Assembly: GCA_964476185.1 (NCBI GenBank) | Contig: CAYYZO010000004.1 | Span: 17,025-81,024 of the forward strand | DNA from: an uncultured Myxococcales bacterium | GTDB lineage: Bacteria > Desulfobacterota > Binatia > UBA1149 > CAITLU01 | DNA length: 64,000 nt | Direction: 5' to 3' | In this document: positions 1 through 64,000 of the stretch, in pieces | How the letters are laid out: each line of letters starts with the position of its first letter | Position numbering within the stretch: the stretch's first letter is position 1 | Position numbers and translations under genes: made by a program | Notes under the pieces: model-generated | What the model was told of the DNA's origin: nothing | The model's database searches: none | What the model saw: the letters and a program-made list of their open reading frames with translations, nothing else

Positions 1-685
1 CGATCACGCCGCGGCGGGCGGTGACGAGGCGCCCGGCCAGCTCGTGCAGCACGTCGTCGCCGAGCCGCGACGCCGAGGCGACCCGGGTGAACGCGCGCTC
101 GCCGTCGCGCGCTCCTGCCGTGAAAGGACTGCCGGACGGAAAGCTCGCGTCGACGAACGGCTCGCGCAGCGGCACGTTCAGGTGCACGGCGCCGCCGCTT
201 CCGCCGCGGGCGGTCGCGACCGCCCGCGCGGCGAGCGAACGCAGCACCCGCGCCGAACCGGGCGTCGGTTCGAGGATCGGCACGTCGGCGGCCCAGCGCA
301 CGTGAGAGCCGAACAGGGCGACCTGGTCGATCGTCTGCGGCGCCGCGCAGTCGCGCAGCTCGGGCGGACGGTCGGCGGTCAGGAAGAGCAGCGCGCCGCC
401 GCCCAGCGTCGCCTCGGCCGCGGCCGGCAGCAGGTTCGCGGCGGCCGTGCCGGAGGTGCAGACGACGGCGACCGGTTCGCGCCTCGCACGGGCGATGCCG
501 AGCGCGAAGAAGCCCAGGCTGCGCTCGTCGGTCGCGACGCGGGTCGCCAGGTCGTCGCGCTCGGCGACGGCGAGCGCGAGCGGGGTCGAGCGCGAACCCG
601 GCGCGACGCAGACGGTGCGCACGCCGCCGCGCGCGAGCTCGTCGATCAGCGCGCGCGCGGTGAACAAGGCGGTGCTCGTCGTCAT
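1..685 (-). CDS. menD: SEPHCHC synthase MenD (N-terminal part; runs off the window's left edge)
   Basis: Minus-strand translation from ATG at 685 reads MTTSTALFTARALIDELARGGVRTVCVAPGSRSTPLA...DERSLGFFALG, the MenD N-terminal motifs; lies directly after menF. Confidence 0.92.
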   Translation of the reverse strand, partial: MTTSTALFTARALIDELARGGVRTVCVAPGSRSTPLALAVAERDDLATRVATDERSLGFFALGIARARREPVAVVCTSGTAAANLLPAAAEATLGGGALLFLTADRPPELRDCAAPQTIDQVALFGSHVRWAADVPILEPTPGSARVLRSLAARAVATARGGSGGAVHLNVPLREPFVDASFPSGSPFTAGARDGERAFTRVASASRLGDDVLHELAGRLVTARRGVI

Positions 686-707
686 CGGGAAGCCCGCGGG
701 CACCGGC

Positions 708-1994
708 TCAGGCCGCGCACTCGTCGTTGCCGCGTTCGAAGTACGGCACGATGCTCGTCATCTTGCGCTCGGTCTCGTCGAACTCCCGTTCGGCCGAGGA
801 GCCCTCGACGATGCCGGCGCCGGCCCAGACGTGCGCCGCGTCGCCGTCGAGCAGCGCGGCGCGAAGCGCCACCGCGAGCTCGCCGTCGCCGTCGCCGGAG
901 ATCCAGCCGACCGCGCCGCCGTACCAGCCGCGGTCCGGCTCCTCGATCGTGAGCTGCCGGCAGGCGCTCTCGCGCGGCGCGCCGCAGACGGCAGGCGTCG
1001 GGTGCAGGCGCGAGGCCACGCGCAGGAGGTCGCGCCCGGCCGGCGCGAGCCGGGCGCGGACCGGCGTGTGCAGGTGGTGCGCTTCCGGCAACCGGACGAG
1101 CGCCGGGGTTTCGGGAACGTCGACGTCGAACGCCAGCGGCGCGAGCGCGTCGCGGATCGCGTCGACGACGATGCGGTGTTCGCGCCGTTCCTTCGCCGAG
1201 GCTTCGAGCTCGCGCGCGAGCGCCTCGTCGTGGCTCTTCGACAGGCCGCGCGGCGCGGTGCCCGCGAGGGCGTCCGCCAGCAGCTCGTCGCCGTCGACGC
1301 GCAGCAGCCGCTCGGGGCTCGAGCCGAGGAACGTGCGCCCGCTCCAGCGCACGAGGAACGTGAAGCAGGACGGCCGGTGCTCGGCCAGCGCGCGAAGCAG
1401 GGCGGGGACGGCCGGCGGCGCCGGCGTCGCGACGGTGCAGCGGCGCGCGAGCACGATCTTCTCGAGGCTGCCGGCGCGGATCGCGTCCACCGCGCGCTCG
1501 ACGCGCTCGCGCCAGGTGGCGGCGTCGGCGCCGCACGCCGGTGTCGACCGGGAAGCGACCGTGGCGGCGGCCAGCAGCGACTGCGGCGTCTGTGCGCGCC
1601 CCGGCGGCGTCGTGACGGCCATGCGGCGCACTCCGCCGCGTCGCACCCACAGCACGCGCGGCACGAAGAAGCGCAGCGACGGGAAGCCTTCCCACGGGCT
1701 CGCCGGCGCGTCGTCGCCGAACGCGAAGCCGCCGACGGCCAGCGGCAGCGATGGATCGCCGTCGTCGAGCGCTTCGCGCAGCATGGCGAGCGAGGCGCTC
1801 GCGTGTTCGAAGCGGCCCGCGCCGGAGCCCTCGATGCTCGCGACGGCGCCGAGCCCCGCGATCTCGACGTCGCGCTCGTCGCTTCGCCAGTAGAACGCCG
1901 GCTCGCCGGGCGCCAGCTCGATCGCCTCGAGGGGGTCGGCGACGACATCGGCTTCGAGAAGCACGCGCCGCATGCGGTTCGTCGCCGGTCTCAT
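708..1994 (-). CDS. menF: Isochorismate synthase
   Basis: Chorismate-binding motifs EKIVLAR, GSSPERL, LAGTAPRG, KERREH, LHPTPAVCG, WAGAGIVEGS; ATG at 1994 overlaps the menG stop (ATGA). Confidence 0.9.
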   Translation of the reverse strand: MRPATNRMRRVLLEADVVADPLEAIELAPGEPAFYWRSDERDVEIAGLGAVASIEGSGAGRFEHASASLAMLREALDDGDPSLPLAVGGFAFGDDAPASPWEGFPSLRFFVPRVLWVRRGGVRRMAVTTPPGRAQTPQSLLAAATVASRSTPACGADAATWRERVERAVDAIRAGSLEKIVLARRCTVATPAPPAVPALLRALAEHRPSCFTFLVRWSGRTFLGSSPERLLRVDGDELLADALAGTAPRGLSKSHDEALARELEASAKERREHRIVVDAIRDALAPLAFDVDVPETPALVRLPEAHHLHTPVRARLAPAGRDLLRVASRLHPTPAVCGAPRESACRQLTIEEPDRGWYGGAVGWISGDGDGELAVALRAALLDGDAAHVWAGAGIVEGSSAEREFDETERKMTSIVPYFERGNDECAA

Positions 1995-2686
1995 CGGATC
2001 GCCCTCACGCCGGTGACGATCTGCACCGCGCCGAACATCGCGTTCTCGCGGCGGACGTCGGTGAAGCCCGAGCGCTCGAGCATCGTCTTCATCTTCGGCC
2101 ACGGCGGCAGGTAGACGGCCGACTCGGGCAGGTAGGAGTAGGCCTTGCGGTCGGCGAGCACGCTCCCGACGAGCGGGACGACGCGGTCGAAATAGAGCGA
2201 GTGGCCGAAGCGGACCGCCTTGTTCGCGGGCTTGTCGACTTCGAGCAGGCCCACGCGGCCGCCGGGCCGGAGCACGCGGGCCATCTCGTCGAAGGCCGGC
2301 TGCAGCTCGGCGAAGTTGCGCAGCGCGAAACCGCAGACGACGGCGTCGAACGCCTCGGTCGCGAACGGCAGGTTCATCGCGTCGGCGCGGACCAGGATCC
2401 TTGCGAGCCCGCGCCGCCCGGCGTGGTGGAGCATCCGCGCGGCGTAGTCGGTGGCGATCACGCGCGCGCCGCGCGCGCGGCAGAGTTCCGCGAAATCGCC
2501 GGTGCCGCACGCGACGTCGAGCACGCGCTGGCGCGGCGCGAGGCGGATGCGGTCGAGCGTCCGGCGCCGCCAGGCCTGGTCGAGGCCGAACGTCAGCAGC
2601 CGGTTCATGCGGTCGTAGTGCGGCGCGATGCGGTCGAACATCTGCTCGACGACGGCGGCCTTCTCCTGGGACGAGGGAAGCGTCAC
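1991..2686 (-). CDS. menG: Demethylmenaquinone methyltransferase (MenG/UbiE)
   Basis: MFDRIAPHYDRMNRLLTFG, VLDVACGTGD, GFALRNF, RVLRPGG, YSYLPES; GTG start overlaps the MerR stop (GTGA). Confidence 0.9.
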   Translation of the reverse strand: MTLPSSQEKAAVVEQMFDRIAPHYDRMNRLLTFGLDQAWRRRTLDRIRLAPRQRVLDVACGTGDFAELCRARGARVIATDYAARMLHHAGRRGLARILVRADAMNLPFATEAFDAVVCGFALRNFAELQPAFDEMARVLRPGGRVGLLEVDKPANKAVRFGHSLYFDRVVPLVGSVLADRKAYSYLPESAVYLPPWPKMKTMLERSGFTDVRRENAMFGAVQIVTGVRAIR

Positions 2687-3471
2687 TGCCAGCTCACCTT
2701 CAGTTTCGTGCGCGACGCGACCTTCAGCGCGAACGACAGCGTGCTGGCGTCGCCTTTCTTCCTGAGGCGCTGGAGCGCGCGGTTGACGAGCACGCGCTGG
2801 AAGTGGTGCGCGACGATCGCCGTCGCGACCGGCAGCAGCTCGCGGAACGCGCGCGCGACGGCCTCGCCGTTCTCGCCGTCGCCGTCGCCGGCTCCGGCGT
2901 GCTTCTTGCGCACGTGGTCGTCGAAGAGGTCGATCGCGGCGTCGCAGGTCTTGCGCACGGCGCGGTCGTGGCGAACGGCGAGCGCGAGCAGCCTGGTGAG
3001 CGGGAAGCCGTAGGACAGCAGCCGGATCGCGCCGCGGGCGGCGGCGAGGTCGCCGGCGCTGTAGCGGCGCCGGCCATCGGCGGTTTCCTGGCCCTCGGCG
3101 AGCCCGGCCTCCTCGACCGAGCGGATCAGCGCGGGCGGGACGCCGAGCGCGCGCGCCAGGTCCTCGCCGGAGTAGGCCTCGCCGTCGATCTCCTCCTCGA
3201 GGGCGGCCAGCAGGGCGGTGTCGCTGCGGTCGGTCCCGACGCCGTCCCCGGAGGCCTCGCCGCGCTCGAGCAGCAGGCGAATCGCCTTCAGCGACAGGCC
3301 CTTGGCCGCCATCGACCGGATCAGGCGCAGGCGCGCGAGGTGCTCCTCTGTATAGACGGCCTTGCGGCCGGCGCGTCCCGGGGCCGGCAGCAGCCCCCCG
3401 GTCTGGTAGAAGCGGATCGTGTCCACCGAGACCCCGGCCGCGGTCGCGAGATCGGCGACTTCGTACTCCAT
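2683..3471 (-). CDS. MerR-family transcriptional regulator with two HTH-like segments
   Basis: N-terminal VADLATAAGVSVDTIRFYQTGGLL...VYTEEHLARLRLI; second segment GEDLARALGVPPALIRSVEEAGL...RRYSAGDL. Confidence 0.88.
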   Translation of the reverse strand: MEYEVADLATAAGVSVDTIRFYQTGGLLPAPGRAGRKAVYTEEHLARLRLIRSMAAKGLSLKAIRLLLERGEASGDGVGTDRSDTALLAALEEEIDGEAYSGEDLARALGVPPALIRSVEEAGLAEGQETADGRRRYSAGDLAAARGAIRLLSYGFPLTRLLALAVRHDRAVRKTCDAAIDLFDDHVRKKHAGAGDGDGENGEAVARAFRELLPVATAIVAHHFQRVLVNRALQRLRKKGDASTLSFALKVASRTKLKVSWQ

Positions 3472-3508
3472 GAGTCCGGACTCTTAGAGTGATTGCTCGA
3501 AAGGTCAA
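3472..3508 (-). promoter_or_regulatory. Putative promoter/operator of the MerR-men operon
   Basis: Minus-strand TTGACC at 3508-3503; overlapping palindromes GAGTCCGGACTC (3472-3483) and ACTCT-T-AGAGT (3480-3490) directly before the ATG; no clear -10. Confidence 0.45.
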
Positions 3509-3642
3509 CGGCGCCGGCGTGCGGCGGTAGGGCGCCTTGGGCCGGCGACGCCCGGCCGGGGAGACGGGCCCGGGACCGGGTCGCGCCGGGTCGCGCCGGG
3601 CGCGCCGGTCGCGGGGCGGGGGCCGGGCCTCGCCCCGACCGC

Positions 3643-4803
3643 TCAGGCGGACGCCAGGGCCGTTTCCATGCGATCGAGGATCCGGGTCAGCACGGCCCGC
3701 GAGGTCGCGAAGTTCAGCCGCACGTGGCCGCGGCCGTCCTCGCCGAAGTCGGCGCCGTCGGACAGCGCGACGCGCGCGCGCTCGAGCAGGAACCGCTGCG
3801 GCGTCGGGTCGAGGGCGAGCGCGTTGCAGTCGATCCACGCGAGGTAGGTGGCTTCCGCCGGCACGTGCGCCATCGTCGGCCACCGCCGTGCGATCTCGCC
3901 GGCGAGGAAATCGCGATTGCCGGCGAGGTAGCGCACGACGCCGTCGCGCCACTCGTCGCAGGCGCCGCTCCACGCGACCTCGGTCGCGGCGAGCCCGATC
4001 GTTCCCAGCCCGCCGCGCGCGTGGCGGTGCACGCGATGGAACTTCTGCTGCAACTCGCGGGTGCCGAACGCGGCCACCGCGCAGCGCAGTCCCGCGATGT
4101 GGAACGCCTTCGACGCCGAGCTGAGCGTGATCGTGCGGGCGGCGGCGTCGGGGGAGAGCGTCGCGAACGGGATGTGCGTCGCTCCCGGCAGCACGAGGTC
4201 GGAGTGGATCTCGTCGCTGACGACGACGAGGTCGCGCTCGATCGCGATCGCGGCGAGCGCCTCGAGTTCCTCGCGCGACAGCGCGTGCCCGGTCGGGTTG
4301 TGCGGGTTGCAGAGCAACAGCAGTCGCGTTGGCGACGGCATCTCGGCGCGGAGCCGCTCGAGGTCCACGCGCCAGCCGGCGTCCGTGCGCACGAAACGCT
4401 TCCAGGCCGGCGTGCGGCGGTTCGCGCGCAGCGCCTCGAGGAACGGCGGGTAGATCGGCATCGGGCAGACGACCGCGTCCCCCGGCTCGCTGAAGATCGA
4501 GACCGCGAGGTGCAGTCCCTGCACGACGTCGGTCAGCACGTCCACGCGCTCCGGGTCGAGCGTCCAGCCGAAGCGCTGCTGCATGCGGCGCGCGAACGCC
4601 GCCGGCACGCCGTCGCGCGTCGGTCCGAGCGGGTAGCCGAAGTCCGACCGCTCGACCATCTCCGCGATCGCGCGCCGGATCGGTTCGGCGACCGCGAAGT
4701 CCATGTCCGCGACCCACGCGGGCAGCACGTCGGCCGGCACCTGCGTCCACTTCGCGCCGCGGCCGCGGCGCAGCGCCTCGATGTCGACGTCGTCGAAGTT
4801 CAT
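3643..4803 (-). CDS. patB: PLP-dependent MalY/PatB-family cystathionine beta-lyase/aminotransferase
   Basis: KWTQVPADVLPAWVADMDF, LCNPHNPTG, SDEIH, SASKAFHIAGL, YLAWID, RLNFAT. Confidence 0.88.
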   Translation of the reverse strand: MNFDDVDIEALRRGRGAKWTQVPADVLPAWVADMDFAVAEPIRRAIAEMVERSDFGYPLGPTRDGVPAAFARRMQQRFGWTLDPERVDVLTDVVQGLHLAVSIFSEPGDAVVCPMPIYPPFLEALRANRRTPAWKRFVRTDAGWRVDLERLRAEMPSPTRLLLLCNPHNPTGHALSREELEALAAIAIERDLVVVSDEIHSDLVLPGATHIPFATLSPDAAARTITLSSASKAFHIAGLRCAVAAFGTRELQQKFHRVHRHARGGLGTIGLAATEVAWSGACDEWRDGVVRYLAGNRDFLAGEIARRWPTMAHVPAEATYLAWIDCNALALDPTPQRFLLERARVALSDGADFGEDGRGHVRLNFATSRAVLTRILDRMETALASA

Positions 4804-5059
4804 GGGGATCAGCGGGTCTCCCTGCGGTGCGCCCTCCGCGTACGGGCGAGGACGCGAGCGATCGGGTCGTCGCCGCGCCTGGAGCAGTGCTTGCCGCGCC
4901 TCGACACTCGGATCCGTCGCTCGGGCACGGAGTCTGGCGTTCCCGCCCTGCAGACGGAAGCTGGAACGCCGATTCGGCCGGTGCGGTGGCCAGACCCGGG
5001 ACGCAGGGCTAGGGTCGGCGATGCGCCAGCGTCGGCGCCACCCATCTGGAGGAACCGCC

Positions 5060-6946
5060 ATGGCCGAAGGCTCCGAGAAGATCACCAGCGAGGAAGAGTC
5101 GCGACGCGTCGCCGAGGAATCGCGCGAGCAGGTCTGGGCCGGTCGCGCCTTCATCCGCGAACTCTACCTCGGCCAGTTCCCGCTCGACATCGTCCACCCG
5201 TTCCCGGCGGCGCAGCGCGCGAACCCGGAGTTCGAGGACTGGATCGGTCGGCTCGAGGCATTCCTTCGCGACGAGGTCGACTCGGCCGAGATCGACCGGA
5301 CCGGCGAGTATCCGGCGCACGTGCTCGACCGGCTGCGCGAACTCGGCGCGTTCGGCATCAAGATCCCGAAGAAGTACGGCGGCCTCGGGTTCTCGGTCAG
5401 CGAGTACTGCAAGGCGATGGAACTGCTCGGCAGCTACGACGGCAACCTCGTCGCGCTGTTGTCCGCGCACCAGTCGATCGGCGTGCCGCCGCCGCTCACG
5501 GACTTCGGCACCGCGGAGCAGAAGCAGAAGTTCCTCACGCGCTGCGCCGCCGGCGCGATCTCCGCGTTCGCGCTGACCGAGCCGAACGTCGGCTCCGACC
5601 CGTCGTCGCTGGCGACCACGTGCGAGGAGGACGGCGACTTCTGGGTGCTGAACGGCGAGAAGCTCTGGTGCACGAACGGCACCATCGCGGAGCTGCTCGT
5701 GGTGATGGCGCGCAACCCGAAGACGAAGAAGATCAGCGCCTTCGTCGTCGACGCGGACACGCCGGGGGTCAAGGTCGAGCACCGCAGCCGGTTCATGGGA
5801 CTGCGCGCGCTCGCCAACGGCGTCCTGTCGTTCACCGACGTGCGCGTGCCGAAGGAGAACCTGATCGGAGGGGAGGGCAGCGGCCTGCGCATCGCCCTGA
5901 CCACGCTGAACACGGGCCGGCTTTCGCTGCCGGCCGCGTGCACCGGCGCTGCCAAGCGCTGCCTCGAGATCGTCAAGGGCTGGTCGGCGGCGCGTTCGCA
6001 GTGGGGGCTGCCGATCTGGAAGCACGAGGCCATCTCGAACAAGATCGCCGAGATCGCCGCGACGACGTTCGCGATGGAGGCGATCTCGACGATCACGGCG
6101 CACATGGCCGAGCGCGGCGGCTACGACATCCGCCTCGAAGCGGCGGCCGCCAAGGAATGGAACAGCGTCCAGGGCTGGAAGATGATCGACTCGACGCTGC
6201 AGATCCGCGGCGGCCGCGGGTACGAGAACGAGATCTCGCTGCGCGAACGCGGGGAAGCGGCCATCCCGGTCGAGCGCATGATGCGCGACAGCCGCATCAA
6301 CCTGATCTTCGAAGGCTCGAGCGAGGTCATGCACCTGTTCATGGCGCGCGAGGCGGTCGACAAGCACCTCGAGGTCGCCGGCGCGATGATCGACCCGAAG
6401 GCCTCCAGCGAAGACCGCCGGCGGGCGCTGCCCGGCATCGCGGCGTTCTACGCGAGCTGGTACCCGCCGCTGTGGCTGAAGGGGTTGCGGACGCCGTTCC
6501 AGTACGGCGACTGGGGAGAGCTGGCCGGGCACATCCGGTTCGTCGACCGGGGCGCCCGCAAGCTCGCCCGCTCGAGTTTCCACGCGATGGCCCTCTACCA
6601 GGCCAAGATGGAGAAGAAGCAGGCCCTGCTGTTCCGCACGGTCGACGTGGTCATGGAGCTGTTCGCGATGACGGTCGCGTGCTCGCGGGCCCGCCAGATG
6701 AAGGAAGCCGGCGACCCGAACGCCGCCGAGGCCGTCCGCCTGGCGGACCTGTTCTGCCGGCTGTCGCGGCGCCGGGTCGCGGCATCGTTCCGCGGGCTGT
6801 GGCGCAACGACGACGCGGCGGCGGGGAAGGTGACGGCCAGCGTGATGGAGGGGCGCTACGACTGGCTCGCCGCAGAAGGCGTCGTCGATCTGCGGCTGCC
6901 GACCGACGCCTGGGAACCGCGCCCGTTCCGCCGACCGGAAGGCTGA
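5060..6946 (+). CDS. Long-chain acyl-CoA dehydrogenase (ACAD9/VLCAD-like)
   Basis: GGAGG RBS at 5048; AHQSIG, AFALTEPNVGSD, LNGEKLWCTNG, LNTGRL, QIRGGRGYE, RINLIFEGSSE plus C-terminal extension. Confidence 0.92.
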   Translation: MAEGSEKITSEEESRRVAEESREQVWAGRAFIRELYLGQFPLDIVHPFPAAQRANPEFEDWIGRLEAFLRDEVDSAEIDRTGEYPAHVLDRLRELGAFGIKIPKKYGGLGFSVSEYCKAMELLGSYDGNLVALLSAHQSIGVPPPLTDFGTAEQKQKFLTRCAAGAISAFALTEPNVGSDPSSLATTCEEDGDFWVLNGEKLWCTNGTIAELLVVMARNPKTKKISAFVVDADTPGVKVEHRSRFMGLRALANGVLSFTDVRVPKENLIGGEGSGLRIALTTLNTGRLSLPAACTGAAKRCLEIVKGWSAARSQWGLPIWKHEAISNKIAEIAATTFAMEAISTITAHMAERGGYDIRLEAAAAKEWNSVQGWKMIDSTLQIRGGRGYENEISLRERGEAAIPVERMMRDSRINLIFEGSSEVMHLFMAREAVDKHLEVAGAMIDPKASSEDRRRALPGIAAFYASWYPPLWLKGLRTPFQYGDWGELAGHIRFVDRGARKLARSSFHAMALYQAKMEKKQALLFRTVDVVMELFAMTVACSRARQMKEAGDPNAAEAVRLADLFCRLSRRRVAASFRGLWRNDDAAAGKVTASVMEGRYDWLAAEGVVDLRLPTDAWEPRPFRRPEG

Positions 6947-7241
6947 TCGTTCCTCGTCCATCCCCGGCGAAGCGCCGGTGGTCCGCAGTCCGCAAAGTTC
7001 CGTCCGGGCGGAGGACGGCAGCCGCGCGCTCAGCGCCGGTGTCGCCCGGACTCGTTCCGAAGCGTTGGATTCCCGCGCTGCCGCCCTCGTCTTCGCGACA
7101 TTTCCAACCAGAGCGGGATGGGCTTCCAACGAGGAAGTGGGTGGCTGTCGCCTTTTTCGCGTGTCAGGATGTCCGCGTCACTTGGTCGGCGACGGCGCGT
7201 TTTCACGCGCCGCATCCGCCTCACAGGGGGAGATTCTCACG

Positions 7242-9650
7242 ATGAAGGCATCCACCGTCGTCTCGGCGACAGCGCTTCTGATGCTCGCCATGGCCTCCAA
7301 CGCGGCCGCCCAGGCCCAGACCTCGGATCAGCAGCGCTGCTTTAACAAGTCTTCAGGGGCTGCGCGCAAGGTCGCGACCAGCATGATCCGGGGCGGCGCA
7401 GACTGCCTCAAGTTCGCGGCTGCCGGGAAGCTCGACGGCATCACGGCCCAGGACTGCCTCACCGCCGACCTCAAGGGCAAGGTCGGCAAGGCGCGCACGA
7501 AGGTCGAGGGACAGGTCACCAAGAACTGCGGAGGCGCGAAGGATCCGAGCTTCGGTTTCACCGACGCCACGACGATCAACGACGGCCACGAGGAGGAGGG
7601 CGGCTACGTCGTTCCCGACAGCTTCGGCCCGGACCTCGACGCGGCGCTGGCCGGACCCCTGGCGGGCGACGCGAAGGCGCGCTGCACGTCCGGCGCGATC
7701 GGCCAGACCTCCAAGGTCGTCGACGCGATGCTGAAGACCTACCTCGGCTGCGTGAAGACCGGCCTGAAGGACGGCACGATCGTCAGCGACGCGGGGCTGG
7801 CCGCCTGTCTTTCGGACATCGTCACCGACTCCCGCGGTCGCGTCTCCAAGGCCGTTTCCCGCGTCGAGTCGAAGCTCGCCTCGAGCGCCTGCCCGGCCAC
7901 CCCGGGCGACTTCTTCCCCGCGATCGACGGTCCCGGGGAACTCTGCGACGACTACGGGATCGCCCTTCCGCTCAACGCGAACACGCTCGCGACCTGCCTG
8001 CGCAACCGTCTCCGTTGCCGGGTCTGCCGGATCGCGAACGCTTCGTGGGGGCTCGACGAGAGCTGCGACGGGTTCGACGACGGCCTCGTGAACGGGACCT
8101 GCCCCGAGTGCCCGAACGGAACGACCGACGTCGGCGAGGAGTGCGACGACGGCAACCTCGTCGACGGCGACGGCTGCACGAGCCAGTGCGTCCTCGAGTT
8201 CTGCGGCGACGGAATCATCAACAACGGCGGCGTCGAGCAGTGCGACGACGGCGAGGCCAACAGCGACACCGAGCCCGGCGCCTGCCGCACCAACTGCCAG
8301 TACGCGGGCTGCGGTGACGGCGTGGTGGACAGCGGGGAAGACTGCGACGGCGGCGGCGTCGCGACCGCGTCGTGCGACCTCGACTGCACGTTCGCCGTTT
8401 GCGGCGACGGGACCATCAATGGAGCCGCCGGCGAGGAGTGCGACGACTCCAACACCGATTACAACGACGCCTGCGTGTCGTGCCAGAACGCCGAGTGCGG
8501 CGACGGGTTCGTCCGCACCGGCTTCGAGCAGTGCGACAGCACCGAGTGCTGCACCGGGGCGTGCACGTTCGCGACGGCGGGCTCGGCCTGCACCGGCACC
8601 GAGGACATCTGCACGTCGCCTCAATGCAACGCCTCGGGAGTCTGCCTCGAGTCCCCGGCGAACGAGGGCCAGCCCTGCGACGACGACAACGTCTGCACGC
8701 TGTCTTCCGTCTGCGTGGCGGGGGATTGCGCGCCGGACGAGTGGTCGGGCGTCGGCCGCTCTTGCGAGTGGGCGATCGTCGGCGGCCCGACCAACAACAC
8801 CCGGGCGCTGACGAACATCGGGGCGAGTTCGATCGGTGGCAACATCTGCGCCCTGCATGCCGAGATCAGCGCAAGCACGAGCATCTCCGGCAACATCATC
8901 ACGAGTGACAACAGCAGCGGGGTCGGCGCCGTGTTCGGCGCGAGCGTGACGGTCGGCGGGGACGTCGTCACGGACCAGTACAGCGTGACGTCGAATTCGA
9001 GTCCCAGCCTCCCCGGCCTCGTCGGAACGACGACCATCCTTCCGAACCAGCACGTGCTGAAGAACCCGGCGCCGACGTTCTACGACACCTTCGGCACGGA
9101 CCCGCGCATCGACGATTGCGAGGCGGCTCAGGCCGACATTGCCGTGACCAAGGCGGCCCTCGATGCGCTGCCGACCACCGTGAACTACGGCAACACGTTC
9201 CAGGACCTGGTCGTGTCGCCGGCGCCGATCACGGCGGTCAACGTCGGGGGCGTGAACGTCTTCGACATGGTCTACCTGAACGGGACGGCCAGCGGCATCA
9301 CCATCACGCTCGACGGTGGCGGCAACCCGAACACGGTGTTCGTGCTGCGCGTATCGTTCCGCATGAACACCGGCCCGAACTGGACGTTCAACCTGACCAA
9401 CGGCCTGACCGCCGACCACGTGCTGTTCTACGTCAGCCGAACGACGGCGAGTTCCACGGAGCAGTGCGCGCTCGGCGAGAACAACGTCGGCGGCGGCACG
9501 CTGTTCTGTCCGCGCGTCTGGGTGAACATCAACAACGCGACGCAGTGGTCCGGCGCAGCCTACGGTGGGGCGAGCGCGCTCAACGGCCAGGTCCGCCTCG
9601 GGCAGGGCACGGTGCTGAACTACGTGCCGTTCACCGCGGCTCTGCCGTAG
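7242..9650 (+). CDS. Secreted Cys-rich protein: helical Cys repeats, Myxococcus-type Cys-rich repeats and a C-terminal DUF3494 ice-binding-like domain
   Basis: Signal peptide MKASTVVSATALLMLAMASNAAAQ; repeats CGDG...EECDDGN; C-terminal ITLDGGGNPNTVFVLRV...LTNGLTADHVLFYV resembles DUF3494. Confidence 0.75.
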   Translation: MKASTVVSATALLMLAMASNAAAQAQTSDQQRCFNKSSGAARKVATSMIRGGADCLKFAAAGKLDGITAQDCLTADLKGKVGKARTKVEGQVTKNCGGAKDPSFGFTDATTINDGHEEEGGYVVPDSFGPDLDAALAGPLAGDAKARCTSGAIGQTSKVVDAMLKTYLGCVKTGLKDGTIVSDAGLAACLSDIVTDSRGRVSKAVSRVESKLASSACPATPGDFFPAIDGPGELCDDYGIALPLNANTLATCLRNRLRCRVCRIANASWGLDESCDGFDDGLVNGTCPECPNGTTDVGEECDDGNLVDGDGCTSQCVLEFCGDGIINNGGVEQCDDGEANSDTEPGACRTNCQYAGCGDGVVDSGEDCDGGGVATASCDLDCTFAVCGDGTINGAAGEECDDSNTDYNDACVSCQNAECGDGFVRTGFEQCDSTECCTGACTFATAGSACTGTEDICTSPQCNASGVCLESPANEGQPCDDDNVCTLSSVCVAGDCAPDEWSGVGRSCEWAIVGGPTNNTRALTNIGASSIGGNICALHAEISASTSISGNIITSDNSSGVGAVFGASVTVGGDVVTDQYSVTSNSSPSLPGLVGTTTILPNQHVLKNPAPTFYDTFGTDPRIDDCEAAQADIAVTKAALDALPTTVNYGNTFQDLVVSPAPITAVNVGGVNVFDMVYLNGTASGITITLDGGGNPNTVFVLRVSFRMNTGPNWTFNLTNGLTADHVLFYVSRTTASSTEQCALGENNVGGGTLFCPRVWVNINNATQWSGAAYGGASALNGQVRLGQGTVLNYVPFTAALP

Positions 9651-9902
9651 CCGAGCCGTGGCCACGTCGCGCCTGCCGGCCGGATGCCGTCGCCCTCGGG
9701 GCGGGCGTCCGGCCAGCGGGACGTGCGTGCGGTGGTGGTGCCGATTGCACGCGCATTGCGCCCGTCGCGTCGCAAGTGTCCGCCGCAGTGCGGGAAAGTC
9801 GTGTTGACTTTGGCACACCGGCAGTGCTTGTCTTGGCCCCGGCGCGCTTCGGACGGCCTGGCCGCTGCCGTGCGCCCTCGAGTCCTCGACGGGAGAGCCC
9901 AG

Positions 9903-10781
9903 ATGCGATCACACAGGATGTTCACGGCGACGCTGATGGTCGCGGCAGTTACGGCCGCGTTCACGGCACCGCGTCCCGCCGCGGCCCAGACCCTGCAGAC
10001 CTGCCTGGTCAGCCAGCTCCAGTACGCGGGAACGGCGTGTCGCGGCCTCGCGCGCTGCTACGTGAAGGCGCAGCGCAGGGGGCTGGCGGTCGACCCGTCC
10101 TGCATCTCGGAGCGCGTGGCGGAGGTCGAGGCTCGCTACGCGAACACCGAGGCGCTCGGCGATTGCCTCGTCGAGCCGGCCGGGACGGACGTGGCCAACC
10201 TGCTGACGGCCGCGGTCGCTTCGTGGGATTCGGCGGTTTCGAGCTCTCCCGACAAGTGTGGCGCGAAGAAGGTGGGAGCGCTCGGGCGCGAGTGCAAGCA
10301 GATCCTGCGCTGCTACGACGAGTCGGTGACCGCAGCCGCGTCCGTCGATCCGACCTGCATCGGCAACGCGAGCAGCAAGCAGTTGAAGATCTTCACCCGT
10401 GTCGAGGCGAAGTATCCGTTGGTGTGCGACACGTTCGGTGACGCCTCGGCCCTGGATGCCCAGGTCCAGCAGGCCAGCGACGACGTCTACACGTATCTGC
10501 GCGGCACCGGCTCGACGACGACCACCACGACCATCACGCTGGCGAGTTCGACGACGACCAGCACGCTCGTTTCCGGCACCTGTCCGGCGGACGGCAGCGT
10601 GATCCCCTGCGAGGCCTATCGCGACATCCCCGCCTGCACGTCCTGCGTGGACGCGGTCGGCGGGGTCCCCCAGGACCAGTGCGCGGGGGCCGGTCCGACC
10701 TGCAGCAACGCGTACCAGAACCAGGGGTGCGGGTACGCGATCAACACGTCGACGAGTTGCGGGCCGACCTGCTGCCCGTAA
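9903..10781 (+). CDS. Secreted Cys-rich hypothetical protein with an internal duplication and Thr-rich linker
   Basis: Signal peptide ending AAAQ; two C-x11-C-x5-CY-x9-VDP-x-CI repeats; STTTTTTITLASSTTTST linker; small C-terminal Cys domain. Confidence 0.75.
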   Translation: MRSHRMFTATLMVAAVTAAFTAPRPAAAQTLQTCLVSQLQYAGTACRGLARCYVKAQRRGLAVDPSCISERVAEVEARYANTEALGDCLVEPAGTDVANLLTAAVASWDSAVSSSPDKCGAKKVGALGRECKQILRCYDESVTAAASVDPTCIGNASSKQLKIFTRVEAKYPLVCDTFGDASALDAQVQQASDDVYTYLRGTGSTTTTTTITLASSTTTSTLVSGTCPADGSVIPCEAYRDIPACTSCVDAVGGVPQDQCAGAGPTCSNAYQNQGCGYAINTSTSCGPTCCP

Positions 10782-10817
10782 GCGGCTGGTTCAGGAAGCG
10801 CCTCTGCTCCCCGAGGG

Positions 10818-10852
10818 GCAGGTCCCGATCCGGGGCCTGCACTTTTCTTTTC
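10818..10852 (+). terminator. Rho-independent terminator
   Basis: GCAGGTCCCG-atc-CGGGGCCTGC stem (one G-U pair) followed by ACTTTTCTTTTC, 37 nt after the stop. Confidence 0.7.
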
Positions 10853-11288
10853 CCCTCCCGGCACGAAGCCGTGCCGTTTCCCCGGCGTAGCCGGGACGGG
10901 CGCGCGCCGGATCGCGGTCGCGAAGCCCGGTCCTCTTTCCGGGCAGGACCCGACTCCCTCCTCTGGGGAAAAATCGGTGACGCTGGCGTGAGAAAGTTGC
11001 TGACCCCATTGTCAGTGACATTCAAGTAAGTTTAGCTTTGCTGCACGCAGGGTGACGCCCCGGGGATCATCGGTCCCCCCCCTCCGATCCGGTGGTCCCC
11101 GGGGGCGGTCAGGGCATCGCCGACGAACTCCCGCGTCGGCGATGCGGCCACCAGCCAGGTTTCGGCTCCGGCCTTCCCTCCCCCGGCCGGGGCTGGAACG
11201 AAGTCCGCGCCGGTCGTTGGGGCCGGCGCGGACTTCCCCGCCGGGGCCGCCTGCCTCTATCGGGACAAAACAAAGAAAGGAGATTCCC

Positions 11289-11750
11289 ATGACGTTGTTC
11301 AGGAAGTCCCACGGTTCCCAGGGTCGCTCCGCCGCCGCCGTCCTCGCGATGGCCGGCGCGGCCGTGATCGGGCTGTCCCCGCTCCCCGCCGCCGCGGTCA
11401 CCATCGGCGCCGAGGTCGAGGTCGACGCCGAGTGCGTTCGGACGTGCCTGTCCGAGTTGCGCGGGTGCCTGAAGGAAACGCGCGAGGCATTCGCCGAGTG
11501 CGCGCTCGAGGGCGGGTGCCTCGAACTGGCGGCGACGATGAGGTTGACCTGCCAGGCGGACGCGACGGCGTCGGTCTGCCTCGAGGCGCGCGCGGACTAC
11601 CAGGACTGCATCGCGCCGTGTCGGGCGGAACTGCGCAACGACACGAAGATCTGCCGCAACGAGGGGCTCGCGTGCCTGCACGACGAATGCGAGCTGTCCG
11701 ACCTTCCCGAGCAATGCGGTCGCGTGCGCGCGAGCACGTCGGCGAACTGA
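11289..11750 (+). CDS. Small secreted helical protein with 13 Cys
   Basis: AAAGAAAGGAGA RBS; signal peptide ending PAAA; regularly spaced Cys. Confidence 0.75.
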   Translation: MTLFRKSHGSQGRSAAAVLAMAGAAVIGLSPLPAAAVTIGAEVEVDAECVRTCLSELRGCLKETREAFAECALEGGCLELAATMRLTCQADATASVCLEARADYQDCIAPCRAELRNDTKICRNEGLACLHDECELSDLPEQCGRVRASTSAN

Positions 11751-11879
11751 TCGACCGAGTTCGCGTTCACGGCGATGCGGCCGCGCCGGAGCCACGGCGC
11801 GGCCGCGTCCGCTCTCGCCACGCAGCCCCTCGCCGCGCCCGGGATCGCGGATCGCAGGGTGGATCCGGGCAAGGACGCG

Positions 11880-13826
11880 TCAGCGGCAGGACAGCCTGTC
11901 CGCGCTGCCGCCGCAGGCCGGGGAAGCCTCTCCCGGACCGTTCCAGTCGACGGTTCCGCATTCGTCGCTCGCTCCGAGCACCAGCGCCGTGCGCACGGCG
12001 GCGACGTCGGGCAGGACCGGCCCCGTCGTCGCTGCGGCCTTCACGATCACGCGCAGGCGACCATCCTCGACGCGGCTGCGGTCCTTGACGACAGCGCGCG
12101 TGATGCCCGCGATCGAACCCGAGTCGTCCCGGTACGACCACGCGGTCGAAGAGGCGTTGGTCTTCCACGACGCACCACCGGGCAGCGTCGCGTCGAAGCC
12201 TCCTGCCGCAGTCGGCGAGTCCACCACGACGCGGATGCCGGCGGTCGCGGGATCGACGCCGAGCCATGGTTTCGGCACGAGGACTTCGGCCTTCAGCCGC
12301 AACGTGTACGGCGCCGCGCGCGCTTTCAGGCGCGGCCGCTCGAGCGGGATCCCGCTCGTGCAGGCGGGCGGGTTCACGCACGCGCAGCCGTCGCAGACGG
12401 CGCCGCCGCCGCAGTCGCCGTCGCTCTCGCACTGCTCGCTGCCGCACACGAGCGCATCGCCGCAGACCGGCTCGGCCGGCGCGCAGGTGCAGCCGAGGCA
12501 CGTCGTGCACGGATCGGCGCAGTCCGGCAGGCCGGGTTCGCCGCAGATCTCGCCCGCGTCCGCGTCGCCGTCGCCGCAGTCGGGAAGCTGCGATTCGTAC
12601 GCCCCCAGGTCGTAGCCCGCTCCGACCGGCCGTGGACCGCCTTCGATGTCCGCGCCGGGTGCGTTCGCGGCCGTTCCGGCGTCGATGCCCGGTGAGGTCG
12701 GCAGCAGGTGGAAGTCACCCGAAGGATTCACGAAGTGATCGGCGGGCGTGGCCACGAAGGAGTTCTGGTCGTAGCCGAGCGCTTGCCAGCCGGCCAGGTC
12801 GAGGATCGTGGAGTCCCCGTCGGGACTCATCCGGTGCATGAGCGAGTTGTGGTCGGAGGAGAACCCGCTCGCGCTCGACGAATCGATCACGATCACGCCG
12901 CGGAAAGGGTGGTGGTTGTAGAGGATGTTGTTGCGCAGCGTGTTGCCGGTCGAACCGTTGTTGATGTTGATGCACCACCGGCCGTTCGAGGCGTTCACGA
13001 TCGTGTTGTTGATCACGAGGTTGCCCGTCGAGCCGGTCGCCCCGTCGATCCGGTACAGGCTGATCCCGCTCGCGTGGTTGTCGTAGAGCAGGTTGTTGCG
13101 AACGACGCTGTCGGTGACCCCGTCCATGTTGATCCCGGACCCGCCGCCCACGCCGTTGCCGTGGATCACGTTGTTCTCGACGATGGCGTTCGAGATCAGC
13201 CCGTCTCCTCCGAGCGAGGCGTCGCCGTTCATGTGGATGCCGTTGGCGCGGTTGTCGTGAGAGTGGTTCCCGCGGATGACCGGACGATCGCCGCTGTTCG
13301 AGACGTAGATCCCGTGCTCGTCGATCGACCCGTAGGTCTCGTTGTCCTCGATCCGCACGTCGTCGACGAAGCCGGTCAGGATGCCCCACTTGCCGTTGTT
13401 GCCGCAGCGGCAGTTGCGAATCGTGACATGGTCGGAGACGGCGGTCCGGATGCCGGTGCGCGTGCGCCCGGTGACGACGAACCCGTCCACGGTCACGTGC
13501 GACGCGTTCTCGATGTTGATGCCGTCGGGAGTCACCGGGTTGTCGGCGACGACCAGCACCGCGGGACCTTCGGCGACGAACGTCACCGGCGCGAGCGCGG
13601 ATCCGACGACGCGAACGTCGAATCCCGCGTAACTGCCGTCGGCGACGTGCACGGTGTCGCCCGCCGCCACGGCGTCCGCGGCGTGCTGCAGCGTCGCCCA
13701 CGCGGTTGCCCAGGCAAGCCCGTCGGCGGCGTCGCTGCCGACGGGGGAAACGTAGTAGTCCGCGGCGCGGGCCGGGGAGGCGAAGAACAGGACGGCGGCA
13801 AGCGCCGCGGGGGCGACTCGGATCAT
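11880..13826 (-). CDS. Secreted right-handed parallel beta-helix (pectin-lyase-like) protein with choice-of-anchor-Q-like motif, Cys-rich repeat and C-terminal domain
   Basis: YYVSPVGSDAADG...WATLQHA; Asn-rich PbH1-type repeats; DFHLLPTSPGIDAG...DIEGGPRP...YDLGAYE. Confidence 0.82.
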   Translation of the reverse strand: MIRVAPAALAAVLFFASPARAADYYVSPVGSDAADGLAWATAWATLQHAADAVAAGDTVHVADGSYAGFDVRVVGSALAPVTFVAEGPAVLVVADNPVTPDGINIENASHVTVDGFVVTGRTRTGIRTAVSDHVTIRNCRCGNNGKWGILTGFVDDVRIEDNETYGSIDEHGIYVSNSGDRPVIRGNHSHDNRANGIHMNGDASLGGDGLISNAIVENNVIHGNGVGGGSGINMDGVTDSVVRNNLLYDNHASGISLYRIDGATGSTGNLVINNTIVNASNGRWCININNGSTGNTLRNNILYNHHPFRGVIVIDSSSASGFSSDHNSLMHRMSPDGDSTILDLAGWQALGYDQNSFVATPADHFVNPSGDFHLLPTSPGIDAGTAANAPGADIEGGPRPVGAGYDLGAYESQLPDCGDGDADAGEICGEPGLPDCADPCTTCLGCTCAPAEPVCGDALVCGSEQCESDGDCGGGAVCDGCACVNPPACTSGIPLERPRLKARAAPYTLRLKAEVLVPKPWLGVDPATAGIRVVVDSPTAAGGFDATLPGGASWKTNASSTAWSYRDDSGSIAGITRAVVKDRSRVEDGRLRVIVKAAATTGPVLPDVAAVRTALVLGASDECGTVDWNGPGEASPACGGSADRLSCR

Positions 13827-13987
13827 GGAAACGCTCCTGCCGAACCGGAACGGATGCGCACGATGCGGCCGCGCGCCCGATCCGTCCGGATCCCCGAGTC
13901 TGGCGCGACGCGGCCGGCTTCAGCAACAGCGTTCGGGGCGGAACCGCCTTTCTCGCGCGTCCCTCGGCGGATAAGGTTGCGCGGATC

Positions 13988-15100
13988 ATGAGCGACAACC
14001 AGGATCGGCGTCCGCTGTTCGAGCACTACCCGGCGCTGGTCGCGGCGTTGCCGCGCGTCCCGCTGGCCGTTCTGCCGAGCCCGGTGCGTCGCCTGACGGG
14101 ACTGAGCGCGCGCGTGCCGGCCGCCGCGCTGTGGCTCAAGGACGACGGGCCGTCGAGTCCGTTCTACGGCGGCAACAAGGTTCGCAAGCTGGAGTTGCTC
14201 CTCGCGTCCGCGCGCGCGGCCGGAGCGAAGAAGGTGCTCACGTTCGGGTACGCCGGGTCGAACCACGCGACGGCGACGGCCGTGCACGCCTCCCGGCTCG
14301 GCCTTCGCAGCATCTCGATCCTGCTGCCGCAGCACAACGCCGCCTATCTTCGCAGGAACCTGCTCGTCAGCCACGCCGTCGGCGCCGAGCTGCACGAGCA
14401 CCCCTCCGTGTCCGCCCTCGTCGCGGGGACGGCGCTCACGATGCTGAAACATCGGCTTCGCGACGGCCGGTTCCCGGTGGTGGTCCCGCCGGGCGGATCC
14501 TCCCCGCTCGGCACGGTCGGGTTCGTCAACGCGGCCTTCGAACTCGCCGAGCAGGTCGACGCAGGGCTGCTGCCGCTGCCGGAGCGCATCTACGTGGCCG
14601 CGGGCAGCCTCGGGACGGTCGTCGGCCTCGGCCTCGGGTTGGCGGCGCTCGGCCTGACCATCCCGATCCACGGCGTGCGCGTCGTGGAGGAGCGCTACGT
14701 GAATCCTTCGCGGCTCGAGGCGTTGTGGCGAAGGACGCTGGCGCTGCTGCGTTCGGCGGCGCCGGGCTTCCCGGACGTCTCCGGTGCGGTGGAACGCATC
14801 GTGCTGCGCGGCGAGTTCTTCGGTGGCGAGTACGCCCTGCCGACGCCCGAGTCCGCGGATGCGCGACGACTGGCCGTCAAGCTCGACGGCCTCGACCTCG
14901 ACGGGACGTATACGGCGAAGACGCTGGCGTGCGTGCTCGCCGACGCCCGCGCCGCTCGTCTCCCGTCCGGCCCGGTGCTGTTCTGGAACACCGCGAACTC
15001 GAGCGACCTCTCGGAACTCGCCGGCGACGTCGAGCCGGCCGACCTGCCCCGCCGCCTGCGTCGCTATTTCGAGGAAGACGAGACGTTCACGGGCGATTGA
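13988..15100 (+). CDS. D-cysteine desulfhydrase/ACC-deaminase-family PLP enzyme
   Basis: LWLKDDG...YGGNKVRKLE (PLP Lys), GSNHATA, GGSSPLG; LDGTYTAK has Thr, as in D-Cys desulfhydrases, rather than the ACC-deaminase Glu. Confidence 0.85.
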   Translation: MSDNQDRRPLFEHYPALVAALPRVPLAVLPSPVRRLTGLSARVPAAALWLKDDGPSSPFYGGNKVRKLELLLASARAAGAKKVLTFGYAGSNHATATAVHASRLGLRSISILLPQHNAAYLRRNLLVSHAVGAELHEHPSVSALVAGTALTMLKHRLRDGRFPVVVPPGGSSPLGTVGFVNAAFELAEQVDAGLLPLPERIYVAAGSLGTVVGLGLGLAALGLTIPIHGVRVVEERYVNPSRLEALWRRTLALLRSAAPGFPDVSGAVERIVLRGEFFGGEYALPTPESADARRLAVKLDGLDLDGTYTAKTLACVLADARAARLPSGPVLFWNTANSSDLSELAGDVEPADLPRRLRRYFEEDETFTGD

Positions 15101-15115
15101 GCCGCCGGCGGACCG

Positions 15116-15772
15116 TCATCCTTTCGGCTCCCTGTGCTCGAAGTCCATCGCGAGCGAGACGGCGCTGTCGAGCGCGGCCTTCGTGAACGAAAGCACCTGC
15201 TCGAACGATTCGTCGCTGAGGTCGCGCGCCTCGTCGTTGCCGCGCAGGAGGTTCACGAACAGCCTTTCGCGCTCGATCTGCAGCGGGAGGCGTCCGGCTC
15301 CCCAGTCCTCGAGGAACTTCGCGACGGCCGGGTTGCTGGTGCGCGTGAGCTTGAGGATCGCCGGCAGTGGATCGTTGCGCGCGACGATCGCCGCGAGCCG
15401 CAGCACGAGGTCGAACGACAGCGTCTGCGTCCCGGCCTCGACGGCCTCGAGGTACGAGGAGTCGCGCAGCTCGAGCGCACGGGAGAGGTCGGCGACGGTG
15501 AGGCCGGCCAGTTCGCGAAGCTCGCGAACGTAGTTGCCGGCCTCGCGCGCGAGCTTGCCGGGATGGGCCGGCCCCGCGAGCAGCGGCTTCAGGCCGAGCG
15601 GGTCGCCGGTCACGTTCAGGAAGAACTGGATCGCGCTGCCGGCCGCGTCTCCCGTCATCGCGGCGAGGCCCGATAGCATCGTCAGCTCCCCGGAGGCCTG
15701 CGGGTCGGGCTTCCTGCGCCGCGGCGGTCGACGACGCGGCTTCGCTCTCGGCTTCGGCTCGGGCTTCGGCAT
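15116..15772 (-). CDS. XRE-family HTH transcriptional regulator
   Basis: LRELAGLTVADLSRALELRDSSYLEAVEAG is an HTH_3-like motif; start chosen 17 nt after the patatin stop. Confidence 0.75.
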   Translation of the reverse strand: MPKPEPKPRAKPRRRPPRRRKPDPQASGELTMLSGLAAMTGDAAGSAIQFFLNVTGDPLGLKPLLAGPAHPGKLAREAGNYVRELRELAGLTVADLSRALELRDSSYLEAVEAGTQTLSFDLVLRLAAIVARNDPLPAILKLTRTSNPAVAKFLEDWGAGRLPLQIERERLFVNLLRGNDEARDLSDESFEQVLSFTKAALDSAVSLAMDFEHREPKG

Positions 15773-15788
15773 GACGGCGGCCAACGTC

Positions 15789-16766
15789 TCAGATTGCGCG
15801 CGGCCTTGCCAGCGCGGACGAGAACAGGCGTCGCAGCCTGCTCGAGTGCTGCCGGCGGGCGTTCTCGATCGCCTCGACCAGGCCGGGAAGCGCACGGCGC
15901 GCGACCTCGCGGCCGGCCTCGATCGCCTCGGCCGAACGCATCAACTCGAAGATGCCGATGTTCTCCGAACGCGGCGAGACGAACGCGTCCGGAGGACAGT
16001 CGCGAAGCCGTGCTGCCGCGATGTGCGACTGGACGACCGCGCTGCCCTTCGCGAGCACGTCGAGCATCCCGGGCTCGCTGGCGGCCGAGGCGGAGTCGGG
16101 TGATGCGTTCGTTCCGCTCGCGCCGGGATTCGGCGATTCGTCCCCCTGGCAGGAAGGCGCGGGGCCGAGCTCGTGCGCGAGCAGCGTGGACTGCGCACCC
16201 CCTTCGAGCACCCTGCGCAGGCGCAGGATGCTGATGGCGACGACGAAGTCCGCCCCGAGCGCGCGCGCGACGCTGACGGGGATCGGGTTGACGAGGCCGC
16301 CGTCCACGAGCACGCGGGTGCCGATCGTGCGCGGACGGAAGACGCCGGGGATCGCGATGCTCGCGCGGACGGCGTCGCGCACGGGCCCCTCGGCGATCAC
16401 GACCTCTTCGCCGGTGTCGAGGTCGGTGGCGACGGCCGCGAACGGGATCGGGAGGTCCTCGATGTCGGTGCCGAGCACCGGCGCGAGCAGGTCGAGCGCG
16501 CGGCGTCCGTCGATCAGGCCGCCGCGGCCCCAGGTCGGGTCGAACAGCGTGAAGACCCGCCCGCGGGTGAGCGAGGTCATCACCGTGTGGAACTCGTCGA
16601 GGCGCCCGGCCGCGTACGCCGCGCCGACGATCGCACCGGCGCTGGTGCCCGCGACGCAGTCGAAACGGATGCCGGCGGCCGCGAACTCCTCGAGCACGCC
16701 GCCGTAGGAGAGCGCCGCGGCGCCTCCTCCTCCGAGAGCCACTCCGATGCGGAAAGGGGACTTCAT
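15789..16766 (-). CDS. Patatin-like phospholipase (RssA/NTE type)
   Basis: ALGGGG, GTSAG nucleophile elbow, LVDGG, VRASIAIPG. Confidence 0.87.
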   Translation of the reverse strand: MKSPFRIGVALGGGGAAALSYGGVLEEFAAAGIRFDCVAGTSAGAIVGAAYAAGRLDEFHTVMTSLTRGRVFTLFDPTWGRGGLIDGRRALDLLAPVLGTDIEDLPIPFAAVATDLDTGEEVVIAEGPVRDAVRASIAIPGVFRPRTIGTRVLVDGGLVNPIPVSVARALGADFVVAISILRLRRVLEGGAQSTLLAHELGPAPSCQGDESPNPGASGTNASPDSASAASEPGMLDVLAKGSAVVQSHIAAARLRDCPPDAFVSPRSENIGIFELMRSAEAIEAGREVARRALPGLVEAIENARRQHSSRLRRLFSSALARPRAI

Positions 16767-16870
16767 CGAAACCGATGGTGTTCAGAAACGCCGGGGGGCG
16801 GCAACCCGGTTTCGCGCCGGCGCCGCGCGAAACCGTCGCCGTCGGCGGCGGCTTCGCGCGGGCGAGTCGC

Positions 16871-17305
16871 TCACTGGATCGGGATCTTCTTCGCGCCGAC
16901 CTTCTCCGGCGCTTTCATCGTGACCTCGAGCACGCCGTCCTTGCAGCCGGCCCTGATGCTGTCGGTGTCCACGTCCCAGGGAAGCTGCACGGTGCGTTCG
17001 AACGCGCCGTACGAGACTTCGCGGTAGACACGGCCGCCCTTGTCTTCCTCGGTGCGGCTCTTGCGTTCTCCGCGGATCGTCAGGCGGTCGCCCTCGACCT
17101 GGATGTCGAGGTCGGCGGGGTCGATGCCCGGGACATCGACGCGGACGACGAGTTCGCCGTTGCGCAGGAACGACTCCAGCGGGGGAACCCAGCGGCCGGT
17201 GCTGACGCCCGGCAGCCAGTCGTTGCCGAAAAAGCGACCGATCAGGTCGTCGAACTCGCGATGCAGCGGCGAAAGGTCGGGAGTTCGGGTCGTCAAAGCT
17301 CTCAT
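16871..17305 (-). CDS. Hsp20/alpha-crystallin small heat-shock protein
   Basis: GGAGG RBS; VRVDVPGID, LTIRGER, EVSYGAFERTVQLP, DGVLEVTM. Confidence 0.93.
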   Translation of the reverse strand: MRALTTRTPDLSPLHREFDDLIGRFFGNDWLPGVSTGRWVPPLESFLRNGELVVRVDVPGIDPADLDIQVEGDRLTIRGERKSRTEEDKGGRVYREVSYGAFERTVQLPWDVDTDSIRAGCKDGVLEVTMKAPEKVGAKKIPIQ

Positions 17306-17663
17306 GACGTAAGCCTCCGTTTCTCGAGTGGTTTGGCCGGGCGCTCCACGCACGGCGTCGTTGCCCGACGCATGCGCCGCGCGCTGTTCGCGCGTGCTCC
17401 GGAGGCCGGCGGCAGGCTGGAAATAATCACCGAGGGTGGATGCGCAAGGGGCGGCGAGGCCTCCGGAGGAATGTTCACGGGCATCGCCTCGCGACGGGCG
17501 GCTTGCGCGAGGACTGCCGCCGGGCCGACCGCCGGATCCTCCGGGGGGATGGCGTTCGTCTTTCCTGCCCGGGCCGGCAGCGAACCGTTCCGCTCAGCCG
17601 CGCCCTCCGCTTAAGCTGGGTTCGCCGCCGTGGGGTCGTCGACCGTGCGGTGATGGAACGGAG

Positions 17664-19337
17664 ATGGCGAAGCGGACCAGTCGGGAACCGGGAGAGGACA
17701 CGCAGCAGCCGGAGCTGGACCGCGCTCGATCCCTTCTCGAGCGCGCCGGGTTTCGCGTGCTCTCGCCCGACGAGGATCGCGCCGAACAGCGGCGCCGGGA
17801 CAGGCAGCAGCGCCGCCTTCGCGACATCTTCGAGACGGTCTTCCAGTATTCGTCGCTGCTCGACATCGACGGGACACTGCTGCAGAGCAACCGCAACGTC
17901 CTCGACGCGAGCGGCGTCGCCACCGAGGATGTCTACGGCAAGCCGTTCTGGGAGGCCCCGTGGTGGACCCGCGTGCCGGGAAGCCGCGACGTGATTCGCC
18001 AACAGTTCGAGCGCGCGATGACCGGGCAGCAGGCGCGGTTTCGCTGCAAGGCCTCGGCCGCCGGCGACCGCATGATCGAGTTCGACATGTCGCTGCGCCC
18101 GGTGCGCGGGGAGGACGGGGACATCGTCCTCGTCCTCGCCGAAGGCAGCGAGGTGGTCGATCCCGCGGGAGCCGTGGAGGCCCTGCTCGAGAGCGAGGCG
18201 CGATTCCGCGCCGCGATGCAGTCGTCCGCGATCGGCATGGCGCTGGTGCGGCCGGATGGCCGCTGGATGGACGTCAATCCGGCGCTTTGCGCGATCACGG
18301 GGTACTCGCGCGAGGAACTCGTGTCGCGCTACGTGCAGTCCCTCACGCACCCGGACGACCTTCCGGCCGAGTTCGCCGCTCGCGACCGCCTGCTGGCCGG
18401 TGAGATCGACTCGTTCCAGAGCGAGAAGCGATACATCCACAAGCGCGGACACGCGGTCTGGGTCCAGCTCGCGGTGGCCGCCGTGCGCAATCGGCGGGGA
18501 GAGGTCCTGTACCTGGTTTCGCAGGTCCAGGACATCACGCAGCGCAAGGCCGCGGCCGACGAGCTCGAGGCCCACGTCCGGCAGCGAACGAGGGACCTGA
18601 CCGAGGCGAACGCGGAACTCGAGGCGTTCTCGTTCACGGTGTCTCACGACCTGCGCTCGCCGCTGCGGATCATCAACGGCTACATCACGCTGTTGCGGGA
18701 GGAGCTTCGCGCCGGGTTCGGTGACGATCCAGGCGCCGCACAGGGCGTGCTGGGGATGCTCGAGCAGGTCAACGCCGCCACGCGCAACATGTCCCTGCTG
18801 ATCGACGAGCTGCTGGCGTTCTCGCGGACGGGGCGCGCTGAGCTTCGTCGTGAGCCCGTCGCGCTGGACGAACTCGTCGCCGAAGTCGTCGAACAGACGC
18901 TGAAGGCGTCGCACGTCGACCATCCCCCGCGGTGGGAGGTCGGTCCCCTGCCGAAAGTGGAGGCCGACCGGGCCATGCTTCGTCAGGTGCTGGCCAACCT
19001 GCTCGACAACGCGATCAAGTACAGCTCGACGAGGGCCGAGCCCGTCGTTTCCATCCACGAGGTGCCAGGACCGGAAGACGAGATCGTCGTGGAGGTGCGC
19101 GACAACGGCGTCGGGTTCGACATGCGTCACGCCGGCCGGCTCTTCGGGGTCTTCCAGCGCCTGCACCGTGCCGACGAGTTCGCGGGGGTCGGGATCGGCC
19201 TCGCGACGGCCAAGCGCGTCGTCCTCCGTCACGGCGGCCGCATCTGGGCGGACTCGCGACCGGGCGCGGGGTCGAGCTTCTTCTTCTCCCTTCCGCGCCG
19301 GTGGCCGAACGCCGCGGAAGCAGCGGGAGGGGAATGA
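17664..19337 (+). CDS. Soluble PAS-PAS sensor histidine kinase
   Basis: Two PAS/PAC domains (GKPFWEAPWW; VNPALCAITGYSREEL...THPDD); H-box VSHDLRSPL, N-box NLLDNAIKYS, DNGVGF, GVGIGLA. Confidence 0.92.
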   Translation: MAKRTSREPGEDTQQPELDRARSLLERAGFRVLSPDEDRAEQRRRDRQQRRLRDIFETVFQYSSLLDIDGTLLQSNRNVLDASGVATEDVYGKPFWEAPWWTRVPGSRDVIRQQFERAMTGQQARFRCKASAAGDRMIEFDMSLRPVRGEDGDIVLVLAEGSEVVDPAGAVEALLESEARFRAAMQSSAIGMALVRPDGRWMDVNPALCAITGYSREELVSRYVQSLTHPDDLPAEFAARDRLLAGEIDSFQSEKRYIHKRGHAVWVQLAVAAVRNRRGEVLYLVSQVQDITQRKAAADELEAHVRQRTRDLTEANAELEAFSFTVSHDLRSPLRIINGYITLLREELRAGFGDDPGAAQGVLGMLEQVNAATRNMSLLIDELLAFSRTGRAELRREPVALDELVAEVVEQTLKASHVDHPPRWEVGPLPKVEADRAMLRQVLANLLDNAIKYSSTRAEPVVSIHEVPGPEDEIVVEVRDNGVGFDMRHAGRLFGVFQRLHRADEFAGVGIGLATAKRVVLRHGGRIWADSRPGAGSSFFFSLPRRWPNAAEAAGGE

Positions 19338-19419
19338 CCGGGAACCCGGGCCGCCATACGGGCGGACCGGGGCGGGTGTCGGTGCGCCGGCGGTCCGGAC
19401 TTCGGCGGCTCGAGCCGCC

Positions 19420-20739
19420 TCAGACCGGCAGTTCCCCCGCCGGCGGCGGGGCCACGCGCGAGACGCAGGTCGCGATCACCAGGTCGCCGGTGACGTTCAG
19501 CGTCGTGCGGCACATGTCGAGGACGCGGTCGACGCCGAGGATGATGCCGATGCCTTCGGCCGGCACGCCGACGGTGGTCAGCAGCACGGCGATGAGCGGC
19601 AACGACCCGCCCGGCACGCCCGCGGTGCCGACGCCGGCGAGGACGGCCATCAGCACGACGGTGGCCTGCTGGCCGACCGAGAGGTCCACGCCGAAGACCT
19701 GCGCGAGGAACAGCACGGTGATGCCTTCGTAGAGCGCGGTGCCGTTCTGGTTCGCCGTCGCGCCGACGGTCAGCACGAAGCGGCTGACCTCGCGGTGCAG
19801 GCCCAGCTTCTCGTCGGCCACGCGCAGCGCGGTCGGCAGCGTCGCGTTCGACGACGAAGTGCCGAAGGCCGTCACGATCGCGTCGGAGACGGCCGAGGCC
19901 CAGGCGAGCGGGTTCACGCCGCCGACCAGGCGCAGGACCGGGGCGTAGACAAGGGCCGCGTGCAGGGCGAGCGCGAGCAGCACGGCCGTCACGTAACCCG
20001 CGAGCGTCGCGAGGATCTCGAGGCCGAGCGTTGCCGTCAGCGCGAACACGAGGCCGGCCACGCCGACGGGCGCCAGCTTCATCGCCCAGCCGATCACGAC
20101 CATCGACACGTCGAAGAGGCCCTCGAGGACCGCGACGAGCGCGGTCGTGCGCTCCGGCACCGCGGTGATCGCCGCGCCGAACACGAGCGCGAAGACCATC
20201 ACCGCGAGCATCCCGCCTCCCGGCGAACTCCCGTCGAGCGCACCGACCATCTCCTGGAAGGGGTTCTTCGGGATCAGGTCGATGAGGATCGTGCGGAAGG
20301 ATTTCGCGCGACGGCTCTGCTCGAGCGTCGCGGCCGCCTGGTCGTCGGACGCGAAGCGCTCGCGCAGCTCGACGCGGGTGGCCTCGCTCAGGCGATCGCC
20401 CGGCCGCATCGTGTTCGCGATGCCGATGCCGATCGCGACCGAAGCGCCGGACAGGAACAGCGTCAGGGCCAGGGTCACGATGCCCATGCGTCGTAGTCGC
20501 GTCAGGTCGCCGATCTCGACGACGCCGAGCACGAGCGCCGAGAACACGAGCGGAAGCACGACCATGAAGATCAGGCGCAGGAAAACCTGCCCGACCGGCT
20601 GCGCGACGTTGTCGACGACCCAGCGCAGGCCCTCGTGGTCGGCGCCGAGCGCGAGGTTGCCGGCGACGCCGAGCGCGCCGCCGATCGCGAGGCCGATCAG
20701 GATGCGCCAGTGCAGCGCGAGGCCACGCTCGTCGCTCAC
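19420..20739 (-). CDS. Dicarboxylate/amino acid:cation symporter (DAACS, GltP-like)
   Basis: FLRLIFMVVLPLVF, AFGTSSSNATLP, GATANQNGTALY, GVDRVLDMCRTTLNVTGD. Confidence 0.93.
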   Translation of the reverse strand: MSDERGLALHWRILIGLAIGGALGVAGNLALGADHEGLRWVVDNVAQPVGQVFLRLIFMVVLPLVFSALVLGVVEIGDLTRLRRMGIVTLALTLFLSGASVAIGIGIANTMRPGDRLSEATRVELRERFASDDQAAATLEQSRRAKSFRTILIDLIPKNPFQEMVGALDGSSPGGGMLAVMVFALVFGAAITAVPERTTALVAVLEGLFDVSMVVIGWAMKLAPVGVAGLVFALTATLGLEILATLAGYVTAVLLALALHAALVYAPVLRLVGGVNPLAWASAVSDAIVTAFGTSSSNATLPTALRVADEKLGLHREVSRFVLTVGATANQNGTALYEGITVLFLAQVFGVDLSVGQQATVVLMAVLAGVGTAGVPGGSLPLIAVLLTTVGVPAEGIGIILGVDRVLDMCRTTLNVTGDLVIATCVSRVAPPPAGELPV

Positions 20740-22064
20740 GGTGCGGCTCCCGGGGTTCCGCCTTCCGCCGCGCCGGCCGGTTCGGCGATGACGCCGGTCG
20801 AGCGATGTCCCGAGCCGCCGCTTCCCGCGGAATGGGCGGGCGCCGTGCCTGCCGGCGGCGCGGCGGGTGCAGCGAGTGCAGCGGCAGCGGGTGCGGCGGG
20901 TGCAGCGGGCGCGAGGCCGGCCATGCCGTCGTCGCCGAGCGCCGCCAGCGCGTCGGCCACGCGTTCGGCGCCGGCCGGGGACCAGTGCGCGTGGTCGACG
21001 TAGAGCGCGAGCGGGGCGAACTGCGTGCCGCCGCGCAGGCGTTCGGCGGCCGTCACGTCCACGAAGTCCACCGTGCCGAAGCCCTTGGCGCGCGCGAGGT
21101 CGACGACGCGCGTGCGCTCGTCGAGGAAGGTCGGCCAGTCGTAGTGCGAGTGTCCGCGCACGCGCATGACCTCGGGCACCGTGTTGTAGACGAGCGGCTG
21201 CACGACCAGCCGGACGCGCGCGACGTTCTCGCGGCGCCGGAACCCGTCGAGCCACGCGACGAGCTCGTCGGGGCTCGAGTATCGCCCGCCCTGCTCGAAG
21301 TCGTTCTCGCAGAGCACGTAGATCACCTCGTCGATGCGACCGCGGTAGCGACCCGCGGCGCGCTCGAGCGCGCAGGTGATGTCGGCGGCGGCCGCGCGCG
21401 CGATCCCGAGGTTCACGTAGCGCCGCGAGGCGTCGCGCCGCTGCAGCACGGACGAGAGCGTCTCGGAGTCGTCGATCGCGAGGCCGTTGGCGACGCTGTC
21501 GCCGGCCACGAGCACGATGCGCCCGGCGTCGACCTCGGGAAGCGTCACGCGCTCGCCGTTCGCGTTGGTCGTGTGCCGCACGATGCGGAACGCATAGCGG
21601 TCGAGGAACGCCTGCAGCTCGGGAGGAAGCGGGCGGTCCGCGTCCACGAAGAAACTCATCTGGTCGAACGGGTTGAACAGGTTCGTGCGCAGGTAGGTGA
21701 CCTTCTTGCGAAGGTTCGGCTTCTGCTCGAGGCACTCGCCCTGCTCGGTGTTGACGGAGGCCTCCTCGGTCTTGAGCTCGGAGAACGGCGAATTGCCGAG
21801 GCCGACGCCGTTCTCCTTCATGACGGGAAGCAGGCGCTCGATGTCGGCGACGCGCACGATCATCTGCGAGGCCGGGTCGCGGGGGTCGGCGGCCTCGGGC
21901 GGCGCCGGCCTCGCGAGGTTCGCGAGGAACGACCGGGCCAGGCTGGTCTCGGCCTGGGAACCCTTGGCGACGATGCGAATGCCTTCGGCGAGGAGCCACG
22001 GGACGAGCGTGGCGAAAGCGACGGCGACGACGGGAAACCAGGCCCGGAAGCGGGGTGCGGCCAT
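20736..22064 (-). CDS. Membrane-anchored SGNH/GDSL hydrolase-like protein
   Basis: N-terminal TM helix; LVAGDSVANG (block I Ser), YVNLG, DHAHWS (DxxH); Ala/Pro-rich tail. Confidence 0.65.
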   Translation of the reverse strand: MAAPRFRAWFPVVAVAFATLVPWLLAEGIRIVAKGSQAETSLARSFLANLARPAPPEAADPRDPASQMIVRVADIERLLPVMKENGVGLGNSPFSELKTEEASVNTEQGECLEQKPNLRKKVTYLRTNLFNPFDQMSFFVDADRPLPPELQAFLDRYAFRIVRHTTNANGERVTLPEVDAGRIVLVAGDSVANGLAIDDSETLSSVLQRRDASRRYVNLGIARAAAADITCALERAAGRYRGRIDEVIYVLCENDFEQGGRYSSPDELVAWLDGFRRRENVARVRLVVQPLVYNTVPEVMRVRGHSHYDWPTFLDERTRVVDLARAKGFGTVDFVDVTAAERLRGGTQFAPLALYVDHAHWSPAGAERVADALAALGDDGMAGLAPAAPAAPAAAALAAPAAPPAGTAPAHSAGSGGSGHRSTGVIAEPAGAAEGGTPGAAP

Positions 22065-22154
22065 CCGCGGAGTGTACGGGCGCGAGGCTCGCGAGACGAG
22101 CGCCGGCCGTGCGTGGACGCGCCGGCGGACGGCCGGCGCCGGTCGCCGCGGAAG

Positions 22155-23765
22155 CTAGCGTCCCGCGCCGCCGCGTCGTTCGCGCGACTCGCGGCGCTGC
22201 TGCCGCCTCTCGGCGACCTCCGAGTCGCGGTGCAGCCGTGCGAGCGAGGAACGGGCGCGCCACGGCGCGGCCTGGCGATGGAGGAACAGCCGCGAGTTGT
22301 CGGGCGTCAGGTTCTCGCCGCGGAGTTGCGCCCTGCGGCTCAGGACGAGCCAGGCCGCGCCTTCGACGAGCACGTCCTGCTCCGGAAGATAGAAGCCGAG
22401 CGCGAAAGGCGCTCCCGGGAACGGCTGGTGGTCGGTCGCGACGGCGTCGCCGGGCGCGAGCACGCGCGCGATGCGATCCATGTCGCGCGTGTCGAGCTGC
22501 GCCGCGCGCGTGTCGCGTTCGAGCAGCCGGTCGCGCGCGCCGTTGGAAACGACGACGAGGAGGCAGGCCGCGACCGCGACGGCGGCGCCGAGGCGGGTCG
22601 GCACGAACCGCACCAGCGACGCGAAGAACAGCAGCACGAGCGGGAAGTAGTACACGGCCGTGTAGGGGTGGAACGCCGACAGGTTGCGCATCGCGACGAG
22701 CCACGCCGGCCCGCAGGCCGCGGCGGCGAGCGCGACGACGCGAAGCCCGGGGTCGCGCGTGAGGGCGAACCCGAGCGCCCCGGCGGCGACGGCGGCGGCG
22801 GCGAGCGCTCGCGCGGCACGCGGGCGGCGAAGCGGGTCCTCGGGCGACCAGGGCAGCACGCTGCGGGCCAGCCGCGCCTGCTCGTTCGCGAGGAAGCGGC
22901 CCCACGTCAGTCGTCGTGCGCCGCGTTCGTTGAAGCCGGCGTCGAGGGCCAGGCGCTGCCGGGCGCTTCGGACGATGCTGACCTCGGCGAGCCCGACGTC
23001 GCGCAACCGGGCCTCCTGCACGACGTTCCAGCCGAGGCAGGCCGCCGCCAGCCCGACGGCGAGCGCGAACGCGCGCGCCGGTGTGCCGGTCGCGACGCGT
23101 CGCCAGGTCGCGCCGTCGCGCGCCGGCAGGAGCGCGTGCGACGATTCCAGGAACCACCAGCAGCCGAGCACGGCGAGGCTCGCGTAGCCGCGTCCGGCGA
23201 GGACCGCTGCGGCCGCCGCCGCGAGCACGGCGCGCGAGGACGTCGTGCCGGCCGAATGGGCGGCGATCGCGGCAAGCAGCACGACGATCCCGGCGAGGGC
23301 CGGCTGGTCGAAGTGCACCATGTCGCGCCATTCCGTCATCGTGTAGCCGGCGCCGGCCAGCGCCGCCGCCGCGACGGCCTGTTCGACCGGCAGCCCGAGC
23401 CGCACCAGCAGCAGGGCGCCGGCCGCGAGCGTCGCCGCGTAGAGCAGGTTCATGACCTGCCGCGCGACGCGGATCTCGCCCGCGCGATCGTCGGCGAAGA
23501 GTTCCTGCGTGGCGTGCAGGCCGGCGGAGAAGAAGACCGGGTAGCGGTCGAAGTAGTAGAGGTCGCGTCGTTCCGGCGTCGCGAGCGAGATCGCGTAGCC
23601 GACGAACCCGTTCGCGGCCGTCGCCTTTTTCGCGACGGCGAGGGTGTGGGAAGTGACCCAGCCGCGGTGCCCGGGGCGGAAGCCGTCGTCGCGGGGCTGG
23701 TGCGCGATCACCCACGCCAGCGCAGCCACCAACGAGAGGACGGCGATGGGGCCGGCGCGCTTCAT
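22155..23765 (-). CDS. Polytopic membrane protein, possible GT-C (ArnT/PMT-like) glycosyltransferase
   Basis: Many hydrophobic helices with a periplasmic loop (YFDRYPVFF; MVHFDQPAL) and a soluble C-terminal domain; fold inferred only. Confidence 0.5.
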   Translation of the reverse strand: MKRAGPIAVLSLVAALAWVIAHQPRDDGFRPGHRGWVTSHTLAVAKKATAANGFVGYAISLATPERRDLYYFDRYPVFFSAGLHATQELFADDRAGEIRVARQVMNLLYAATLAAGALLLVRLGLPVEQAVAAAALAGAGYTMTEWRDMVHFDQPALAGIVVLLAAIAAHSAGTTSSRAVLAAAAAAVLAGRGYASLAVLGCWWFLESSHALLPARDGATWRRVATGTPARAFALAVGLAAACLGWNVVQEARLRDVGLAEVSIVRSARQRLALDAGFNERGARRLTWGRFLANEQARLARSVLPWSPEDPLRRPRAARALAAAAVAAGALGFALTRDPGLRVVALAAAACGPAWLVAMRNLSAFHPYTAVYYFPLVLLFFASLVRFVPTRLGAAVAVAACLLVVVSNGARDRLLERDTRAAQLDTRDMDRIARVLAPGDAVATDHQPFPGAPFALGFYLPEQDVLVEGAAWLVLSRRAQLRGENLTPDNSRLFLHRQAAPWRARSSLARLHRDSEVAERRQQRRESRERRGGAGR

Positions 23766-23890
23766 GCCGGTCCCGGTCGCGTTCCGGCGAACCACGCTCC
23801 GTCCGCCGGCCCGGGGAGCGCGCGGCGCTTCCGCCGCATCTTCCCGCGCGCCCGCCGCGCCGCTGCGCCATCCATCGCGACCGGCCCGCG

Positions 23891-24793
23891 TCAGCCGACG
23901 GCCTTGGCGGCCGGGTAGGGGATCGGCGTTCCCGTCGAGCGCGCGAACTCGAAGAACGCGTCGGTCAGCCGCTTCGTGACGGGCCCGGGCGTCGATGCCC
24001 CGGTGCGGCCGATCGCCTGGCCGTCGAGCGAGCGCACCGGGACGACGCGCGCGCCGGAGCCGCTCAGGAACGCCTCGTCGGCGGCGAAGAAGTCGATGCG
24101 CGTGAGCGTGCGCTCGCGCGCCTCGATGCCGAGCTTCGCGCAGAGCTCGAGGATCGTGCGCCGCGTGATGCCGTCGAGCGCCCCGTCGGTCGTCGGGGGA
24201 GTCGAGACGGCGCCGTCCAGCACCGCGAACACGTTCGCGCCGGTGCACTCGGCGACCACGCCCTGTTGGTTCAGCAGCAGCGCGTCGTCGGCGCCGCGCC
24301 GCTTCGCCTCGCCCTTGCAGAGCACGTTGTTCAGGTAGTTCAGGCTCTTCACGCGCGGGTCGAGCACGTCGGAGCTCGGGCGGCGCAGCGTCGCCGTCAC
24401 CACGTCCACGCCGCGGGCCGCGCGCTCGGGCGGGAACAGGTCCACCGTGTCCACGATGCAGATCAGCTTCGGCTCCGCGCAACTCGTCGGGTCGACGCCG
24501 AGCGGGCCCTCGCCGCGCGTGACGAGCAGGCGGATGTAGGCGTCCTGGCAACCCGTCGCCGCCACCGTCTTCAGCACGACGTCGCGCACGTGGTCCGTGC
24601 CGCCGGGGATCTCGAGCGCGATCGCCCGCGCGGAGACCTCGAGGCGGCGCAGGTGGTCCTCGAGGCGGAACAGGCGCCCGCTGTACGCGCGCATGCCCTC
24701 GAACACGCCGTCGCCGTAGAGGAAGCCGTGGTCCACCACCGAGAGCTTCGCGTCCTTGCCTTCCACGATGTTGCCGTCGATCCACACTTTCAT
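23891..24793 (-). CDS. ilvE: Branched-chain amino acid aminotransferase (class IV)
   Basis: DHGFLYGDGVFEGMRAY, RLLVTRG, KSLNYLNN, ECTGANVF, LDGITR. Confidence 0.9.
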   Translation of the reverse strand: MKVWIDGNIVEGKDAKLSVVDHGFLYGDGVFEGMRAYSGRLFRLEDHLRRLEVSARAIALEIPGGTDHVRDVVLKTVAATGCQDAYIRLLVTRGEGPLGVDPTSCAEPKLICIVDTVDLFPPERAARGVDVVTATLRRPSSDVLDPRVKSLNYLNNVLCKGEAKRRGADDALLLNQQGVVAECTGANVFAVLDGAVSTPPTTDGALDGITRRTILELCAKLGIEARERTLTRIDFFAADEAFLSGSGARVVPVRSLDGQAIGRTGASTPGPVTKRLTDAFFEFARSTGTPIPYPAAKAVG

Positions 24794-25716
24794 GATTGCT
24801 GCTTCCTGCGGGCAGGGCGGGCCGCGCCGCGGCCCGCGCCGGTTTCGTTGCTGCGGGAGCCGCCACGGTTCGTGCGCGCGGCGGAGGGGGAATCCTCGCC
24901 GGGAGCGGAGACGCCCCGCGGCGACGCGTTCTCGGGCTCGAGTCGCTCGGCGATGTCAGTCGCCGCGCGCACGACGCGGGTCGCGAGCGCGGCGAGGTCG
25001 GCGCCGGTCACGCGCGAACTCGGCGCGGCGATCACCATGCATCCGAGCAGACGGCCGCGCAGCAACACCGGCGCCGCCACGACCGTCATGCCCGGGATCC
25101 ACTCGTCGCGGTTGGTGGCCCAGCCGCGCTTCTTCACGCGGGCGACCTCGCGCTCCAGTTCGGCGCGGGCGCCCGGCGTCTGGCCGGTGAAGGCGGGCCA
25201 CGGCTCGCGCGGAAGCTCGACGCTGTCCGGCGCGAACGCGAGGTGGAGCTTGCCGACCGCGGTCGCGTGCACGGGGACCTCGGAGCCGATGGTCGGGGCG
25301 ACGCGCAGGAACGCGGCGCCCTCGCGCTTGTCGAGCACGACGATGCGGCCGCGACGCGCGACGGTCAGGAACGCGGTCTCGCCCGTGGCTTCGGACTCGC
25401 GCTCGAGCACCGGATGCGCGGCCGCGGCCAGCGGCTCGCGCTCGAGGGCGCCGAGGCCGAGCGCGAGCAGCGCGATTCCCGGCCGGTAGCGGCCGTTCGC
25501 GTCCTGCTCGACGAGGCCGCGCCGGCCGAGCGCGGCGAGCAGGCGGTGCGCGCTGGATTTCGGCAACCCGAGCGCGCGGCCGATCTCGCTGACGCCGCGC
25601 GCGCTGCCGCTGGCGTGCAGGAAGAACAGCAGGTCGATGGCCTTTTCGACGGTGCCGCCGGCCTCCGCCGCGGCCGGGCTGCGGCGTGTTCCAGATAGCG
25701 GAACGGTGTTCGCCAT
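24790..25716 (-). CDS. IclR-family transcriptional regulator
   Basis: TVEKAIDLL...GVSEIGRALGLPKSSAHRLL; HATAVGK; GWATNRDEWIPG; stop overlaps the ilvE ATG. Confidence 0.92.
   Translation of the reverse strand: MANTVPLSGTRRSPAAAEAGGTVEKAIDLLFFLHASGSARGVSEIGRALGLPKSSAHRLLAALGRRGLVEQDANGRYRPGIALLALGLGALEREPLAAAAHPVLERESEATGETAFLTVARRGRIVVLDKREGAAFLRVAPTIGSEVPVHATAVGKLHLAFAPDSVELPREPWPAFTGQTPGARAELEREVARVKKRGWATNRDEWIPGMTVVAAPVLLRGRLLGCMVIAAPSSRVTGADLAALATRVVRAATDIAERLEPENASPRGVSAPGEDSPSAARTNRGGSRSNETGAGRGAARPARRKQQS
25688..25704. promoter_or_regulatory. Candidate IclR operator palindrome
   Basis: GTTCC-AGATAGC-GGAAC inverted repeat within the first codons of iclR. Confidence 0.4.
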
Positions 25717-25821
25717 GACTGAACGGCTTGTAGCGCGCCGGCCGCGGGCGGGCAAGGCGCGCGGACGGCGGCGGGGGCGGACGGTCCTCTTCCGCGGCTG
25801 CTCCGTGTAGGACCCGTCCCG

Positions 25822-27306
25822 ATGGCCGACGCGAACCTCTACGCGCTGCTGCGCAGCCGCTTCTCCGCTCGGGCGTCGCGCCCCGCGCTGGTCGGGCCGG
25901 ACGGCGCGGTGACGACGTGGACCGGACTCGACGAGCTCTCGGCCCGCTTCGCGGCGGTGCTGCGTGCACGCGGTGTCCGCCCGGGGGACCGCGTCGTCGC
26001 GCAGGTCGAGAAGTCGGTCGGCGCGGTCGCGCTGTACCTCGGATGCCTGCGCGCCGGCGCGGCGTTCGTGCCGCTCAACCCCGCCTACACGCAGCCCGAG
26101 GTCGAGCGCTTCGTCGCCGACGCGGAGCCGCGCGTGTTCGTCGGCTCGCTGCCGCGCTCGTTCGCGGCGCGCGAACCGCAGGTCGAAGTGCTCGGGACGA
26201 CGCCGGACAGCCCGCTCTGGGCCGAGGCGCTCGCGACGGCGCCGGATCCCGCGGTGGAGCCGCGCGAAGCCCGGGACCTGGCCGCGATCGTCTACACGTC
26301 GGGCACGACCGGAGCGTCCAAGGGCGCGATGCTGAGCCACGCGAACCTCGCTTCGAACGCGCTCACGCTGAACCGCCTCTGGGGATTCCGCGACGACGAC
26401 GTGCTGCTGCACGCGCTTCCGATCTACCACGTCCACGGCCTGTTCATCGCCCTGCATACGGCGATGCTGGGCGCGGCGACGATCCTGTTCCTGCCGAAGT
26501 TCGACGCCGTCGAGGTGCGGCGTCTCCTGCCGCGCGCGACGGTGATGATGGGCGTGCCGACGTTCTACACGCGACTGCTCGCGCTCGATGGGTTCGGGAG
26601 CGAGGATTGCCGGACGATGCGGCTGTTCGTGTCGGGCTCGGCGCCGTTGCTCGCCGAGACCTGGCGCGAGTTCGAGGCTCGCACCGGGCACCGCATCCTC
26701 GAACGCTACGGCATGACCGAGACCGGCATGATCACGTCGAACCCGCTCGACGGGGAGCGCGTCGCCGGCACCGTCGGCTTCGCGCTGCCGGACGTCGAGG
26801 TCCGCGTCGTGCGCGACGACGGGTCCCCCGCCGCGCCCGGGGAGGCGGGCGTGCTCCATGTGCGCGGCCCGAACGTGTTCGACGGCTACTGGCGGCTTCC
26901 CGACAGGACCGCCGCGGAGTTCCGCGACGGCGGCTGGTTCGTGACCGGCGACCTCGCGACGGCGGCCGAGGACGGTCGCGTCACGCTGGTCGGCCGGGCG
27001 AAGGACCTGATCATCTCCGGGGGTCTGAACATCTACCCGAAGGAGATCGAGCAGGTGCTCGACGCCGCCGACGGCGTCGCCGAATCGGCGGTCGTCGGCG
27101 TGCCGGATGAGGATTTCGGCGAGGCCGTCGTCGCCGTCGTGGTCCCGAAGCCGGGCGCCGCGCCGACCGTCGACGCGTTGATGGAAGTCGTCCGGGCCCG
27201 GCTGGCGCGATTCAAGCACCCGCGCCGGATCGAGATCGCCTCCGGGCTGCCGCGCAACGCGATGGGCAAGGTGCTGAAGAACGTGCTGCGGGAGCAGTAC
27301 CGTTGA
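25822..27306 (+). CDS. matB: Malonyl-CoA synthetase (MatB-like AMP-binding enzyme)
   Basis: YTSGTTGASKGAMLSH, HALPIYHVHGLF, ILERYGMTETGM, GRAKDLIISGG, PRNAMGKV. Confidence 0.8.
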   Translation: MADANLYALLRSRFSARASRPALVGPDGAVTTWTGLDELSARFAAVLRARGVRPGDRVVAQVEKSVGAVALYLGCLRAGAAFVPLNPAYTQPEVERFVADAEPRVFVGSLPRSFAAREPQVEVLGTTPDSPLWAEALATAPDPAVEPREARDLAAIVYTSGTTGASKGAMLSHANLASNALTLNRLWGFRDDDVLLHALPIYHVHGLFIALHTAMLGAATILFLPKFDAVEVRRLLPRATVMMGVPTFYTRLLALDGFGSEDCRTMRLFVSGSAPLLAETWREFEARTGHRILERYGMTETGMITSNPLDGERVAGTVGFALPDVEVRVVRDDGSPAAPGEAGVLHVRGPNVFDGYWRLPDRTAAEFRDGGWFVTGDLATAAEDGRVTLVGRAKDLIISGGLNIYPKEIEQVLDAADGVAESAVVGVPDEDFGEAVVAVVVPKPGAAPTVDALMEVVRARLARFKHPRRIEIASGLPRNAMGKVLKNVLREQYR

Positions 27307-27322
27307 GCCTCCGGACGACAGG

Positions 27323-28594
27323 ATGACCCGAAGCGTGCTCGAACTCCTCGGATCGAGGGTCTCGCGGGAGACCTGCGTCTTCGTCTCCGCGTGGTCGCTC
27401 GTGCTCGGGGTATTGCTGGTCGCGTTCTCGTTCGCGACGGTCGACGAGCGCGTGACGAAGTTCGGCACGGCGCTGATGCCGGACTTCGCGGACAAGTACG
27501 TCGCCGGCGTCCTGCTGAACGAGTACGGGCCCGACCGGCTCTACGACTTCGAACTGCAGGAGAAGCTGCGGCGGGCCGAGTTCCCCCGTTCGCCGGCCGG
27601 CGAGAGGCTGCCCTACGTGTACGCCCCGTGGTTCGCGTACCTGTGGCGGCCGTTCGCGATGCTGTCCTACGAGCAGGCGGGGCTCGTGTGGCTCGCGACC
27701 AGCGCCGCCCTCGCCCTGGCCGGCCTCGCGTGCCTCTGGCGCGCGTTCCCCGAGATCCTGCCGTCGGAACGCTGGCCGCTCGCCCTGCTCGTCCTGTCGT
27801 TCGAGCCGTTCCTGTTCGAGTGCTGGGCGAACGGCCAGTTCTCGTCGCTTCCGTTCCTGTGGCTGAGCGTGGCGTTGCTGCTGGAGCGCCGCGGGCGACC
27901 CGTGGCGGCCGGCGCGTTGCTCGCGCTGCTCACGTACAAACCGACGCAGCCGCCGCTGTTGTTCGCGCTCCTGCTCCTCGGTGCGCGATGGCGCACCCTG
28001 GCCGGCGTCGCGCTCGGCGGCGCCGGGCTGTTCGCCGTGAGCGCCGCGCTGTTCGGGCCTTCGATCGTCGTCGAGTACCCCGAGCGGCTGCTCGAGTTCC
28101 GCCGGATGATCTCGGGCACGGCGCAGCTTCGCTTCTGGAAGTACACGGATCTGCAGACGGCGGCTCAGCTGCTCGGGCCGCCGTACTCGACGTTCGCGCT
28201 CGTCGCGGCCGCCCCCGTCGCGGGCTGGATGCTGGTTTCGCTGGTCCGCCTGTGGCGGCGCAGCACGGACGACTGGAGTCCGGCGACGCAGCATGCGTGG
28301 GCGGCGACCCTCGTGCTGCTGCCGGTGCTGAACCTCTACTTCGCGATCTACGACATGCTGCTCGCGATCCCGGGCGCGGTGCTCGCCGTGGCGATGCTTC
28401 GCCGCGCGCCCTTCGCGACCGTTGCAGCGCCGGCGCTGCCGCCGTCGTTCACCGGAGCGCTCGCGCTGGTCTGGCTCGCGGGGCTGTTCACGCCGGCGTT
28501 CGAGACGATCCGGGTGAACCTGATGACGCTGTCGCTGCTCGTGCTCGGCTGGAAGGTCGTGCGGCTTCGGCCGGCCCCTCCCGCTCCCCGGTGA
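27323..28594 (+). CDS. Glycosyltransferase family 87 (DUF2029) membrane protein
   Basis: PDF..KYVAG, LYDFELQ, PYVYAPWFAYLWRP, NGQFS, YKPTQ; polytopic. Confidence 0.75.
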   Translation: MTRSVLELLGSRVSRETCVFVSAWSLVLGVLLVAFSFATVDERVTKFGTALMPDFADKYVAGVLLNEYGPDRLYDFELQEKLRRAEFPRSPAGERLPYVYAPWFAYLWRPFAMLSYEQAGLVWLATSAALALAGLACLWRAFPEILPSERWPLALLVLSFEPFLFECWANGQFSSLPFLWLSVALLLERRGRPVAAGALLALLTYKPTQPPLLFALLLLGARWRTLAGVALGGAGLFAVSAALFGPSIVVEYPERLLEFRRMISGTAQLRFWKYTDLQTAAQLLGPPYSTFALVAAAPVAGWMLVSLVRLWRRSTDDWSPATQHAWAATLVLLPVLNLYFAIYDMLLAIPGAVLAVAMLRRAPFATVAAPALPPSFTGALALVWLAGLFTPAFETIRVNLMTLSLLVLGWKVVRLRPAPPAPR

Positions 28595-28709
28595 GACGTC
28601 GACGACCCTCGACGAGGACGAAGACGAGGGGAACAGCTCGACGAGCACGACGCTCGACGACGCGAACGACGACGACCAGGGCGAAGACGGCGACTCGAAC
28701 TCCGACTGA
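28590..28709 (+). pseudogene. Orphan start-less coding remnant encoding an acidic Thr/Asp-rich C-terminus
   Basis: Reads GETSTTLDEDEDEGNSSTSTTLDDANDDDQGEDGDSNSD*; no start codon between the in-frame stop at 28524 and this stretch. Confidence 0.4.
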
Positions 28710-28793
28710 AGGTGTCCGTGCGCAGCGTCGAACCGGGATCGGTCCGACGCTGCGGCGCCCGGCGCGCTCGCGCACCGGGCGCACCGCGCACCG

Positions 28794-30284
28794 TCAGTAG
28801 TTCCACTGCAGCTGGATGCCGATTCGCGAGGCATCCTCGAAATCCTGGTACGTGGCCGTCGAGGTGTTCGTGCGAACGGGCGTGTACGTGTACGCCGCGA
28901 GCAGCTCGAGCTCGGGCCACGGCGACCACTCCACTCCAATGTCGTACTCGTTCACGTTCGCGTTGGGCGCGTTGCGTGCGAACTTGCGACCGCCGTCAAA
29001 GTACTGCCAGCGGACGAACGGGAACATCGTCCCCCAGGCCGAGTCGTACTTGTACATCAGCTGCAGGTAGCCGCCGTGCAGGAAGCCCGGCCGGATGCTG
29101 GTGAAGTCGTCGGTCAGCTCCGGCCCTTCCCCGAAGTTCCACGCGGCCTCCAGGCCGAACGGCTGCGGATACACCGCAATGGATCCGCCGAGGCGCCGGT
29201 CGCGAATGCCGGACGGCAACGAGGTCGGCGTGACGTCGACGTTGTTGATCTTGACCGTGCCGGTGCGCGGGACGAAGTTGCCCCAATAGCCTTCGATGCT
29301 CGGCTCGACGATCTGGCCGTTCGAGAACAGGAACGGATAGGAAGCGCGCGCGACCCAGTGGACGGACTCGTTCGCGTCGCTGCGGTTGAGTCCCTGGCCG
29401 CTGTAGGCGCCGAACGCGAATACGCCGTAGTCGCCCGAACCCTTGAGCCCCTGCTTGACGAGGTCGCGGAAGCGCTCGCGGATCTGCTTCGGCGCCCAGT
29501 AGAAGAACACGCCGATGTCGCGCTCGCCTTCGACGGCGGAGTTGATCGCGTCGGGGCGCTCCATCGGGATTCGGTTCTGGCTCGACTGGAGGTTCACGAA
29601 GCCGAACGGCACCTTCGACTGGCCGACCCGGAAGCGGTACTCCTTGTCCTTGTCGATCGAGATGTCGGCATAGACGTCGCGAAGCTGCACCGAGAAATCG
29701 CCGTCCGTCGGCGTCGCGTTCAGGTCGGGCTGAACGTAGACGGCAAGGTGGTCGCTGACGTCGCCGGAGAGGATCAGGCGGGCACGACGGATGTAGAAGG
29801 TATTGTCGTCGCGTATGGACCGGTCGGTCGGGGAGAACCAGTCGGCGGTTCCGCTCTTGTCGAGCAGGAAGTTGTAGCGAAACTGCGTGTAGCCGCGCAG
29901 CGACAGCTTTTCGTACCACTTGCCCTTCAGGGCCTTGCCGATGGCCGCGGTCATGGCCGAATCGGAGTCCGTCGAAGCGGTGGAGACGGCCGGCTCGGGC
30001 GTCGCGGGGGCCGTTCCGGTCGCCGGGGGGGCCGCGGCGGCGGTTGCCGGCGGGGCCGCCGTCGCGGCCGGCTGTGCGTCGGGCGCCGGCTTGGCCGGTT
30101 TTTCGTCGACCCGTTCGAAGGTCCCGAGCTTCGTCCGCCCGGGGCCTGGCTGGGTGTAGACCTGCCCCGTCGCCTGATCGACATAGAGATCGATGGTTTG
30201 CGCGAACGCGGGTTCCGCCGCGAGCACCGACCCGACCAGTGCGGCAAGAACAACGGCCCGCATCCGTCTCCCGATTTCCGTCAT
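28794..30284 (-). CDS. Outer-membrane porin, phosphate-selective OprO/OprP-like
   Basis: Signal peptide, Ala/Pro linker, RRARLILSG, RVGQSKVPFG...QSSQNR, amphipathic beta strands, C-terminal QLQWNY. Confidence 0.75.
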   Translation of the reverse strand: MTEIGRRMRAVVLAALVGSVLAAEPAFAQTIDLYVDQATGQVYTQPGPGRTKLGTFERVDEKPAKPAPDAQPAATAAPPATAAAAPPATGTAPATPEPAVSTASTDSDSAMTAAIGKALKGKWYEKLSLRGYTQFRYNFLLDKSGTADWFSPTDRSIRDDNTFYIRRARLILSGDVSDHLAVYVQPDLNATPTDGDFSVQLRDVYADISIDKDKEYRFRVGQSKVPFGFVNLQSSQNRIPMERPDAINSAVEGERDIGVFFYWAPKQIRERFRDLVKQGLKGSGDYGVFAFGAYSGQGLNRSDANESVHWVARASYPFLFSNGQIVEPSIEGYWGNFVPRTGTVKINNVDVTPTSLPSGIRDRRLGGSIAVYPQPFGLEAAWNFGEGPELTDDFTSIRPGFLHGGYLQLMYKYDSAWGTMFPFVRWQYFDGGRKFARNAPNANVNEYDIGVEWSPWPELELLAAYTYTPVRTNTSTATYQDFEDASRIGIQLQWNY

Positions 30285-30344
30285 GATTGGCCCCTTTCCG
30301 TGATCCGCTGTCGTCGGTCCCCAGGAGGCCGGACGCGGTGAATT

Positions 30345-30381
30345 CCTAACACTGTTATGTTCCCGTTAGGATTCCGTTAGG
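30345..30381. promoter_or_regulatory. Three 11-bp-period direct repeats (OmpR/PhoB-type box candidate)
   Basis: CTGTTATgttc / CCGTTAGgatt / CCGTTAGg starting at 30352, 30363 and 30374, plus an inverted CCTAAC at 30345, in an AT-rich divergent intergenic region. Confidence 0.6.
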
Positions 30382-30482
30382 CCCGAGCGCCCCAGCTCGG
30401 GATTTCGATTTCTCCGTGGCGCCTCCCGTCGGCACCGTCAGCGCGCGACGAAGCCTCGCGGCGGGGTTATGTTCCCGGCACC

Positions 30483-31400
30483 GTGCTGCTCGACCCTCCG
30501 CGCAACGCCGACCTGTACGTCTCGCGCATGCCCATGCGCCCGGCCCGGATCGCCCTTCCGGTCGGCGGCGGCGTCCTCGTCGCGGGGACGGCGATGGTCT
30601 GGGCCTGGTCGACGGGGCTGGTCGGCGACAGCCGGGAGATGCCGGGCTGGATCCTGGCCTGGACGGGGCTGCTGTTCGCCGCCGCCGGCCTGGTCGTCCT
30701 GGTTCGGGCCGGCAGCCACGTGCTCCGGCAACGCGACGGGCGCCGGCGTGCGGCCCCGTTCGGCGGCCATCGGTGGAGGAGGCGCGTCCTTCTCGACGAC
30801 TCCCGTCTTGCGCTGGCACAGAAACTTACGGCCGTGGCATTGCTCGGCGGCCTCCTGCTGCCGATGAACCTGGCCGTCGTGAACCTGCGCGACCTGGTCG
30901 ACGGGCACGAGATCCTGAAGTGGTATCGCTGGCTGCCGTTGATCGTCGTCGGCCTGTTCGACCTGGCCTTGATGGCGGCGGCGTTCGCGCTGCTCCGCCA
31001 GCTGCTGCAGGCGATCCTCTACGGACGCTGTCGTCTGGTCCTGAACGAGGGGCCGCCGGTGCGTCCCGGCGGGGTGCTGGCTGGTCGCCTCGAACTGCCG
31101 GGCAGCGCCGCGGGGGCCCGACACTGTGACGTCGTCCTTCGTTGCGTTCGCGAATCTCAGCAGCGTCGAGGGGGCACGGACGACGTCGAGCACCGGGCCG
31201 AGTTGCTGTTCGAATCGAGGGAACGGCTCGCCGTCGGCCCTTCGGGCCTGGCCGAACTTCGCCTGCCCGTTCCCGTTGAAGCGCCCACGACCGATTTCGA
31301 GTCGGTGCGCGTCTGTTACTGGGAACTGGTCGTCTCGATACCGCTCGAACCGGTGAGTTTCGAGGCCGTGTTCCTCGTGCCGGTCCACGCGACCCCGTAG
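30483..31400 (+). CDS. Hypothetical membrane protein
   Basis: About four TM segments plus a C-terminal beta-rich soluble domain; GTG start uncertain. Confidence 0.65.
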   Translation: MLLDPPRNADLYVSRMPMRPARIALPVGGGVLVAGTAMVWAWSTGLVGDSREMPGWILAWTGLLFAAAGLVVLVRAGSHVLRQRDGRRRAAPFGGHRWRRRVLLDDSRLALAQKLTAVALLGGLLLPMNLAVVNLRDLVDGHEILKWYRWLPLIVVGLFDLALMAAAFALLRQLLQAILYGRCRLVLNEGPPVRPGGVLAGRLELPGSAAGARHCDVVLRCVRESQQRRGGTDDVEHRAELLFESRERLAVGPSGLAELRLPVPVEAPTTDFESVRVCYWELVVSIPLEPVSFEAVFLVPVHATP

Positions 31401-31488
31401 GGACGCCGGACGACGCGACGCCCGCTCCGGTTCGCGGAGCGAGGAAGGCTCCTCGCCCCGCCTTCCTGCTCCCCGGGGTTCGTCCTTC

Positions 31489-32160
31489 TCAGCTCGCGTA
31501 GGCGTATTCGCCGCCGCGTTCGAGCGCGCGGCGATACGCCGGCCGCGCGTGGATGCGCTCGAGGAACGCGATTAGCCGCGGCCGGCTAGCATCGAGTCCC
31601 GCGCGCGTGGCCGCTGCTTCCAGTGGAAAGCTCATCTGGACGTCGGCGGCCGTCATCTCCTCGCCGGCGAACCAGGTGCTCCTGGCGAGCTCGCCCTCCA
31701 TGTAGTCGAGGTGCTTCTTCAACTGCGGTTCGATGAAGGACGTCATCGCGGCCGCGACGATCTTCCTCAGGATCGGCCGCACGAAGAACGGCACCGGCGC
31801 CTGCTCCATGCGCGTGAACACGAGCTTGAGCAGCAGCGGCGGCATCGCGGAGCCTTCCGCGTAGTGCAGCCAGTAGGTGTAGCGAAGGCGCTCGGGGGTG
31901 CCGGGCGGCGGGATCAGGCGGCCGCCGCCGTACGTGTCGACGAGGTACTCCACGATCGCGCCGGACTCGGCGATCGTCCGGTCCCCGTCGGTGACGACGG
32001 GCGACTTGCCGAGCGGATGCACTTTCGCGAGCTCCGGCGGGGCGAGCATCGTCTCCGGGTTGCGTTCGTAGCGCTTCACCTCGTAGGGGAGTTCGAGTTC
32101 CTCGAGGAGCCACAGGACGCGCTGCGAGCGCGAGTTGTTCAGGTGATGGACGGTGATCAC
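31489..32160 (-). CDS. Glutathione S-transferase
   Basis: GGAGG RBS; ITVHHLNNSRSQRVLWLLEEL, HPLGKSPV, AESGAIVEYL. Confidence 0.93.
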   Translation of the reverse strand: MITVHHLNNSRSQRVLWLLEELELPYEVKRYERNPETMLAPPELAKVHPLGKSPVVTDGDRTIAESGAIVEYLVDTYGGGRLIPPPGTPERLRYTYWLHYAEGSAMPPLLLKLVFTRMEQAPVPFFVRPILRKIVAAAMTSFIEPQLKKHLDYMEGELARSTWFAGEEMTAADVQMSFPLEAAATRAGLDASRPRLIAFLERIHARPAYRRALERGGEYAYAS

Positions 32161-32209
32161 GGGGTCGAACCTCCTCGGAGTTGGCGAACGATCGATCGTC
32201 GTGGCGACT

Positions 32210-33553
32210 TCAAGCACGTTCCTCCTGCAGAATCGCCGTCTCCCGGTAGCCGCGGCTTGCGATGGCGAAAAGGACGGCGGCCGCCGTCATGAGTCCGGCG
32301 AACAGCAGGTAGTAGGCGGTTTCGCTGATGCGCGACGTCCCGTCGGGATCCTGGATCAGCGCGTTGACGGCCGACGTGAGCAGGTTCCCGGCCGTGATCG
32401 ACAGGAAATAGAGCGACATCACGAACGATTTCAGGGTCCTCGGCGCCTGCGTGTACGAGAACTCGAGGCACGTGATCGACACCAGCACCTCGGCCGACGT
32501 GATGAGCAGGTACGCGAGCAGCTGCCAGCCGATCGATGGCGTTCCGCCCGCGGCGATCACGGACTCGGCCCAAGCCGGGATCAGGAACGCCGGCACGGTC
32601 AGGAACAGCCCGCAGGCGATCTTGCCGCGCGAGGTCACCGTGGTCCGCCGTGCCGCCGCCGGATAGATCACGGACGTGAAGAGCGGCACGAGCGCGAGGA
32701 TCAGCAGCGGGTTGACGGCCTGGACCTGCGCGGGAAGCCACTCGACGCCGAGGAAGTGGCGGTTCATGCGGTCGGCCTGCTGCACCCAGGCCGACGCGGT
32801 CTGGTCGTAGAGCGACCAGAACACGGCGACGAACACGTAGATTCGAGCGAGGCGGGCGAGGCTCGCGCGGTTGGCCGGCTCGCGCAGCTCGGCGAGGATC
32901 CCCGCGCCGGCGGCCGGGACGTGCACGAAGCGGCGGCGTCCGAGCCAGAACACCCACGTCGCGAGCAGCATCAGCGCGCCGGGCACCCCGAACGCGACGC
33001 GCGGTCCCGCGTGGTCGAGCAGCCACGGCGTCAACAGGCTGGACGCGAAGGCGCCGAGGTTGATCGCGAGGTAGAACCAACCGAACACCTTCGAGAGCAG
33101 GTGCGCGCTGCCGGCCCCGAACTGGTCGCCCACGTGCGCGGACACGCACGGCTTGATGCCGCCGGAACCGATCGCGATCAGGGCGAGGCCCGTCACGAGC
33201 CCTGCGCGCGTGTCGTCGATCGCCAGCGCGAGGTGGCCGGCGCAGTACACCGCCGAAAGCGCGAGGATGGTGCGGTACTTCCCGAGGACGACGTCGGACA
33301 GGAGCGCCCCGAACAGCGGCGTGAAATAGACGGCCGCCGCGAAGACGTGGAACCATTCGCGCGCCTCGGCGTCCGTCATCGGCGCCGGCGCGCCGGTCGC
33401 GTCGAGCAGGTGCCTGGTCATGAACACGACGAGGATCGCGCGCATGCCGTAGTAGCTGAAGCGCTCGGCGGCCTCGTTGGCGACGATGTACGGGATGCCG
33501 CCCGGCATCTCCGGCCCGGGAGCCGGTGCGGTGCGATACGGGCTGTTCGGCAT
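32210..33553 (-). CDS. POT/PTR-family proton-dependent oligopeptide transporter
   Basis: NEAAERFSYYG (ExxERFxYY), GSGGIKPCVSA.VGDQF, WFYLAINLG. Confidence 0.93.
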   Translation of the reverse strand: MPNSPYRTAPAPGPEMPGGIPYIVANEAAERFSYYGMRAILVVFMTRHLLDATGAPAPMTDAEAREWFHVFAAAVYFTPLFGALLSDVVLGKYRTILALSAVYCAGHLALAIDDTRAGLVTGLALIAIGSGGIKPCVSAHVGDQFGAGSAHLLSKVFGWFYLAINLGAFASSLLTPWLLDHAGPRVAFGVPGALMLLATWVFWLGRRRFVHVPAAGAGILAELREPANRASLARLARIYVFVAVFWSLYDQTASAWVQQADRMNRHFLGVEWLPAQVQAVNPLLILALVPLFTSVIYPAAARRTTVTSRGKIACGLFLTVPAFLIPAWAESVIAAGGTPSIGWQLLAYLLITSAEVLVSITCLEFSYTQAPRTLKSFVMSLYFLSITAGNLLTSAVNALIQDPDGTSRISETAYYLLFAGLMTAAAVLFAIASRGYRETAILQEERA

Positions 33554-33638
33554 CGGCGCCGAGCCTACCAGACCGCCTCGGGCGGGGCGATGCGCGGGCT
33601 GGTTGACAGGGCTTGCTTGCAACGGATACGGCCGCGGC

Positions 33639-34490
33639 ATGCGCTTCGGCCTGTTCGGCATCAATTTCGGCGCGTGCGCGGATCCGCAGACGGCAGTCGC
33701 CGTCGCGCGGGCAGCCGAGCACGCAGGGTTCGAGTCGCTGTGGACCGGAGAGCACGTCGTGCTTCCGGACCCGCAGGTCCCGCCGTCACCGGTGCCGGCC
33801 TCGATCCCGTTCCTCGATCCTGTCGTCGCGCTCACGGCGATCTCGCAACACACGACGCGCGTGCTGCTGGGCACCGGCATCATCATCCTTCCGCAGCGCA
33901 ATCCGCTCGTGCTCGCGAAGGAACTGGCCAGCCTCGACGTCCTTTCGGCAGGGCGGCTCGTCTTCGGCGTCGGCGTCGGCTACCTCGAGCCCGAGTTTCG
34001 TGCGCTCGGCATCCCGTTCGAGGACAAGGGCGCACGGACGATGGACTACCTCCGCGCGATGCGCGCGATCTGGTGTCAGGAGAAGCCGTCGTACGACGGT
34101 CGCTTCGTGAGCTTCTCGGGCGTCGATGCGCATCCGCGGCCGCTCCAGCGTCCGCACCCGCCGATCGTGTTCGGCGGGCACACGCCGCCGGCGTTTCGGC
34201 GAGCGGTCGAGACGGCGTCGGGCTGGTACGGGTTCGCGCAGGACGTCGACTCGACGGCGGCGTGTCTCGAGGGACTTCGCGCCGCGGGGCTTCGCGTGCA
34301 GCGGCCGTCGGATCTCGACCGCCTCGAGATCTCCGTGACGCCCCCGGCCGGACTGCCGGATGCGGCGACCGTCGCCCGCTACGCCGATCTCGGTGTCGAC
34401 CGGCTGGTCCTGATGCCGCGCGCGTCCACTCGCGACGAACTCCTGCGCTTCGTGGACGAAGCGGCCGCGAAGCTGATCCAGGCGACCTGA
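33639..34490 (+). CDS. LLM-class (probably F420-dependent) oxidoreductase
   Basis: GFESLWTGEHVVLP, LGTGIIILPQRNP, LAKELASLD.LS.GR, GVGVGYL..EF. Confidence 0.87.
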   Translation: MRFGLFGINFGACADPQTAVAVARAAEHAGFESLWTGEHVVLPDPQVPPSPVPASIPFLDPVVALTAISQHTTRVLLGTGIIILPQRNPLVLAKELASLDVLSAGRLVFGVGVGYLEPEFRALGIPFEDKGARTMDYLRAMRAIWCQEKPSYDGRFVSFSGVDAHPRPLQRPHPPIVFGGHTPPAFRRAVETASGWYGFAQDVDSTAACLEGLRAAGLRVQRPSDLDRLEISVTPPAGLPDAATVARYADLGVDRLVLMPRASTRDELLRFVDEAAAKLIQAT

Positions 34491-34534
34491 ACGAACCGGA
34501 GCGCCGGCGTCCGCCGTGCAGCCGTCCGCAAAAA

Positions 34535-34572
34535 GAAAGGGCGAAGCCGAACGCTTCGCCCTTTCCCTTTCT
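34535..34572. terminator. Bidirectional intrinsic terminator
   Basis: GAAAGGGCGAAGC-cgaac-GCTTCGCCCTTTC perfect stem with A-rich 5' and T-rich 3' flanks between convergent genes. Confidence 0.8.
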
Positions 34573-34642
34573 GGTTTTCGCTGAGTGCGCGCGGGCTCCG
34601 CGTCCGCGCGAGTCGAGGCGACTGCCCGCCCGGTCCGGACCG

Positions 34643-34987
34643 TCAGTACCGGTAACCGTACGGGTACGGCCGGACGATGGGGGCCGGGTAGCCGTACACG
34701 ACGGGGGGCGCGACGACGGGGGCCGGGTAATAGACCGGACCCGGGTAGTAGTAGACGGGCGGCCCGGCGACGGCGTTCGCGATGGCCGCGGCGCCGAACA
34801 GCGCGCCGGTCACGCCGAGCGCGACGGCCCAGCCGTTGTTGTCGTAGTAGCGGGGGCCCCCGTAGTACCCGTGCTGGTTGCCCCCGTAGTAGCCGCCGTG
34901 CCGGCCCCCGGCTTCCGCCGCCGAGGCGCCGAGCGTCAGGGCCAGGGCCGTTGCCGCGAAGATCGTGGTCGTCGTCTTGAGCTTCAT
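34643..34987 (-). CDS. Small secreted Gly/Tyr/Pro-rich protein
   Basis: Signal peptide ending AEA; GGYYGG repeats, a hydrophobic glycine-zipper-like segment and a PVYY/PVVY tail. Confidence 0.75.
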   Translation of the reverse strand: MKLKTTTTIFAATALALTLGASAAEAGGRHGGYYGGNQHGYYGGPRYYDNNGWAVALGVTGALFGAAAIANAVAGPPVYYYPGPVYYPAPVVAPPVVYGYPAPIVRPYPYGYRY

Positions 34988-35198
34988 CTTGGCCTCGCTC
35001 CCTTTCGGTCCGGATCGTGTCGGGACGCCCGTCGCCCCGCGGACTATCGACGGCCCGAACGTACGCTTCTTCACCCCTGCGTCCAAGAGAGTTTCGATTT
35101 CTTCCAGGCAGGACCCGCGGACGGCGCCATCCCCCGACCCGTTCGGGTGGCTGGAGCGAATCGTGGGGCCCGTTCCGCGGGCTCCGGGCGAGAGCGCG

Positions 35199-35825
35199 TC
35201 AGGCGCCCTCGAAGAAATCCACGTGCCCGGTCGAGAGGTCGTATTCGGCCCCGACCACGATGAGGCCGCTCGACTCGATCAGTTGCTCGAGCAGCGGCGA
35301 CCCGTGTCGCAGGTGGTGGACGGTCGCGCGCACGTTCGCGCGGCAGGCCTCGCGCAACAGCGCTTCGTGGTCGTCGGCGAGCGCCGTTCCCATCAGAGGC
35401 TCGACCGCGGGTCGCACGGAGTCGACGATGAAGCGCAGGTTGGCGGACTGCGGCGGCGGACGCCCCTCGAGTTCCTCGACCGTCGCGCGGATCGCCCCGC
35501 ATTGCGTGTGGCCGAGCACGACGACGAGGCTGGAGCCGAACAGCGACGCCGCGAACTCGACGCTGCCGACCTGCGACGGCGCGACGATGTTGCCGGCCAC
35601 GCGGATCACGAACAGGTCCCCGAGCCCCTGGTCGAAGACGACCTCGGCCGGGACGCGCGAATCCGAGCAGCCGAGGATGATCGCCATCGGAGACTGCCCG
35701 GCCGACAACTCGGCCCGCCGCGTGTAGCTGAGCAGGGAGTCGAGGCTGCGGACGTTCGAAACGTAGCGCTGGTTGCCTTCGCGCAGGCGCTGCAGGACTT
35801 CCGTGGCGGGCAGGGTGTTCGACAT
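35199..35825 (-). CDS. Beta-class carbonic anhydrase
   Basis: LGCSDSRVP, GDLFVIRVAGN, GHTQCGA (Zn ligands). Confidence 0.95.
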   Translation of the reverse strand: MSNTLPATEVLQRLREGNQRYVSNVRSLDSLLSYTRRAELSAGQSPMAIILGCSDSRVPAEVVFDQGLGDLFVIRVAGNIVAPSQVGSVEFAASLFGSSLVVVLGHTQCGAIRATVEELEGRPPPQSANLRFIVDSVRPAVEPLMGTALADDHEALLREACRANVRATVHHLRHGSPLLEQLIESSGLIVVGAEYDLSTGHVDFFEGA

Positions 35826-35893
35826 GGATGGACTGCTTAGCAGAGCGCGCGCGGCGATCCCAAGCCGGCAGGTTCGGGCTCCCGGCCGCCGGT

Positions 35894-36352
35894 TCAGCGG
35901 AGCGCGTAGAGGTCGTACGCGACCCGGCCTTCGGCCGGCAAGGCTTCGCCGATGCCGATGCACTGCAGGCGGTTCAGCCACAGGTACGACGGGTGCCCGG
36001 TTTCGAAGCGCGGTGTCGTGCGAAGCGGCAACCGGGGCGGGAACTCGCCGCGCCGCGCCTTCTCGTAGCCGTCCTCTCCGAGATCGGTGACGCCGCGGTA
36101 GAATGCGTAGATCACCGCGTCGTCCGCCGTGGCGATCGTCACGCGCACGTCGAGCAGGGCGACGCCGTCCCGGCGCACGAGGAGCCAGTCGGCGCCGCTC
36201 GCGAGCACGGAGCCGCTGAGGCGGGGCCCCCGCGCTTCGCCGCCCGAGATCGGGAACACGATGCGAAGGCCTTCGCCGCTTTCCCCGACCATCTGCGGGG
36301 CGGCCAGTGTCGCTTCCAGGGAGCCGAGGTGCTCGAGCGAGGGTTCGAACAT
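35894..36352 (-). CDS. DUF3237 family protein
   Basis: FPISGG...GPRLSG.VL..GADW, LDVRVTIATADDA, PRFETGHPSYLWLN. Confidence 0.8.
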   Translation of the reverse strand: MFEPSLEHLGSLEATLAAPQMVGESGEGLRIVFPISGGEARGPRLSGSVLASGADWLLVRRDGVALLDVRVTIATADDAVIYAFYRGVTDLGEDGYEKARRGEFPPRLPLRTTPRFETGHPSYLWLNRLQCIGIGEALPAEGRVAYDLYALR

Positions 36353-36361
36353 GAGCGCCTT

Positions 36362-36913
36362 CTAGACTTCCGTACCCGCTGTGGCCAGCGAAAGCCGCAT
36401 CACGAGGCGACGTCCCGTCGGCAGGCCGCGGGCGCGCTCCTCGTCGACGATGCGGGCGACCGCCGGCGCCAGTTCGGTCGGCGCGAGCTCGCGGAACCCG
36501 AGGCGCGCGTAGAACGGGGCGTTCCACGGCACGTCGCGGAACGTGGACAACTCGATCGAGGCCGAGCCGGCCTCGCGCGCCCACGCGATCGTTCGATGGA
36601 CGAGAGCGCGGCCGAGGCCGCGGCCACCGTGCTCCGGATGCACGTCGACCTCCTCGAGCCACGCCCCGCCGTCGTCGAGCCGGCGCGCCAGCGCGAAGCC
36701 GACGCAGCAGCCGGCGTGGGTGGCGACCCAAAGCCGCCCTTCGTCGGCGGCGGCCGCCAGGTCGTCGATCGACTGGGTCTCGCCGAGAAACGCGCCGTCG
36801 ATGCCGGAGCCGCGGAAACGGGTTGCCGCCGCGATCTCGATCGCGGCAAGCAGTGGAAGGTCCGCCGCGCGGGCCGCGCGAACGTCGTCGTCCTGCCGGA
36901 GTCGTCGCTGCAC
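36362..36913 (-). CDS. GNAT N-acetyltransferase
   Basis: LEEVDVHPEHGGRGLGRAL, LSTFRDVPWNAPFYARLGF. Confidence 0.9.
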   Translation of the reverse strand: MQRRLRQDDDVRAARAADLPLLAAIEIAAATRFRGSGIDGAFLGETQSIDDLAAAADEGRLWVATHAGCCVGFALARRLDDGGAWLEEVDVHPEHGGRGLGRALVHRTIAWAREAGSASIELSTFRDVPWNAPFYARLGFRELAPTELAPAVARIVDEERARGLPTGRRLVMRLSLATAGTEV

Positions 36914-36925
36914 CAGGAATCCGCT

Positions 36926-37813
36926 TCAGCGCGAAGTGATGCGCGCGCGGTTCTGGGCGAGCGCGGCCGGGTCGATCGGTCCTTCCTCCGGACGGATCGC
37001 GGCGCTGCGCGGGGCCGGCGCGACGCGATGCCCGGCGCGGGTCGTCGGCAGCGAACGCAGCTCGAGGTCGAGCATCGCGTAGAGGTCGCCGACCCACGGG
37101 GGTTGGCCCGGAGCGGGTTGCCGCTCGCCGGTGCGGCGGAAGTCGCGCGGCACGATCACGACGCCCACGTGCCAGAGTCCCGAATCGGCCGTCAGGACGA
37201 ACAGGTCTTCCGCGGCTTCGTCGCCGACGGCGACGCAGCCGATCGAACGGTCGCTGCCGTGGATCATGATCGCGCCGCCGAGGTTGCGGCGACCGTCACG
37301 GCGCGCCATGCGCGCGTCGAAAGCGTTCGGATACGCCAGCCGCATCGACACGTGGAACAGGCTGTTCGGGTTCAGCTTGTCGATGTCGTAGATGCCCTCG
37401 GGGACCTGGCGGTCGCCCTCGCGCAACTTCGGGCCCGGGCCGCCGCTGGCCGCGGTCACCGGGATCGTGCGCACGAGGCGCAGCGCGTAAGCGGAAGGGC
37501 CGGCGAACACCTGGAGCTCGCGCTCACGCTTGAAGACGACCAGCTTCGCGCTCGCGGGCGGGTACGCGACGCCGGCCTCGCGGAACCATCCCTGCCAGCG
37601 GCGCCGCGCCCGCGGGCCGATCTCTGCGAGCCGCGTCGCGATCGTGTGGTCGCCCCACGCGAGGTGCGACGGCGGGGCCGGCGACACGGAGACAGGCGCA
37701 GGGCGCGGCTGGGCCGCGCGGCGTGCCCGCGGCTTCTGCCTCGGCGCGCAGGCGCCCGCGGCGGCGACGACGACGGCGAGCATCGCCGCCAGAGCGACGG
37801 GGGATCGCTTCAC
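36926..37813 (-). CDS. YkuD-domain L,D-transpeptidase-family lipoprotein (YafK/DpaA-like)
   Basis: Lipobox-like AAGAC; GPKLREGDRQVPEGIY, LNPNSLFH, YPNAFD, IMIHG..RSIGC. Confidence 0.85.
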   Translation of the reverse strand: MKRSPVALAAMLAVVVAAAGACAPRQKPRARRAAQPRPAPVSVSPAPPSHLAWGDHTIATRLAEIGPRARRRWQGWFREAGVAYPPASAKLVVFKRERELQVFAGPSAYALRLVRTIPVTAASGGPGPKLREGDRQVPEGIYDIDKLNPNSLFHVSMRLAYPNAFDARMARRDGRRNLGGAIMIHGSDRSIGCVAVGDEAAEDLFVLTADSGLWHVGVVIVPRDFRRTGERQPAPGQPPWVGDLYAMLDLELRSLPTTRAGHRVAPAPRSAAIRPEEGPIDPAALAQNRARITSR

Positions 37814-38229
37814 GACGGCAGGCCCCATTCCTCGAACTGCGCCAGCCCGTCCTCGAGCCGGACCCACGACAGCTTGTGCGACGTGTAGATGTGGCAGGTC
37901 GGCGTCAGCGCGTTCGGGTCGTCGAGCGTCGCCAGCGTCACGTCGAGCTCTCCCTCGCGACCGGCGTGGCGGTACGTGATCGTGCTTCCGCACAGCGCGC
38001 AGAAGCCGCGCGTGACCAGCTCCGACGAACGGCACTCGCGAAGCTCGCCCGCGGCGACTTCGAACGCGGCGTCGTCCCAGGTCCCCCACGCCACGAACGG
38101 GGCGCCGGAAGCCAGCCGGCAGCTCCGGCAGTGGCAGAACGCGAGGTTGCGTCCGCCGCCGCGGACGCGGTAGCGCACGGTGCCACAAAGGCAGCCCCCT
38201 TCGAACGAGGATCCTTCCGTCGCGTCCAT
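37810..38229 (-). CDS. GFA/CENP-V family Zn-binding protein
   Basis: GGCLCG, CHCRSCR, RGFCALCGS. Confidence 0.92.
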   Translation of the reverse strand: MDATEGSSFEGGCLCGTVRYRVRGGGRNLAFCHCRSCRLASGAPFVAWGTWDDAAFEVAAGELRECRSSELVTRGFCALCGSTITYRHAGREGELDVTLATLDDPNALTPTCHIYTSHKLSWVRLEDGLAQFEEWGLPS

Positions 38230-38292
38230 GGTCGTTTCCTCCCGGCTCCTCTCTATCACGGCCCCGGGCGCCGGCGGAGCATCCCGGGCCGG

Positions 38293-39033
38293 TCAGCGCG
38301 TGATCGTCAGCAGCCGCGAGGGAAGGATCTTCAGCAGCTGCGCGAGCGGCGTCCACGGCATCCGCGGCACGTACGCGAAGCCGGCCCCGCTTTCGATCAG
38401 CGACACCATCGCCTCGCTGCCCTTTTCCGCCGACACGACGAAGGGCCGGCTCGGCATGTGGCGGTTGATGTCGGTGTCGATGAAGCCCGGCGCGAGGTCG
38501 GTGACGCGAATCGCCGTGCCCGCGACCTCGGCGCGCAGCGCCTCGAGATAGCGCGCGAGCCCGGATTTGCTGGCCGAATAGGCGCCCTGCATCGGCAGGC
38601 CGCGAACCGCCGCCACGGAGGTCACCGCCACGACGTGACCGCGTCCCTGGCGGAGGAACAGCGCGACGGCGGCGTCGATGGTCGCCATCGCGCCGAGCAG
38701 GTTCGTCTCGATCACGCCGCGGTGCTTGTCGAACGCGCCGTGCCCGATCGCCGCGGCGCCGCCGATGCCGGAGTTCGCGACGACGACGTCGAGCCCGCCG
38801 AGTTCCTGCGCCGCCTCCTCGATCGCGACCGGAACGGACGCGTAGTCGGTCACGTCGAGCCGGCGCACGACGACCTTCGAGGCTCCGGCCCGATCCAGCT
38901 CGGGCGCCAGCGTCTCGAGCCGGTCGACTCGCCGCGCGGTCAACGCGAGCGCATAGCCCCGGCGCGCGAACGCGCGCGCCATGCCTTCCCCGAGCCCGCC
39001 CGAGGCGCCGGTCAGGAACACGGATTTCGTCAT
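38293..39033 (-). CDS. Short-chain dehydrogenase/reductase
   Basis: TGASGGLG, NSG, YSASK. Confidence 0.92.
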   Translation of the reverse strand: MTKSVFLTGASGGLGEGMARAFARRGYALALTARRVDRLETLAPELDRAGASKVVVRRLDVTDYASVPVAIEEAAQELGGLDVVVANSGIGGAAAIGHGAFDKHRGVIETNLLGAMATIDAAVALFLRQGRGHVVAVTSVAAVRGLPMQGAYSASKSGLARYLEALRAEVAGTAIRVTDLAPGFIDTDINRHMPSRPFVVSAEKGSEAMVSLIESGAGFAYVPRMPWTPLAQLLKILPSRLLTITR

Positions 39034-39068
39034 CGCAACCTCCCGGTTCGATCGCGCGCAGTCGCCTG

Positions 39069-39863
39069 TCAGCGCAGGAAATAAACCACGGACAGGGCCA
39101 AGCCGAGCCCGACCATCACGCGACGCAGCGCCGCGGAGTTGGCGCGCGCGGCTAGCCGCCCGCCGATCGCGCCGCCGGCGATCGCGCCGACCGCCATCGC
39201 GCCCGCGGCGACCCAGTGCACCTGGTCGGAGAACAGGAAGAACACCGCGGCGGCGACGTTCGTCGCGAGCGCGACGACCTGCTTCAGCGCGTTCAGGCGC
39301 GGTAGCGGCTCGTCGAGCACGATTCCCAGAGCGGCGAGCAGCACGACGCCGAGCCCGGCCCCGAAGTAGCCGCCGTAGACGGCCGCGGCCCCGACGACGA
39401 ACGGGGCGACGTGCGCGTGACCGCGGCCGGTGCCGCGGCGTCGCTCCCGCTCGACCAGGAAGCTTCGGACGCGGTCCTGCGCCGCGAGCAGCAGCGACGA
39501 CAGCAGCAGCAGGAGCGGGACGATGTCGCGGAACGTGCGCTCGCCGGTGTTCAGCAGCAGCAGGCCTCCCGCGAGGCCGCCGGCGACGCCGGCCGGCACG
39601 AGGACGCCGAGGATGCGCCGCTGGCCCGCGAGGCCCGTCGCCTGTGCCCAGGTCGCGCCGAAGTGCCCGGGGCAGAGCGCGATCGTGTTCGTGACGTTCG
39701 CCGCGAGCGCCGGCAGGCCGACGGCTGTGAGGACGGGGAAGGTGAGCAGCGTGCCGCCGCCCGCGAGCGCGTTGACGACGCCGGCGCCGACCGCGGCGGC
39801 GGCGACCACGCAGAGTTCGAGCGGCCCGAGCGCAACGGAAGAAACGGCGAGCACGGGGGTCAC
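39069..39863 (-). CDS. TauE/SafE sulfite-exporter family membrane protein
   Basis: AGVVNALAGGGTLLTFP, ANVTN, YGGYFGAGLG, NALK. Confidence 0.88.
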   Translation of the reverse strand: MTPVLAVSSVALGPLELCVVAAAAVGAGVVNALAGGGTLLTFPVLTAVGLPALAANVTNTIALCPGHFGATWAQATGLAGQRRILGVLVPAGVAGGLAGGLLLLNTGERTFRDIVPLLLLLSSLLLAAQDRVRSFLVERERRRGTGRGHAHVAPFVVGAAAVYGGYFGAGLGVVLLAALGIVLDEPLPRLNALKQVVALATNVAAAVFFLFSDQVHWVAAGAMAVGAIAGGAIGGRLAARANSAALRRVMVGLGLALSVVYFLR

Positions 39864-40573
39864 CCGTTCCCGGCGGGCTGGGAGTGGCGCGCGAGTCGCT
39901 CGGCGACGACGCTGTAGACTTCCGGGCAGAAGCCGAGGCCGACGTGGGTGGTCTTCACTTCCACGTGCTCGATTCCCGGGCTGCGGCGGTCGATGCAGGC
40001 CTCCCACGCGACGACGCCGTCGCCGCGGCTGAAGATCGCGGTGACGGGCACGGCCAGCGGGCGGTCGTAGCGGGCGTCGACGATGCGTTCGATCTCGTCG
40101 AGGTCGATGCCCTGCCGCCGGTAGCGTTCCGCGACGGTCGTGTACTTCGGGCCTCCGACCACCGGGCTGCCGAGGGTGACGACGCTGCGGACGAGGTCGG
40201 GCCGCTCGCGGGCCGCCTCGCGCGCGATGTAGCCGCCGAGGCTCCAGCCGACGAGGTGCAGCGGCTCGCCCGACGTTGCGGCGAGTTCGTCCATGCGCCC
40301 GAGCACGCGGGGCAGGATGCGGCCGACGTCGCCGAGGTTCCGCCCGATCCCCCAGCCCGCGGTGCGATAGCCGAGCAACTGCAGGAAGCCCTGCAGCACG
40401 AACATCGACGCCTCGTTGGCCCCGTACCCGGGCAGGGTCAGCACGAGTTCGCCGCGGCCGCGCGGCAGACGGGCGAGCATCGGCGCGCGCAGCAGCAGGC
40501 GCGCGGGTTCGAAGGCGCCGCGCACCTCGCCGAGCAGCAGGCGGGTCGGGGGAGGGGAAATGTTGCGAGTCAC
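39860..40573 (-). CDS. Alpha/beta hydrolase (lipase/esterase-like)
   Basis: LPGYG, GWSLGG nucleophile elbow, SRGDGVV, HVGL. Confidence 0.88.
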   Translation of the reverse strand: MTRNISPPPTRLLLGEVRGAFEPARLLLRAPMLARLPRGRGELVLTLPGYGANEASMFVLQGFLQLLGYRTAGWGIGRNLGDVGRILPRVLGRMDELAATSGEPLHLVGWSLGGYIAREAARERPDLVRSVVTLGSPVVGGPKYTTVAERYRRQGIDLDEIERIVDARYDRPLAVPVTAIFSRGDGVVAWEACIDRRSPGIEHVEVKTTHVGLGFCPEVYSVVAERLARHSQPAGNG

Positions 40574-40716
40574 GAGCCGGACACGCTAGCCGATGCACCG
40601 CAGCCGGCCAAGGCGCGGGGCGGCGAGTCGTCTCGCCCCGCGCGCGACGCCGGGCGGCCCTGCCTTTGCTTTGTCGCAGCGGGTCGTCGTCTCGTCGAGC
40701 GGCCCGCGAGCGAAGG

Positions 40717-41322
40717 TCACGCGGGGGCTGCAGGCGAGCGCCGCGCCCATTCGAGTGCGGCCTCGAGGCGATCGTTGCCCCAGAACAGCTCGCCTTCGGC
40801 CACGAGGCTCGGCGCTCCGAAGATGCCGAGCGCCGTCGCTTCCTCTGTGCGCGCGCGCAGCCTGGCCTTCGCTTCTTCGTCGGAAGCCTGCTCGAGCAGC
40901 GAGGCGCTCCCGCCGACCGACTCGAGCAGCGAGGCCACGACATCCGGTTCCGCGATCTCGCGATCCTCGGCGAAGTTCGCGTGGTAGACGGCGCGCACGA
41001 ACGCGCCTGTCCACGGTTCGTCGTCGAAGCGGGCGACCACGCGCGCCGCCAGCAGCCCGTTCCTCGGGAAGCGGGAAGGCCGTCGCAGCGCGATGCCCTG
41101 CGCCGCGCAGATCCGTTCCATGTCGCGCCACATGTACCGGCCCTTGGCGGGATAGAGGTTGAACGGCGAGTCGTTCCAGCCCTGCGCCCTGAAGATCGGG
41201 CCGAGAAGGAACGGACGCCAGCGAAGCGTGACGCCGCGGGTGCGCGCCTCGTCCTCGACACGCATCGCCGCCGGATACGAATAGGTGCTCCCGAACTCGA
41301 ACCAGAAATCGACGAAGGGCAT
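40717..41322 (-). CDS. 2-hydroxychromene-2-carboxylate isomerase/DsbA (GST-kappa) family
   Basis: VDFWFEFGSTYSY, WRPFLLGPIF, GIFGAPS, FWGNDRL. Confidence 0.88.
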   Translation of the reverse strand: MPFVDFWFEFGSTYSYPAAMRVEDEARTRGVTLRWRPFLLGPIFRAQGWNDSPFNLYPAKGRYMWRDMERICAAQGIALRRPSRFPRNGLLAARVVARFDDEPWTGAFVRAVYHANFAEDREIAEPDVVASLLESVGGSASLLEQASDEEAKARLRARTEEATALGIFGAPSLVAEGELFWGNDRLEAALEWARRSPAAPA

Positions 41323-41441
41323 GGCCACCTCCCGCGCGACGACGTGGCGCTGCGCACGCCATGCCACGGGGAGGGACGAGGTACCAGCCCGCACGCGGCG
41401 CGGGGAAGGAGCGCGTCGCGGCTCGACGGGACGATTCGCCG

Positions 41442-41879
41442 TCAGGCCTCGTCCCAGCGGTCGTGGCGCCGGCGGCGCTCCAGGCGGTAGTTCGTGACCT
41501 CGAGGCGAATGCCGTCCGGGTCCGTGAAGAAGATCGCGTAGTAATCCGGCGCGTACTCCGGGTAGAGCCGGGGAGGCGTCACGTCGATCCCGGCCTCGCC
41601 GAGCTCGCGGGCGACGCGGTCGACGTCGGCAGCGTCCTCGACGCGCAGGCAGAAGTGGTGGAGGCCCGGCGCGTAGGCGTCGTGCGCCCGGTCGCTGCGC
41701 GCCGGGCGCAGCACGAACCCGAAGTGGCGGTTGTGGTACGAGGCGTGCTCGTCGCCGTCGATCGCGAAGGTCCCGCTGCGGAAGCCGAGTATCCGCATCG
41801 CAACGTCGTAGAAGCGGCGCGACACGTCGAGGTCCCGCACGGCCAGGTAGATGTGGTCGATCCCGATCACTTCGCTCAT
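41442..41879 (-). CDS. VOC/glyoxalase family protein
   Basis: GIDHIYLAVRDL..SRRFY, GLHHFCLRV, YYAIFFTDPDGIRLE. Confidence 0.9.
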   Translation of the reverse strand: MSEVIGIDHIYLAVRDLDVSRRFYDVAMRILGFRSGTFAIDGDEHASYHNRHFGFVLRPARSDRAHDAYAPGLHHFCLRVEDAADVDRVARELGEAGIDVTPPRLYPEYAPDYYAIFFTDPDGIRLEVTNYRLERRRRHDRWDEA

Positions 41880-42481
41880 GTCCGCCTCAGCACGATCGTC
41901 TGGTTGTTCGCCGGCATCTCGACCCTTTCCTCGAAGGCGAGGCCTTCGTGCTCGGCGGCGTCGAGGACCTCGTCCAGGTCCCGCACGCCCCAGCGTGGAT
42001 CGCGCGCGCGAAGGTCGCGGTCGAACGCTTCGTTGCTCGGTGCGGTGTGGCGGGCCTGCAGCCGGTAGGGGCCGTACAGGACGAGCGGCGCACCGTGGGC
42101 GAGGTGACGTCCCGCGCCGGCGAGCAGGCCGAGGCACGCGCTCCACGGGGCGATGTGGATCATGTTCGCGCAGAACAGCGCGTCGACCGTGCCGATGGGC
42201 CAACGTGGCGAGGTCACGTCGAGGAGCATCGGGGCGAGCAGGTTCGGCGGTCCCTGTTCTTCGCGCCAGGCCGCGATCGATTCCACGGCATCGGGGTCGG
42301 CGTCCGTGGCGAGCCACGAGACCCGCTCGAGCGCGGACGAGAAGTGGAGCGCGTGCTCCCCGGTGCCGGCGGCGATTTCGAGGACCGTGCCCTCGGCCGG
42401 AAGCACGCGGCGGAGCACCGCGAGGATCGGATCGCGATTGCGCAGGGTGGCGGGGGCGTGACGTCTTCGGTGCGTGGTCAT
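41876..42481 (-). CDS. DUF938 SAM-dependent methyltransferase
   Basis: APATLRNRDPIL, VLEIAAGTGEH, NMIHI, LYGPY, SNEAFD, MPANN. Confidence 0.9.
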   Translation of the reverse strand: MTTHRRRHAPATLRNRDPILAVLRRVLPAEGTVLEIAAGTGEHALHFSSALERVSWLATDADPDAVESIAAWREEQGPPNLLAPMLLDVTSPRWPIGTVDALFCANMIHIAPWSACLGLLAGAGRHLAHGAPLVLYGPYRLQARHTAPSNEAFDRDLRARDPRWGVRDLDEVLDAAEHEGLAFEERVEMPANNQTIVLRRT

Positions 42482-42600
42482 GGGACGGTGCGCGCGCGGC
42501 TCCGCACTCCATGCCGAGGGCGGCGCCTGCGCACAAGCCCGCGCCCGTCGGGGCGGGGAAGTTCGCCGCTCGCGGGTCCGTCGTGTAGATTCGCGCGGCC

Positions 42601-43389
42601 ATGGGCACCTCGCGGGGGACATCGCGCCGGCTGTCGACTGAGCCCGCCGCCGGTCCGTCAGCTGGCGAAGAGGGACAACTGCGCATGCGCGACCTGGTGA
42701 GTCGCACCGGGCTGCCCCGCGAAACGATCCACTTCTATCTTGCCCAGGGCCTGCTGCCGAAGCCGCTCAAGACCGGCCGCAACACGGCGGTCTACGGACC
42801 GGAGCATCTCGACCGTCTCCAGCGGATCAAGGACCTCCAGGAGCGGCACTTCCTTCCGCTGCGGGCCATCAAGGCGGTGCTCGAGGAAAGCGCGAGCGGC
42901 GAGTTCAGCGAGGAGCAGCAGGCGATGCTGCGACGGGTGCGCGCGTCGCTGCCGTCGTCCGGCGCGTCGGCCACCACGAGCGACGTGCCGTTGTCCGCGC
43001 TGGTGCCCGCGCGGGTCTCCAGCGGCGAGGTCGAAGCGCTCCGCCGTCTCGGGCTGGTCAGTGTCCGTGGCCGCGGGGAGGACGCGACGGTGTCGGCCGA
43101 CGACGCGCAGATCCTCGAATGCTGGGGGGAGGTGGGGTCGCTGTTCCGCCAGGGCGAGGAACGCGTTTCGCCGGACGTTCTCAGCATCTACGACGATGCG
43201 ATGGCTGCCCTCGTCGACCGCGAGGCCCGCGTGATCACGAGGCGCTACACGCATCTGCCCGGCGATCGCGCGGCGCAGCTCATCGCGGAGGGCGAACCGG
43301 TCGTGCTGCGGATGCTCGCGGCGCTGAGGCGCAAGAAGATCGCGGCCCTGCTCGAAGGCGCGGCCGGCGCCCGACCCCGGAAGAACTGA
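42601..43389 (+). CDS. MerR-family transcriptional regulator
   Basis: LRMRDLVSRTGLPRETIHFYLAQGLLP...YGPEHLDRLQRI...LPLRAI; true start may be nearer 42685. Confidence 0.88.
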   Translation: MGTSRGTSRRLSTEPAAGPSAGEEGQLRMRDLVSRTGLPRETIHFYLAQGLLPKPLKTGRNTAVYGPEHLDRLQRIKDLQERHFLPLRAIKAVLEESASGEFSEEQQAMLRRVRASLPSSGASATTSDVPLSALVPARVSSGEVEALRRLGLVSVRGRGEDATVSADDAQILECWGEVGSLFRQGEERVSPDVLSIYDDAMAALVDREARVITRRYTHLPGDRAAQLIAEGEPVVLRMLAALRRKKIAALLEGAAGARPRKN

Positions 43390-43447
43390 ACGGAGGGCAG
43401 GAGTCCCGGTCCGGGGGCCCCGCGAGCGGCGGCGCCGCCGATCCGGC

Positions 43448-43484
43448 TTGACAACCCAAAGTGCGTAGTGCTACTAGGCACTAT
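43448..43484 (+). promoter_or_regulatory. Sigma70-type promoter with overlapping palindromic operator
   Basis: Perfect TTGACA at 43448; TAGTGC-TACTAG-GCACTA inverted repeat at 43466-43483. Confidence 0.6.
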
Positions 43485-43506
43485 CCGTTCTTGCCGGGAG
43501 CCGACC

Positions 43507-44616
43507 ATGGGACTCGCGATCTCTTCCTTCGCCCGATCGATCTTCTCGCCGGCCGCTGCCGCCCCGCAGCGGCGCGCGCCGAGCCGCCGCTGGGCCCGCG
43601 GCGCCGCCCGGCCCGAGATGCTGCGCCTCGTCGTCGCCGAGGTGATCGTCGAGTCGCCGAGCACGCGGACCTTCGTGTTCGAGGACCGCGACCTGCGCTA
43701 CCGCGCGGGACAGCACCTGACGGTCGTGGCCGGGATCGGAGGCCGCACGGTCCGCCGCTGCTACTCGTTCTCGAGCTCGCCGTCGGCGGGCTCGCGTCCG
43801 GCGATCACCGTGAAGAGGATCGATGGCGGGACGATGTCCGGCTGGCTGCACGACAACCTCCGCGCCGGCGACGAACTGCGCGCGATGCCGCCGGCCGGCG
43901 AGTTCTCGATCGAGCCGGACCCGTCGCGCTCGCGGCGCGTCGGGATGATCGCCGGAGGCGTGGGCATCACCCCGCTGCTCAGCATGGCGGAGACGCTGCT
44001 GCGCGAGGAACCCGGCACGCAGGTCACGATGCTGTACGGCAGCCGCTGCCGCGACGAAGTGATCTTCCACGACCGGCTTCTCGCGCTCTCGCGCGAGTTC
44101 GGCGGACGCCTGGTCCTCGAACTCGTCGTGGAACTGGGCGACACGTCGTGGGACGGCCTCGTCGGACGCGTCGACGGCGACGCCGTTTCGCGGGTGGCCG
44201 GGACGCACGAAGCGGACGATTGGTACGTCTGCGGACCGCAGCCGATGATGGACGGGGCCGTCGCGGCACTGGCGCAGGCTGGTGTCGCGCCCGAGCGCGT
44301 CCGCGTCGAGCGCTTCGAGTACGCCGTGCCGTCCTCGGCGGACATCCCGACCTCTCCGGCCGCGCTGGTCTTCCAGCACAGCGGGAAGAAGGTCATCGCC
44401 CGCGCGGGTTCGACGATCCTCGAAGCGGCCGAGCAGGCCGGCGTCGCGCTCCCGTCGAGTTGCCGCATGGGCGGCTGCGGCGCCTGCAAGGTGAAGGTGG
44501 AGGGCAAGGTCGTCGCGGCCGAGCCGAACTGCCTGAGCGAGCGCGAACGGTCGGAAGGCTGGGCGCTCGCGTGCTGTTCGTACGGCGACGGGCGCGTCGT
44601 CGTGCGCGATTTCTGA
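43507..44616 (+). CDS. FAD/NAD(P)H ferredoxin reductase with C-terminal 2Fe-2S domain (PaaE/KshB-type)
   Basis: RCYSFSS, IAGGVGITP, YVCGP, ERF, SSCRMGGCGAC...LACC. Confidence 0.93.
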   Translation: MGLAISSFARSIFSPAAAAPQRRAPSRRWARGAARPEMLRLVVAEVIVESPSTRTFVFEDRDLRYRAGQHLTVVAGIGGRTVRRCYSFSSSPSAGSRPAITVKRIDGGTMSGWLHDNLRAGDELRAMPPAGEFSIEPDPSRSRRVGMIAGGVGITPLLSMAETLLREEPGTQVTMLYGSRCRDEVIFHDRLLALSREFGGRLVLELVVELGDTSWDGLVGRVDGDAVSRVAGTHEADDWYVCGPQPMMDGAVAALAQAGVAPERVRVERFEYAVPSSADIPTSPAALVFQHSGKKVIARAGSTILEAAEQAGVALPSSCRMGGCGACKVKVEGKVVAAEPNCLSERERSEGWALACCSYGDGRVVVRDF

Positions 44617-44671
44617 CCGGCCCGCCGGCCGGACCCGACCGAACACCGAATCCTCCAGGGAGTACCCGACG

Positions 44672-45844
<1,173 letters not shown>

Positions 45845-45917
45845 GCAGCCGGCTGCGTCGCCGGCTCGCCTCGCCCGCAGCGGGGACGGGGGCGCGGCAG
45901 GACGCGCCGAAACGAAG

Positions 45918-45960
45918 AAGGGCCGGCCGGGATCGCTCCCGGCCGGCCCTTTCCTTTTCC
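45918..45960. terminator. Intrinsic terminator, possibly bidirectional
   Basis: AAGGGCCGGCCGGGA-tcgc-TCCCGGCCGGCCCTT followed by TCCTTTTCC. Confidence 0.8.
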
Positions 45961-45989
45961 CGCGCCCCTCGGGCGCGTCGTGCCCGGGG

Positions 45990-46613
45990 TTACGGGCGGT
46001 ACAGGAAGCCGAAGCTGAAGACGACCATGTCGTAGCCGTCGACCTCGCCGAATCCCAGCATGTAGCTGATGTCCGGGGTCAGCACGAGATTGCTGGTGAT
46101 GTACCAGTCGAGCCCGATGCCGAAACGAAGGGCCGGCCCGTCGTCCGTCTTCTTGGTGTTCGCGGCCGCGGAGTTCGTCGTCTCCATGTCGAGGTAGTTC
46201 ATGCCGAGAAGGCCGAACGGCTGCACCGCGCCGAGAGGGTAGTAGCCGCGCGCGTCGAGCCCGACCGCCCAGCCGTTGACCTCGCCGTTCGGCGAGTCGA
46301 ACTCGACGTAGCGCTCGACGCGAAGGTCGCTGGATACCCACTTGTTGAAGCGGTAGCCGACCGTGGCGTTGAAGCCGCCGCTGTCGTCGGTGCTCATCCC
46401 GATCCCGTCGAAGTTCTCGAGCGCGTAGATGCCTCCGAAGCCGAGCAGGGGGCCGGAGCGCGTGGGGTCGTTGCTCTCTTCCTCGATGGTCTCGCGGAGG
46501 GTCTTCTTCGGTTTGGTGGCGAGGTCGCCGAGGTCCTCGTCCTGGGCGTGCGCCGCGGGGGCGGCGACGATCAAAGCGGCGAGGGTAAGGGCAAGCATGC
46601 GTCCGAACTTCAT
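45990..46613 (-). CDS. Outer-membrane beta-barrel protein (OmpA-like 8-strand type)
   Basis: GGAGGAG RBS; signal peptide ending AHA; GYRFN, alternating beta strands, C-terminal FGFLYRP. Confidence 0.8.
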   Translation of the reverse strand: MKFGRMLALTLAALIVAAPAAHAQDEDLGDLATKPKKTLRETIEEESNDPTRSGPLLGFGGIYALENFDGIGMSTDDSGGFNATVGYRFNKWVSSDLRVERYVEFDSPNGEVNGWAVGLDARGYYPLGAVQPFGLLGMNYLDMETTNSAAANTKKTDDGPALRFGIGLDWYITSNLVLTPDISYMLGFGEVDGYDMVVFSFGFLYRP

Positions 46614-46890
46614 TCGGCTCCTCCAGATGTGTTCGCGACGGGGCTTCCCGTCGTGCGGCGGGCTGGTCGCCTGCCGGTTGGCTGTTCGTATGGTCCCGTC
46701 GAATGGCGACCGGGATGCGCTTTCCCTCCGGTCGCCGTTCCTTCGACGACCGCGCAAGCCCGGCTGCTGACGAAGTTTTATCCGACGGACGCACGGGAGT
46801 CACGCCCGGCGCGGGGCGGCCCGGATCGCGGCCTCGATCCGCCGGGGCCCCGCCGGGCGTGCAGGCCCGACCGCCCGCCGCCGGAGCGAC

Positions 46891-49350
46891 TCAGCGCCTC
46901 AGGCGCAGGACGAGGCGGAGCAGTGTCCTGGCCACGGGCGTCAGCCTGGTGCGCATGTACGCGTTCGCGGCGGCCCGGATGCCCTCGGCCTGGGTCGGGT
47001 AGGGATGGATCACGCCGGCGATCCTCGACAAGCCGACTCCGGCGGAGATCGCGAGCGCGACCTCGCCGATCATCTCGCCGGCGTGCGAGGCCACGATCGT
47101 CGCGCCGACGATGCGGTCGCTGCCCTTCCTGGCGTGCACGCGGACGAAGCCGTCGGCCTCGCCGTCGCAGACCGCCCGGTTCACCTTCTCCAGCGGGATC
47201 GTGAACGTGTCGATCTCGACGCCCTTCGCGGCGGCGTCGCGCGTCGAGAGGCCGACGTGCGCGATTTCCGGGTCCGTGTAGGTGCACCAGGGCATCACGA
47301 GGTCGCTCGTGCGCCGCCGGCCGAAGAACAGCGCGTTCTGGACCGCGATCTTCGCCGAGGCGTCGGCCGCGTGCGTGAACTTCCACGGCAGGCAGCAGTC
47401 GCCGACGGCGTACACGCGGGGGTTCGTCGTGCGCAGGCGGTCGTCGACGACGATGCCGTGCTGGCCGGCCTCGATGCCGGCCAGCTCGAGGCCGAGCCCG
47501 GCGACGTTCGGCCGGCGCCCGGTCGCGACGAGGATCTCGTCGCACGGTGTTTCGCCCTCGTCGCGAGGACCCCGATGGACCACCGTCCTGCCTGCCGGGT
47601 CCGGGCGCACGGCGAGCACTTCGGTCCCGGTCAGCACGCGGATCCCGTCGCGCTCGAAGCGCTGCCGCAGGACCGCCGCCGCGTCGGCGTCCTCCCGCTC
47701 GAGCAGGTGCTCGTCCCGGTGCAGCACCGTCACGGTGCAGCCGAACCTCGCCATCGCCTGCGCGAGCTCGCAGCCGATCGGACCGCCGCCGATCACGACC
47801 AGCCGTCGCGGGCGCTCGGTCAGGTTGAAGACGGTCTCGTTCGTCAGGAAGCCGGCGTCGACGAGGCCGGCGATGTCCGGGATCGCCGCGCGCGCGCCGG
47901 TCGCGACGATCGCCCGCTTGAAGCGCAGCGTCCTCCCGCAGGCCTCGACGGCCGACGGCCCGACGAAGCGCGCGCTCCCCTGGAACACGTCGACGCCGAA
48001 CTCGTCGCGGTAGCGCTCGGCCGAATCGTCGCGGCTGATCCCGGCGCGGACTCGGCGAACGTTCTCCATCGCGACGCGGAACTCGCGGTCGAGCGCTTCG
48101 TCGTCGAGGACCGACTGGCCGAGCAGTTCGCGCGTCTCGGCAACGCGGCGGGCATGCCGGATCAGGGCCTTGGAGGGCACGCAGCCGGTGTTCAGGCAGT
48201 CGCCGCCCATCAGGTCCCGCTCGACGAGCGCGACCTTCGCGCCGAGTCCGGCCGCGACGGCCGCCGAGATCAGGCCGCCGCTGCCGGCGCCGACGACGAC
48301 GAGGTCGTAGAGCGCGGCGGGGTCCGGGGTGGTCCACGCGGACGGGCGCACGTTGGCGAGCAGTTGCGAGTTGTGTTCGTCGAGGGGCTCGATCGCGATG
48401 CGCGGCTCGTCGGCAGGCGCGGCGCCGTCCGGGGCCGGTCCCGGCGCGTGCGCCGCCTCCGGCGCCGGGCCCGCGTCGCGGTCCCCGACAATCGCCTCGA
48501 GCACGGCGCGGTCGTCGCGCGTCAGGAACGCGCTCGCCCCGAAGTCCGTGCGCGTGGCGACGTGAAGAGGGAGTCCGTCGCTCGCCCGCTCGAGCGCGCC
48601 GCGGGCGGAAAGCAGCGAAGACGGCCGCGCCTTCGGCGACGTCGCCTCCGCCAGGGCTCGGCGCGCGATGCGCGTGACGACAGCGGTGACCGCGATCGTG
48701 GCGGCGAGCCCGAGCGCCAGCACGCCCCAATAGCCGTAGCCGCGCTCGACCTGGGCCCCGCCGGCGAGCGCCGCGACGTCCCCGGCGAGCTTGCCGTAGT
48801 ACACGTACAGCACCGTGGCCGGCAGCATCCCGACGGACGCGAGGACGTAGTCCGCGAAGCGCACGCGCGTGAGCCCGAGCGCGTAGTTGAGCAGGACGAA
48901 CGGGAACGCGGGCGACAGTCGCAGCAGGAAGACGATGCGTCGCCCCTGCGTCGCGACCGCCTGGTCGATGGCGGCGAATCCCGGGTGGGCGGCCAGGCGT
49001 CGCTCGACGGCTTCGCGCGCGACGTAGCGGGAGATCAGGAACGCGGTCGCGGCGCCGATCGTCGCGGCGCAGAAGACGTAGGCGACTCCGGCCCCGAGGC
49101 CGAAGATCGCGCCGGCCGCGAGCGTCAGCAGCACCGCCGGGACGAACGCGACCACGGCGACCGCGTAGCCCGCGACGAACACGGCCGGGCCGAGCGCGCC
49201 GAGGCCGTCCACCCACGCGGCGAACCGCTCGACGTGGCCGCCCGCCGCGCGGCCGAGCAGCACCAGCCCCGCCACGGCGAGCGCGCCGACCAGCAGCCGG
49301 GCGAGCGAAGCCCGCGACGGTGCGAGGTCCGATCGGGGTACGGTTTCCAT
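46891..49350 (-). CDS. Fusion of TVP38/TMEM64 (DedA/VTT) domain and a pyridine nucleotide-disulfide oxidoreductase
   Basis: N-terminal LRLSPAFPFVLLNYALGLT; C-terminal GAGSGG, GGDCLNTGCVPSK, GGGPIGCE, YTDPE, HPYPTQAE; single ORF. Confidence 0.88.
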   Translation of the reverse strand: METVPRSDLAPSRASLARLLVGALAVAGLVLLGRAAGGHVERFAAWVDGLGALGPAVFVAGYAVAVVAFVPAVLLTLAAGAIFGLGAGVAYVFCAATIGAATAFLISRYVAREAVERRLAAHPGFAAIDQAVATQGRRIVFLLRLSPAFPFVLLNYALGLTRVRFADYVLASVGMLPATVLYVYYGKLAGDVAALAGGAQVERGYGYWGVLALGLAATIAVTAVVTRIARRALAEATSPKARPSSLLSARGALERASDGLPLHVATRTDFGASAFLTRDDRAVLEAIVGDRDAGPAPEAAHAPGPAPDGAAPADEPRIAIEPLDEHNSQLLANVRPSAWTTPDPAALYDLVVVGAGSGGLISAAVAAGLGAKVALVERDLMGGDCLNTGCVPSKALIRHARRVAETRELLGQSVLDDEALDREFRVAMENVRRVRAGISRDDSAERYRDEFGVDVFQGSARFVGPSAVEACGRTLRFKRAIVATGARAAIPDIAGLVDAGFLTNETVFNLTERPRRLVVIGGGPIGCELAQAMARFGCTVTVLHRDEHLLEREDADAAAVLRQRFERDGIRVLTGTEVLAVRPDPAGRTVVHRGPRDEGETPCDEILVATGRRPNVAGLGLELAGIEAGQHGIVVDDRLRTTNPRVYAVGDCCLPWKFTHAADASAKIAVQNALFFGRRRTSDLVMPWCTYTDPEIAHVGLSTRDAAAKGVEIDTFTIPLEKVNRAVCDGEADGFVRVHARKGSDRIVGATIVASHAGEMIGEVALAISAGVGLSRIAGVIHPYPTQAEGIRAAANAYMRTRLTPVARTLLRLVLRLRR

Positions 49351-49467
49351 GGTGTCCGCCGAGTCTAGCCGCACTCCCGCTCCCATGCCCACCCGCGGTG
49401 ACGCGGCGGGAGGGAAGGAGTTACGGTCAGGACGCAGGGAAGGGCGCCGGCGCGAGGCGCCGGGGCG

Positions 49468-50445
49468 TCATTTCGCCTTCCACTTGTAGTAGAGGGGCGG
49501 AATCGCCTGCAGGGGCCCGAGCGGGCTCATCTGCGCGTGACGCAGGTCGGACTCGATGCGGTCGCAGTGCCGCAGGACCGGGCGCAGGTCGTCGATGCGG
49601 GACGCGATGCGGCGCCAGTCGTCCCAGAGCGCCTCGTCGTCGAACCGGGCCTCGTCGTTCGCGAGCCGGAAGAGCCAGCGGAACGCGTCGCGGGCGAGGA
49701 CGTTCAGGTTCGGCGTGCGGTCGAGGTCCTGGATGTCGAACTTGCTGTGGCGGATGCCGGGCTTGAGGTACTGGGTGCGGTAGATCTCGATCTCCCGCCG
49801 GACGTTCTCGTCGACCGGGAGGCCGAGGCCGCGCGCCATGCGCTCGAGCTCGTGCGCCGGGTTCGCCATCACGTTGTCGTAGTCGACGAACACGCAGGTC
49901 TCGCCGCGCACGCGCTCGAAGTACGGGACGACGTTCGTCAGCCACTCGAGGTCGCTCTTCTCCTGCGTGCCGCGGTGCGGCTCCAGGCGCGCGCGGGAGC
50001 GCGCGACGCTGAGCGGGTTCCGCACGGCGAACACGTAGCGCGGCTCGACGCCGCAACGCTGGAACACGCGTTCGAAGAAGGGGAGGAAGCGGGAGGTGCG
50101 CGCGTACTTGTAGCCCCACAGCGGCGAGTTGCCGAAGCGGCGCCGGATCATCGCGACGCAGTCGTCCTCGATCTTCCTGATGACCGGAAGGTCGTACTCT
50201 TCCGGCTCGATGAGCCGGACGCTGTCGGCGCGGATCCCGAGCGTGCGCTTCAGGCGCCGGCTGATCCTCAGGAAATCGTTGTCCTCGAAGAACCCGGTGG
50301 GGTTCTTGCCGCTTCCGGGACGCAGGTTGTCGCCGAGGTCGATGCCGATCGCCTGCATCCCGCGCGTGATCGCACTGGTGCCGCTGCGTCCTACACCGAG
50401 GATGGTCACCATGACCCAGGGCTTCTTCGCGGCTGGTTCGCTCAT
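49468..50445 (-). CDS. Sulfotransferase family protein
   Basis: ILGVGRSGTSAI (5'-PSB), GFFED, WGYK, VRNPLSVARS (3'-PB). Confidence 0.85.
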   Translation of the reverse strand: MSEPAAKKPWVMVTILGVGRSGTSAITRGMQAIGIDLGDNLRPGSGKNPTGFFEDNDFLRISRRLKRTLGIRADSVRLIEPEEYDLPVIRKIEDDCVAMIRRRFGNSPLWGYKYARTSRFLPFFERVFQRCGVEPRYVFAVRNPLSVARSRARLEPHRGTQEKSDLEWLTNVVPYFERVRGETCVFVDYDNVMANPAHELERMARGLGLPVDENVRREIEIYRTQYLKPGIRHSKFDIQDLDRTPNLNVLARDAFRWLFRLANDEARFDDEALWDDWRRIASRIDDLRPVLRHCDRIESDLRHAQMSPLGPLQAIPPLYYKWKAK

Positions 50446-50459
50446 CGTGGTCGGCCTGC

Positions 50460-51551
50460 CTATTGGCGATGTTCGTGCCGGAGGTCAAACAGGGCGCGAA
50501 CGCGCGCGACGGTGCGCTCGAGGTCGTCGAGGGGCTCGCGATGCCGGGGCGCCGGATCGCCGAAGCGGTGCGCGAGCCCGCGCCGGCGCATCTCGGCGAA
50601 GTACGCGTCGAAATCGCGGGCCGGCTTGAACAGTCCGAGCTCGACGCCCTTGCTCCAGAGCCACGACGGTCGCGCGCGCCGCGCCGCGTGCCCGTTCTTC
50701 GCTCCTTTCCTCGGCCACTCGAACACGGCCGCGGGTTTCCCGGTCGCGCTCGCCTCGACGAGGATCGAAGCGCTGTCGATCGTCACGACGAAGTCGTCGG
50801 CGAGCGCGAGAAACCCCTTGTACGGGTTGTTCGCGGCGTCGTCGCGCTTCCATCGGTACACGACCGACGGCGCGTCGACGGCCGCGGCGAGCGCCTCGGC
50901 GGCCTCCGGCGGCGTGCGGGGGCTGGTGGAGACGAGCAGCGAGCCGCCGCGTTCCTTCGCCATGCGCGAGGCTTCCCGGCCGAGCCGCGCCGCCGTGTCG
51001 GGGTCGAGCTCGTACGCGGAACTGCTGCCGCCGACGAGGACCGCCGTCCACGGCCGCGGAAGGTGCTCCAGGCGCGGGCTCCAGGTCCTCGCCGCCGCTT
51101 CGAGGGCGGCTTCGTCGATGCGGTTCAGCACGCCGGTCACGTGCAGGACGTTGCCGCGCTCGGGAAGCCGGAACTGCGGCATCGTCACGACGAGGTCGAA
51201 GCGCTCGAGCGGGGCCTGCGCGTGCAGCAGGTGCACGAGGCGCGTGCGCCCGCCGGACCGTTTTCGGATCCACTGCGCGATCGGCGCCGAGCGGCGCGAC
51301 GCCGCGATCACGAGGTCGGGCCACGGCGGCTCGAGCGGCGACGAGCGCCGCCGGTCGAGCGAGATCGCCGAGGAGTCGAGCAGCAGGTTCGGCAGGTGGT
51401 TCAGCGCGTTGTGCCGGAGCTGCTTGATCTCGTACGGCCAGCCGAGCGCGTCCGCGAGGCTCTGCATCTGGCCGTTCCCGCCGACGCCCTTGCCGAACAG
51501 GACCCACACGCGCGGCGGCGGCGGGGACGAGGGGGCCGTCGCCGTGCCCAC
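50460..51551 (-). CDS. ELM1/GtrOC1-family putative glycosyltransferase
   Basis: PPWPDLVIAA, AVLVGG, LLVSTSPRTP, NPYKGFLALAD.FVVTIDSASI..EA.ATGKP. Confidence 0.85.
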   Translation of the reverse strand: MGTATAPSSPPPPRVWVLFGKGVGGNGQMQSLADALGWPYEIKQLRHNALNHLPNLLLDSSAISLDRRRSSPLEPPWPDLVIAASRRSAPIAQWIRKRSGGRTRLVHLLHAQAPLERFDLVVTMPQFRLPERGNVLHVTGVLNRIDEAALEAAARTWSPRLEHLPRPWTAVLVGGSSSAYELDPDTAARLGREASRMAKERGGSLLVSTSPRTPPEAAEALAAAVDAPSVVYRWKRDDAANNPYKGFLALADDFVVTIDSASILVEASATGKPAAVFEWPRKGAKNGHAARRARPSWLWSKGVELGLFKPARDFDAYFAEMRRRGLAHRFGDPAPRHREPLDDLERTVARVRALFDLRHEHRQ

Positions 51552-54092
51552 TCAGCCGCTCTTCGCGCGGCGCGGCTCTTCCGGGATGCGGCGGTCGTCC
51601 CCGATCCCGAGCAGCGCGCGCACCCGCTCGGCCACGACTTCGGCCTCGTTGAGCGGGGCGTGCGGCGCGAGGTCGAGCGTGCCGTCGAACATCCTCGCGT
51701 GGCCGCCGGCGACCAGGCCCTGGTGATAGGCCTCGAGGCTGCGGCTCGGGTGCACGATGCCGCGCTCGATCAGCCGCGCGCACAGGTATTCGCGGCCCTG
51801 CTGGGGCCGGAACGTGCCCTTGCCCTTGCGCGGGCGCGAGAACGCCACGCTCGTGACGAAGTCGACGAAGCGCTGGCCGAGCGTCGGCGCCTTCTTGCGC
51901 AGCGGGTAGATGTAAACGGGCTTCCCGGCCGCGCAGGCCTCGGCGAGCATCGACTCGCTCTCGCCGGTGACGACGAGAGCGTCGGCGCCGGCGATGTACG
52001 CGAGGAACGGGTTCTCCTTGCGGTCGGCGCTCCAGCGGTGCACCTCGCCGACCGGCTGGCCGCCGGCGCGAAGGCTCTGTTCCATCAACGTGATCGCGCT
52101 CGCCGGCGTGCGGCGGCTCGTGACGATGACCACGCTGCCGCCGTGCTTGCGGGCGAGCGCCGCCACGTCGTCGCCGAGACGGCGTGCGGTGGTGTCGTCG
52201 AGCTCGTACTGCACGCAGTCGCCGCCGACGAGCACGACGATGCGGGGCGAGGCCTTGCCGGTGAACAGGTCCGGGAACTTCGCGGCCGCCTCGGCCAGCC
52301 GCTGCGGCGTGACCTGGCAGAGCGGCGCGCTCAGCGCGATGCGGCGCTCGTGCGGCGGGTACTTCACGTAGGAACACGTCGCGACGAGGTCGAAGTTCGT
52401 CGCGACGTCGCCGCCCTTGCGCCCCATCGCGATGACCGACGTCCTTCCTTCGCTCCGGTCCGCGATCCAGCGCGCGACCGGGCCCGTGGCCCAGCCGGTC
52501 GAGATCACGAGGTCCGGCCACGGCGCCCGAAGCTCGCCCGCGCGCCGGCCGGAAGGATCGATCGCGAGCGGTCCGACCAGCCGGTCCGTGACCTTCGACC
52601 ACCACGGGAACCCGACGTCCTTGATCTCGTACGGCCAGCCGAGCGTGTCGGCGAGCCCGATCGACTGCGTCGTGTGGCCGGGCTTCGGGTCGGCCAGGAT
52701 CCAGACCTTCGGCGGGGCGTCGTCGAGGCGCTTGCCGCCCTCGCGCCAGTCCACGACCTCGGCGCCGAGCACGGTGCGCCGCCGCACGCCGAGGCGCCAG
52801 CGAACGTCGGGCTGGTTGCGCGAGGCCGCCTCCATCTGCTTGCGCCACCACGCGAAGCCGCGCGGCTGCACGCTGATGCTGCTGCCGTCGGCGAGCCGCA
52901 CGGTGCGCGGCACGTCGTCGACGGCGACGAACGCCGCCTTGCGCGCCCGGTACATCAGCTGGTCGAGGACCCACGGAATGTCCTCGTTCGACAGCAACTC
53001 GAGCCCGGACGTCGAAACGACCGCGTCGAACGGGCCGATCGGCACGTCCATGCCGGTCGCGCCGGTCGCGGTCGGGTCGAAGGCCGTCAGCGTGGCGCCG
53101 GGGTACTTGCCGACGCGGCTTTCGATGGCTTCGTTGCGGGCGTCGGCGAGCGTGAACTCGAGGATGCTGCGCGCGCCGGCCAGCGCGAGCAGTTCGCCGA
53201 GGCCGGACAGCGGCGCGGGCGGCGGCGGGGTCGAGAGCGGGGCCGTGCGGCCGTCCTCGCCGCGCATGCCGCGGATGCGCCGCACGAACCCGGTGTACAG
53301 GGTGTCCTCGGTCAGGAAGTCGTAGGCGCAGTACTCGCGCTGGTCGGCCTCCTTTTCCATGTCGTACCAGATGTGCGAGACCGGTCCCGCCATGTAGACG
53401 AACACCTCGGGGAACGGGTGCCACGGCTGCTCGTGGATCGTCGTGTAGTGGAGGCACTTGGAGTAGCCGTCCACGTAGTCGAAGTCGCGCGCGTGCCAGC
53501 AGGCCTCGAGCTTGCCCCACTCGTGCCTGGACATCTTCTCGATCTGCTTGCGGGGAGTGTGGCTGACGACCTCGTAGGTCCAGATGTCCTTCATCTTGTC
53601 GCAGTCGATGAGCATGACCGCGGTGTCGTCGGGCGAGATCGCGAGGAAGCCCTTGCCGCCCATGTCGGCGTCGAAGAGCTCGGCCGGATCCGACAGGAAG
53701 ATCTGGTCGACGTCGTTGTAGATCGCGCGGCCCGTGCCGGCCCAGTTCGCGATCGCGAAGCGGTAGTTCGTGAACCCGGTCAGCCACCAGCGGCGATCGT
53801 AGCCGCGGACGTCCTTCATCAGGTGGATCTCGTAGACCCTCGACGGGTCGCGGAACTTGTCCACGGAATAGATGAAGAGCCGCTCGGCGCGGTACTGGCC
53901 GGCTTCGGTGCCGAGGTAGATGCGGACCGGCGGCTTGGTCGAGGGCGTGGCGCCGCCGCGGGCGGGAAGGACGACCTTCTGGGGAAGGTCCCGGACGCCG
54001 GCCGTGGGCAACCGTGCCGGATTCGGGAAGATCCTGTCCTTGACGCGTCTGGTGGTGAGAAACGGCATGAAAGCCTCCGCGTGCGCTGACAT
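51552..54092 (-). CDS. Multidomain protein: GT8-like domain, methyltransferase-like domain and ELM1/GtrOC1 domain
   Basis: N-terminal GFTNYRF, IYNDVDQIF, HYTT..QPW; middle FDAVVST..LE...WVL...WW; C-terminal WILADPKPGHTTQSIGLA, TSRRTP, NPFLAYIAGAD..VVTGESESM. Confidence 0.78.
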   Translation of the reverse strand: MSAHAEAFMPFLTTRRVKDRIFPNPARLPTAGVRDLPQKVVLPARGGATPSTKPPVRIYLGTEAGQYRAERLFIYSVDKFRDPSRVYEIHLMKDVRGYDRRWWLTGFTNYRFAIANWAGTGRAIYNDVDQIFLSDPAELFDADMGGKGFLAISPDDTAVMLIDCDKMKDIWTYEVVSHTPRKQIEKMSRHEWGKLEACWHARDFDYVDGYSKCLHYTTIHEQPWHPFPEVFVYMAGPVSHIWYDMEKEADQREYCAYDFLTEDTLYTGFVRRIRGMRGEDGRTAPLSTPPPPAPLSGLGELLALAGARSILEFTLADARNEAIESRVGKYPGATLTAFDPTATGATGMDVPIGPFDAVVSTSGLELLSNEDIPWVLDQLMYRARKAAFVAVDDVPRTVRLADGSSISVQPRGFAWWRKQMEAASRNQPDVRWRLGVRRRTVLGAEVVDWREGGKRLDDAPPKVWILADPKPGHTTQSIGLADTLGWPYEIKDVGFPWWSKVTDRLVGPLAIDPSGRRAGELRAPWPDLVISTGWATGPVARWIADRSEGRTSVIAMGRKGGDVATNFDLVATCSYVKYPPHERRIALSAPLCQVTPQRLAEAAAKFPDLFTGKASPRIVVLVGGDCVQYELDDTTARRLGDDVAALARKHGGSVVIVTSRRTPASAITLMEQSLRAGGQPVGEVHRWSADRKENPFLAYIAGADALVVTGESESMLAEACAAGKPVYIYPLRKKAPTLGQRFVDFVTSVAFSRPRKGKGTFRPQQGREYLCARLIERGIVHPSRSLEAYHQGLVAGGHARMFDGTLDLAPHAPLNEAEVVAERVRALLGIGDDRRIPEEPRRAKSG

Positions 54093-54229
54093 GCGCGAGA
54101 CGGGTTGGGGGGTCCTTCTCCCGAACGACGAAGATACCCTTGCTGGTCCTGTCGCTCAACGAAACGGGAGGCTTCGGGGGCCTTCCGCTTATCCGTGCTC
54201 TTCGCGACGGTAATGCTGGGAGGTCGGGT

Positions 54230-56014
54230 TCAGGCGAGGTCGGTCGTGCCGTCGCCCGCAGCGCCGGCGACGTCGGCGGATGCAGCGGGATCGCCGGCCG
54301 CGTCGGGATGGTCGGCGAACCGCTCGTTTCCTTCGAGCAGGCGCACCCGCCCGTCGCTCAGGCGATAGACGCGGTCGGCCACCTGGAGAAGCCCCGGCTG
54401 ATGGGAGATCGCGAGGATCGTCGTGCGGCCGCGCAGCGAGCGGACGGTCTCGTAGATGCCGGCCTCGCTGGCCGGGTCCAGGGCAGCCGTCGCTTCGTCG
54501 AGGATCAGCAGGCTCGGGCGGTGCACCAGCGCACGTGCGATCGCGATGCGCTGCCGCTGGCCGCCGGACAAGCGCGCGCCGCGCTCGCCGAGCGGTGTGT
54601 CGAGGCCCTGTTCGAGCTCGCGCACGAACCCGGTGGCGCCGGCCGCTTCGAGGGCTTCCTCCACGTCCGTGCGCGTGAGGTCCGGGTCCCCGAGCGTCAC
54701 GTTCGTGAGGAGATCCTCGTGCAGCAGCAGCATCTCCTGCGGCACGTAGCCGACGCGACGGCGCCAGCCAGCGATGTCGATCTCCGACATCGGGACGTCG
54801 TCGAGGAACACCTGGCCGCGCCTCGGGTGCACCAGGCCGAGCGCGAGGTCCGCGATGGTCGTCTTGCCGGCGCCCGACGGGCCGATGATGGCCGTGACTT
54901 CGCCGGCCGGCAGGAAGAGGTCGGCTCCACGGAGGATCGGCCGCTCGTCGTAGGAGAAGTCGACGTCGCGGATCGAGATGCCGCGCTCGAAGACGGGATC
55001 GCGCGTCCCGCTCACCGGCTCGTTCTCGCGCGCCGACTCGTCGATGGTCTTCTGCAGCGACCAGAACGCGCTCTCGCAGGCCGCCATCGCCTGGTACTGC
55101 TTCTGCGATTTCTGCAGGCTGAACAGCGCGCGCGCGAACACGAGCGACAGCATGATGACGTTGTCGACGGCGAGCTCCCAGAACGTCGTCGCGGCGTAGA
55201 GGCCGCCGGTCAGCGACATCACGAGCAGCGGCTCCTGCAGCGCCCGGACCGCTTCCTTGCTCAGCACCTGCCTCTGCAGCGCGCGGTTGAGGCTCTCGGT
55301 CTCGTGCTCGAGCAGCGGCGCGACGAGCGGTTCGCGTCCCATGGCCTTGAGCGGCTTGACGGCATAGAGCACGTCGGTCATGCGCGCGATCAGCGTGCGC
55401 ATGAGGTCGGTCTGCTTGACGCCGGCGCGCTTGGTCCGCCGGACGAGGCCCGAGAGCGCGCCGACCGTGCCCAGCCCGACGAAGGATGCCGCGAGCGTCG
55501 TCTGCCACGAGACCGCCGCGGCGATGCCGACGTAGAGGATCGTCTGGATCAGCTGCGAGACCAGCGTCGTGCCGTACAGGTACGCTTCCGAAGCGCGCGA
55601 CGCCTCGGTGGCGAACGCGTTGGCGAGCATGCCGACCGGCTGGCGCACGTAGTAGAGCCAGCGGGCCGACAGCAGCGCGCGCAGCAGCGCCAGCCGCAGA
55701 TCCGTCGCCACGTGCGCGACGGTGTAGCCGACCTGCCGCTGGGCGAGCAGCATCAGCGTCGCCTTGAGGATGCTGCCGAGCACGATCATCACGAGCAGCA
55801 CCCCGAGCGTGGGCTCGAGGCCGACGCTCGCGAGCCCCGAGCGCAGCGACTGCTCGAGGCCGGAGGGCTCGCCTTTGGAGCCGGTCACCATGCCGAGCAG
55901 AGGGAGAAGGCTGGACAGTCCGATCCCCTCGGCCGCCGCGGCCAGGGTCAGACAGATCAGCATGATGAAGGTGCGCGACGGATAGCGTCGGGCGAGGACG
56001 AGGAGGAGACGCAT
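54230..56014 (-). CDS. ABC exporter, fused permease-ATPase (MsbA/PglK-like)
   Basis: Six-TM N-terminus; GPSGAGKTT, LSGGQRQRIAIARAL, ILDEAT. Confidence 0.93.
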   Translation of the reverse strand: MRLLLVLARRYPSRTFIMLICLTLAAAAEGIGLSSLLPLLGMVTGSKGEPSGLEQSLRSGLASVGLEPTLGVLLVMIVLGSILKATLMLLAQRQVGYTVAHVATDLRLALLRALLSARWLYYVRQPVGMLANAFATEASRASEAYLYGTTLVSQLIQTILYVGIAAAVSWQTTLAASFVGLGTVGALSGLVRRTKRAGVKQTDLMRTLIARMTDVLYAVKPLKAMGREPLVAPLLEHETESLNRALQRQVLSKEAVRALQEPLLVMSLTGGLYAATTFWELAVDNVIMLSLVFARALFSLQKSQKQYQAMAACESAFWSLQKTIDESARENEPVSGTRDPVFERGISIRDVDFSYDERPILRGADLFLPAGEVTAIIGPSGAGKTTIADLALGLVHPRRGQVFLDDVPMSEIDIAGWRRRVGYVPQEMLLLHEDLLTNVTLGDPDLTRTDVEEALEAAGATGFVRELEQGLDTPLGERGARLSGGQRQRIAIARALVHRPSLLILDEATAALDPASEAGIYETVRSLRGRTTILAISHQPGLLQVADRVYRLSDGRVRLLEGNERFADHPDAAGDPAASADVAGAAGDGTTDLA

Positions 56015-56171
56015 CGCGGGCCGCGGCCTGCGTACCGCTTGGGGGGCGGGCGGTCAAGGAGGCTCGCAGCCGTCGTCCCGGCGGCGCGCGGCCTTCGTCC
56101 GCCTCCGGCAGCGGCCGACCGGCCGCACAGTGACGGAAGCGGGTCGCCACGCAGGCTGCTAGGATGCCCCG

Positions 56172-56966
56172 ATGCTCAAGGCGCTCGTGCTTGCAGGTCG
56201 TCGCAGCAGCGGCGACGCGGTGGCGGACAGTTCCGGATTGCGCCACCGGGCGCTGCTGCCGATTGCCGGCGTGCCGATGCTCGAGCGGGTCGTCGACGCG
56301 ATCGAGAAGAGCGGCGTCGCTTCGTCGGTGACGGTCAGCAGCGACGACCCGCAGATCGTCCACGCTACGCCGCGGCTCGCCTCCCTGGCCTCCGAGGGCC
56401 GCGGCTTCCTGTTCTTCCATCGCTCGGCGACGTCGCCGGCCGCGAGCGTCGCGGATTTCCTCGCCGGCGTCGGCGACGGGGAGCCGGTGTTCGCGACCAC
56501 GGCCGACCATCCGCTGCTGACGCCCGAGATCGTCCGGTGGTTCGTCGAGCGCGCGTCCGCGTCGCCGGCCGATGTCGTCGTCGGCATGGTGCCCGCCACC
56601 GTCTACCGGCGCCGCTTCCCCGACCAGCCTCGCACGTTCCTGCGCCTGCGCGGCGAGCAGTACTCGGGAGCGAACCTGTTCCTGCTGCGGACCGCCGCCG
56701 CGATCGCCGTCCCGCGCTTCTGGATCCGCGCGGAGTCCCACCGCAAGACGCCGTGGAAGCTCGCGCGCGTCTTCGGGATCTCGAACCTCTTGTCGTTCCT
56801 GCTGCGCCGCTTCGACCTCGAGGCCGCGCTTCGGCGCGCGTCGGACGTGATCGGCGCGCGCGTCGAAGCCCTCGAACTGCCGTTCGCCGAAGCCGCGCTC
56901 GACGTCGACAAGGAAGCGGACCGCCTTGCCGTCGAGGCCGTGTTCGCCGAGCGATCCGGCGCCTGA
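56172..56966 (+). CDS. MobA-like nucleotidyltransferase (NTP_transf_3; CpgD-like family)
   Basis: ALVLAG, ALLPIAGVPML, TTADHPLL, RTFL...YSGANLF, RK.PWK, AALDVDK..D. Confidence 0.82.
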   Translation: MLKALVLAGRRSSGDAVADSSGLRHRALLPIAGVPMLERVVDAIEKSGVASSVTVSSDDPQIVHATPRLASLASEGRGFLFFHRSATSPAASVADFLAGVGDGEPVFATTADHPLLTPEIVRWFVERASASPADVVVGMVPATVYRRRFPDQPRTFLRLRGEQYSGANLFLLRTAAAIAVPRFWIRAESHRKTPWKLARVFGISNLLSFLLRRFDLEAALRRASDVIGARVEALELPFAEAALDVDKEADRLAVEAVFAERSGA

Positions 56967-57141
56967 CCCCGGGGCTTTCGCCGTCCGACCCGCGAATCGC
57001 GCGGCTTGGGCGGAGCGCGGGGCCGTGTTAACACGCCTCCATGCCGGACGATCCCACGGATGCGGCGGACGCTCACCGCGGAGCGCCGGCTGGCGCGCGC
57101 CGGCGCCCGAATCCGGCGGATCGGGGACGGGTGCGGTCGTG

Positions 57142-57906
57142 ATGAAGTACGTCTTCGACGCCGGGGGACGCGCGGAACTCGCACGTCTCGCACGGTCGAA
57201 CACGCTGGTCGCGTTCGATTTCGACGGCACGCTCGCGCCGATCGTCGCGGACCGCGACCTCGCGCAGATGCGGCCCGAGACGCGCGGGCTGCTCGCCCGC
57301 GTGAATGCGCAGTATCCCTGTGCGGTCATCTCCGGGCGCGGACTCGACGACGTGGCGTCGCGCCTCGAGGCCACGGGTGTCCGTCACGTCGTCGGCAACC
57401 ACGGCATGGAGCCCGGTTCGAGGCTCGGCGAGTTCGAGCGTGCGGCCGAGCTCGGTTTCGAGGAAGCCCGCCGACGGCTGGCCGGTCACGAGGGACTGGA
57501 CTTCGAGCACAAGCGCTACTCGTTCGCCGTCCACTACCGGCGGTCGCGCGACCGCGATGCGGCGCGGCGGGCGATCGACGAGACGATCGCGTCGCTGTCC
57601 GTCGCGACGCGCGTGGTTCCCGGGCACCTCGTCGTGAACGTCATGCCGCACGGCGCGCCGGACAAGGGCGATGCGCTGGACCACCTTCGAGTCGAGCTGG
57701 CCTGCGAGCTCGCGCTGTTCGTCGGCGACGACATCACCGACGAGGACGTCTTCCGGCACGTCGGCGACGGGCGCGTCGTCGGCGTCCGCGTGGGCAGGAG
57801 CGACGAGTCGTCGGCGACCTGGTTCGTTCGCGACCAGGACGAAGTCGACGAATTGCTGCGGGTCCTCGTCGCGTTGCGGGAACCCCGGGTTCCGGAAGGC
57901 TCCTGA
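57142..57906 (+). CDS. otsB: Trehalose-6-phosphate phosphatase-like HAD IIB phosphatase
   Basis: FDFDGTLAPIV, ISGR, GNHG.E, EHK.YS..VHYR, DKG, GDDITDE. Confidence 0.82.
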   Translation: MKYVFDAGGRAELARLARSNTLVAFDFDGTLAPIVADRDLAQMRPETRGLLARVNAQYPCAVISGRGLDDVASRLEATGVRHVVGNHGMEPGSRLGEFERAAELGFEEARRRLAGHEGLDFEHKRYSFAVHYRRSRDRDAARRAIDETIASLSVATRVVPGHLVVNVMPHGAPDKGDALDHLRVELACELALFVGDDITDEDVFRHVGDGRVVGVRVGRSDESSATWFVRDQDEVDELLRVLVALREPRVPEGS

Positions 57907-58076
57907 CCGGGACGCATTCGGTCGCCGCGAGGCGGCCTCGTCTGCGCACGGGCCTTCGCGGCTGGGCGCTGGTCTTTGGGTGGTCCTCGCAATATGGGGT
58001 CGGGCCTCCCGTTCACCGGCGGGCCCCGCGCGCCGATCGAGCGGCGCGACGCCCGGAGGACGGCCTGAATCAGCAC

Positions 58077-59099
58077 GTGCGCATCGGAGTCCTCAGCAAC
58101 CTGCGCGCCGGCGGTAGCGGGGTTCGTGCGGCCAAGGTCGTCGAGCATCTCGCGCGCTATCCCGAGATCGTCCACGTCGAGACCAGCGAGGAGAACGGCG
58201 CGCCGGGTGCGGTGCGCCAGCTCGCCGACGCCGGAGTCGACGTCCTCGTCGTCAACGGCGGCGACGGCACGCTGCAGCGCACGCTGACCGAGGTGATGTG
58301 CGCGACTTCCCCGTTCCGCCGCCCGGGGGACACGCGGGAACTGCCGGGCGAATCCGGCCTTCCGATGATCGTGCCGCTGCGCAGCGGCCGGACGAACATG
58401 ACGGCCTACGACATCGGCACCCCGCGTGATGCGCGCGTCGCCGTCGACCGCCTTGTCGCGCGCGCCAGGAGCGGACGCCTCCAGGAGTCGGTCGTTCGTC
58501 GCGCCGCGCTTCGCATGAAGCTCGAGCCCGACGGAGTCGACCACTGGGGGACTTTCTTCGGCGTCGGCGTGATCTACCGCGGCACGCTGCTCACGCACCG
58601 TATCTTCCCGAGGGGCAGGGCGCAGGGCGTGTTCGGCAGCACGGTCGTCACGGCCGGCCTGATCGCACGCGCGCTGACGGGCCGCGCGCCGGCCGCCCGC
58701 GACGGGGCGGAGGACCCGCTGACCATCGACCCGATGACCGTCCGGCTCGACGGGGAACTGCTCGCGGCCGGCGAGTTCCAGCTGCTGATGGCGACCACGC
58801 TGCAGCGCCTGTTCGCGGGAATCCGGCCGTTCTGGGGCAGGGGGCCGGGAGGGATCCGCTTCACCGCCCTCGGCCCGGGCTGCCTGCGCCACCCGAAGCA
58901 GATCGCACGGGTGCTGCGCGGGCTCGTGCCCAAGGGCAGCGGCGAAGACGACGCCCTCTTCGAGAGCCGCAACGTCGAGAAGGTCGAGTTGTCGCTCGAT
59001 TGCGGGATCTCGCTCGACGGCGAGATGTTCGTCCCGCAGAAGGGCCGCCAGGCGACGCTGCTGGCCGACCACCGCGTTCGCTTCGTGACGACGCGCTGA
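58077..59099 (+). CDS. Diacylglycerol/ceramide kinase-family lipid kinase (CpgB-like)
   Basis: GVLSN, VNGGDGTLQ, PLRSGRTNMTAYDIG, LDGE motifs. Confidence 0.85.
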   Translation: MRIGVLSNLRAGGSGVRAAKVVEHLARYPEIVHVETSEENGAPGAVRQLADAGVDVLVVNGGDGTLQRTLTEVMCATSPFRRPGDTRELPGESGLPMIVPLRSGRTNMTAYDIGTPRDARVAVDRLVARARSGRLQESVVRRAALRMKLEPDGVDHWGTFFGVGVIYRGTLLTHRIFPRGRAQGVFGSTVVTAGLIARALTGRAPAARDGAEDPLTIDPMTVRLDGELLAAGEFQLLMATTLQRLFAGIRPFWGRGPGGIRFTALGPGCLRHPKQIARVLRGLVPKGSGEDDALFESRNVEKVELSLDCGISLDGEMFVPQKGRQATLLADHRVRFVTTR

Positions 59100-59113
59100 G
59101 CTACGTTGGAGCC

Positions 59114-60073
59114 GTGAACCGCGATCCGCGCACCCAGCTCGCCGCGCTGTTCGAGCGCGAGCACCGTGCCGACGTGCCGCCCGAGGCGCTCGCCCTGGTC
59201 GCCGAGATCCGACGCCGGCACGAGGGCGCGGTCGCGGCGGTGCTGTTCTACGGGTCGTGCCTGCGCCGCTCGTACGTCGCCGGCGGAGTGCTCGACTTCT
59301 ACGCGATCGTCGACTCGTATCGCGGGGCCTACCGTTCCCGCCTGCTGGCGCTGTCGAACTCGCTGTTGCCGCCGAACGTCTACTACGTCGAGCTGCCGTT
59401 CGAGGGCGAGACGCTGCGGATGAAGTACAACGTGATCTCGCGCGAGGACTTCGCCGCGGCCTGCCGCCCCGAGAGCCTGCACCCGATCATCTGGGCGCGA
59501 TTCTGCCAGCCTTCGGCCGTGCCGTACGCGCGCGACGACGAGGTCCGCTCTGCCCTCGCGGCCGACTGCGCCGAGGCCGCGGTGACGATGGTCAGCCGCA
59601 TGCTCGCCCTCCACCCGGAGTCGGCGACCGTCGAGGATCTCTGGCAGGCGGGGTTCGGGACGACGTACACGACCGAGATGCGCGTCGAGACGCCGGAGAC
59701 GATCCGCTCGGTCTACGAGGCCGCGCCCGAGCGCTACTCCGCGGTGTCGGCGCTCGCCGTCGAAGTGCTCGTGCGGCGCGGACTCGTGCAGGGTCGAATC
59801 GACGGGCCCCAGGTCCAGGTCCGGATGGCGGAGCCGGCGAGGCGCTCGATCGTCTCGTCGTGGAAGCGCCGGCTCCCGGTGGCCAAGGGGCTGTACGTGG
59901 TGCGGCTCGTCAAGTCCGCGCTCACGTTCGGCGACTGGCTGCCGTACGCGCTCTGGAAGCTGCAGCGTCACAGCGGCGTCCGGATCGAGGTCACCGACCG
60001 GCAGCGACGCCATCCGCTGATCTTCGGCTGGCCCGTCATCCTGCAGTTGATCCGGGGCAAGACGCTGCGATGA
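59114..60073 (+). CDS. Tam41/Mmp37-like phosphatidate cytidylyltransferase homolog (CpgC-like)
   Basis: AVLFYGSC...LDFYAIVD, PPNVYY, KYNVIS, WARFCQP parallel the Tam41 YGSG / DFIFAV / KYGVVS / GRLQKP motifs. Confidence 0.72.
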   Translation: MNRDPRTQLAALFEREHRADVPPEALALVAEIRRRHEGAVAAVLFYGSCLRRSYVAGGVLDFYAIVDSYRGAYRSRLLALSNSLLPPNVYYVELPFEGETLRMKYNVISREDFAAACRPESLHPIIWARFCQPSAVPYARDDEVRSALAADCAEAAVTMVSRMLALHPESATVEDLWQAGFGTTYTTEMRVETPETIRSVYEAAPERYSAVSALAVEVLVRRGLVQGRIDGPQVQVRMAEPARRSIVSSWKRRLPVAKGLYVVRLVKSALTFGDWLPYALWKLQRHSGVRIEVTDRQRRHPLIFGWPVILQLIRGKTLR

Positions 60074-60224
60074 CCCTCGCCCCCGGCCGGGCTCCCGGAC
60101 TCTGACGACCGGCGGGGCATGGAGGACGGCGAAGACGAGCCGAAAACGTGGGGGCCGGCCGCGGTTCCCGCAGGCACGCTTCCTTGTAATCCGCCTCCTC
60201 CGCTGGCAAGGAAAATGAACGTTT

Positions 60225-61307
60225 ATGGTCACTCCTGAAGGAGGGACGGTCGCCGCCGAGGGGGCGGGGGCCGAGGTGGATCAGAGTCCTGCCGCACTGC
60301 GGCGACGCTACACCTCGTTGTTCCGCCCCAAGCCCTGGCTCTACTACGCCGACATGCTGGCGGCGGCCGTGCTCGGCTGGTCGGCCTTTGCGCTGGCCGT
60401 GCACACGGAGCGCTTCACGGCTGCCTGGGGCGCGGCCGTCTTCGTGGCCGTCTTCGCCCTGTACCGGGCCATCCTGTTCATCCACGAGATCTCGCACCTG
60501 CAGCGGCGCGCCGTGCCGGGGTTCGAGGTCGTCTGGTCGCTGGTGGTCGGCTTCCCGCTGCTGGTCCCGAGCCTGATGTACAAGGGGTCGCACGGCGAGC
60601 ACCATCGCCGCCAGATCTTCGGGACGGAGAAGGATCCCGAGTACGCGCCGATCGGCCAGTGGAGCAAGGTCCGCGTCGCCGCCTCGATCCTGCCGCTGCT
60701 CGTCGTCCCGTTCCTGCTCGTGCTGCGGTGGGCCATCCTCGGGCCGCTCTCCTACCTGTTCCCGCCGCTTCGCCGCTTCGTCGTCGGCTACATGTCGACG
60801 CTCGTGATCAACCCGACCTACCAGCGGCGCATGCCCGAGGGGCGCATGGCCCGGCGCTGGCTGGTGGAGGAAGCCTGCACGGCGCTGGTGTGCTGGACGA
60901 TCGTGCTCGCGATGGCGACCGGCGCGATCGGGACGTCGTGGCTGGTCGAGTGGTTCCTGATCTCGAGCTTCATCCTCGCGTTCAACCACGTCCGGACGCT
61001 GGTCGCTCACCGCTACCACAACGACGGGACGCCGATGGACCTGCTCGAGCAGTACCGCGACTCGGTGAACCTTTCGGGCGGCCACTGGGTCGATGCGGTT
61101 CTGGCGCCCGTGGGGCTGCGCTATCACGCGCTGCACCACCTGCTGCCGACGGTGCCGTACCACAGCCTCGGCGCGATCCACCGCCGCATGCTGAGCGAAC
61201 TCCCGCCGCAGACGCCGTACCACGTCGCTGAGCACCGCACGCTGCTGCACGCGGTGCGCTCCCTGTTCGGCGACCGTGCGTTCTCGCACTTCCCGTCGCG
61301 CCGCTGA
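60225..61307 (+). CDS. Membrane fatty acid/sphingolipid desaturase (or hydroxylase)
   Basis: Three His boxes: HEISH, HGEHH, HALHH; TM helices. Confidence 0.9.
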   Translation: MVTPEGGTVAAEGAGAEVDQSPAALRRRYTSLFRPKPWLYYADMLAAAVLGWSAFALAVHTERFTAAWGAAVFVAVFALYRAILFIHEISHLQRRAVPGFEVVWSLVVGFPLLVPSLMYKGSHGEHHRRQIFGTEKDPEYAPIGQWSKVRVAASILPLLVVPFLLVLRWAILGPLSYLFPPLRRFVVGYMSTLVINPTYQRRMPEGRMARRWLVEEACTALVCWTIVLAMATGAIGTSWLVEWFLISSFILAFNHVRTLVAHRYHNDGTPMDLLEQYRDSVNLSGGHWVDAVLAPVGLRYHALHHLLPTVPYHSLGAIHRRMLSELPPQTPYHVAEHRTLLHAVRSLFGDRAFSHFPSRR

Positions 61308-61340
61308 TCGAGCCGGGTTCGTCGGTCGAAGCGGGAGGCC

Positions 61341-62414
61341 TCAGCTTCGCAGCGTCAGCATTCCGCCGACGAGGACGAACACGGCGTTCGCCGCCCAGGC
61401 CGCGACGATCGGCGGAAGCGTGCCGGCGTGTCCGGCCGAGACGGTCAGCGCCTGCATCAACCAGTACAGGAAGCAGACGGCCATGCCGGTGCCGATGTGC
61501 TGCGCGGTCCCGGCGCGGCGCGACCCGCGCAGCGCGAGCGGCAGCCCGAGCAGCACCGTGATGATGCCGGACAGCGGCAGGGCGAACTTGAACTGCAGGT
61601 CCGTCTGCAGCCCGGCCGGGTCGAATCCCTTGGCCTGCAGCATGCGGATGCGCTGGGACAGCTGCCGGATGCTGAACTCGTCGGAGCGCGGCGCCTTCTT
61701 GCGGAACTCGGCCGGCGTCCCGCCGAGGTCCACCTCGAGGTCGCCGAGCGGCCCGTACAGGAGGCCGCCGTTCTCGTCGAAGTTGCGCACGGTGCCCCCT
61801 TCGTACTCCCAGCGGTCGCCCTCCCATCTGGCGACGGGGATCTCGACGAGACGGGTGAGCTGGAAGCGCTCGTCGATCCCGTGCAGCGTGATGCCCTCGA
61901 GGACGTTGTGGGTCGCGTCGAAGTAGTCGATGTTGAGGAACCCTTCGGGAACCTGGACCCACAGCGCGGTCGCGTCGAGCATGCCGCGGCTCGCGAGTCC
62001 CTTGATGTCGATGTCCTTGATGGCCCGGGCGCGCGCCGCCGTCGGCGGGACGACGACTTCGTTGAACAGCATCGCGACGGCGCTGATCGCGAGGCTCGAG
62101 ACGAGCAGCGGCCGGGCGATGCGCGCGACGCTGACGCCGCACGCGTGCAGCGCGACGACCTCGTTCGTCCGCACCAGCGAGCCGATCCCGAGCAGCACGG
62201 CGAGCAGCGACGCGGCCGGGTAGACCTCGACGAGCCACTTCGGCGTCTTCAGCGCGAAATAGGTGGCCACGAGCCGGGGGCTCGAGTCGTACGACGCGAG
62301 GTCGCCGATGCGGCCGAAGAACTCGACGACGAGAAGCAGGCCGATCGCGCCCGCGAGGCACAGCACGAACGTGCGCAGGTAGAGCCCGACGAGCTGGCGC
62401 GCGAGCAGGCTCAT
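61341..62414 (-). CDS. lptG: LptG-family permease
   Basis: YFALKTP, LVRTNEVVALHACGVS, FNEVVVP, periplasmic beta domain, LPPIVAAW; ATGA overlap with lptF. Confidence 0.9.
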   Translation of the reverse strand: MSLLARQLVGLYLRTFVLCLAGAIGLLLVVEFFGRIGDLASYDSSPRLVATYFALKTPKWLVEVYPAASLLAVLLGIGSLVRTNEVVALHACGVSVARIARPLLVSSLAISAVAMLFNEVVVPPTAARARAIKDIDIKGLASRGMLDATALWVQVPEGFLNIDYFDATHNVLEGITLHGIDERFQLTRLVEIPVARWEGDRWEYEGGTVRNFDENGGLLYGPLGDLEVDLGGTPAEFRKKAPRSDEFSIRQLSQRIRMLQAKGFDPAGLQTDLQFKFALPLSGIITVLLGLPLALRGSRRAGTAQHIGTGMAVCFLYWLMQALTVSAGHAGTLPPIVAAWAANAVFVLVGGMLTLRS

Positions 62415-63553
62415 GCGCCGCGCCCCCTCGCGAACGCGAACAGCGGCGGGCGTTCCTCGACGGCGCGTCGGAACAGCACGACGGCGAGCAGCGCGAGCAG
62501 GACGTCCGGCAGCCACATCGCGACGGGAACCGGCAGCAGGCGCTCGCGCGCGATCGTCACGGCGCCCGTCAGCATCAGGTAGTAGACGAGCACCACGAGG
62601 GTGCTGAGCAGCATCCCGCGCGACTTCACTCCGCGGCGGCCGACCGCGCCGAGCGGGACCCCGACGAAGGGCAGCAGCAGGGCCGCCGCGGGCAGCACGA
62701 GCTTGCGGTGCAGTTCGATCGTCTCCTCGATCGCCGGCTCGCCGCGAGCGAGAGCCTCGCGCCGCGCCTCGAGGAGCCGCGCGAGCGACATCGCGGACGG
62801 GCCGCCGCTGGCCATCAGGTCCACGCCTGTCTCGTCGGCCATGTCGAGGTTCAGCTCGAGGGAATCGAAATCGGTCTTGTCGTGGTACTTCCCCGAGGCG
62901 TGGTAGGTGAGCAGGCTGCCGTCGTGGAGCTTCAGGTAGGCCTTGCGCGCGTCCCCGTTCGACTCGACGAGGCCGTCGCTCGCGAAGATGGTCTTGCGCC
63001 CGTACTTCTCGCGCTCCTCGGCGAGCATCACGTTGCGCATCCTGCCGGTGTCCGCGTCGAGCTCGTCCACGAACAGGATGACGCCGCCCATCCACGTGTT
63101 GAAGACGCCGGCCCGCAACGACGCGGTCAAGCGGGTGCGGGCCATGTCGTACGTGGTCTCCTCGATGCCGCGGTTCGCCCACGGCCTGGCCCAGACCCCG
63201 AGCACGACGCTGACCGTCGCGACGACGACGCTGAACGTGACCAGCGGGCGAGAGAGCTGGCGCAGGTTGATGCCGGCCGCGCGGATCGCGAGCAACTCGC
63301 CCTCGGAGCCCAGGCGCGCGAACACGACGACGACGGCCAGCAGCGCGGCCATCGGAAGGGCGATCTCCAGGTACGACGGAACGATGAAGACGGCGAGTGC
63401 GCCGACCAGCCGCGCCGGGACGCCACGCGCGAACGCGAGGTCCACGAACTCGACCATGCGAAGCACGAACAGGATCGAGACCGCCAGTCCGACCGCGGCC
63501 ACGAAGGCCTGCGCGACCTCGCGCAGCAGGTAGCGCTGGAGCGTGCGTCCCAC
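62411..63553 (-). CDS. lptF: LptF-family permease
   Basis: LQRYLLREV, RLGSEGELLAIRAAGI, RPWAN, GVFN, ELHRK, MWLPD. Confidence 0.9.
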   Translation of the reverse strand: MGRTLQRYLLREVAQAFVAAVGLAVSILFVLRMVEFVDLAFARGVPARLVGALAVFIVPSYLEIALPMAALLAVVVVFARLGSEGELLAIRAAGINLRQLSRPLVTFSVVVATVSVVLGVWARPWANRGIEETTYDMARTRLTASLRAGVFNTWMGGVILFVDELDADTGRMRNVMLAEEREKYGRKTIFASDGLVESNGDARKAYLKLHDGSLLTYHASGKYHDKTDFDSLELNLDMADETGVDLMASGGPSAMSLARLLEARREALARGEPAIEETIELHRKLVLPAAALLLPFVGVPLGAVGRRGVKSRGMLLSTLVVLVYYLMLTGAVTIARERLLPVPVAMWLPDVLLALLAVVLFRRAVEERPPLFAFARGRGA

Positions 63554-63563
63554 CGCCCGCTCC

Positions 63564-64000
63564 CTACTGGTCCACGGGGATCTTTTCGTACACGGCGAGC
63601 CCGTCGTTGGTCCGGCCGAAGAGCTCGATGTAGCGCACCGTCGGGGTCAGGAACCCTTCTTCCGCGAAGACGAACACCTTGTCGAGGTAGGCCTGCTTGC
63701 CGTCGATCGTGAGGAAGGTCTCGGCCTTGCACTTGCCGTCGACCGGGGCGGTGCGGACGACGATCTGGCGGTCCGGCAGCGCGCGCAGGCGCACCTCGAT
63801 GCGCCCGTCGCTTTCGATCTGCTGTTTCTGGAAGCCGTACGCCACCTGCTGGAAGAACGAGAGCGGCCGGGTCTCGACGGGGTCCTCCTCGCGCCGGAGC
63901 CAGTAGTTGTAGATCGGCTCGGGCGGGACCGGGCGGCACTGCTCGTCGACGCGCACGCCGTAGTGGACCTGGTTGCGGTTCTTGTTGCGGTCGATGTGGA
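63564..64000 (-). CDS. DUF4833-like protein (C-terminal part; runs off the right edge)
   Basis: HIDRNKNRNQVHYGV...EPIYNYW...QQVAYG...YIELFGR. Confidence 0.6.
   Translation of the reverse strand, partial: HIDRNKNRNQVHYGVRVDEQCRPVPPEPIYNYWLRREEDPVETRPLSFFQQVAYGFQKQQIESDGRIEVRLRALPDRQIVVRTAPVDGKCKAETFLTIDGKQAYLDKVFVFAEEGFLTPTVRYIELFGRTNDGLAVYEKIPVDQ

Follow-up and report, generated by a model that had tools for sequence, protein, structure and literature searches.

A conserved arm of transferase, sulfotransferase and ABC exporter genes beside cpg-like genes: a probable head-group pathway for an anionic sphingolipid

Results

Four co-oriented genes, encoding an ABC exporter, a three-domain fusion protein, an ELM1 paralogue (ELM1b) and a sulfotransferase, occupy positions 49468-56014 on the minus strand of the window, the 64-kb stretch of DNA analysed here. 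This is the gene set given in the initial annotation (an ABC exporter, a GT8/methyltransferase/ELM1 fusion, an abutting ELM1 gene and a sulfotransferase), and its domain calls for all four hold up in predicted structures, fold searches and invariant motifs. The GC3 of each gene is 0.93-0.95 in this uncultured high-GC bacterium, probably a member of Candidatus Binatia. The same gene order is kept in relatives at 95%, 81%, 65% and 47% protein identity, a degree of conservation far above what chance would give. Opposite lies a plus-strand arm of nucleotidyltransferase, HAD phosphatase, lipid kinase and desaturase genes. The intergenic region from which the arms diverge (56015..56171) measures 157 nt from the coordinates, as had been reported, and no match to the sigma-70 consensus was found within it; the divergent junction of NTP_transf_3 and ABC genes recurs in L001, L002, L084, L085 and L086. 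Several transmembrane segments are predicted in the ABC protein (5 hydrophobic segments) and none in the fusion protein, ELM1b or the sulfotransferase.

The ABC exporter (54230..56014, minus strand; 594 aa) is a half-size protein with one transmembrane and one nucleotide-binding domain (Pfam ABC_membrane, 8e-14; ABC_tran, 2e-30), and its Walker A (GPSGAGKTT), signature (LSGGQRQR) and Walker B (LLILDEAT) motifs are all legible in the translation. Like the type IV exporters MsbA, PglK and HepA, it is a TMD-NBD half-transporter with intact ATPase motifs encoded beside biosynthetic genes, but its top NCBIfam models all stay under their equivalog cut-offs (HepA, 268 bits vs 725; MsbA, 221 vs 602; PglK, 175 vs 1000; and CydD). 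In 34 of 82 loci an orthologue adjoins the fusion gene. The protein is likely the flippase of the finished lipid.

The three-domain transferase is encoded at 51552..54068 (minus strand; 838 aa). Its open reading frame extends over 51552-54092, but translation probably begins at the ATG at 54068 (MPFLTTR), where we placed the start from the alignment because all homologues begin there. The protein has 1278 homologues; 483 species genomes, among them Binatia, Nitrospirales and Proteobacteria, carry the three-domain gene, and the AlphaFold2 model reaches a pLDDT of 87 and a pTM of 0.82. Its N-terminal GT-A domain (53259..53996, minus strand; residues ~25-270) has a GT8 fold according to AlphaFold2 and Foldseek, with GT8 retaining glycosyltransferases as the best structural matches; GlyE (5gvv), 3tzt (TMt 0.60), LgtC (1g9r/1ss9) and the catalytic domain of UGGT are among those retrieved. 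The domain shares with LgtC, GlyE and glycogenin-type enzymes the GT-A fold, a DxD motif (within an invariant NDVDQ) and a C-terminal His/Q-P-W motif (invariant H-x-T-x-x-H-x-Q-P-W). Unlike known GT8 domains, however, it falls under the Pfam threshold (13 bits vs 24.3), Glyco_transf_8 (PF01501) giving weak, sub-threshold matches in 15 of 16 family members, and it makes up a narrow family of its own, with only 511 representatives in 1.84 billion proteins; most of these are 720-850 aa long, and the domain nearly always occurs in the three-domain architecture.

The middle domain (52734..53201, minus strand; residues ~290-445) resembles methyltransferases in its alignment columns and in the strand/helix pattern of the model, with weak matches to Methyltransf_25, Methyltransf_12 and Methyltransf_23 in 7, 5 and 4 of 16 members, respectively. 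Motif II (FDAVVC) is kept in the alignment while the Gly-rich SAM loop (GxGxG) is absent, and this degenerate domain is therefore probably non-catalytic. The third domain (51609..52721, minus strand; residues ~450-820) belongs to the ELM1/GtrOC1 family (PF06258, 1e-54); its motifs GHTTQS, TSRRT, NPY and TGESESM are invariant or nearly so (at least 90% of sequences), and it models as a GT-B fold with generic GT-B matches in Foldseek (epimerases, GT4, GT1 and GT20).

ELM1b (50460..51551, minus strand; 363 aa; PF06258, 3e-65) follows the fusion gene with a gap of 0 nt, given the GTG at 51551 as its start; the counterpart in the 95%-identical relative has been called 14 codons shorter, with which the gap would be ~42 nt. 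ELM1b is 33% identical to the ELM1 domain of the fusion, and its motifs have diverged. Both score far above the Pfam cut-off of 27 bits (186 for the fusion and 220 for ELM1b), and both model as a GT-B fold. Unlike GtrOC1 of Acinetobacter baumannii, a single-domain protein of an LOS locus with an activity that is predicted only, one of the two copies here is fused to two further domains, and the setting is one of sphingolipid and cpg-like genes.

The PAPS-type sulfotransferase (49468..50445, minus strand; 325 aa) passes the Sulfotransfer_3 model by a small margin (PF13469, 27.8 bits vs 27). Its 5'-phosphosulfate-binding (GxGRSGTS) and 3'-phosphate-binding (RNPLSVAxSR) motifs are invariant, its AlphaFold2 model has a pLDDT of 87, and the top 48 Foldseek matches are all sulfotransferases, including TPST, CurM-ST, SULTs and Stf1. 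The fold, both binding motifs and the setting in a lipid or glycan pathway are shared with CST of eukaryotic sulfatide, Stf0 of mycobacterial sulfolipid-1 and rhizobial NodH, but the protein has no close sequence relative among these three, and its best fold matches, TPST and CurM-ST, have TM-scores of ~0.4-0.5. ELM1b and sulfotransferase genes are found together in 16 loci. Genes for PAPS supply, for which the initial annotation had proposed a check, are absent from the 64-kb window.

On the plus strand, the first gene (56172..56966) encodes a MobA-like nucleotidyltransferase of the Caulobacter CC_1153 type with a Pfam NTP_transf_3 match; its nearest solved structures are TTHA0179 (4e-22) and then KdsB (~5e-6). 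The fusion gene has no more constant neighbour: the two lie near each other in 40 of the 50 loci with full flanks. The next gene (57139..57906, plus strand) encodes a HAD-IIB phosphatase resembling trehalose-phosphatases (TIGR00685, 111.7 bits vs a cut-off of 68). It is present in the 95% relative (L086), while tblastn (E<=1e-6, at least 50% of the query) gave no match in any of the 83 loci L001-L083; judged from these searches, the gene is specific to the window's lineage. A DAGK_cat lipid kinase in the CpgB position (58077..59099, plus strand; PF00781, 5e-9) is followed in the CpgC position by a 319-aa protein with a Pol-beta-type nucleotidyltransferase motif (59114..60073, plus strand), and the two are paired in most kinase loci (the kinase occurs in 26 loci, its partner in 21). 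The 319-aa protein has no Pfam or NCBIfam match, and Tam41 was not detected; it matches weakly an NTase-domain PDB chain, some homologues are named 'predicted nucleotidyltransferase' by JGI, and we regard it as a putative CpgC-like protein by gene position and short motif only. The arm ends with a membrane enzyme of the FA_desaturase family (60225..61307, plus strand; PF00487, 1e-28), likely a lipid-chain desaturase or hydroxylase, whose gene keeps its position in L001, L002 and L086.

Beyond the desaturase, an LptG-like (61341..62414) and an LptF-like permease (62411..63553) are encoded on the minus strand (PF03739, pair scores 247 and 248 bits). In 41 of 82 loci LptF/G genes lie no more than 10 kb from the fusion gene, and their association with the cluster is conserved. 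Upstream of lptF a DUF4833 gene (63564..64000, minus strand; PF16117, 1e-22), cut by the window end, has the same position in L001, L005, L007 and L086.

Discussion

The genomic surroundings of the fusion gene link it to sphingolipid genes. We counted markers within 10 kb in the 50 loci where the three-domain gene is flanked by 8 kb or more on both sides. Sphingolipid-backbone markers, cpg-like markers or the partner NTP_transf_3 occur in 45 of them (26, 25 and 40 loci, respectively), though the loci are phylogenetically clustered and such counts overstate the number of independent observations. Synteny with cpg-like genes across genomes, the test put forward in the initial annotation, is thus borne out, and none of the loci surveyed placed an orthologue in an O-antigen or capsule setting without cpg-like genes; the marker-free loci hold the compact module only. 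In Nitrospira, FAAL, CerR-like, Spt and fusion genes are co-directional with small gaps, the fusion gene coming immediately after a serine palmitoyltransferase gene whose product exceeds its NCBIfam equivalog cut-off (627 vs 500). L084 and L085 combine the window's divergent two-arm layout with Spt (the L084 gene matches 3a2b/8guh at 2e-130), and in L087, a gammaproteobacterial MAG, aasR-cerR-acpR-spt-like genes continue into ABC-fusion-ELM1b-2OG-sulfotransferase in one co-directional run. In the Binatia locus L068, the order NTase-motif protein, DAGK_cat, CDP-OH_P_transf and Metallophos equals that of Caulobacter CC_1161 to CC_1158 (PMC11324152).

The phosphosphingolipid (CPG/CPG2) region CC_1152-CC_1168 of Caulobacter crescentus comprises cpgA, cpgB, cpgC, cpgD, LptC2/F2/G2 and the flippase CC_1166 (PMC11324152, PMC12275187). 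The window likewise pairs a DAGK_cat kinase with an NTase-type protein and has a CC_1153-type nucleotidyltransferase, LptF/LptG alongside and a dedicated flippase gene, and its relatives add either CDP-OH_P_transf and Metallophos in Caulobacter order or aasR-cerR-acpR-spt (PMC11324152, PMC12275187). In contrast to Caulobacter, the window, from an organism of a different phylum, is without cpgA, CC_1158, cpgD-type, spt, cerS and cerR genes, and its likely flippase is an ABC exporter instead of a Wzx-like protein. None of the 17 genes that PMC11324152 describes for the Caulobacter region encodes the fusion enzyme, the ELM1 paralogue or the sulfotransferase. A search of the 64-kb window for spt, cerS, cerR and CDP-OH_P_transf found none, and the anchor here could therefore be another lipid.

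Because they stand beside sphingolipid genes in many phyla, the four genes likely decorate, sulfate and export a sphingolipid. We consider it fairly probable that they are one of the two arms of a gene cluster for an anionic complex sphingolipid, kin of the Caulobacter ceramide phosphoglycerates, and that this arm serves to elaborate the head group and to export the lipid. This reading draws on the genes observed, their folds and catalytic motifs, and their linkage across phyla to sphingolipid and cpg-like genes. The earlier proposal that this arm builds, sulfates and flips a head group, possibly on the same (sphingo)lipid, gains support from that linkage; of the two products then considered, the sphingolipid is favoured and the LOS-like molecule is the weaker. 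Points against our reading include that one sulfotransferase homologue sits apart from any fusion gene and that no ELM1 family member with demonstrated activity was found in the literature.

For the window's genome we infer the substrates and donors, the sequence in which the steps occur, the acceptor of the sulfate and the lipid anchor as follows. The kinase in the CpgB position would phosphorylate the lipid, the NTase-motif protein and the MobA-like nucleotidyltransferase would activate or attach a small phospho-acid, the HAD-IIB phosphatase would remove a phosphate, and the desaturase-like enzyme would alter the lipid chain. On the cytoplasmic side the three-domain enzyme, a soluble protein, may add two residues, one through its retaining, metal-dependent GT8-like domain and one through its ELM1 GT-B domain; ELM1b would add a further residue, which the sulfotransferase would O-sulfate. 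The ABC exporter would then flip the finished lipid across the inner membrane, and the adjoining LptF/LptG-type permeases may pass it on towards the outer membrane. If this is true, the product would be an anionic sulfated membrane sphingolipid that nobody has yet described. We know of no bacterial sulfated sphingolipid; bacterial sulfonolipids have a C-S bond, for which no sulfotransferase is required.

Three gene modules accompany the fusion gene: ELM1b with sulfotransferase (23 loci), CDP-OH_P_transf with Metallophos (18) and NeuB/GFO/TIGR04396 (31), with overlaps of 1, 2 and 0 loci. This near mutual exclusion suggests that the ELM1b-sulfotransferase, CpgA-like phosphotransferase and NeuB/CMP-sugar modules are alternative, interchangeable anionic decorations. 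It also agrees with a different chemistry for the same anionic sphingolipid role, in which the ELM1 GT-B domains are TagF-like, move a phospho-acid (e.g. phosphoglycerate) from a CDP-activated donor and replace CpgA in clusters without CDP-OH_P_transf. A CpgD/IMPCT/LicC-type cytidylyltransferase fused to the three-domain enzyme in P0107, the constant nucleotidyltransferase neighbour, the uncharacterised TagF-like GT-B gene CC_1167 in the Caulobacter cluster and PGAM-like His_Phos_1 genes after the fusion gene in 24 loci all point this way. We nevertheless hold this chemistry to be unlikely, as the generic Foldseek matches do not include TagF in the top 50, the window nucleotidyltransferase is MobA/KdsB-like and not CpgD-like, and a sugar hydroxyl is the more natural need of a sulfotransferase.

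Modification of lipid A or core, with ELM1/GtrOC1 proteins extending an LOS outer-core type structure, the sulfotransferase decorating it, an MsbA-like ABC protein flipping it and LptFG exporting it, would accord with GtrOC1 in Acinetobacter outer-core loci (PMC4172580, PMC10327509), the family-level likeness of the ABC protein to MsbA and PglK, the adjacent lptF/lptG, and the GT2, GT4 and Wzy_C genes of L087 and the Lip_A_acyltrans gene of L084. Yet the arm is linked to spt, cerR-like, cerS-like and cpg-like genes, lpx, waa and kdt are all lacking among the annotated neighbours in the Pfam-scanned or pre-called loci, the ABC protein is far under the MsbA cut-off and the function of GtrOC1 itself is predicted only, which makes this role improbable. 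Similarly doubtful is a product anchored on glycerolipid or polyprenol, either a glycolipid or a small exopolysaccharide, that here would have no sphingolipid tie, with DAGK_cat serving as the kinase for diacylglycerol or polyprenol. In its favour, spt is missing from the window, DAGK_cat enzymes are also known to act on diacylglycerol, the highest-scoring ABC model is HepA, a heterocyst envelope exporter, and compact modules without lipid genes occur. Against it, wherever backbone genes are linked they belong to sphingolipid synthesis, in several phyla and also in relatives that share the two-arm layout; polyprenol-phosphate glycosyltransferase genes are absent from the window's cluster, and Wzy_C is seen only in L087.

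The pairing of a retaining GT-A or GT-B transferase with a HAD-IIB phosphatase in the window, or with a His_Phos_1 phosphatase in most related loci, recalls the glycosyl-phosphate synthase/phosphatase pairs OtsA/OtsB, MpgS/MpgP and GpgS/GpgP. The likeness is one of analogy; the pathways of those pairs yield soluble compatible solutes. GpgS/GpgP and MpgS/MpgP act on phosphoglycerate, which is also a building block of CPG lipids.

Gene content of the minus-strand arm

The best reading of the co-oriented minus-strand genes at 49468-56014 is that they form the arm that elaborates a head group in the cytoplasm, sulfates it and flips the lipid in an anionic sphingolipid pathway of the cpg type, named after the Caulobacter ceramide phosphoglycerate genes cpgA-cpgD. 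The observations behind this reading are gene content, folds, motifs and linkage. Gene calling by frame-specific GC3 and codon usage in this GC-rich window (about 71%) places four genes exactly where the initial annotation had them, and its claim of a four-gene arm sharing a 157-nt divergent region with the first plus-strand gene (56172) is borne out by the gene call, the Pfam matches and the coordinates. The first gene (54230-56014) encodes an ABC exporter with ABC_membrane and ABC_tran domains. It is followed by a long ORF (51552-54092) for a three-domain fusion matching ELM1 (PF06258), by the stand-alone paralogue ELM1b (50460-51551; PF06258), which begins at the base after the preceding stop codon, and by a 325-aa sulfotransferase with a marginal Sulfotransfer_3 match (49468-50445).

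Alignment with homologues shifts the start of the fusion to an ATG at 54068, giving a protein of 838 aa. Exact-sequence database look-ups returned no identical entry for the fusion or the sulfotransferase, in the case of the fusion because the first ATG of the ORF is not the real start. No membrane segments were found in the fusion, ELM1b or the sulfotransferase, and a promoter and terminator scan gave nothing above shuffled expectation. On the same strand, 75 nt downstream of the arm, lies a gene (46891-49392) whose 833-aa product joins a VTT/DedA-type membrane domain to a pyridine-nucleotide-disulfide oxidoreductase. Only the closest relatives (3 of 82 loci) have it behind the arm, and it was rejected as a part of the conserved system.

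Folds and motifs of the three-domain enzyme

From 73 homologues, AlphaFold2 gave a confident model of the 838-aa fusion (pLDDT 87, pTM 0.82). Foldseek relates the N-terminal domain of the fusion to the GT8-fold enzymes GlyE, 3tzt and LgtC and to the catalytic domain of UGGT. The features of CAZy GT8, namely a GT-A fold, a DxD motif and a C-terminal metal-binding histidine motif, are all present; N118, D119, D121 and Q122 (NDVDQ) as well as H207, T209, H212, Q214, P215 and W216 (H-x-T-x-x-H-x-Q-P-W) are invariant in 73 sequences. The GT8/methyltransferase/ELM1 composition proposed in the initial annotation thus holds at the level of fold, with Foldseek and weak Pfam matches behind it, but not at that of Pfam membership: the window protein scores 13 bits against a PF01501 gathering score of 24.3, and the best relative reaches 4.7e-4. 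In the 16-member alignment of relatives used for the Pfam scan, sub-threshold Glyco_transf_8 matches occur in 15 members. Searched alone against 1.84 billion representatives (phmmer), the GT8-like domain finds just 511 proteins, mostly of 720-850 aa; judged by such searches, the family is narrow and bound to the three-domain architecture.

The middle domain gives weak methyltransferase matches in 4-7 of the 16 members. The class I SAM motif I (GxGxG) is absent, the corresponding columns reading LEF(T/S)L(A/G) and being unconserved; lacking the glycine-rich SAM loop, the domain is therefore probably non-catalytic. PF06258, in turn, is matched by all 16 aligned relatives and clearly by the window proteins (fusion 186.2 bits, ELM1b 220.6 bits; cut-off 27). 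ELM1b is 33% identical to the ELM1 domain of the fusion, with diverged motifs. The C-terminal half of the modelled fusion has the two Rossmann folds of GT-B, and its Foldseek matches are generic GT-B enzymes such as WecB, MshA, OleD and TreT. The PDB holds no sequence relative of ELM1, a profile of the fusion family yielding chance matches to ribosomal protein uS2, and the literature gives no characterised member of the ELM1 family.

One fusion homologue, P0107 (1087 aa), carries a cytidylyltransferase domain of the CpgD/IMPCT/LicC type at the N-terminus of the three-domain enzyme, which points to a CDP-activated donor. This fusion also keeps open a TagF-like role, in which the ELM1 domains would transfer phospho-acids; we give this alternative lower weight.

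Sulfotransferase and ABC exporter

The Pfam score of the sulfotransferase is marginal (PF13469, 27.8 bits; cut-off 27), and the initial call is upheld by motifs and fold, obtained from an alignment and a model built with database homologues. In 50 sequences, G17, G19, S21, G22, T23 and S24 of the 5'-PSB motif (GxGRSGTS) and R142, P144, S146, A148, S150 and R151 of the 3'-PB motif (RNPLSVAxSR) are invariant, while the top 48 Foldseek matches of the confident model are all PAPS sulfotransferases (best E 1.6e-5). No genes for PAPS supply (cysDNC) were found within the 64-kb window. At locus L089 (13186-16624), one sulfotransferase homologue lies away from any fusion gene, with an mlaFEDCA operon a few kb off. 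The exporter is a half-transporter of the ABC_membrane and ABC_tran type with intact Walker and signature motifs; it scores below every tested flippase equivalog cut-off (HepA 267.7 against 725, MsbA 221.4 against 602, PglK 175.4 against 1000).

The divergent plus-strand arm

The plus arm opens with an NTP_transf_3 nucleotidyltransferase (56172-56966, Pfam); among solved structures, TTHA0179 is closest to it and KdsB comes next. The nucleotidyltransferase is MobA/KdsB-like and is ruled out as a CpgD orthologue. Next comes a HAD-IIB protein (57139-57906) that passes the trehalose-phosphatase cut-off and lies between the nucleotidyltransferase and a kinase. This gene is limited to the lineage of the window (it also occurs in the related locus L086) and has no tblastn match in the 83 loci L001-L083; in its place, most related loci have, behind the fusion gene, genes for a PGAM-like His_Phos_1 protein and a 2OG-Fe(II) oxygenase.

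On the same strand, a DAGK_cat kinase assigned by domain match occupies the CpgB position and is followed, in the CpgC position, by a 319-aa protein and then by an FA_desaturase-family protein (Pfam). The kinase has no informative PDB relative. The 319-aa protein matches no family and has only a Pol-beta NTase-like motif; neither Pfam (0 of 41 members) nor a PDB profile search supported a Tam41/CpgC-like identity. The pairing and order of the two genes agree with Caulobacter CpgB-CpgC. Domain matches identify lptG and lptF (61341-63553) and a DUF4833 gene (to 64000) convergent to the plus arm.

Whereas the Caulobacter CPG2 pathway has CpgA and CC_1158, neither CpgA (CDP-OH_P_transf) nor the CC_1158 phosphoesterase has a tblastn match within the window; among related loci, a CpgA-type gene occurs in 18 and a CC_1158-type phosphoesterase in 14. 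The window also has none of spt, cerS, cerR, acpR, aasR and lpx. The missing spt is consistent with a product on a non-sphingolipid anchor, a reading given lower weight beside the linkage described below. Modification of an LOS core has lower weight too.

Distribution and gene neighbourhoods

Database homologues of the fusion number 1278, and among the named ones those closest to it come from Candidatus Binatia MAGs. With one genome per species, relatives were found in 483 genomes (Binatia, Nitrospirales, Alpha- and Gammaproteobacteria, Myxococcota-labelled bins and further groups); 80 loci were retrieved. Near the fusion in 83 loci, tblastn with the window proteins detected the nucleotidyltransferase in 50, the ABC exporter in 35, the kinase in 26, its partner in 21, ELM1b in 20 and the sulfotransferase in 22. 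Where at least 8 kb is available on both sides, 45 of 50 loci carry a sphingolipid-backbone, cpg-like or NTP_transf_3 marker. This synteny, the check that the initial annotation itself had named, supports the sulfated glyco(sphingo)lipid proposed there. Orthologues in O-antigen or capsule loci independent of cpg-like genes, which would speak against it, were not seen: the five marker-free loci with full flanks, and the further locus L088, hold no O-antigen or capsule genes, only a compact module.

A Nitrospira locus has an upstream run of NTP_transf_3, a GNAT-like 383-aa protein, FA_hydroxylase, a fatty acyl-AMP ligase, an epimerase-family reductase and serine palmitoyltransferase (NCBIfam 627; cut-off 500), with the fusion directly behind and TIGR04396, GFO, NeuB-cupin and CTP_transf_3 after it. 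In a Binatia locus, the order NTase-motif protein, DAGK_cat, CDP-OH_P_transf, Metallophos is that of Caulobacter CC_1161 to CC_1158 (PMC11324152). Loci L084 and L085 share the two-arm divergent layout of the window and add Spt to the plus arm (best PDB match of the L084 protein: Sphingobacterium SPT, 2e-130). In the plus arm of these Binatia-like relatives, the Spt gene is adjoined by a 2-oxoacid_dh-like acyltransferase (L084 4177-5112, L085 4031-4954), which may be an alternative N-acyltransferase analogous to ceramide synthase.

The gammaproteobacterial MAG locus L087, reached through a distant sulfotransferase homologue, reads AMP-binding, epimerase, PP-binding, Aminotran_1_2, ABC, fusion, ELM1b, 2OG and sulfotransferase, its first four genes matching the order of Caulobacter aasR-cerR-acpR-spt. 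It continues with a second sulfotransferase (Sulfotransfer_1), GT2, two GT4 and Wzy_C (11126-16985), all genes of the run being co-directional, and these additions hint that the lipid bears a far larger glycan.

Three accessory modules seem to replace one another near the fusion in 82 loci: ELM1b/sulfotransferase (23 loci), CDP-OH_P_transf/Metallophos (18) and NeuB-cupin/GFO/TIGR04396/CTP_transf_3 (31). They are almost mutually exclusive (pairwise overlaps 1, 2 and 0), and each would add negative charge, as sulfate, phospho-acid or ulosonic acid. In 41 of the 82 loci, across phyla, the 10 kb around the fusion include LptF/LptG-family genes, in varying order and with a DUF4833 gene in the clade of the window. 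Likewise, the Caulobacter sphingolipid region has genes for LptC2/F2/G2 and for a flippase that probably carries phosphosphingolipids outward. DNA of the fusion locus is present in bioreactor and sand metagenomes; no RNA run was found to contain the gene.

Possible implications for bacterial sphingolipids

For the sphingolipid arm proposed here, we infer the donors, the acceptors, the order of steps and the lipid anchor in the window's genome. A fuller scheme is tentative and on balance rather doubtful: the three-domain enzyme would make a sulfated glyco-(phospho)sphingolipid, a counterpart of sulfatide, which the ABC exporter would flip and LptF/LptG hand to the outer membrane, and sulfate, a second phosphoglycerate and ulosonic acid would be interchangeable across Binatia, Proteobacteria and Nitrospira, giving an LPS-like anionic lipid of the outer leaflet.

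Few bacterial lineages are known to have sphingolipids. If true, our reading would predict complex anionic sphingolipids in the nitrite-oxidising Nitrospira, in Binatia and in many Proteobacteria that are uncultured, as well as sulfated sphingolipids in bacteria, and would give a first functional context to the ELM1/GtrOC1 family and to a three-domain enzyme family of about 500 representatives. It would also lend cross-phylum comparative support to Lpt-type machinery moving sphingolipids, whose route to the bacterial outer membrane is an open question (PMC11324152). All loci found here are from MAGs; if cultured Nitrospira carry the fusion, the prediction is directly testable by lipidomics.

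Other genes in the window

In a separate small oxygenase unit (43507-45844), a ferredoxin-reductase-type gene (FAD_binding_6/NAD_binding_1/Fer2) precedes one for an AurF/R2-like di-iron oxygenase; upstream of the unit, a MerR regulator is encoded (42685-43389). A GT87 gene (27323-28594) adjoins an AMP-binding enzyme. Two large, probably secreted proteins are encoded at 7242-9650 and 11880-13826, one with Ice_binding-like and DUF4215 domains and the other with Beta_helix/NosD.

Follow-up and report, generated by a model that had tools for sequence, protein, structure and literature searches.

A CpgC-like, Tam41-related nucleotidyltransferase beside a candidate ceramide kinase in an uncultivated Binatia-like bacterium

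The gene located at 59114..60073 on the forward strand of the window (the whole 64-kb stretch of DNA analysed here) encodes a CpgC-family nucleotidyltransferase of 319 residues with a Tam41-type fold, as indicated by its open reading frame, homologues, structural models and Foldseek matches. The protein is remotely homologous to Tam41, the mitochondrial CDP-DAG synthase, and the CpgC family forms a divergent sister group of Tam41 that keeps its fold and its single-aspartate active site. To the reading that the protein is a peripheral-membrane nucleotidyltransferase making CDP-ceramide, within the pathway proposed below, we assign a probability of about 0.5. The likeness to Tam41, the occurrence of Tam41 in bacteria and the hypothesis of an NDP-ceramide had all been published earlier, so the idea of the sequence-only reading, a Tam41-like enzyme that activates with CTP the lipid phosphate made by a neighbouring kinase, is sound and not new. 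The distinctive feature here is a variant cluster in which spt, CpgA and CpgD are lacking and a pair of Elm1-type genes is found together with an ABC exporter and LptFG; the gene itself is one more member of the CpgC family.

The open reading frame starts with a GTG at 59114, with GGAG ahead of it at 59108-59111, and lies 14 nt beyond the stop codon of a kinase gene on the same strand (59097-59099). The N-termini of more than 40 aligned homologues fit this GTG, and not the TTG found upstream at 59000. The frame is real, and the five motifs that had been read in it are all present in the translation in the order claimed: FYGSC (45-49), LDFYAIVD (60-67), PPNVYY (86-91), KYNVIS (104-109) and WARFCQP (127-133). 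Conservation across the CpgC-like family is highest at these motifs, Y46, G47, D61, P87, K104, R129 and Q132 being invariant in 59 representatives that are 27-55% identical to the window protein, and the family alignment adds E188, R190 and E192 to the invariant residues. Three regions can be distinguished in the protein, namely a nucleotidyltransferase domain (residues 1-140, with YGS at 46-48 and D61), a helical, winged-helix-like domain (residues 141-239, with E188, R190 and E192) and a basic amphipathic C-terminal tail (residues 240-319). In the active site, the hG[GS] signature at 47-48 is separated by 12 residues from D61, and an aromatic position, Y63, stands where a second carboxylate would be. 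The tail carries a net charge of +13, its amphipathic stretch and hydrophobic-moment peak falling at 261-281, and the C-terminal region is strongly conserved in the family. No transmembrane segment was found in the protein, the Kyte-Doolittle 19-residue average of which peaks at 1.26.

The comparison with Tam41 structures that had been suggested for this protein gave a clear result, since Tam41 provided its best PDB matches in Foldseek. For the full-length AlphaFold model (pLDDT 88), the top five matches correspond to 6ig4, 6ig2 and 7ecd, with E-values from 1.8e-9 to 9.8e-9 and TM-scores of 0.45-0.56 over about 285 aligned columns, the next fold being that of ANT(4') (E 3e-5, TM 0.28-0.34). 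The model of residues 1-240 (pLDDT 96) retrieved 6ig2 and 6ig4 at E-values of 2.8e-9 to 1.5e-8 (TMq 0.55-0.58), and ANT(4') at 5e-6 with a TM-score of 0.37. Tam41 leads the next fold by three to four orders of magnitude in E-value.

The relationship is nevertheless distant. The window protein is only 13-16% identical to the Tam41 structures, with a TM-score of about 0.5 and an rmsd of 6-7 Å, and it has no match in NCBIfam or in Pfam, where Tam41_Mmp37 (PF09139) was not reached even at E<=10; both facts count against the best explanation. Searches of PDB sequences with phmmer and with family profiles did not reach Tam41 either. Intermediate members of the family bridge this gap, as PF09139 is matched by 6 of the 59 diverse representatives (E<=0.01) and is the sole Pfam family that recurs among them. 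The best of these scores, 34.3 bits against a gathering cut-off of 24 bits, belongs to P0159, which fits the family profile with an E-value of 7e-81. In a HMMER comparison with Schizosaccharomyces pombe Tam41 (6ig2; E 3.7e-6), the PNVFY, KYAVIS and WGRFAQP motifs of P0159 are aligned opposite GVYYN, KYGVTS and AGRFQKP. The Tam41 motifs that the sequence-only reading had cited are genuine, with matching sequences in fungal Tam41 fragments, which read GYGSGVF, M[LI]D[LF][IV]F, GVYYN, KYGV and AGRFQKP. When the family profile was compared by hhalign with N-terminal fragments of Tam41, the five motifs fell in register with an E-value of 6e-4, although with a probability of only 29% and with a Tam41 side made up of 7 fragmentary fungal proteins. 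The link to Tam41 is thus visible only through structure, intermediate members and profile-profile comparison. The claim of a Tam41 homologue stands as regards the fold, the PF09139 matches of relatives, the register of the motifs and the domain layout, and must be given up as regards orthology; the lack of any Pfam or NCBIfam match makes the protein a member of a sister family of Tam41.

The likeness extends to the organisation of both proteins. The window protein shares with Tam41 (6ig2, 6ig4, 7ecd) the domain order (nucleotidyltransferase, winged-helix-like domain and basic amphipathic C-terminal anchor), the five motifs in the same sequence, one catalytic aspartate accompanied by conserved lysine and arginine residues, and the character of a peripheral, and not integral, membrane protein. 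According to PMC11646218, Tam41 retains one of the three acidic residues of nucleotidyltransferases and holds CTP by means of basic residues, and a bacterial Tam41 with CDP-DAG synthase activity was crystallised in 2022 (PDB 7ecd; Kimura 2022, cited therein); the single-aspartate and basic-residue active site described here matches that account. In the same way, the tail of the window protein matches the positively charged amphipathic C-terminal helix through which Tam41 binds membranes (PMC7018664). In contrast, the CpgC-like family has motifs of its own, TELRxE and a C-terminal TFxxxxxYxxWKxxRHxG, its genomic context is that of sphingolipids and the outer membrane instead of cardiolipin or PG synthesis, and its likely substrate is ceramide-1-phosphate (C1P), that of Tam41 being phosphatidic acid.

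The lipid kinase that had been noticed directly upstream is well founded. The gene located at 58077..59099 (+), which probably starts with the GTG at 58077, encodes a CpgB-like protein of the DAGK_cat family (Pfam E 5e-9), a candidate ceramide kinase, and is 29% identical over its full length (E 6e-39) to the kinase occupying the cpgB position in the sphingolipid locus of Sphingomonadales. According to PMC10331486, the Caulobacter kinase in this same position is a ceramide kinase. Among the best 80 loci of the family, a DAGK_cat kinase lies immediately upstream of the CpgC-like gene in 70 of 74, LptF/G homologues are found in 56 of 80 and an NTP_transf_3 gene in 46 of 80, and spt is present in 31 of 65 species loci. 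Furthermore, the CpgC-like domain appears naturally fused to the kinase in P0207 and to an NTP_transf_3 domain in P0131. Another kinase-CpgC fusion, P0227, resembles a frameshift read-through and was left out of the count.

By gene order and published description, the family looks like CpgC of Caulobacter (CC_1161/CCNA_01219). Neither the 80 best genome loci nor the 120 best protein matches of the family included Caulobacter, so this identity rests on synteny and literature. The window protein is 38% identical over its full length (E 3e-66) to a Sphingomonadales protein (L024:9965-10933), the gene of which sits between a DAGK_cat kinase and spt, cerR and an acyl-ACP synthetase gene, and the general order in Alphaproteobacteria is a CpgA-type gene, the kinase, the CpgC-like gene, spt, cerR and the acyl-ACP synthetase gene. 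The Pelagibius locus contains a GNAT ceramide synthase, CC_1153-type and CpgD-type nucleotidyltransferases, a Metallophos protein, LptF/G, a CDP-OH_P_transf protein (CpgA), the kinase, the CpgC-like gene and spt, reproducing the content published for Caulobacter (PMC11324152, PMC9393093). The window gene and cpgC share a position directly after a CpgB-type DAGK_cat kinase, membership of the family whose genes separate cpgB from spt in Sphingomonadales and Kiloniellaceae loci (38-42% identity), the lack of a Pfam domain (CCNA_01219, PMC9393093), a CDP-DAG-synthase-like signature (PMC11324152) and a surrounding region that includes an ABC flippase and paralogues of LptF/G.

In Caulobacter, CpgC is genetically required for the conversion of C1P into ceramide phosphoglycerate (CPG), an anionic sphingolipid of the outer membrane (PMC9393093), and the cpgC mutant retains C1P (PMC9393093, PMC11324152). 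The CDP-DAG-synthase-like domain of CpgC was seen in a paper from 2024, in which an NDP-ceramide intermediate was proposed (PMC11324152), and the chemistry leading from C1P to CPG was still called 'unidentified' in 2025-2026 (PMC12275187; bioRxiv 10.64898/2026.05.18.725363).

The cluster found in the window departs from that of Caulobacter in several respects. Its host belongs to a Binatia-like uncultivated lineage and is not a proteobacterium. CpgA (the CDP-alcohol phosphotransferase), a CpgD-type nucleotidyltransferase, a Metallophos protein, spt, cerR and cerS are all missing from the 64 kb, whereas genes for two Elm1-domain proteins, a desaturase and a sulfotransferase-like protein are present. 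In the two closest relatives (L085, L086), spt, cerR and a ceramide synthase gene are likewise absent within 10 kb. Two loci of a sister clade (L001, L003; 50-53% identity) contain the same cluster of Elm1, ABC exporter, NTP_transf_3, kinase and desaturase genes with spt inserted beside the CpgC-like gene. The connection with ceramide drawn from the sequence alone fits the family, in which spt, cerR and the acyl-ACP synthetase gene adjoin the pair in many genomes, and finds no ceramide synthesis gene to lean on in the window.

Upstream of the kinase, the gene at 56172..56966 (+) encodes a CC_1153-type NTP transferase resembling MobA and KdsB (NTP_transf_3 E 5.5e-16, CTP_transf_3 E 1.4e-10), which in the PDB matches TTHA0179 best and KdsB next. 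It shares 44% identity with the Pelagibius NTP_transf_3 protein encoded between the GNAT ceramide synthase and the CpgD-type NTP_transferase. Its assignment as CpgD was rejected, as both its Pfam type and its position are those of CC_1153 and the CpgD-type protein of Pelagibius is a separate NTP_transferase. Between this gene and the kinase lies one for a HAD protein resembling trehalose-phosphate phosphatases (57142..57906, +; Pfam Trehalose_PPase E 2e-23). In L085, a full trehalase/OtsA/OtsB block occupies this position, and the HAD gene is missing from L001, L003 and L086. It was discarded as a pathway phosphatase, being the remnant of an otsAB/trehalase insertion that is absent from most related clusters, and is probably foreign to the pathway.

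Downstream of the CpgC-like gene, a membrane fatty-acid desaturase/hydroxylase is encoded at 60225..61307 (+; Pfam FA_desaturase E 1.3e-28), and this arrangement is kept in L001, L003, L085 and L086; in Caulobacter, sphingolipids are modified by a DesA-family hydroxylase (PMC11324152). It is followed on the reverse strand by an LptG-like permease (61341..62414), detected by tblastn at 61344-62405 as a paralogue of the LptF-like permease encoded next to it (62411..63553, -; Pfam LptF_LptG E 1.9e-73). The LptF2/G2 paralogues of Caulobacter carry sphingolipids (bioRxiv 10.64898/2026.04.12.717747). On the other side of the cluster and divergently transcribed, the gene at 54230..56014 (-) encodes an MsbA/HepA-like ABC exporter and candidate lipid flippase (Pfam ABC_membrane and ABC_tran), the NCBIfam scores of which for HepA_fam and MsbA are under the cut-offs. 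Beyond it lie the genes for an 846-residue protein that bears an Elm1 domain at its C-terminus and a weak GT8-like region at its N-terminus (51552..54092, -; Pfam Mito_fiss_Elm1 E 1e-54) and for a second Elm1-domain protein (50460..51551, -; E 3.4e-65). The exporter and the 846-residue protein are conserved in L001, L003, L085 and L086, and the second Elm1 gene in L001, L003 and L086.

With these elements, the following pathway can be proposed. The CpgB-like kinase, adjacent and probably translationally coupled to the CpgC-like enzyme, would convert a lipid alcohol of the membrane, ceramide being the likeliest, into its 1-phosphate. The CpgC-like enzyme, docked on the inner membrane by its basic amphipathic C-terminal tail, would move CMP from CTP onto the lipid phosphate with the departure of pyrophosphate, giving the activated liponucleotide CDP-ceramide, by analogy with the reaction of Tam41, in which PA and CTP yield CDP-DAG. 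A head group would later be attached with loss of CMP, and the resulting anionic phosphosphingolipid could be flipped by the nearby ABC exporter and taken to the outer membrane by the nearby LptF/G pair. For this organism, C1P is the presumed substrate and the nature of the head group is likewise inferred; CTP use and cytidylyl transfer are predicted from the resemblance to Tam41. The Tam41-like fold, the Tam41-type active-site residues and the fusions with kinase and nucleotidyltransferase domains do suggest a concrete mechanism for the family, the transfer of CMP to a lipid phosphate. Against the proposed pathway count the absence of spt, cerR and ceramide synthase genes from the window and from the flanks of its two closest relatives, and the fact that neither a CDP-alcohol phosphotransferase nor any other obvious consumer of a CDP-lipid was found in the window cluster; 'CDP-ceramide' is also absent as a term from the literature searched.

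A different possibility, which we consider unlikely, is that the enzyme is a head-group transferase, forming the phosphodiester directly on C1P so that CDP-ceramide is never released, either because its Tam41-like pocket accepts an acid or sugar that the NTP_transf_3 protein has activated with a nucleotide, or because it activates and couples the lipid phosphate in one active site. No separate glycerate transferase has been reported in Caulobacter, where CpgB and CpgC appear to be enough, in genetic terms, for CPG (PMC11324152, PMC12275187), and thus CpgC may have a function additional to, or different from, cytidylyl transfer. The frequency of the NTP_transf_3 gene in the family loci and its fusion in P0131 point in the same direction, and the invariant E188, R190 and E192, together with the conserved C-terminal region, exceed what simple CMP transfer needs. 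However, the reaction of an NDP-activated phospho-acid with a lipid phosphate would join the two through pyrophosphate, a linkage that CPG does not show, and Caulobacter mutants in the soluble nucleotidyltransferases CC_1152 and CC_1153 still produce CPG (PMC11324152). Moreover, the nearest characterised enzymes all place CMP from CTP on a lipid phosphate.

It is doubtful, and somewhat harder to sustain, that the protein is a genuine CDP-DAG synthase, like the Tam41 of eukaryotes and Firmicutes, preceded by a DAG kinase, the pair recycling DAG through PA to CDP-DAG for the head groups of glycerophospholipids or glycolipids. The best fold matches are indeed Tam41 structures, including a bacterial one with CTP-Mg (7ecd), the names given by UniRef to some members invoke this activity, the DAGK_cat family includes DAG kinases, and ceramide synthesis genes are missing from the window and from the flanks of its closest relatives. 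However, the window protein fails PF09139, and CdsA is the usual enzyme for CDP-DAG in Gram-negative bacteria, providing their normal route to this compound. [quoted passage not shown] Synteny with spt, cerR and the acyl-ACP synthetase gene in many lineages, the requirement of the Caulobacter member for CPG with retention of C1P in its mutant (PMC9393093, PMC11324152), and the ceramide kinase activity assigned to the equivalent kinase in PMC10331486 also argue against a CDP-DAG synthase.

Finally, it is highly improbable that this is a non-lipid nucleotidyltransferase, of the aminoglycoside or lincosamide resistance type or of the MNT/HalB defence type, sharing only the two-domain architecture. 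ANT(4'), AadA, LinB and Hailong HalB do appear lower in the Foldseek list (E about 5e-6 to 1e-2) and a weak profile match to an MNT-like nucleotidyltransferase domain was obtained (E 0.05-0.6), but their TM-scores are 0.23-0.38 against 0.45-0.58 for Tam41, with E-values three to four orders worse, their second and third catalytic carboxylates are missing in the window protein, the gene neighbourhood is invariably related to lipids and the envelope, and a tail that is basic and amphipathic suggests a substrate in the membrane.

Returning to the CDP-ceramide reading, it could be extended to suppose that the CpgC family as a whole consists of C1P cytidylyltransferases, that the Elm1-domain (GT-B-like) proteins consume CDP-ceramide in the Binatia-like cluster, and that the product is a new anionic phospho(glyco)sphingolipid of the outer membrane exported by the ABC flippase and LptFG. 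We consider this extension speculative and, taken as a whole, improbable; nothing relevant about bacterial Elm1-domain proteins and sphingolipids appeared in the literature searched. If it were true, the family, which is abundant in Alphaproteobacteria, would further offer a plausible bacterial origin for the Tam41 of mitochondria.

As regards its distribution, the family comprises 1515 clusters at 50% identity (E<=1e-3), with more than 1191 homologues in a separate search, and is present in at least 547 species-representative genomes. In UniRef, some of its members bear the label 'Phosphatidate cytidylyltransferase'. Its hosts include Nitrospirales, Desulfobacterales, Nitrosomonadaceae, Marinimicrobia, Calditrichota and Binatia-like lineages, and the family therefore reaches well past the Caulobacterales and Sphingomonadales of the original reports.

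The open reading frame at 59114-60073 (+) encodes a protein of 319 residues, starting at a GTG codon (59114) with GGAG in front of it at 59108-59111. The upstream gene ends with its stop codon at 59097-59099, 14 nt ahead of this start. A longer reading from a TTG at 59000 was rejected, given that it would overlap this upstream gene and is not favoured by the N-termini of homologues. The five motifs quoted in the sequence-only reading are all found in the translated frame, in the order stated: FYGSC (residues 45-49), LDFYAIVD (60-67), PPNVYY (86-91), KYNVIS (104-109) and WARFCQP (127-133). The sequence derives from metagenomes of bioreactor and sand origin. More than 1191 homologues were retrieved from a word-indexed database, the closest named ones belonging to 'Candidatus Binatia' and similar MAGs, and an exhaustive profile search collected 1515 clusters at 50% identity. 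Residues Y46, G47, D61, P87, V89, K104, R129, Q132, E188, R190, E192, Y278 and K282 do not vary in 59 diverse representatives, which are 27-55% identical to the window protein; therefore, the motif cores form the conserved core of the family and, judged from these alignments, are not chance features.

The identity of this family was approached through the gene neighbourhoods of 80 species-representative genomes carrying a member, out of at least 547 confirmed. Of the 74 loci whose upstream sequence is long enough, 70 have a DAGK_cat kinase gene directly before the family gene and in the same orientation, and a gene of the serine palmitoyltransferase type (spt) appears within 31 of 65 loci, in 24 of them directly downstream. 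LptF/G homologues were found in 56/80 loci, and a NTP_transf_3 gene resembling that of the window in 46/80. In a Sphingomonadales chromosome the order is LptG, LptF, DUF2141, DAGK_cat kinase and CpgC-like gene, continuing on the opposite strand with spt, an epimerase-type reductase (cerR type) and an AMP-binding acyl-ACP synthetase. The locus of Pelagibius marinus contains a GNAT ceramide-synthase-type gene, NTP_transf_3, NTP_transferase, Metallophos, DUF2141, LptF and LptG, together with a CDP-alcohol phosphatidyltransferase, the kinase, the CpgC-like gene and spt, which is the content and order published for CC_1152-CC_1165 of Caulobacter. There, CC_1152 is CpgD, CC_1153 a CofC-like NTase, CC_1154 cerS, CC_1155 and CC_1156 lptG2 and lptF2, CC_1158 a phosphoesterase, CC_1159 CpgA (with a PgsA domain), CC_1160 the ceramide kinase CpgB, CC_1161 CpgC and CC_1162 spt (PMC11324152, PMC9393093, PMC12275187). 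Along its full length, the window protein shares 38% identity with the Sphingomonadales product in the CpgC position (E 3e-66), and the kinases of the two loci share 29% (E 6e-39). Thus, from synteny and the published description of Caulobacter CpgC, the ORF is assigned to the CpgC family.

In Caulobacter, deletion of CCNA_01219 (CpgC), whose product was described as lacking conserved domains, abolishes ceramide phosphoglycerate (CPG) and CPG2 while ceramide phosphate is kept (PMC9393093), and a CDP-DAG-synthase-like domain and an NDP-ceramide intermediate have been proposed for it (PMC11324152). In papers from 2025 and 2026 the mechanism is still described as unidentified (PMC12275187; bioRxiv 10.64898/2026.05.18.725363). 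Bacterial Tam41 homologues with CDP-DAG synthase activity have been reported in Firmicutes and Proteobacteria (Kimura 2022, as cited in PMC11646218; PDB 7ecd), and some members of the CpgC-like family are already named 'Phosphatidate cytidylyltransferase' in UniRef. Taking into account this published work on CpgC, the known bacterial Tam41 proteins and the UniRef names, the proposal of a Tam41 homologue activating a lipid phosphate with CTP is an independent rediscovery of a published hypothesis. The ORF is a new member of a known family; its cluster is a variant one and its phylum is unusual.

In direct sequence searches, the window protein matched no Pfam family or NCBIfam model, none of its 40 closest relatives matched Pfam at a useful level, and no PDB sequence was found with it (phmmer) or with the family profiles. 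Tam41_Mmp37 is the sole recurrent Pfam family among the 59 representatives, being matched by six of them. P0159, a clear member (E 7e-81 against the family profile), passes this model with 34.3 bits (cut-off 24) and matches Tam41 of S. pombe, its PNVFY/KYAVIS/WGRFAQP/LSYRAELR aligning opposite GVYYN/KYGVTS/AGRFQKP/LSYLGDIR. In the search of PDB sequences, Tam41 was thus missed by the profile HMMs of both family alignments (A1 and A2) and found by this single protein (E 3.7e-6); the residual signal is erased by averaging over the family. The Tam41 motifs given in the sequence-only reading do occur in fungal Tam41 fragments, with which hhalign places the five motifs of the family profile in register (pairwise E 6e-4); owing to the very small template, the probability is no higher than 29%.

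Structure prediction was confident, with pLDDT 88.3 and pTM 0.86 for the full-length protein, and 96.0 and 0.92 for residues 1-240. The best PDB matches of both models in Foldseek are crystal structures of Tam41. With the full-length model, the five best hits all belong to 6ig4 and 6ig2 from S. pombe and to the Firmicutes Tam41-CTP-Mg complex 7ecd (E 1.8e-9 to 9.8e-9, TM 0.45-0.56, about 285 aligned columns), followed by the aminoglycoside NTase ANT(4') (E 3e-5, TM about 0.3); for residues 1-240, 6ig2 and 6ig4 are best (E 2.8e-9 to 1.5e-8, TMq 0.55-0.58), against E 5e-6 and 0.37 for ANT(4'). The NTase domain carries hG[GS] and, 12 residues on, just one conserved Asp, the second-carboxylate position of canonical NTases being taken by an aromatic residue; Tam41 is described as retaining only one of three acidic residues and holding CTP by basic ones (PMC11646218). 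A helical, winged-helix-like second domain follows, and the last 80 residues are amphipathic, with a net charge of +13 and no transmembrane segment, Tam41 having a positively charged amphipathic C-terminal membrane anchor (PMC7018664). The two proteins are alike in architecture: single-Asp NTase, second domain and basic amphipathic tail. Both the fold and the intermediate sequences support the claimed homology, and we conclude that the protein is a genuine but remote Tam41 homologue, whose family belongs to the Tam41-like group as a sister of Tam41 and is not a set of Tam41 orthologues.

The simplest reading is a lipid activation in two steps. The CpgB-like kinase would form a lipid 1-phosphate; the CpgC-like enzyme would dock on the membrane through its basic tail and move CMP from CTP onto this phosphate, releasing PPi; and a head group would then displace CMP from the liponucleotide. 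We infer here the cytidylyl transfer, the specificity for CTP and ceramide-1-phosphate as substrate; this order of kinase and CTP activation, suggested earlier from the sequence, is reasonable and agrees with the literature, although not new and still unproven. Apart from fold and motifs, a functional link between the activation steps is supported by two natural fusions: P0207 (662 aa), joining a DAGK_cat kinase to a CpgC-like domain, and P0131 (594 aa), joining a MobA-like NTP transferase (NTP_transf_3) to it. P0227 was not accepted as a fusion, since it resembles a frameshift read-through. Alternatively, the enzyme may be a coupled one, itself attaching the head group, a reading given some weight by Caulobacter, where the first glycerate has no known transferase of its own; another possibility is a genuine CDP-DAG synthase whose partner is a DAG kinase.

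Unlike proteobacterial cpg loci, the window cluster has no CpgA-type CDP-alcohol phosphotransferase, CpgD-type NTase or Metallophos gene, and its lipid head group is probably other than the diphosphoglycerate of Caulobacter. No spt, cerR or cerS was found anywhere in the 64 kb. In sister-clade loci (50-53% identity), the CpgC-like gene is separated from the desaturase by an insertion of spt and a candidate acyltransferase, which argues that this cluster type serves sphingolipids, ceramide synthesis in the window's own genome being putative. The inserted gene of about 310 aa that stands between the CpgC-like gene and spt (11009-11935 (-) in L001 and 10995-11927 (-) in L003, both sister-clade loci) has only a faint or weak match to the 2-oxoacid_dh acyltransferase family, and may encode a non-GNAT ceramide N-acyltransferase.

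The cluster, which recurs in the relatives L001, L003, L085 and L086, comprises on the minus strand a sulfotransferase-like gene (49468-50445), an Elm1-domain gene (PF06258; 50460-51551), a second one with a weak GT8-like N-terminal region (51552-54092) and a MsbA/HepA-like ABC exporter (54230-56014). On the plus strand follow the NTP_transf_3 gene (56172-56966), a trehalose-phosphatase-like gene (57142-57906), the kinase (58077-59099), the CpgC-like gene and a fatty-acid desaturase/hydroxylase (60225-61307), and then, on the minus strand, LptG-like (61341-62414), LptF-like (62411-63553) and DUF4833 (63564-63956) genes, the last directly adjoining the LptF-like gene, as also in L085 and L086. 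The trehalose-phosphatase gene, between the NTP_transf_3 gene and the kinase, is a remnant of an inserted trehalase/OtsA/OtsB block that the relative L085 (78% identical) still has in full (4126-8941); this gene is missing from other related clusters and lies outside the core. The NTP_transf_3 product has the hypothetical protein TTHA0179 (2dpw), and then KdsB, as best PDB relatives; it resembles the uncharacterised CC_1153-type NTase of Caulobacter in Pfam type and position, and does not match the characterised CpgD.

The two neighbouring Elm1-domain ('mitochondrial fission ELM1') genes accompany the kinase/CpgC-like pair in the Binatia-like relatives L001, L003 and L086, but the window Elm1 protein was matched by tblastn in only four of the 80 species loci (L047, L054, L066 and L083). 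The activated lipid may be consumed by these proteins, and theirs is the second family in the cluster bearing the name of a mitochondrial protein. Outside the cluster, 46891-49392 (-) encodes 833 aa in which a VTT/DedA membrane domain is fused to a complete pyridine-nucleotide-disulfide oxidoreductase (Pyr_redox_2 and dimerisation domain). At 43468-45844 (+), downstream of a MerR-family regulator gene, a gene of the ferredoxin-NAD(P) reductase type (FAD_binding_6, NAD_binding_1, Fer2) precedes that of an AurF/ribonucleotide-reductase-like di-iron protein, scoring under Pfam cut-offs.
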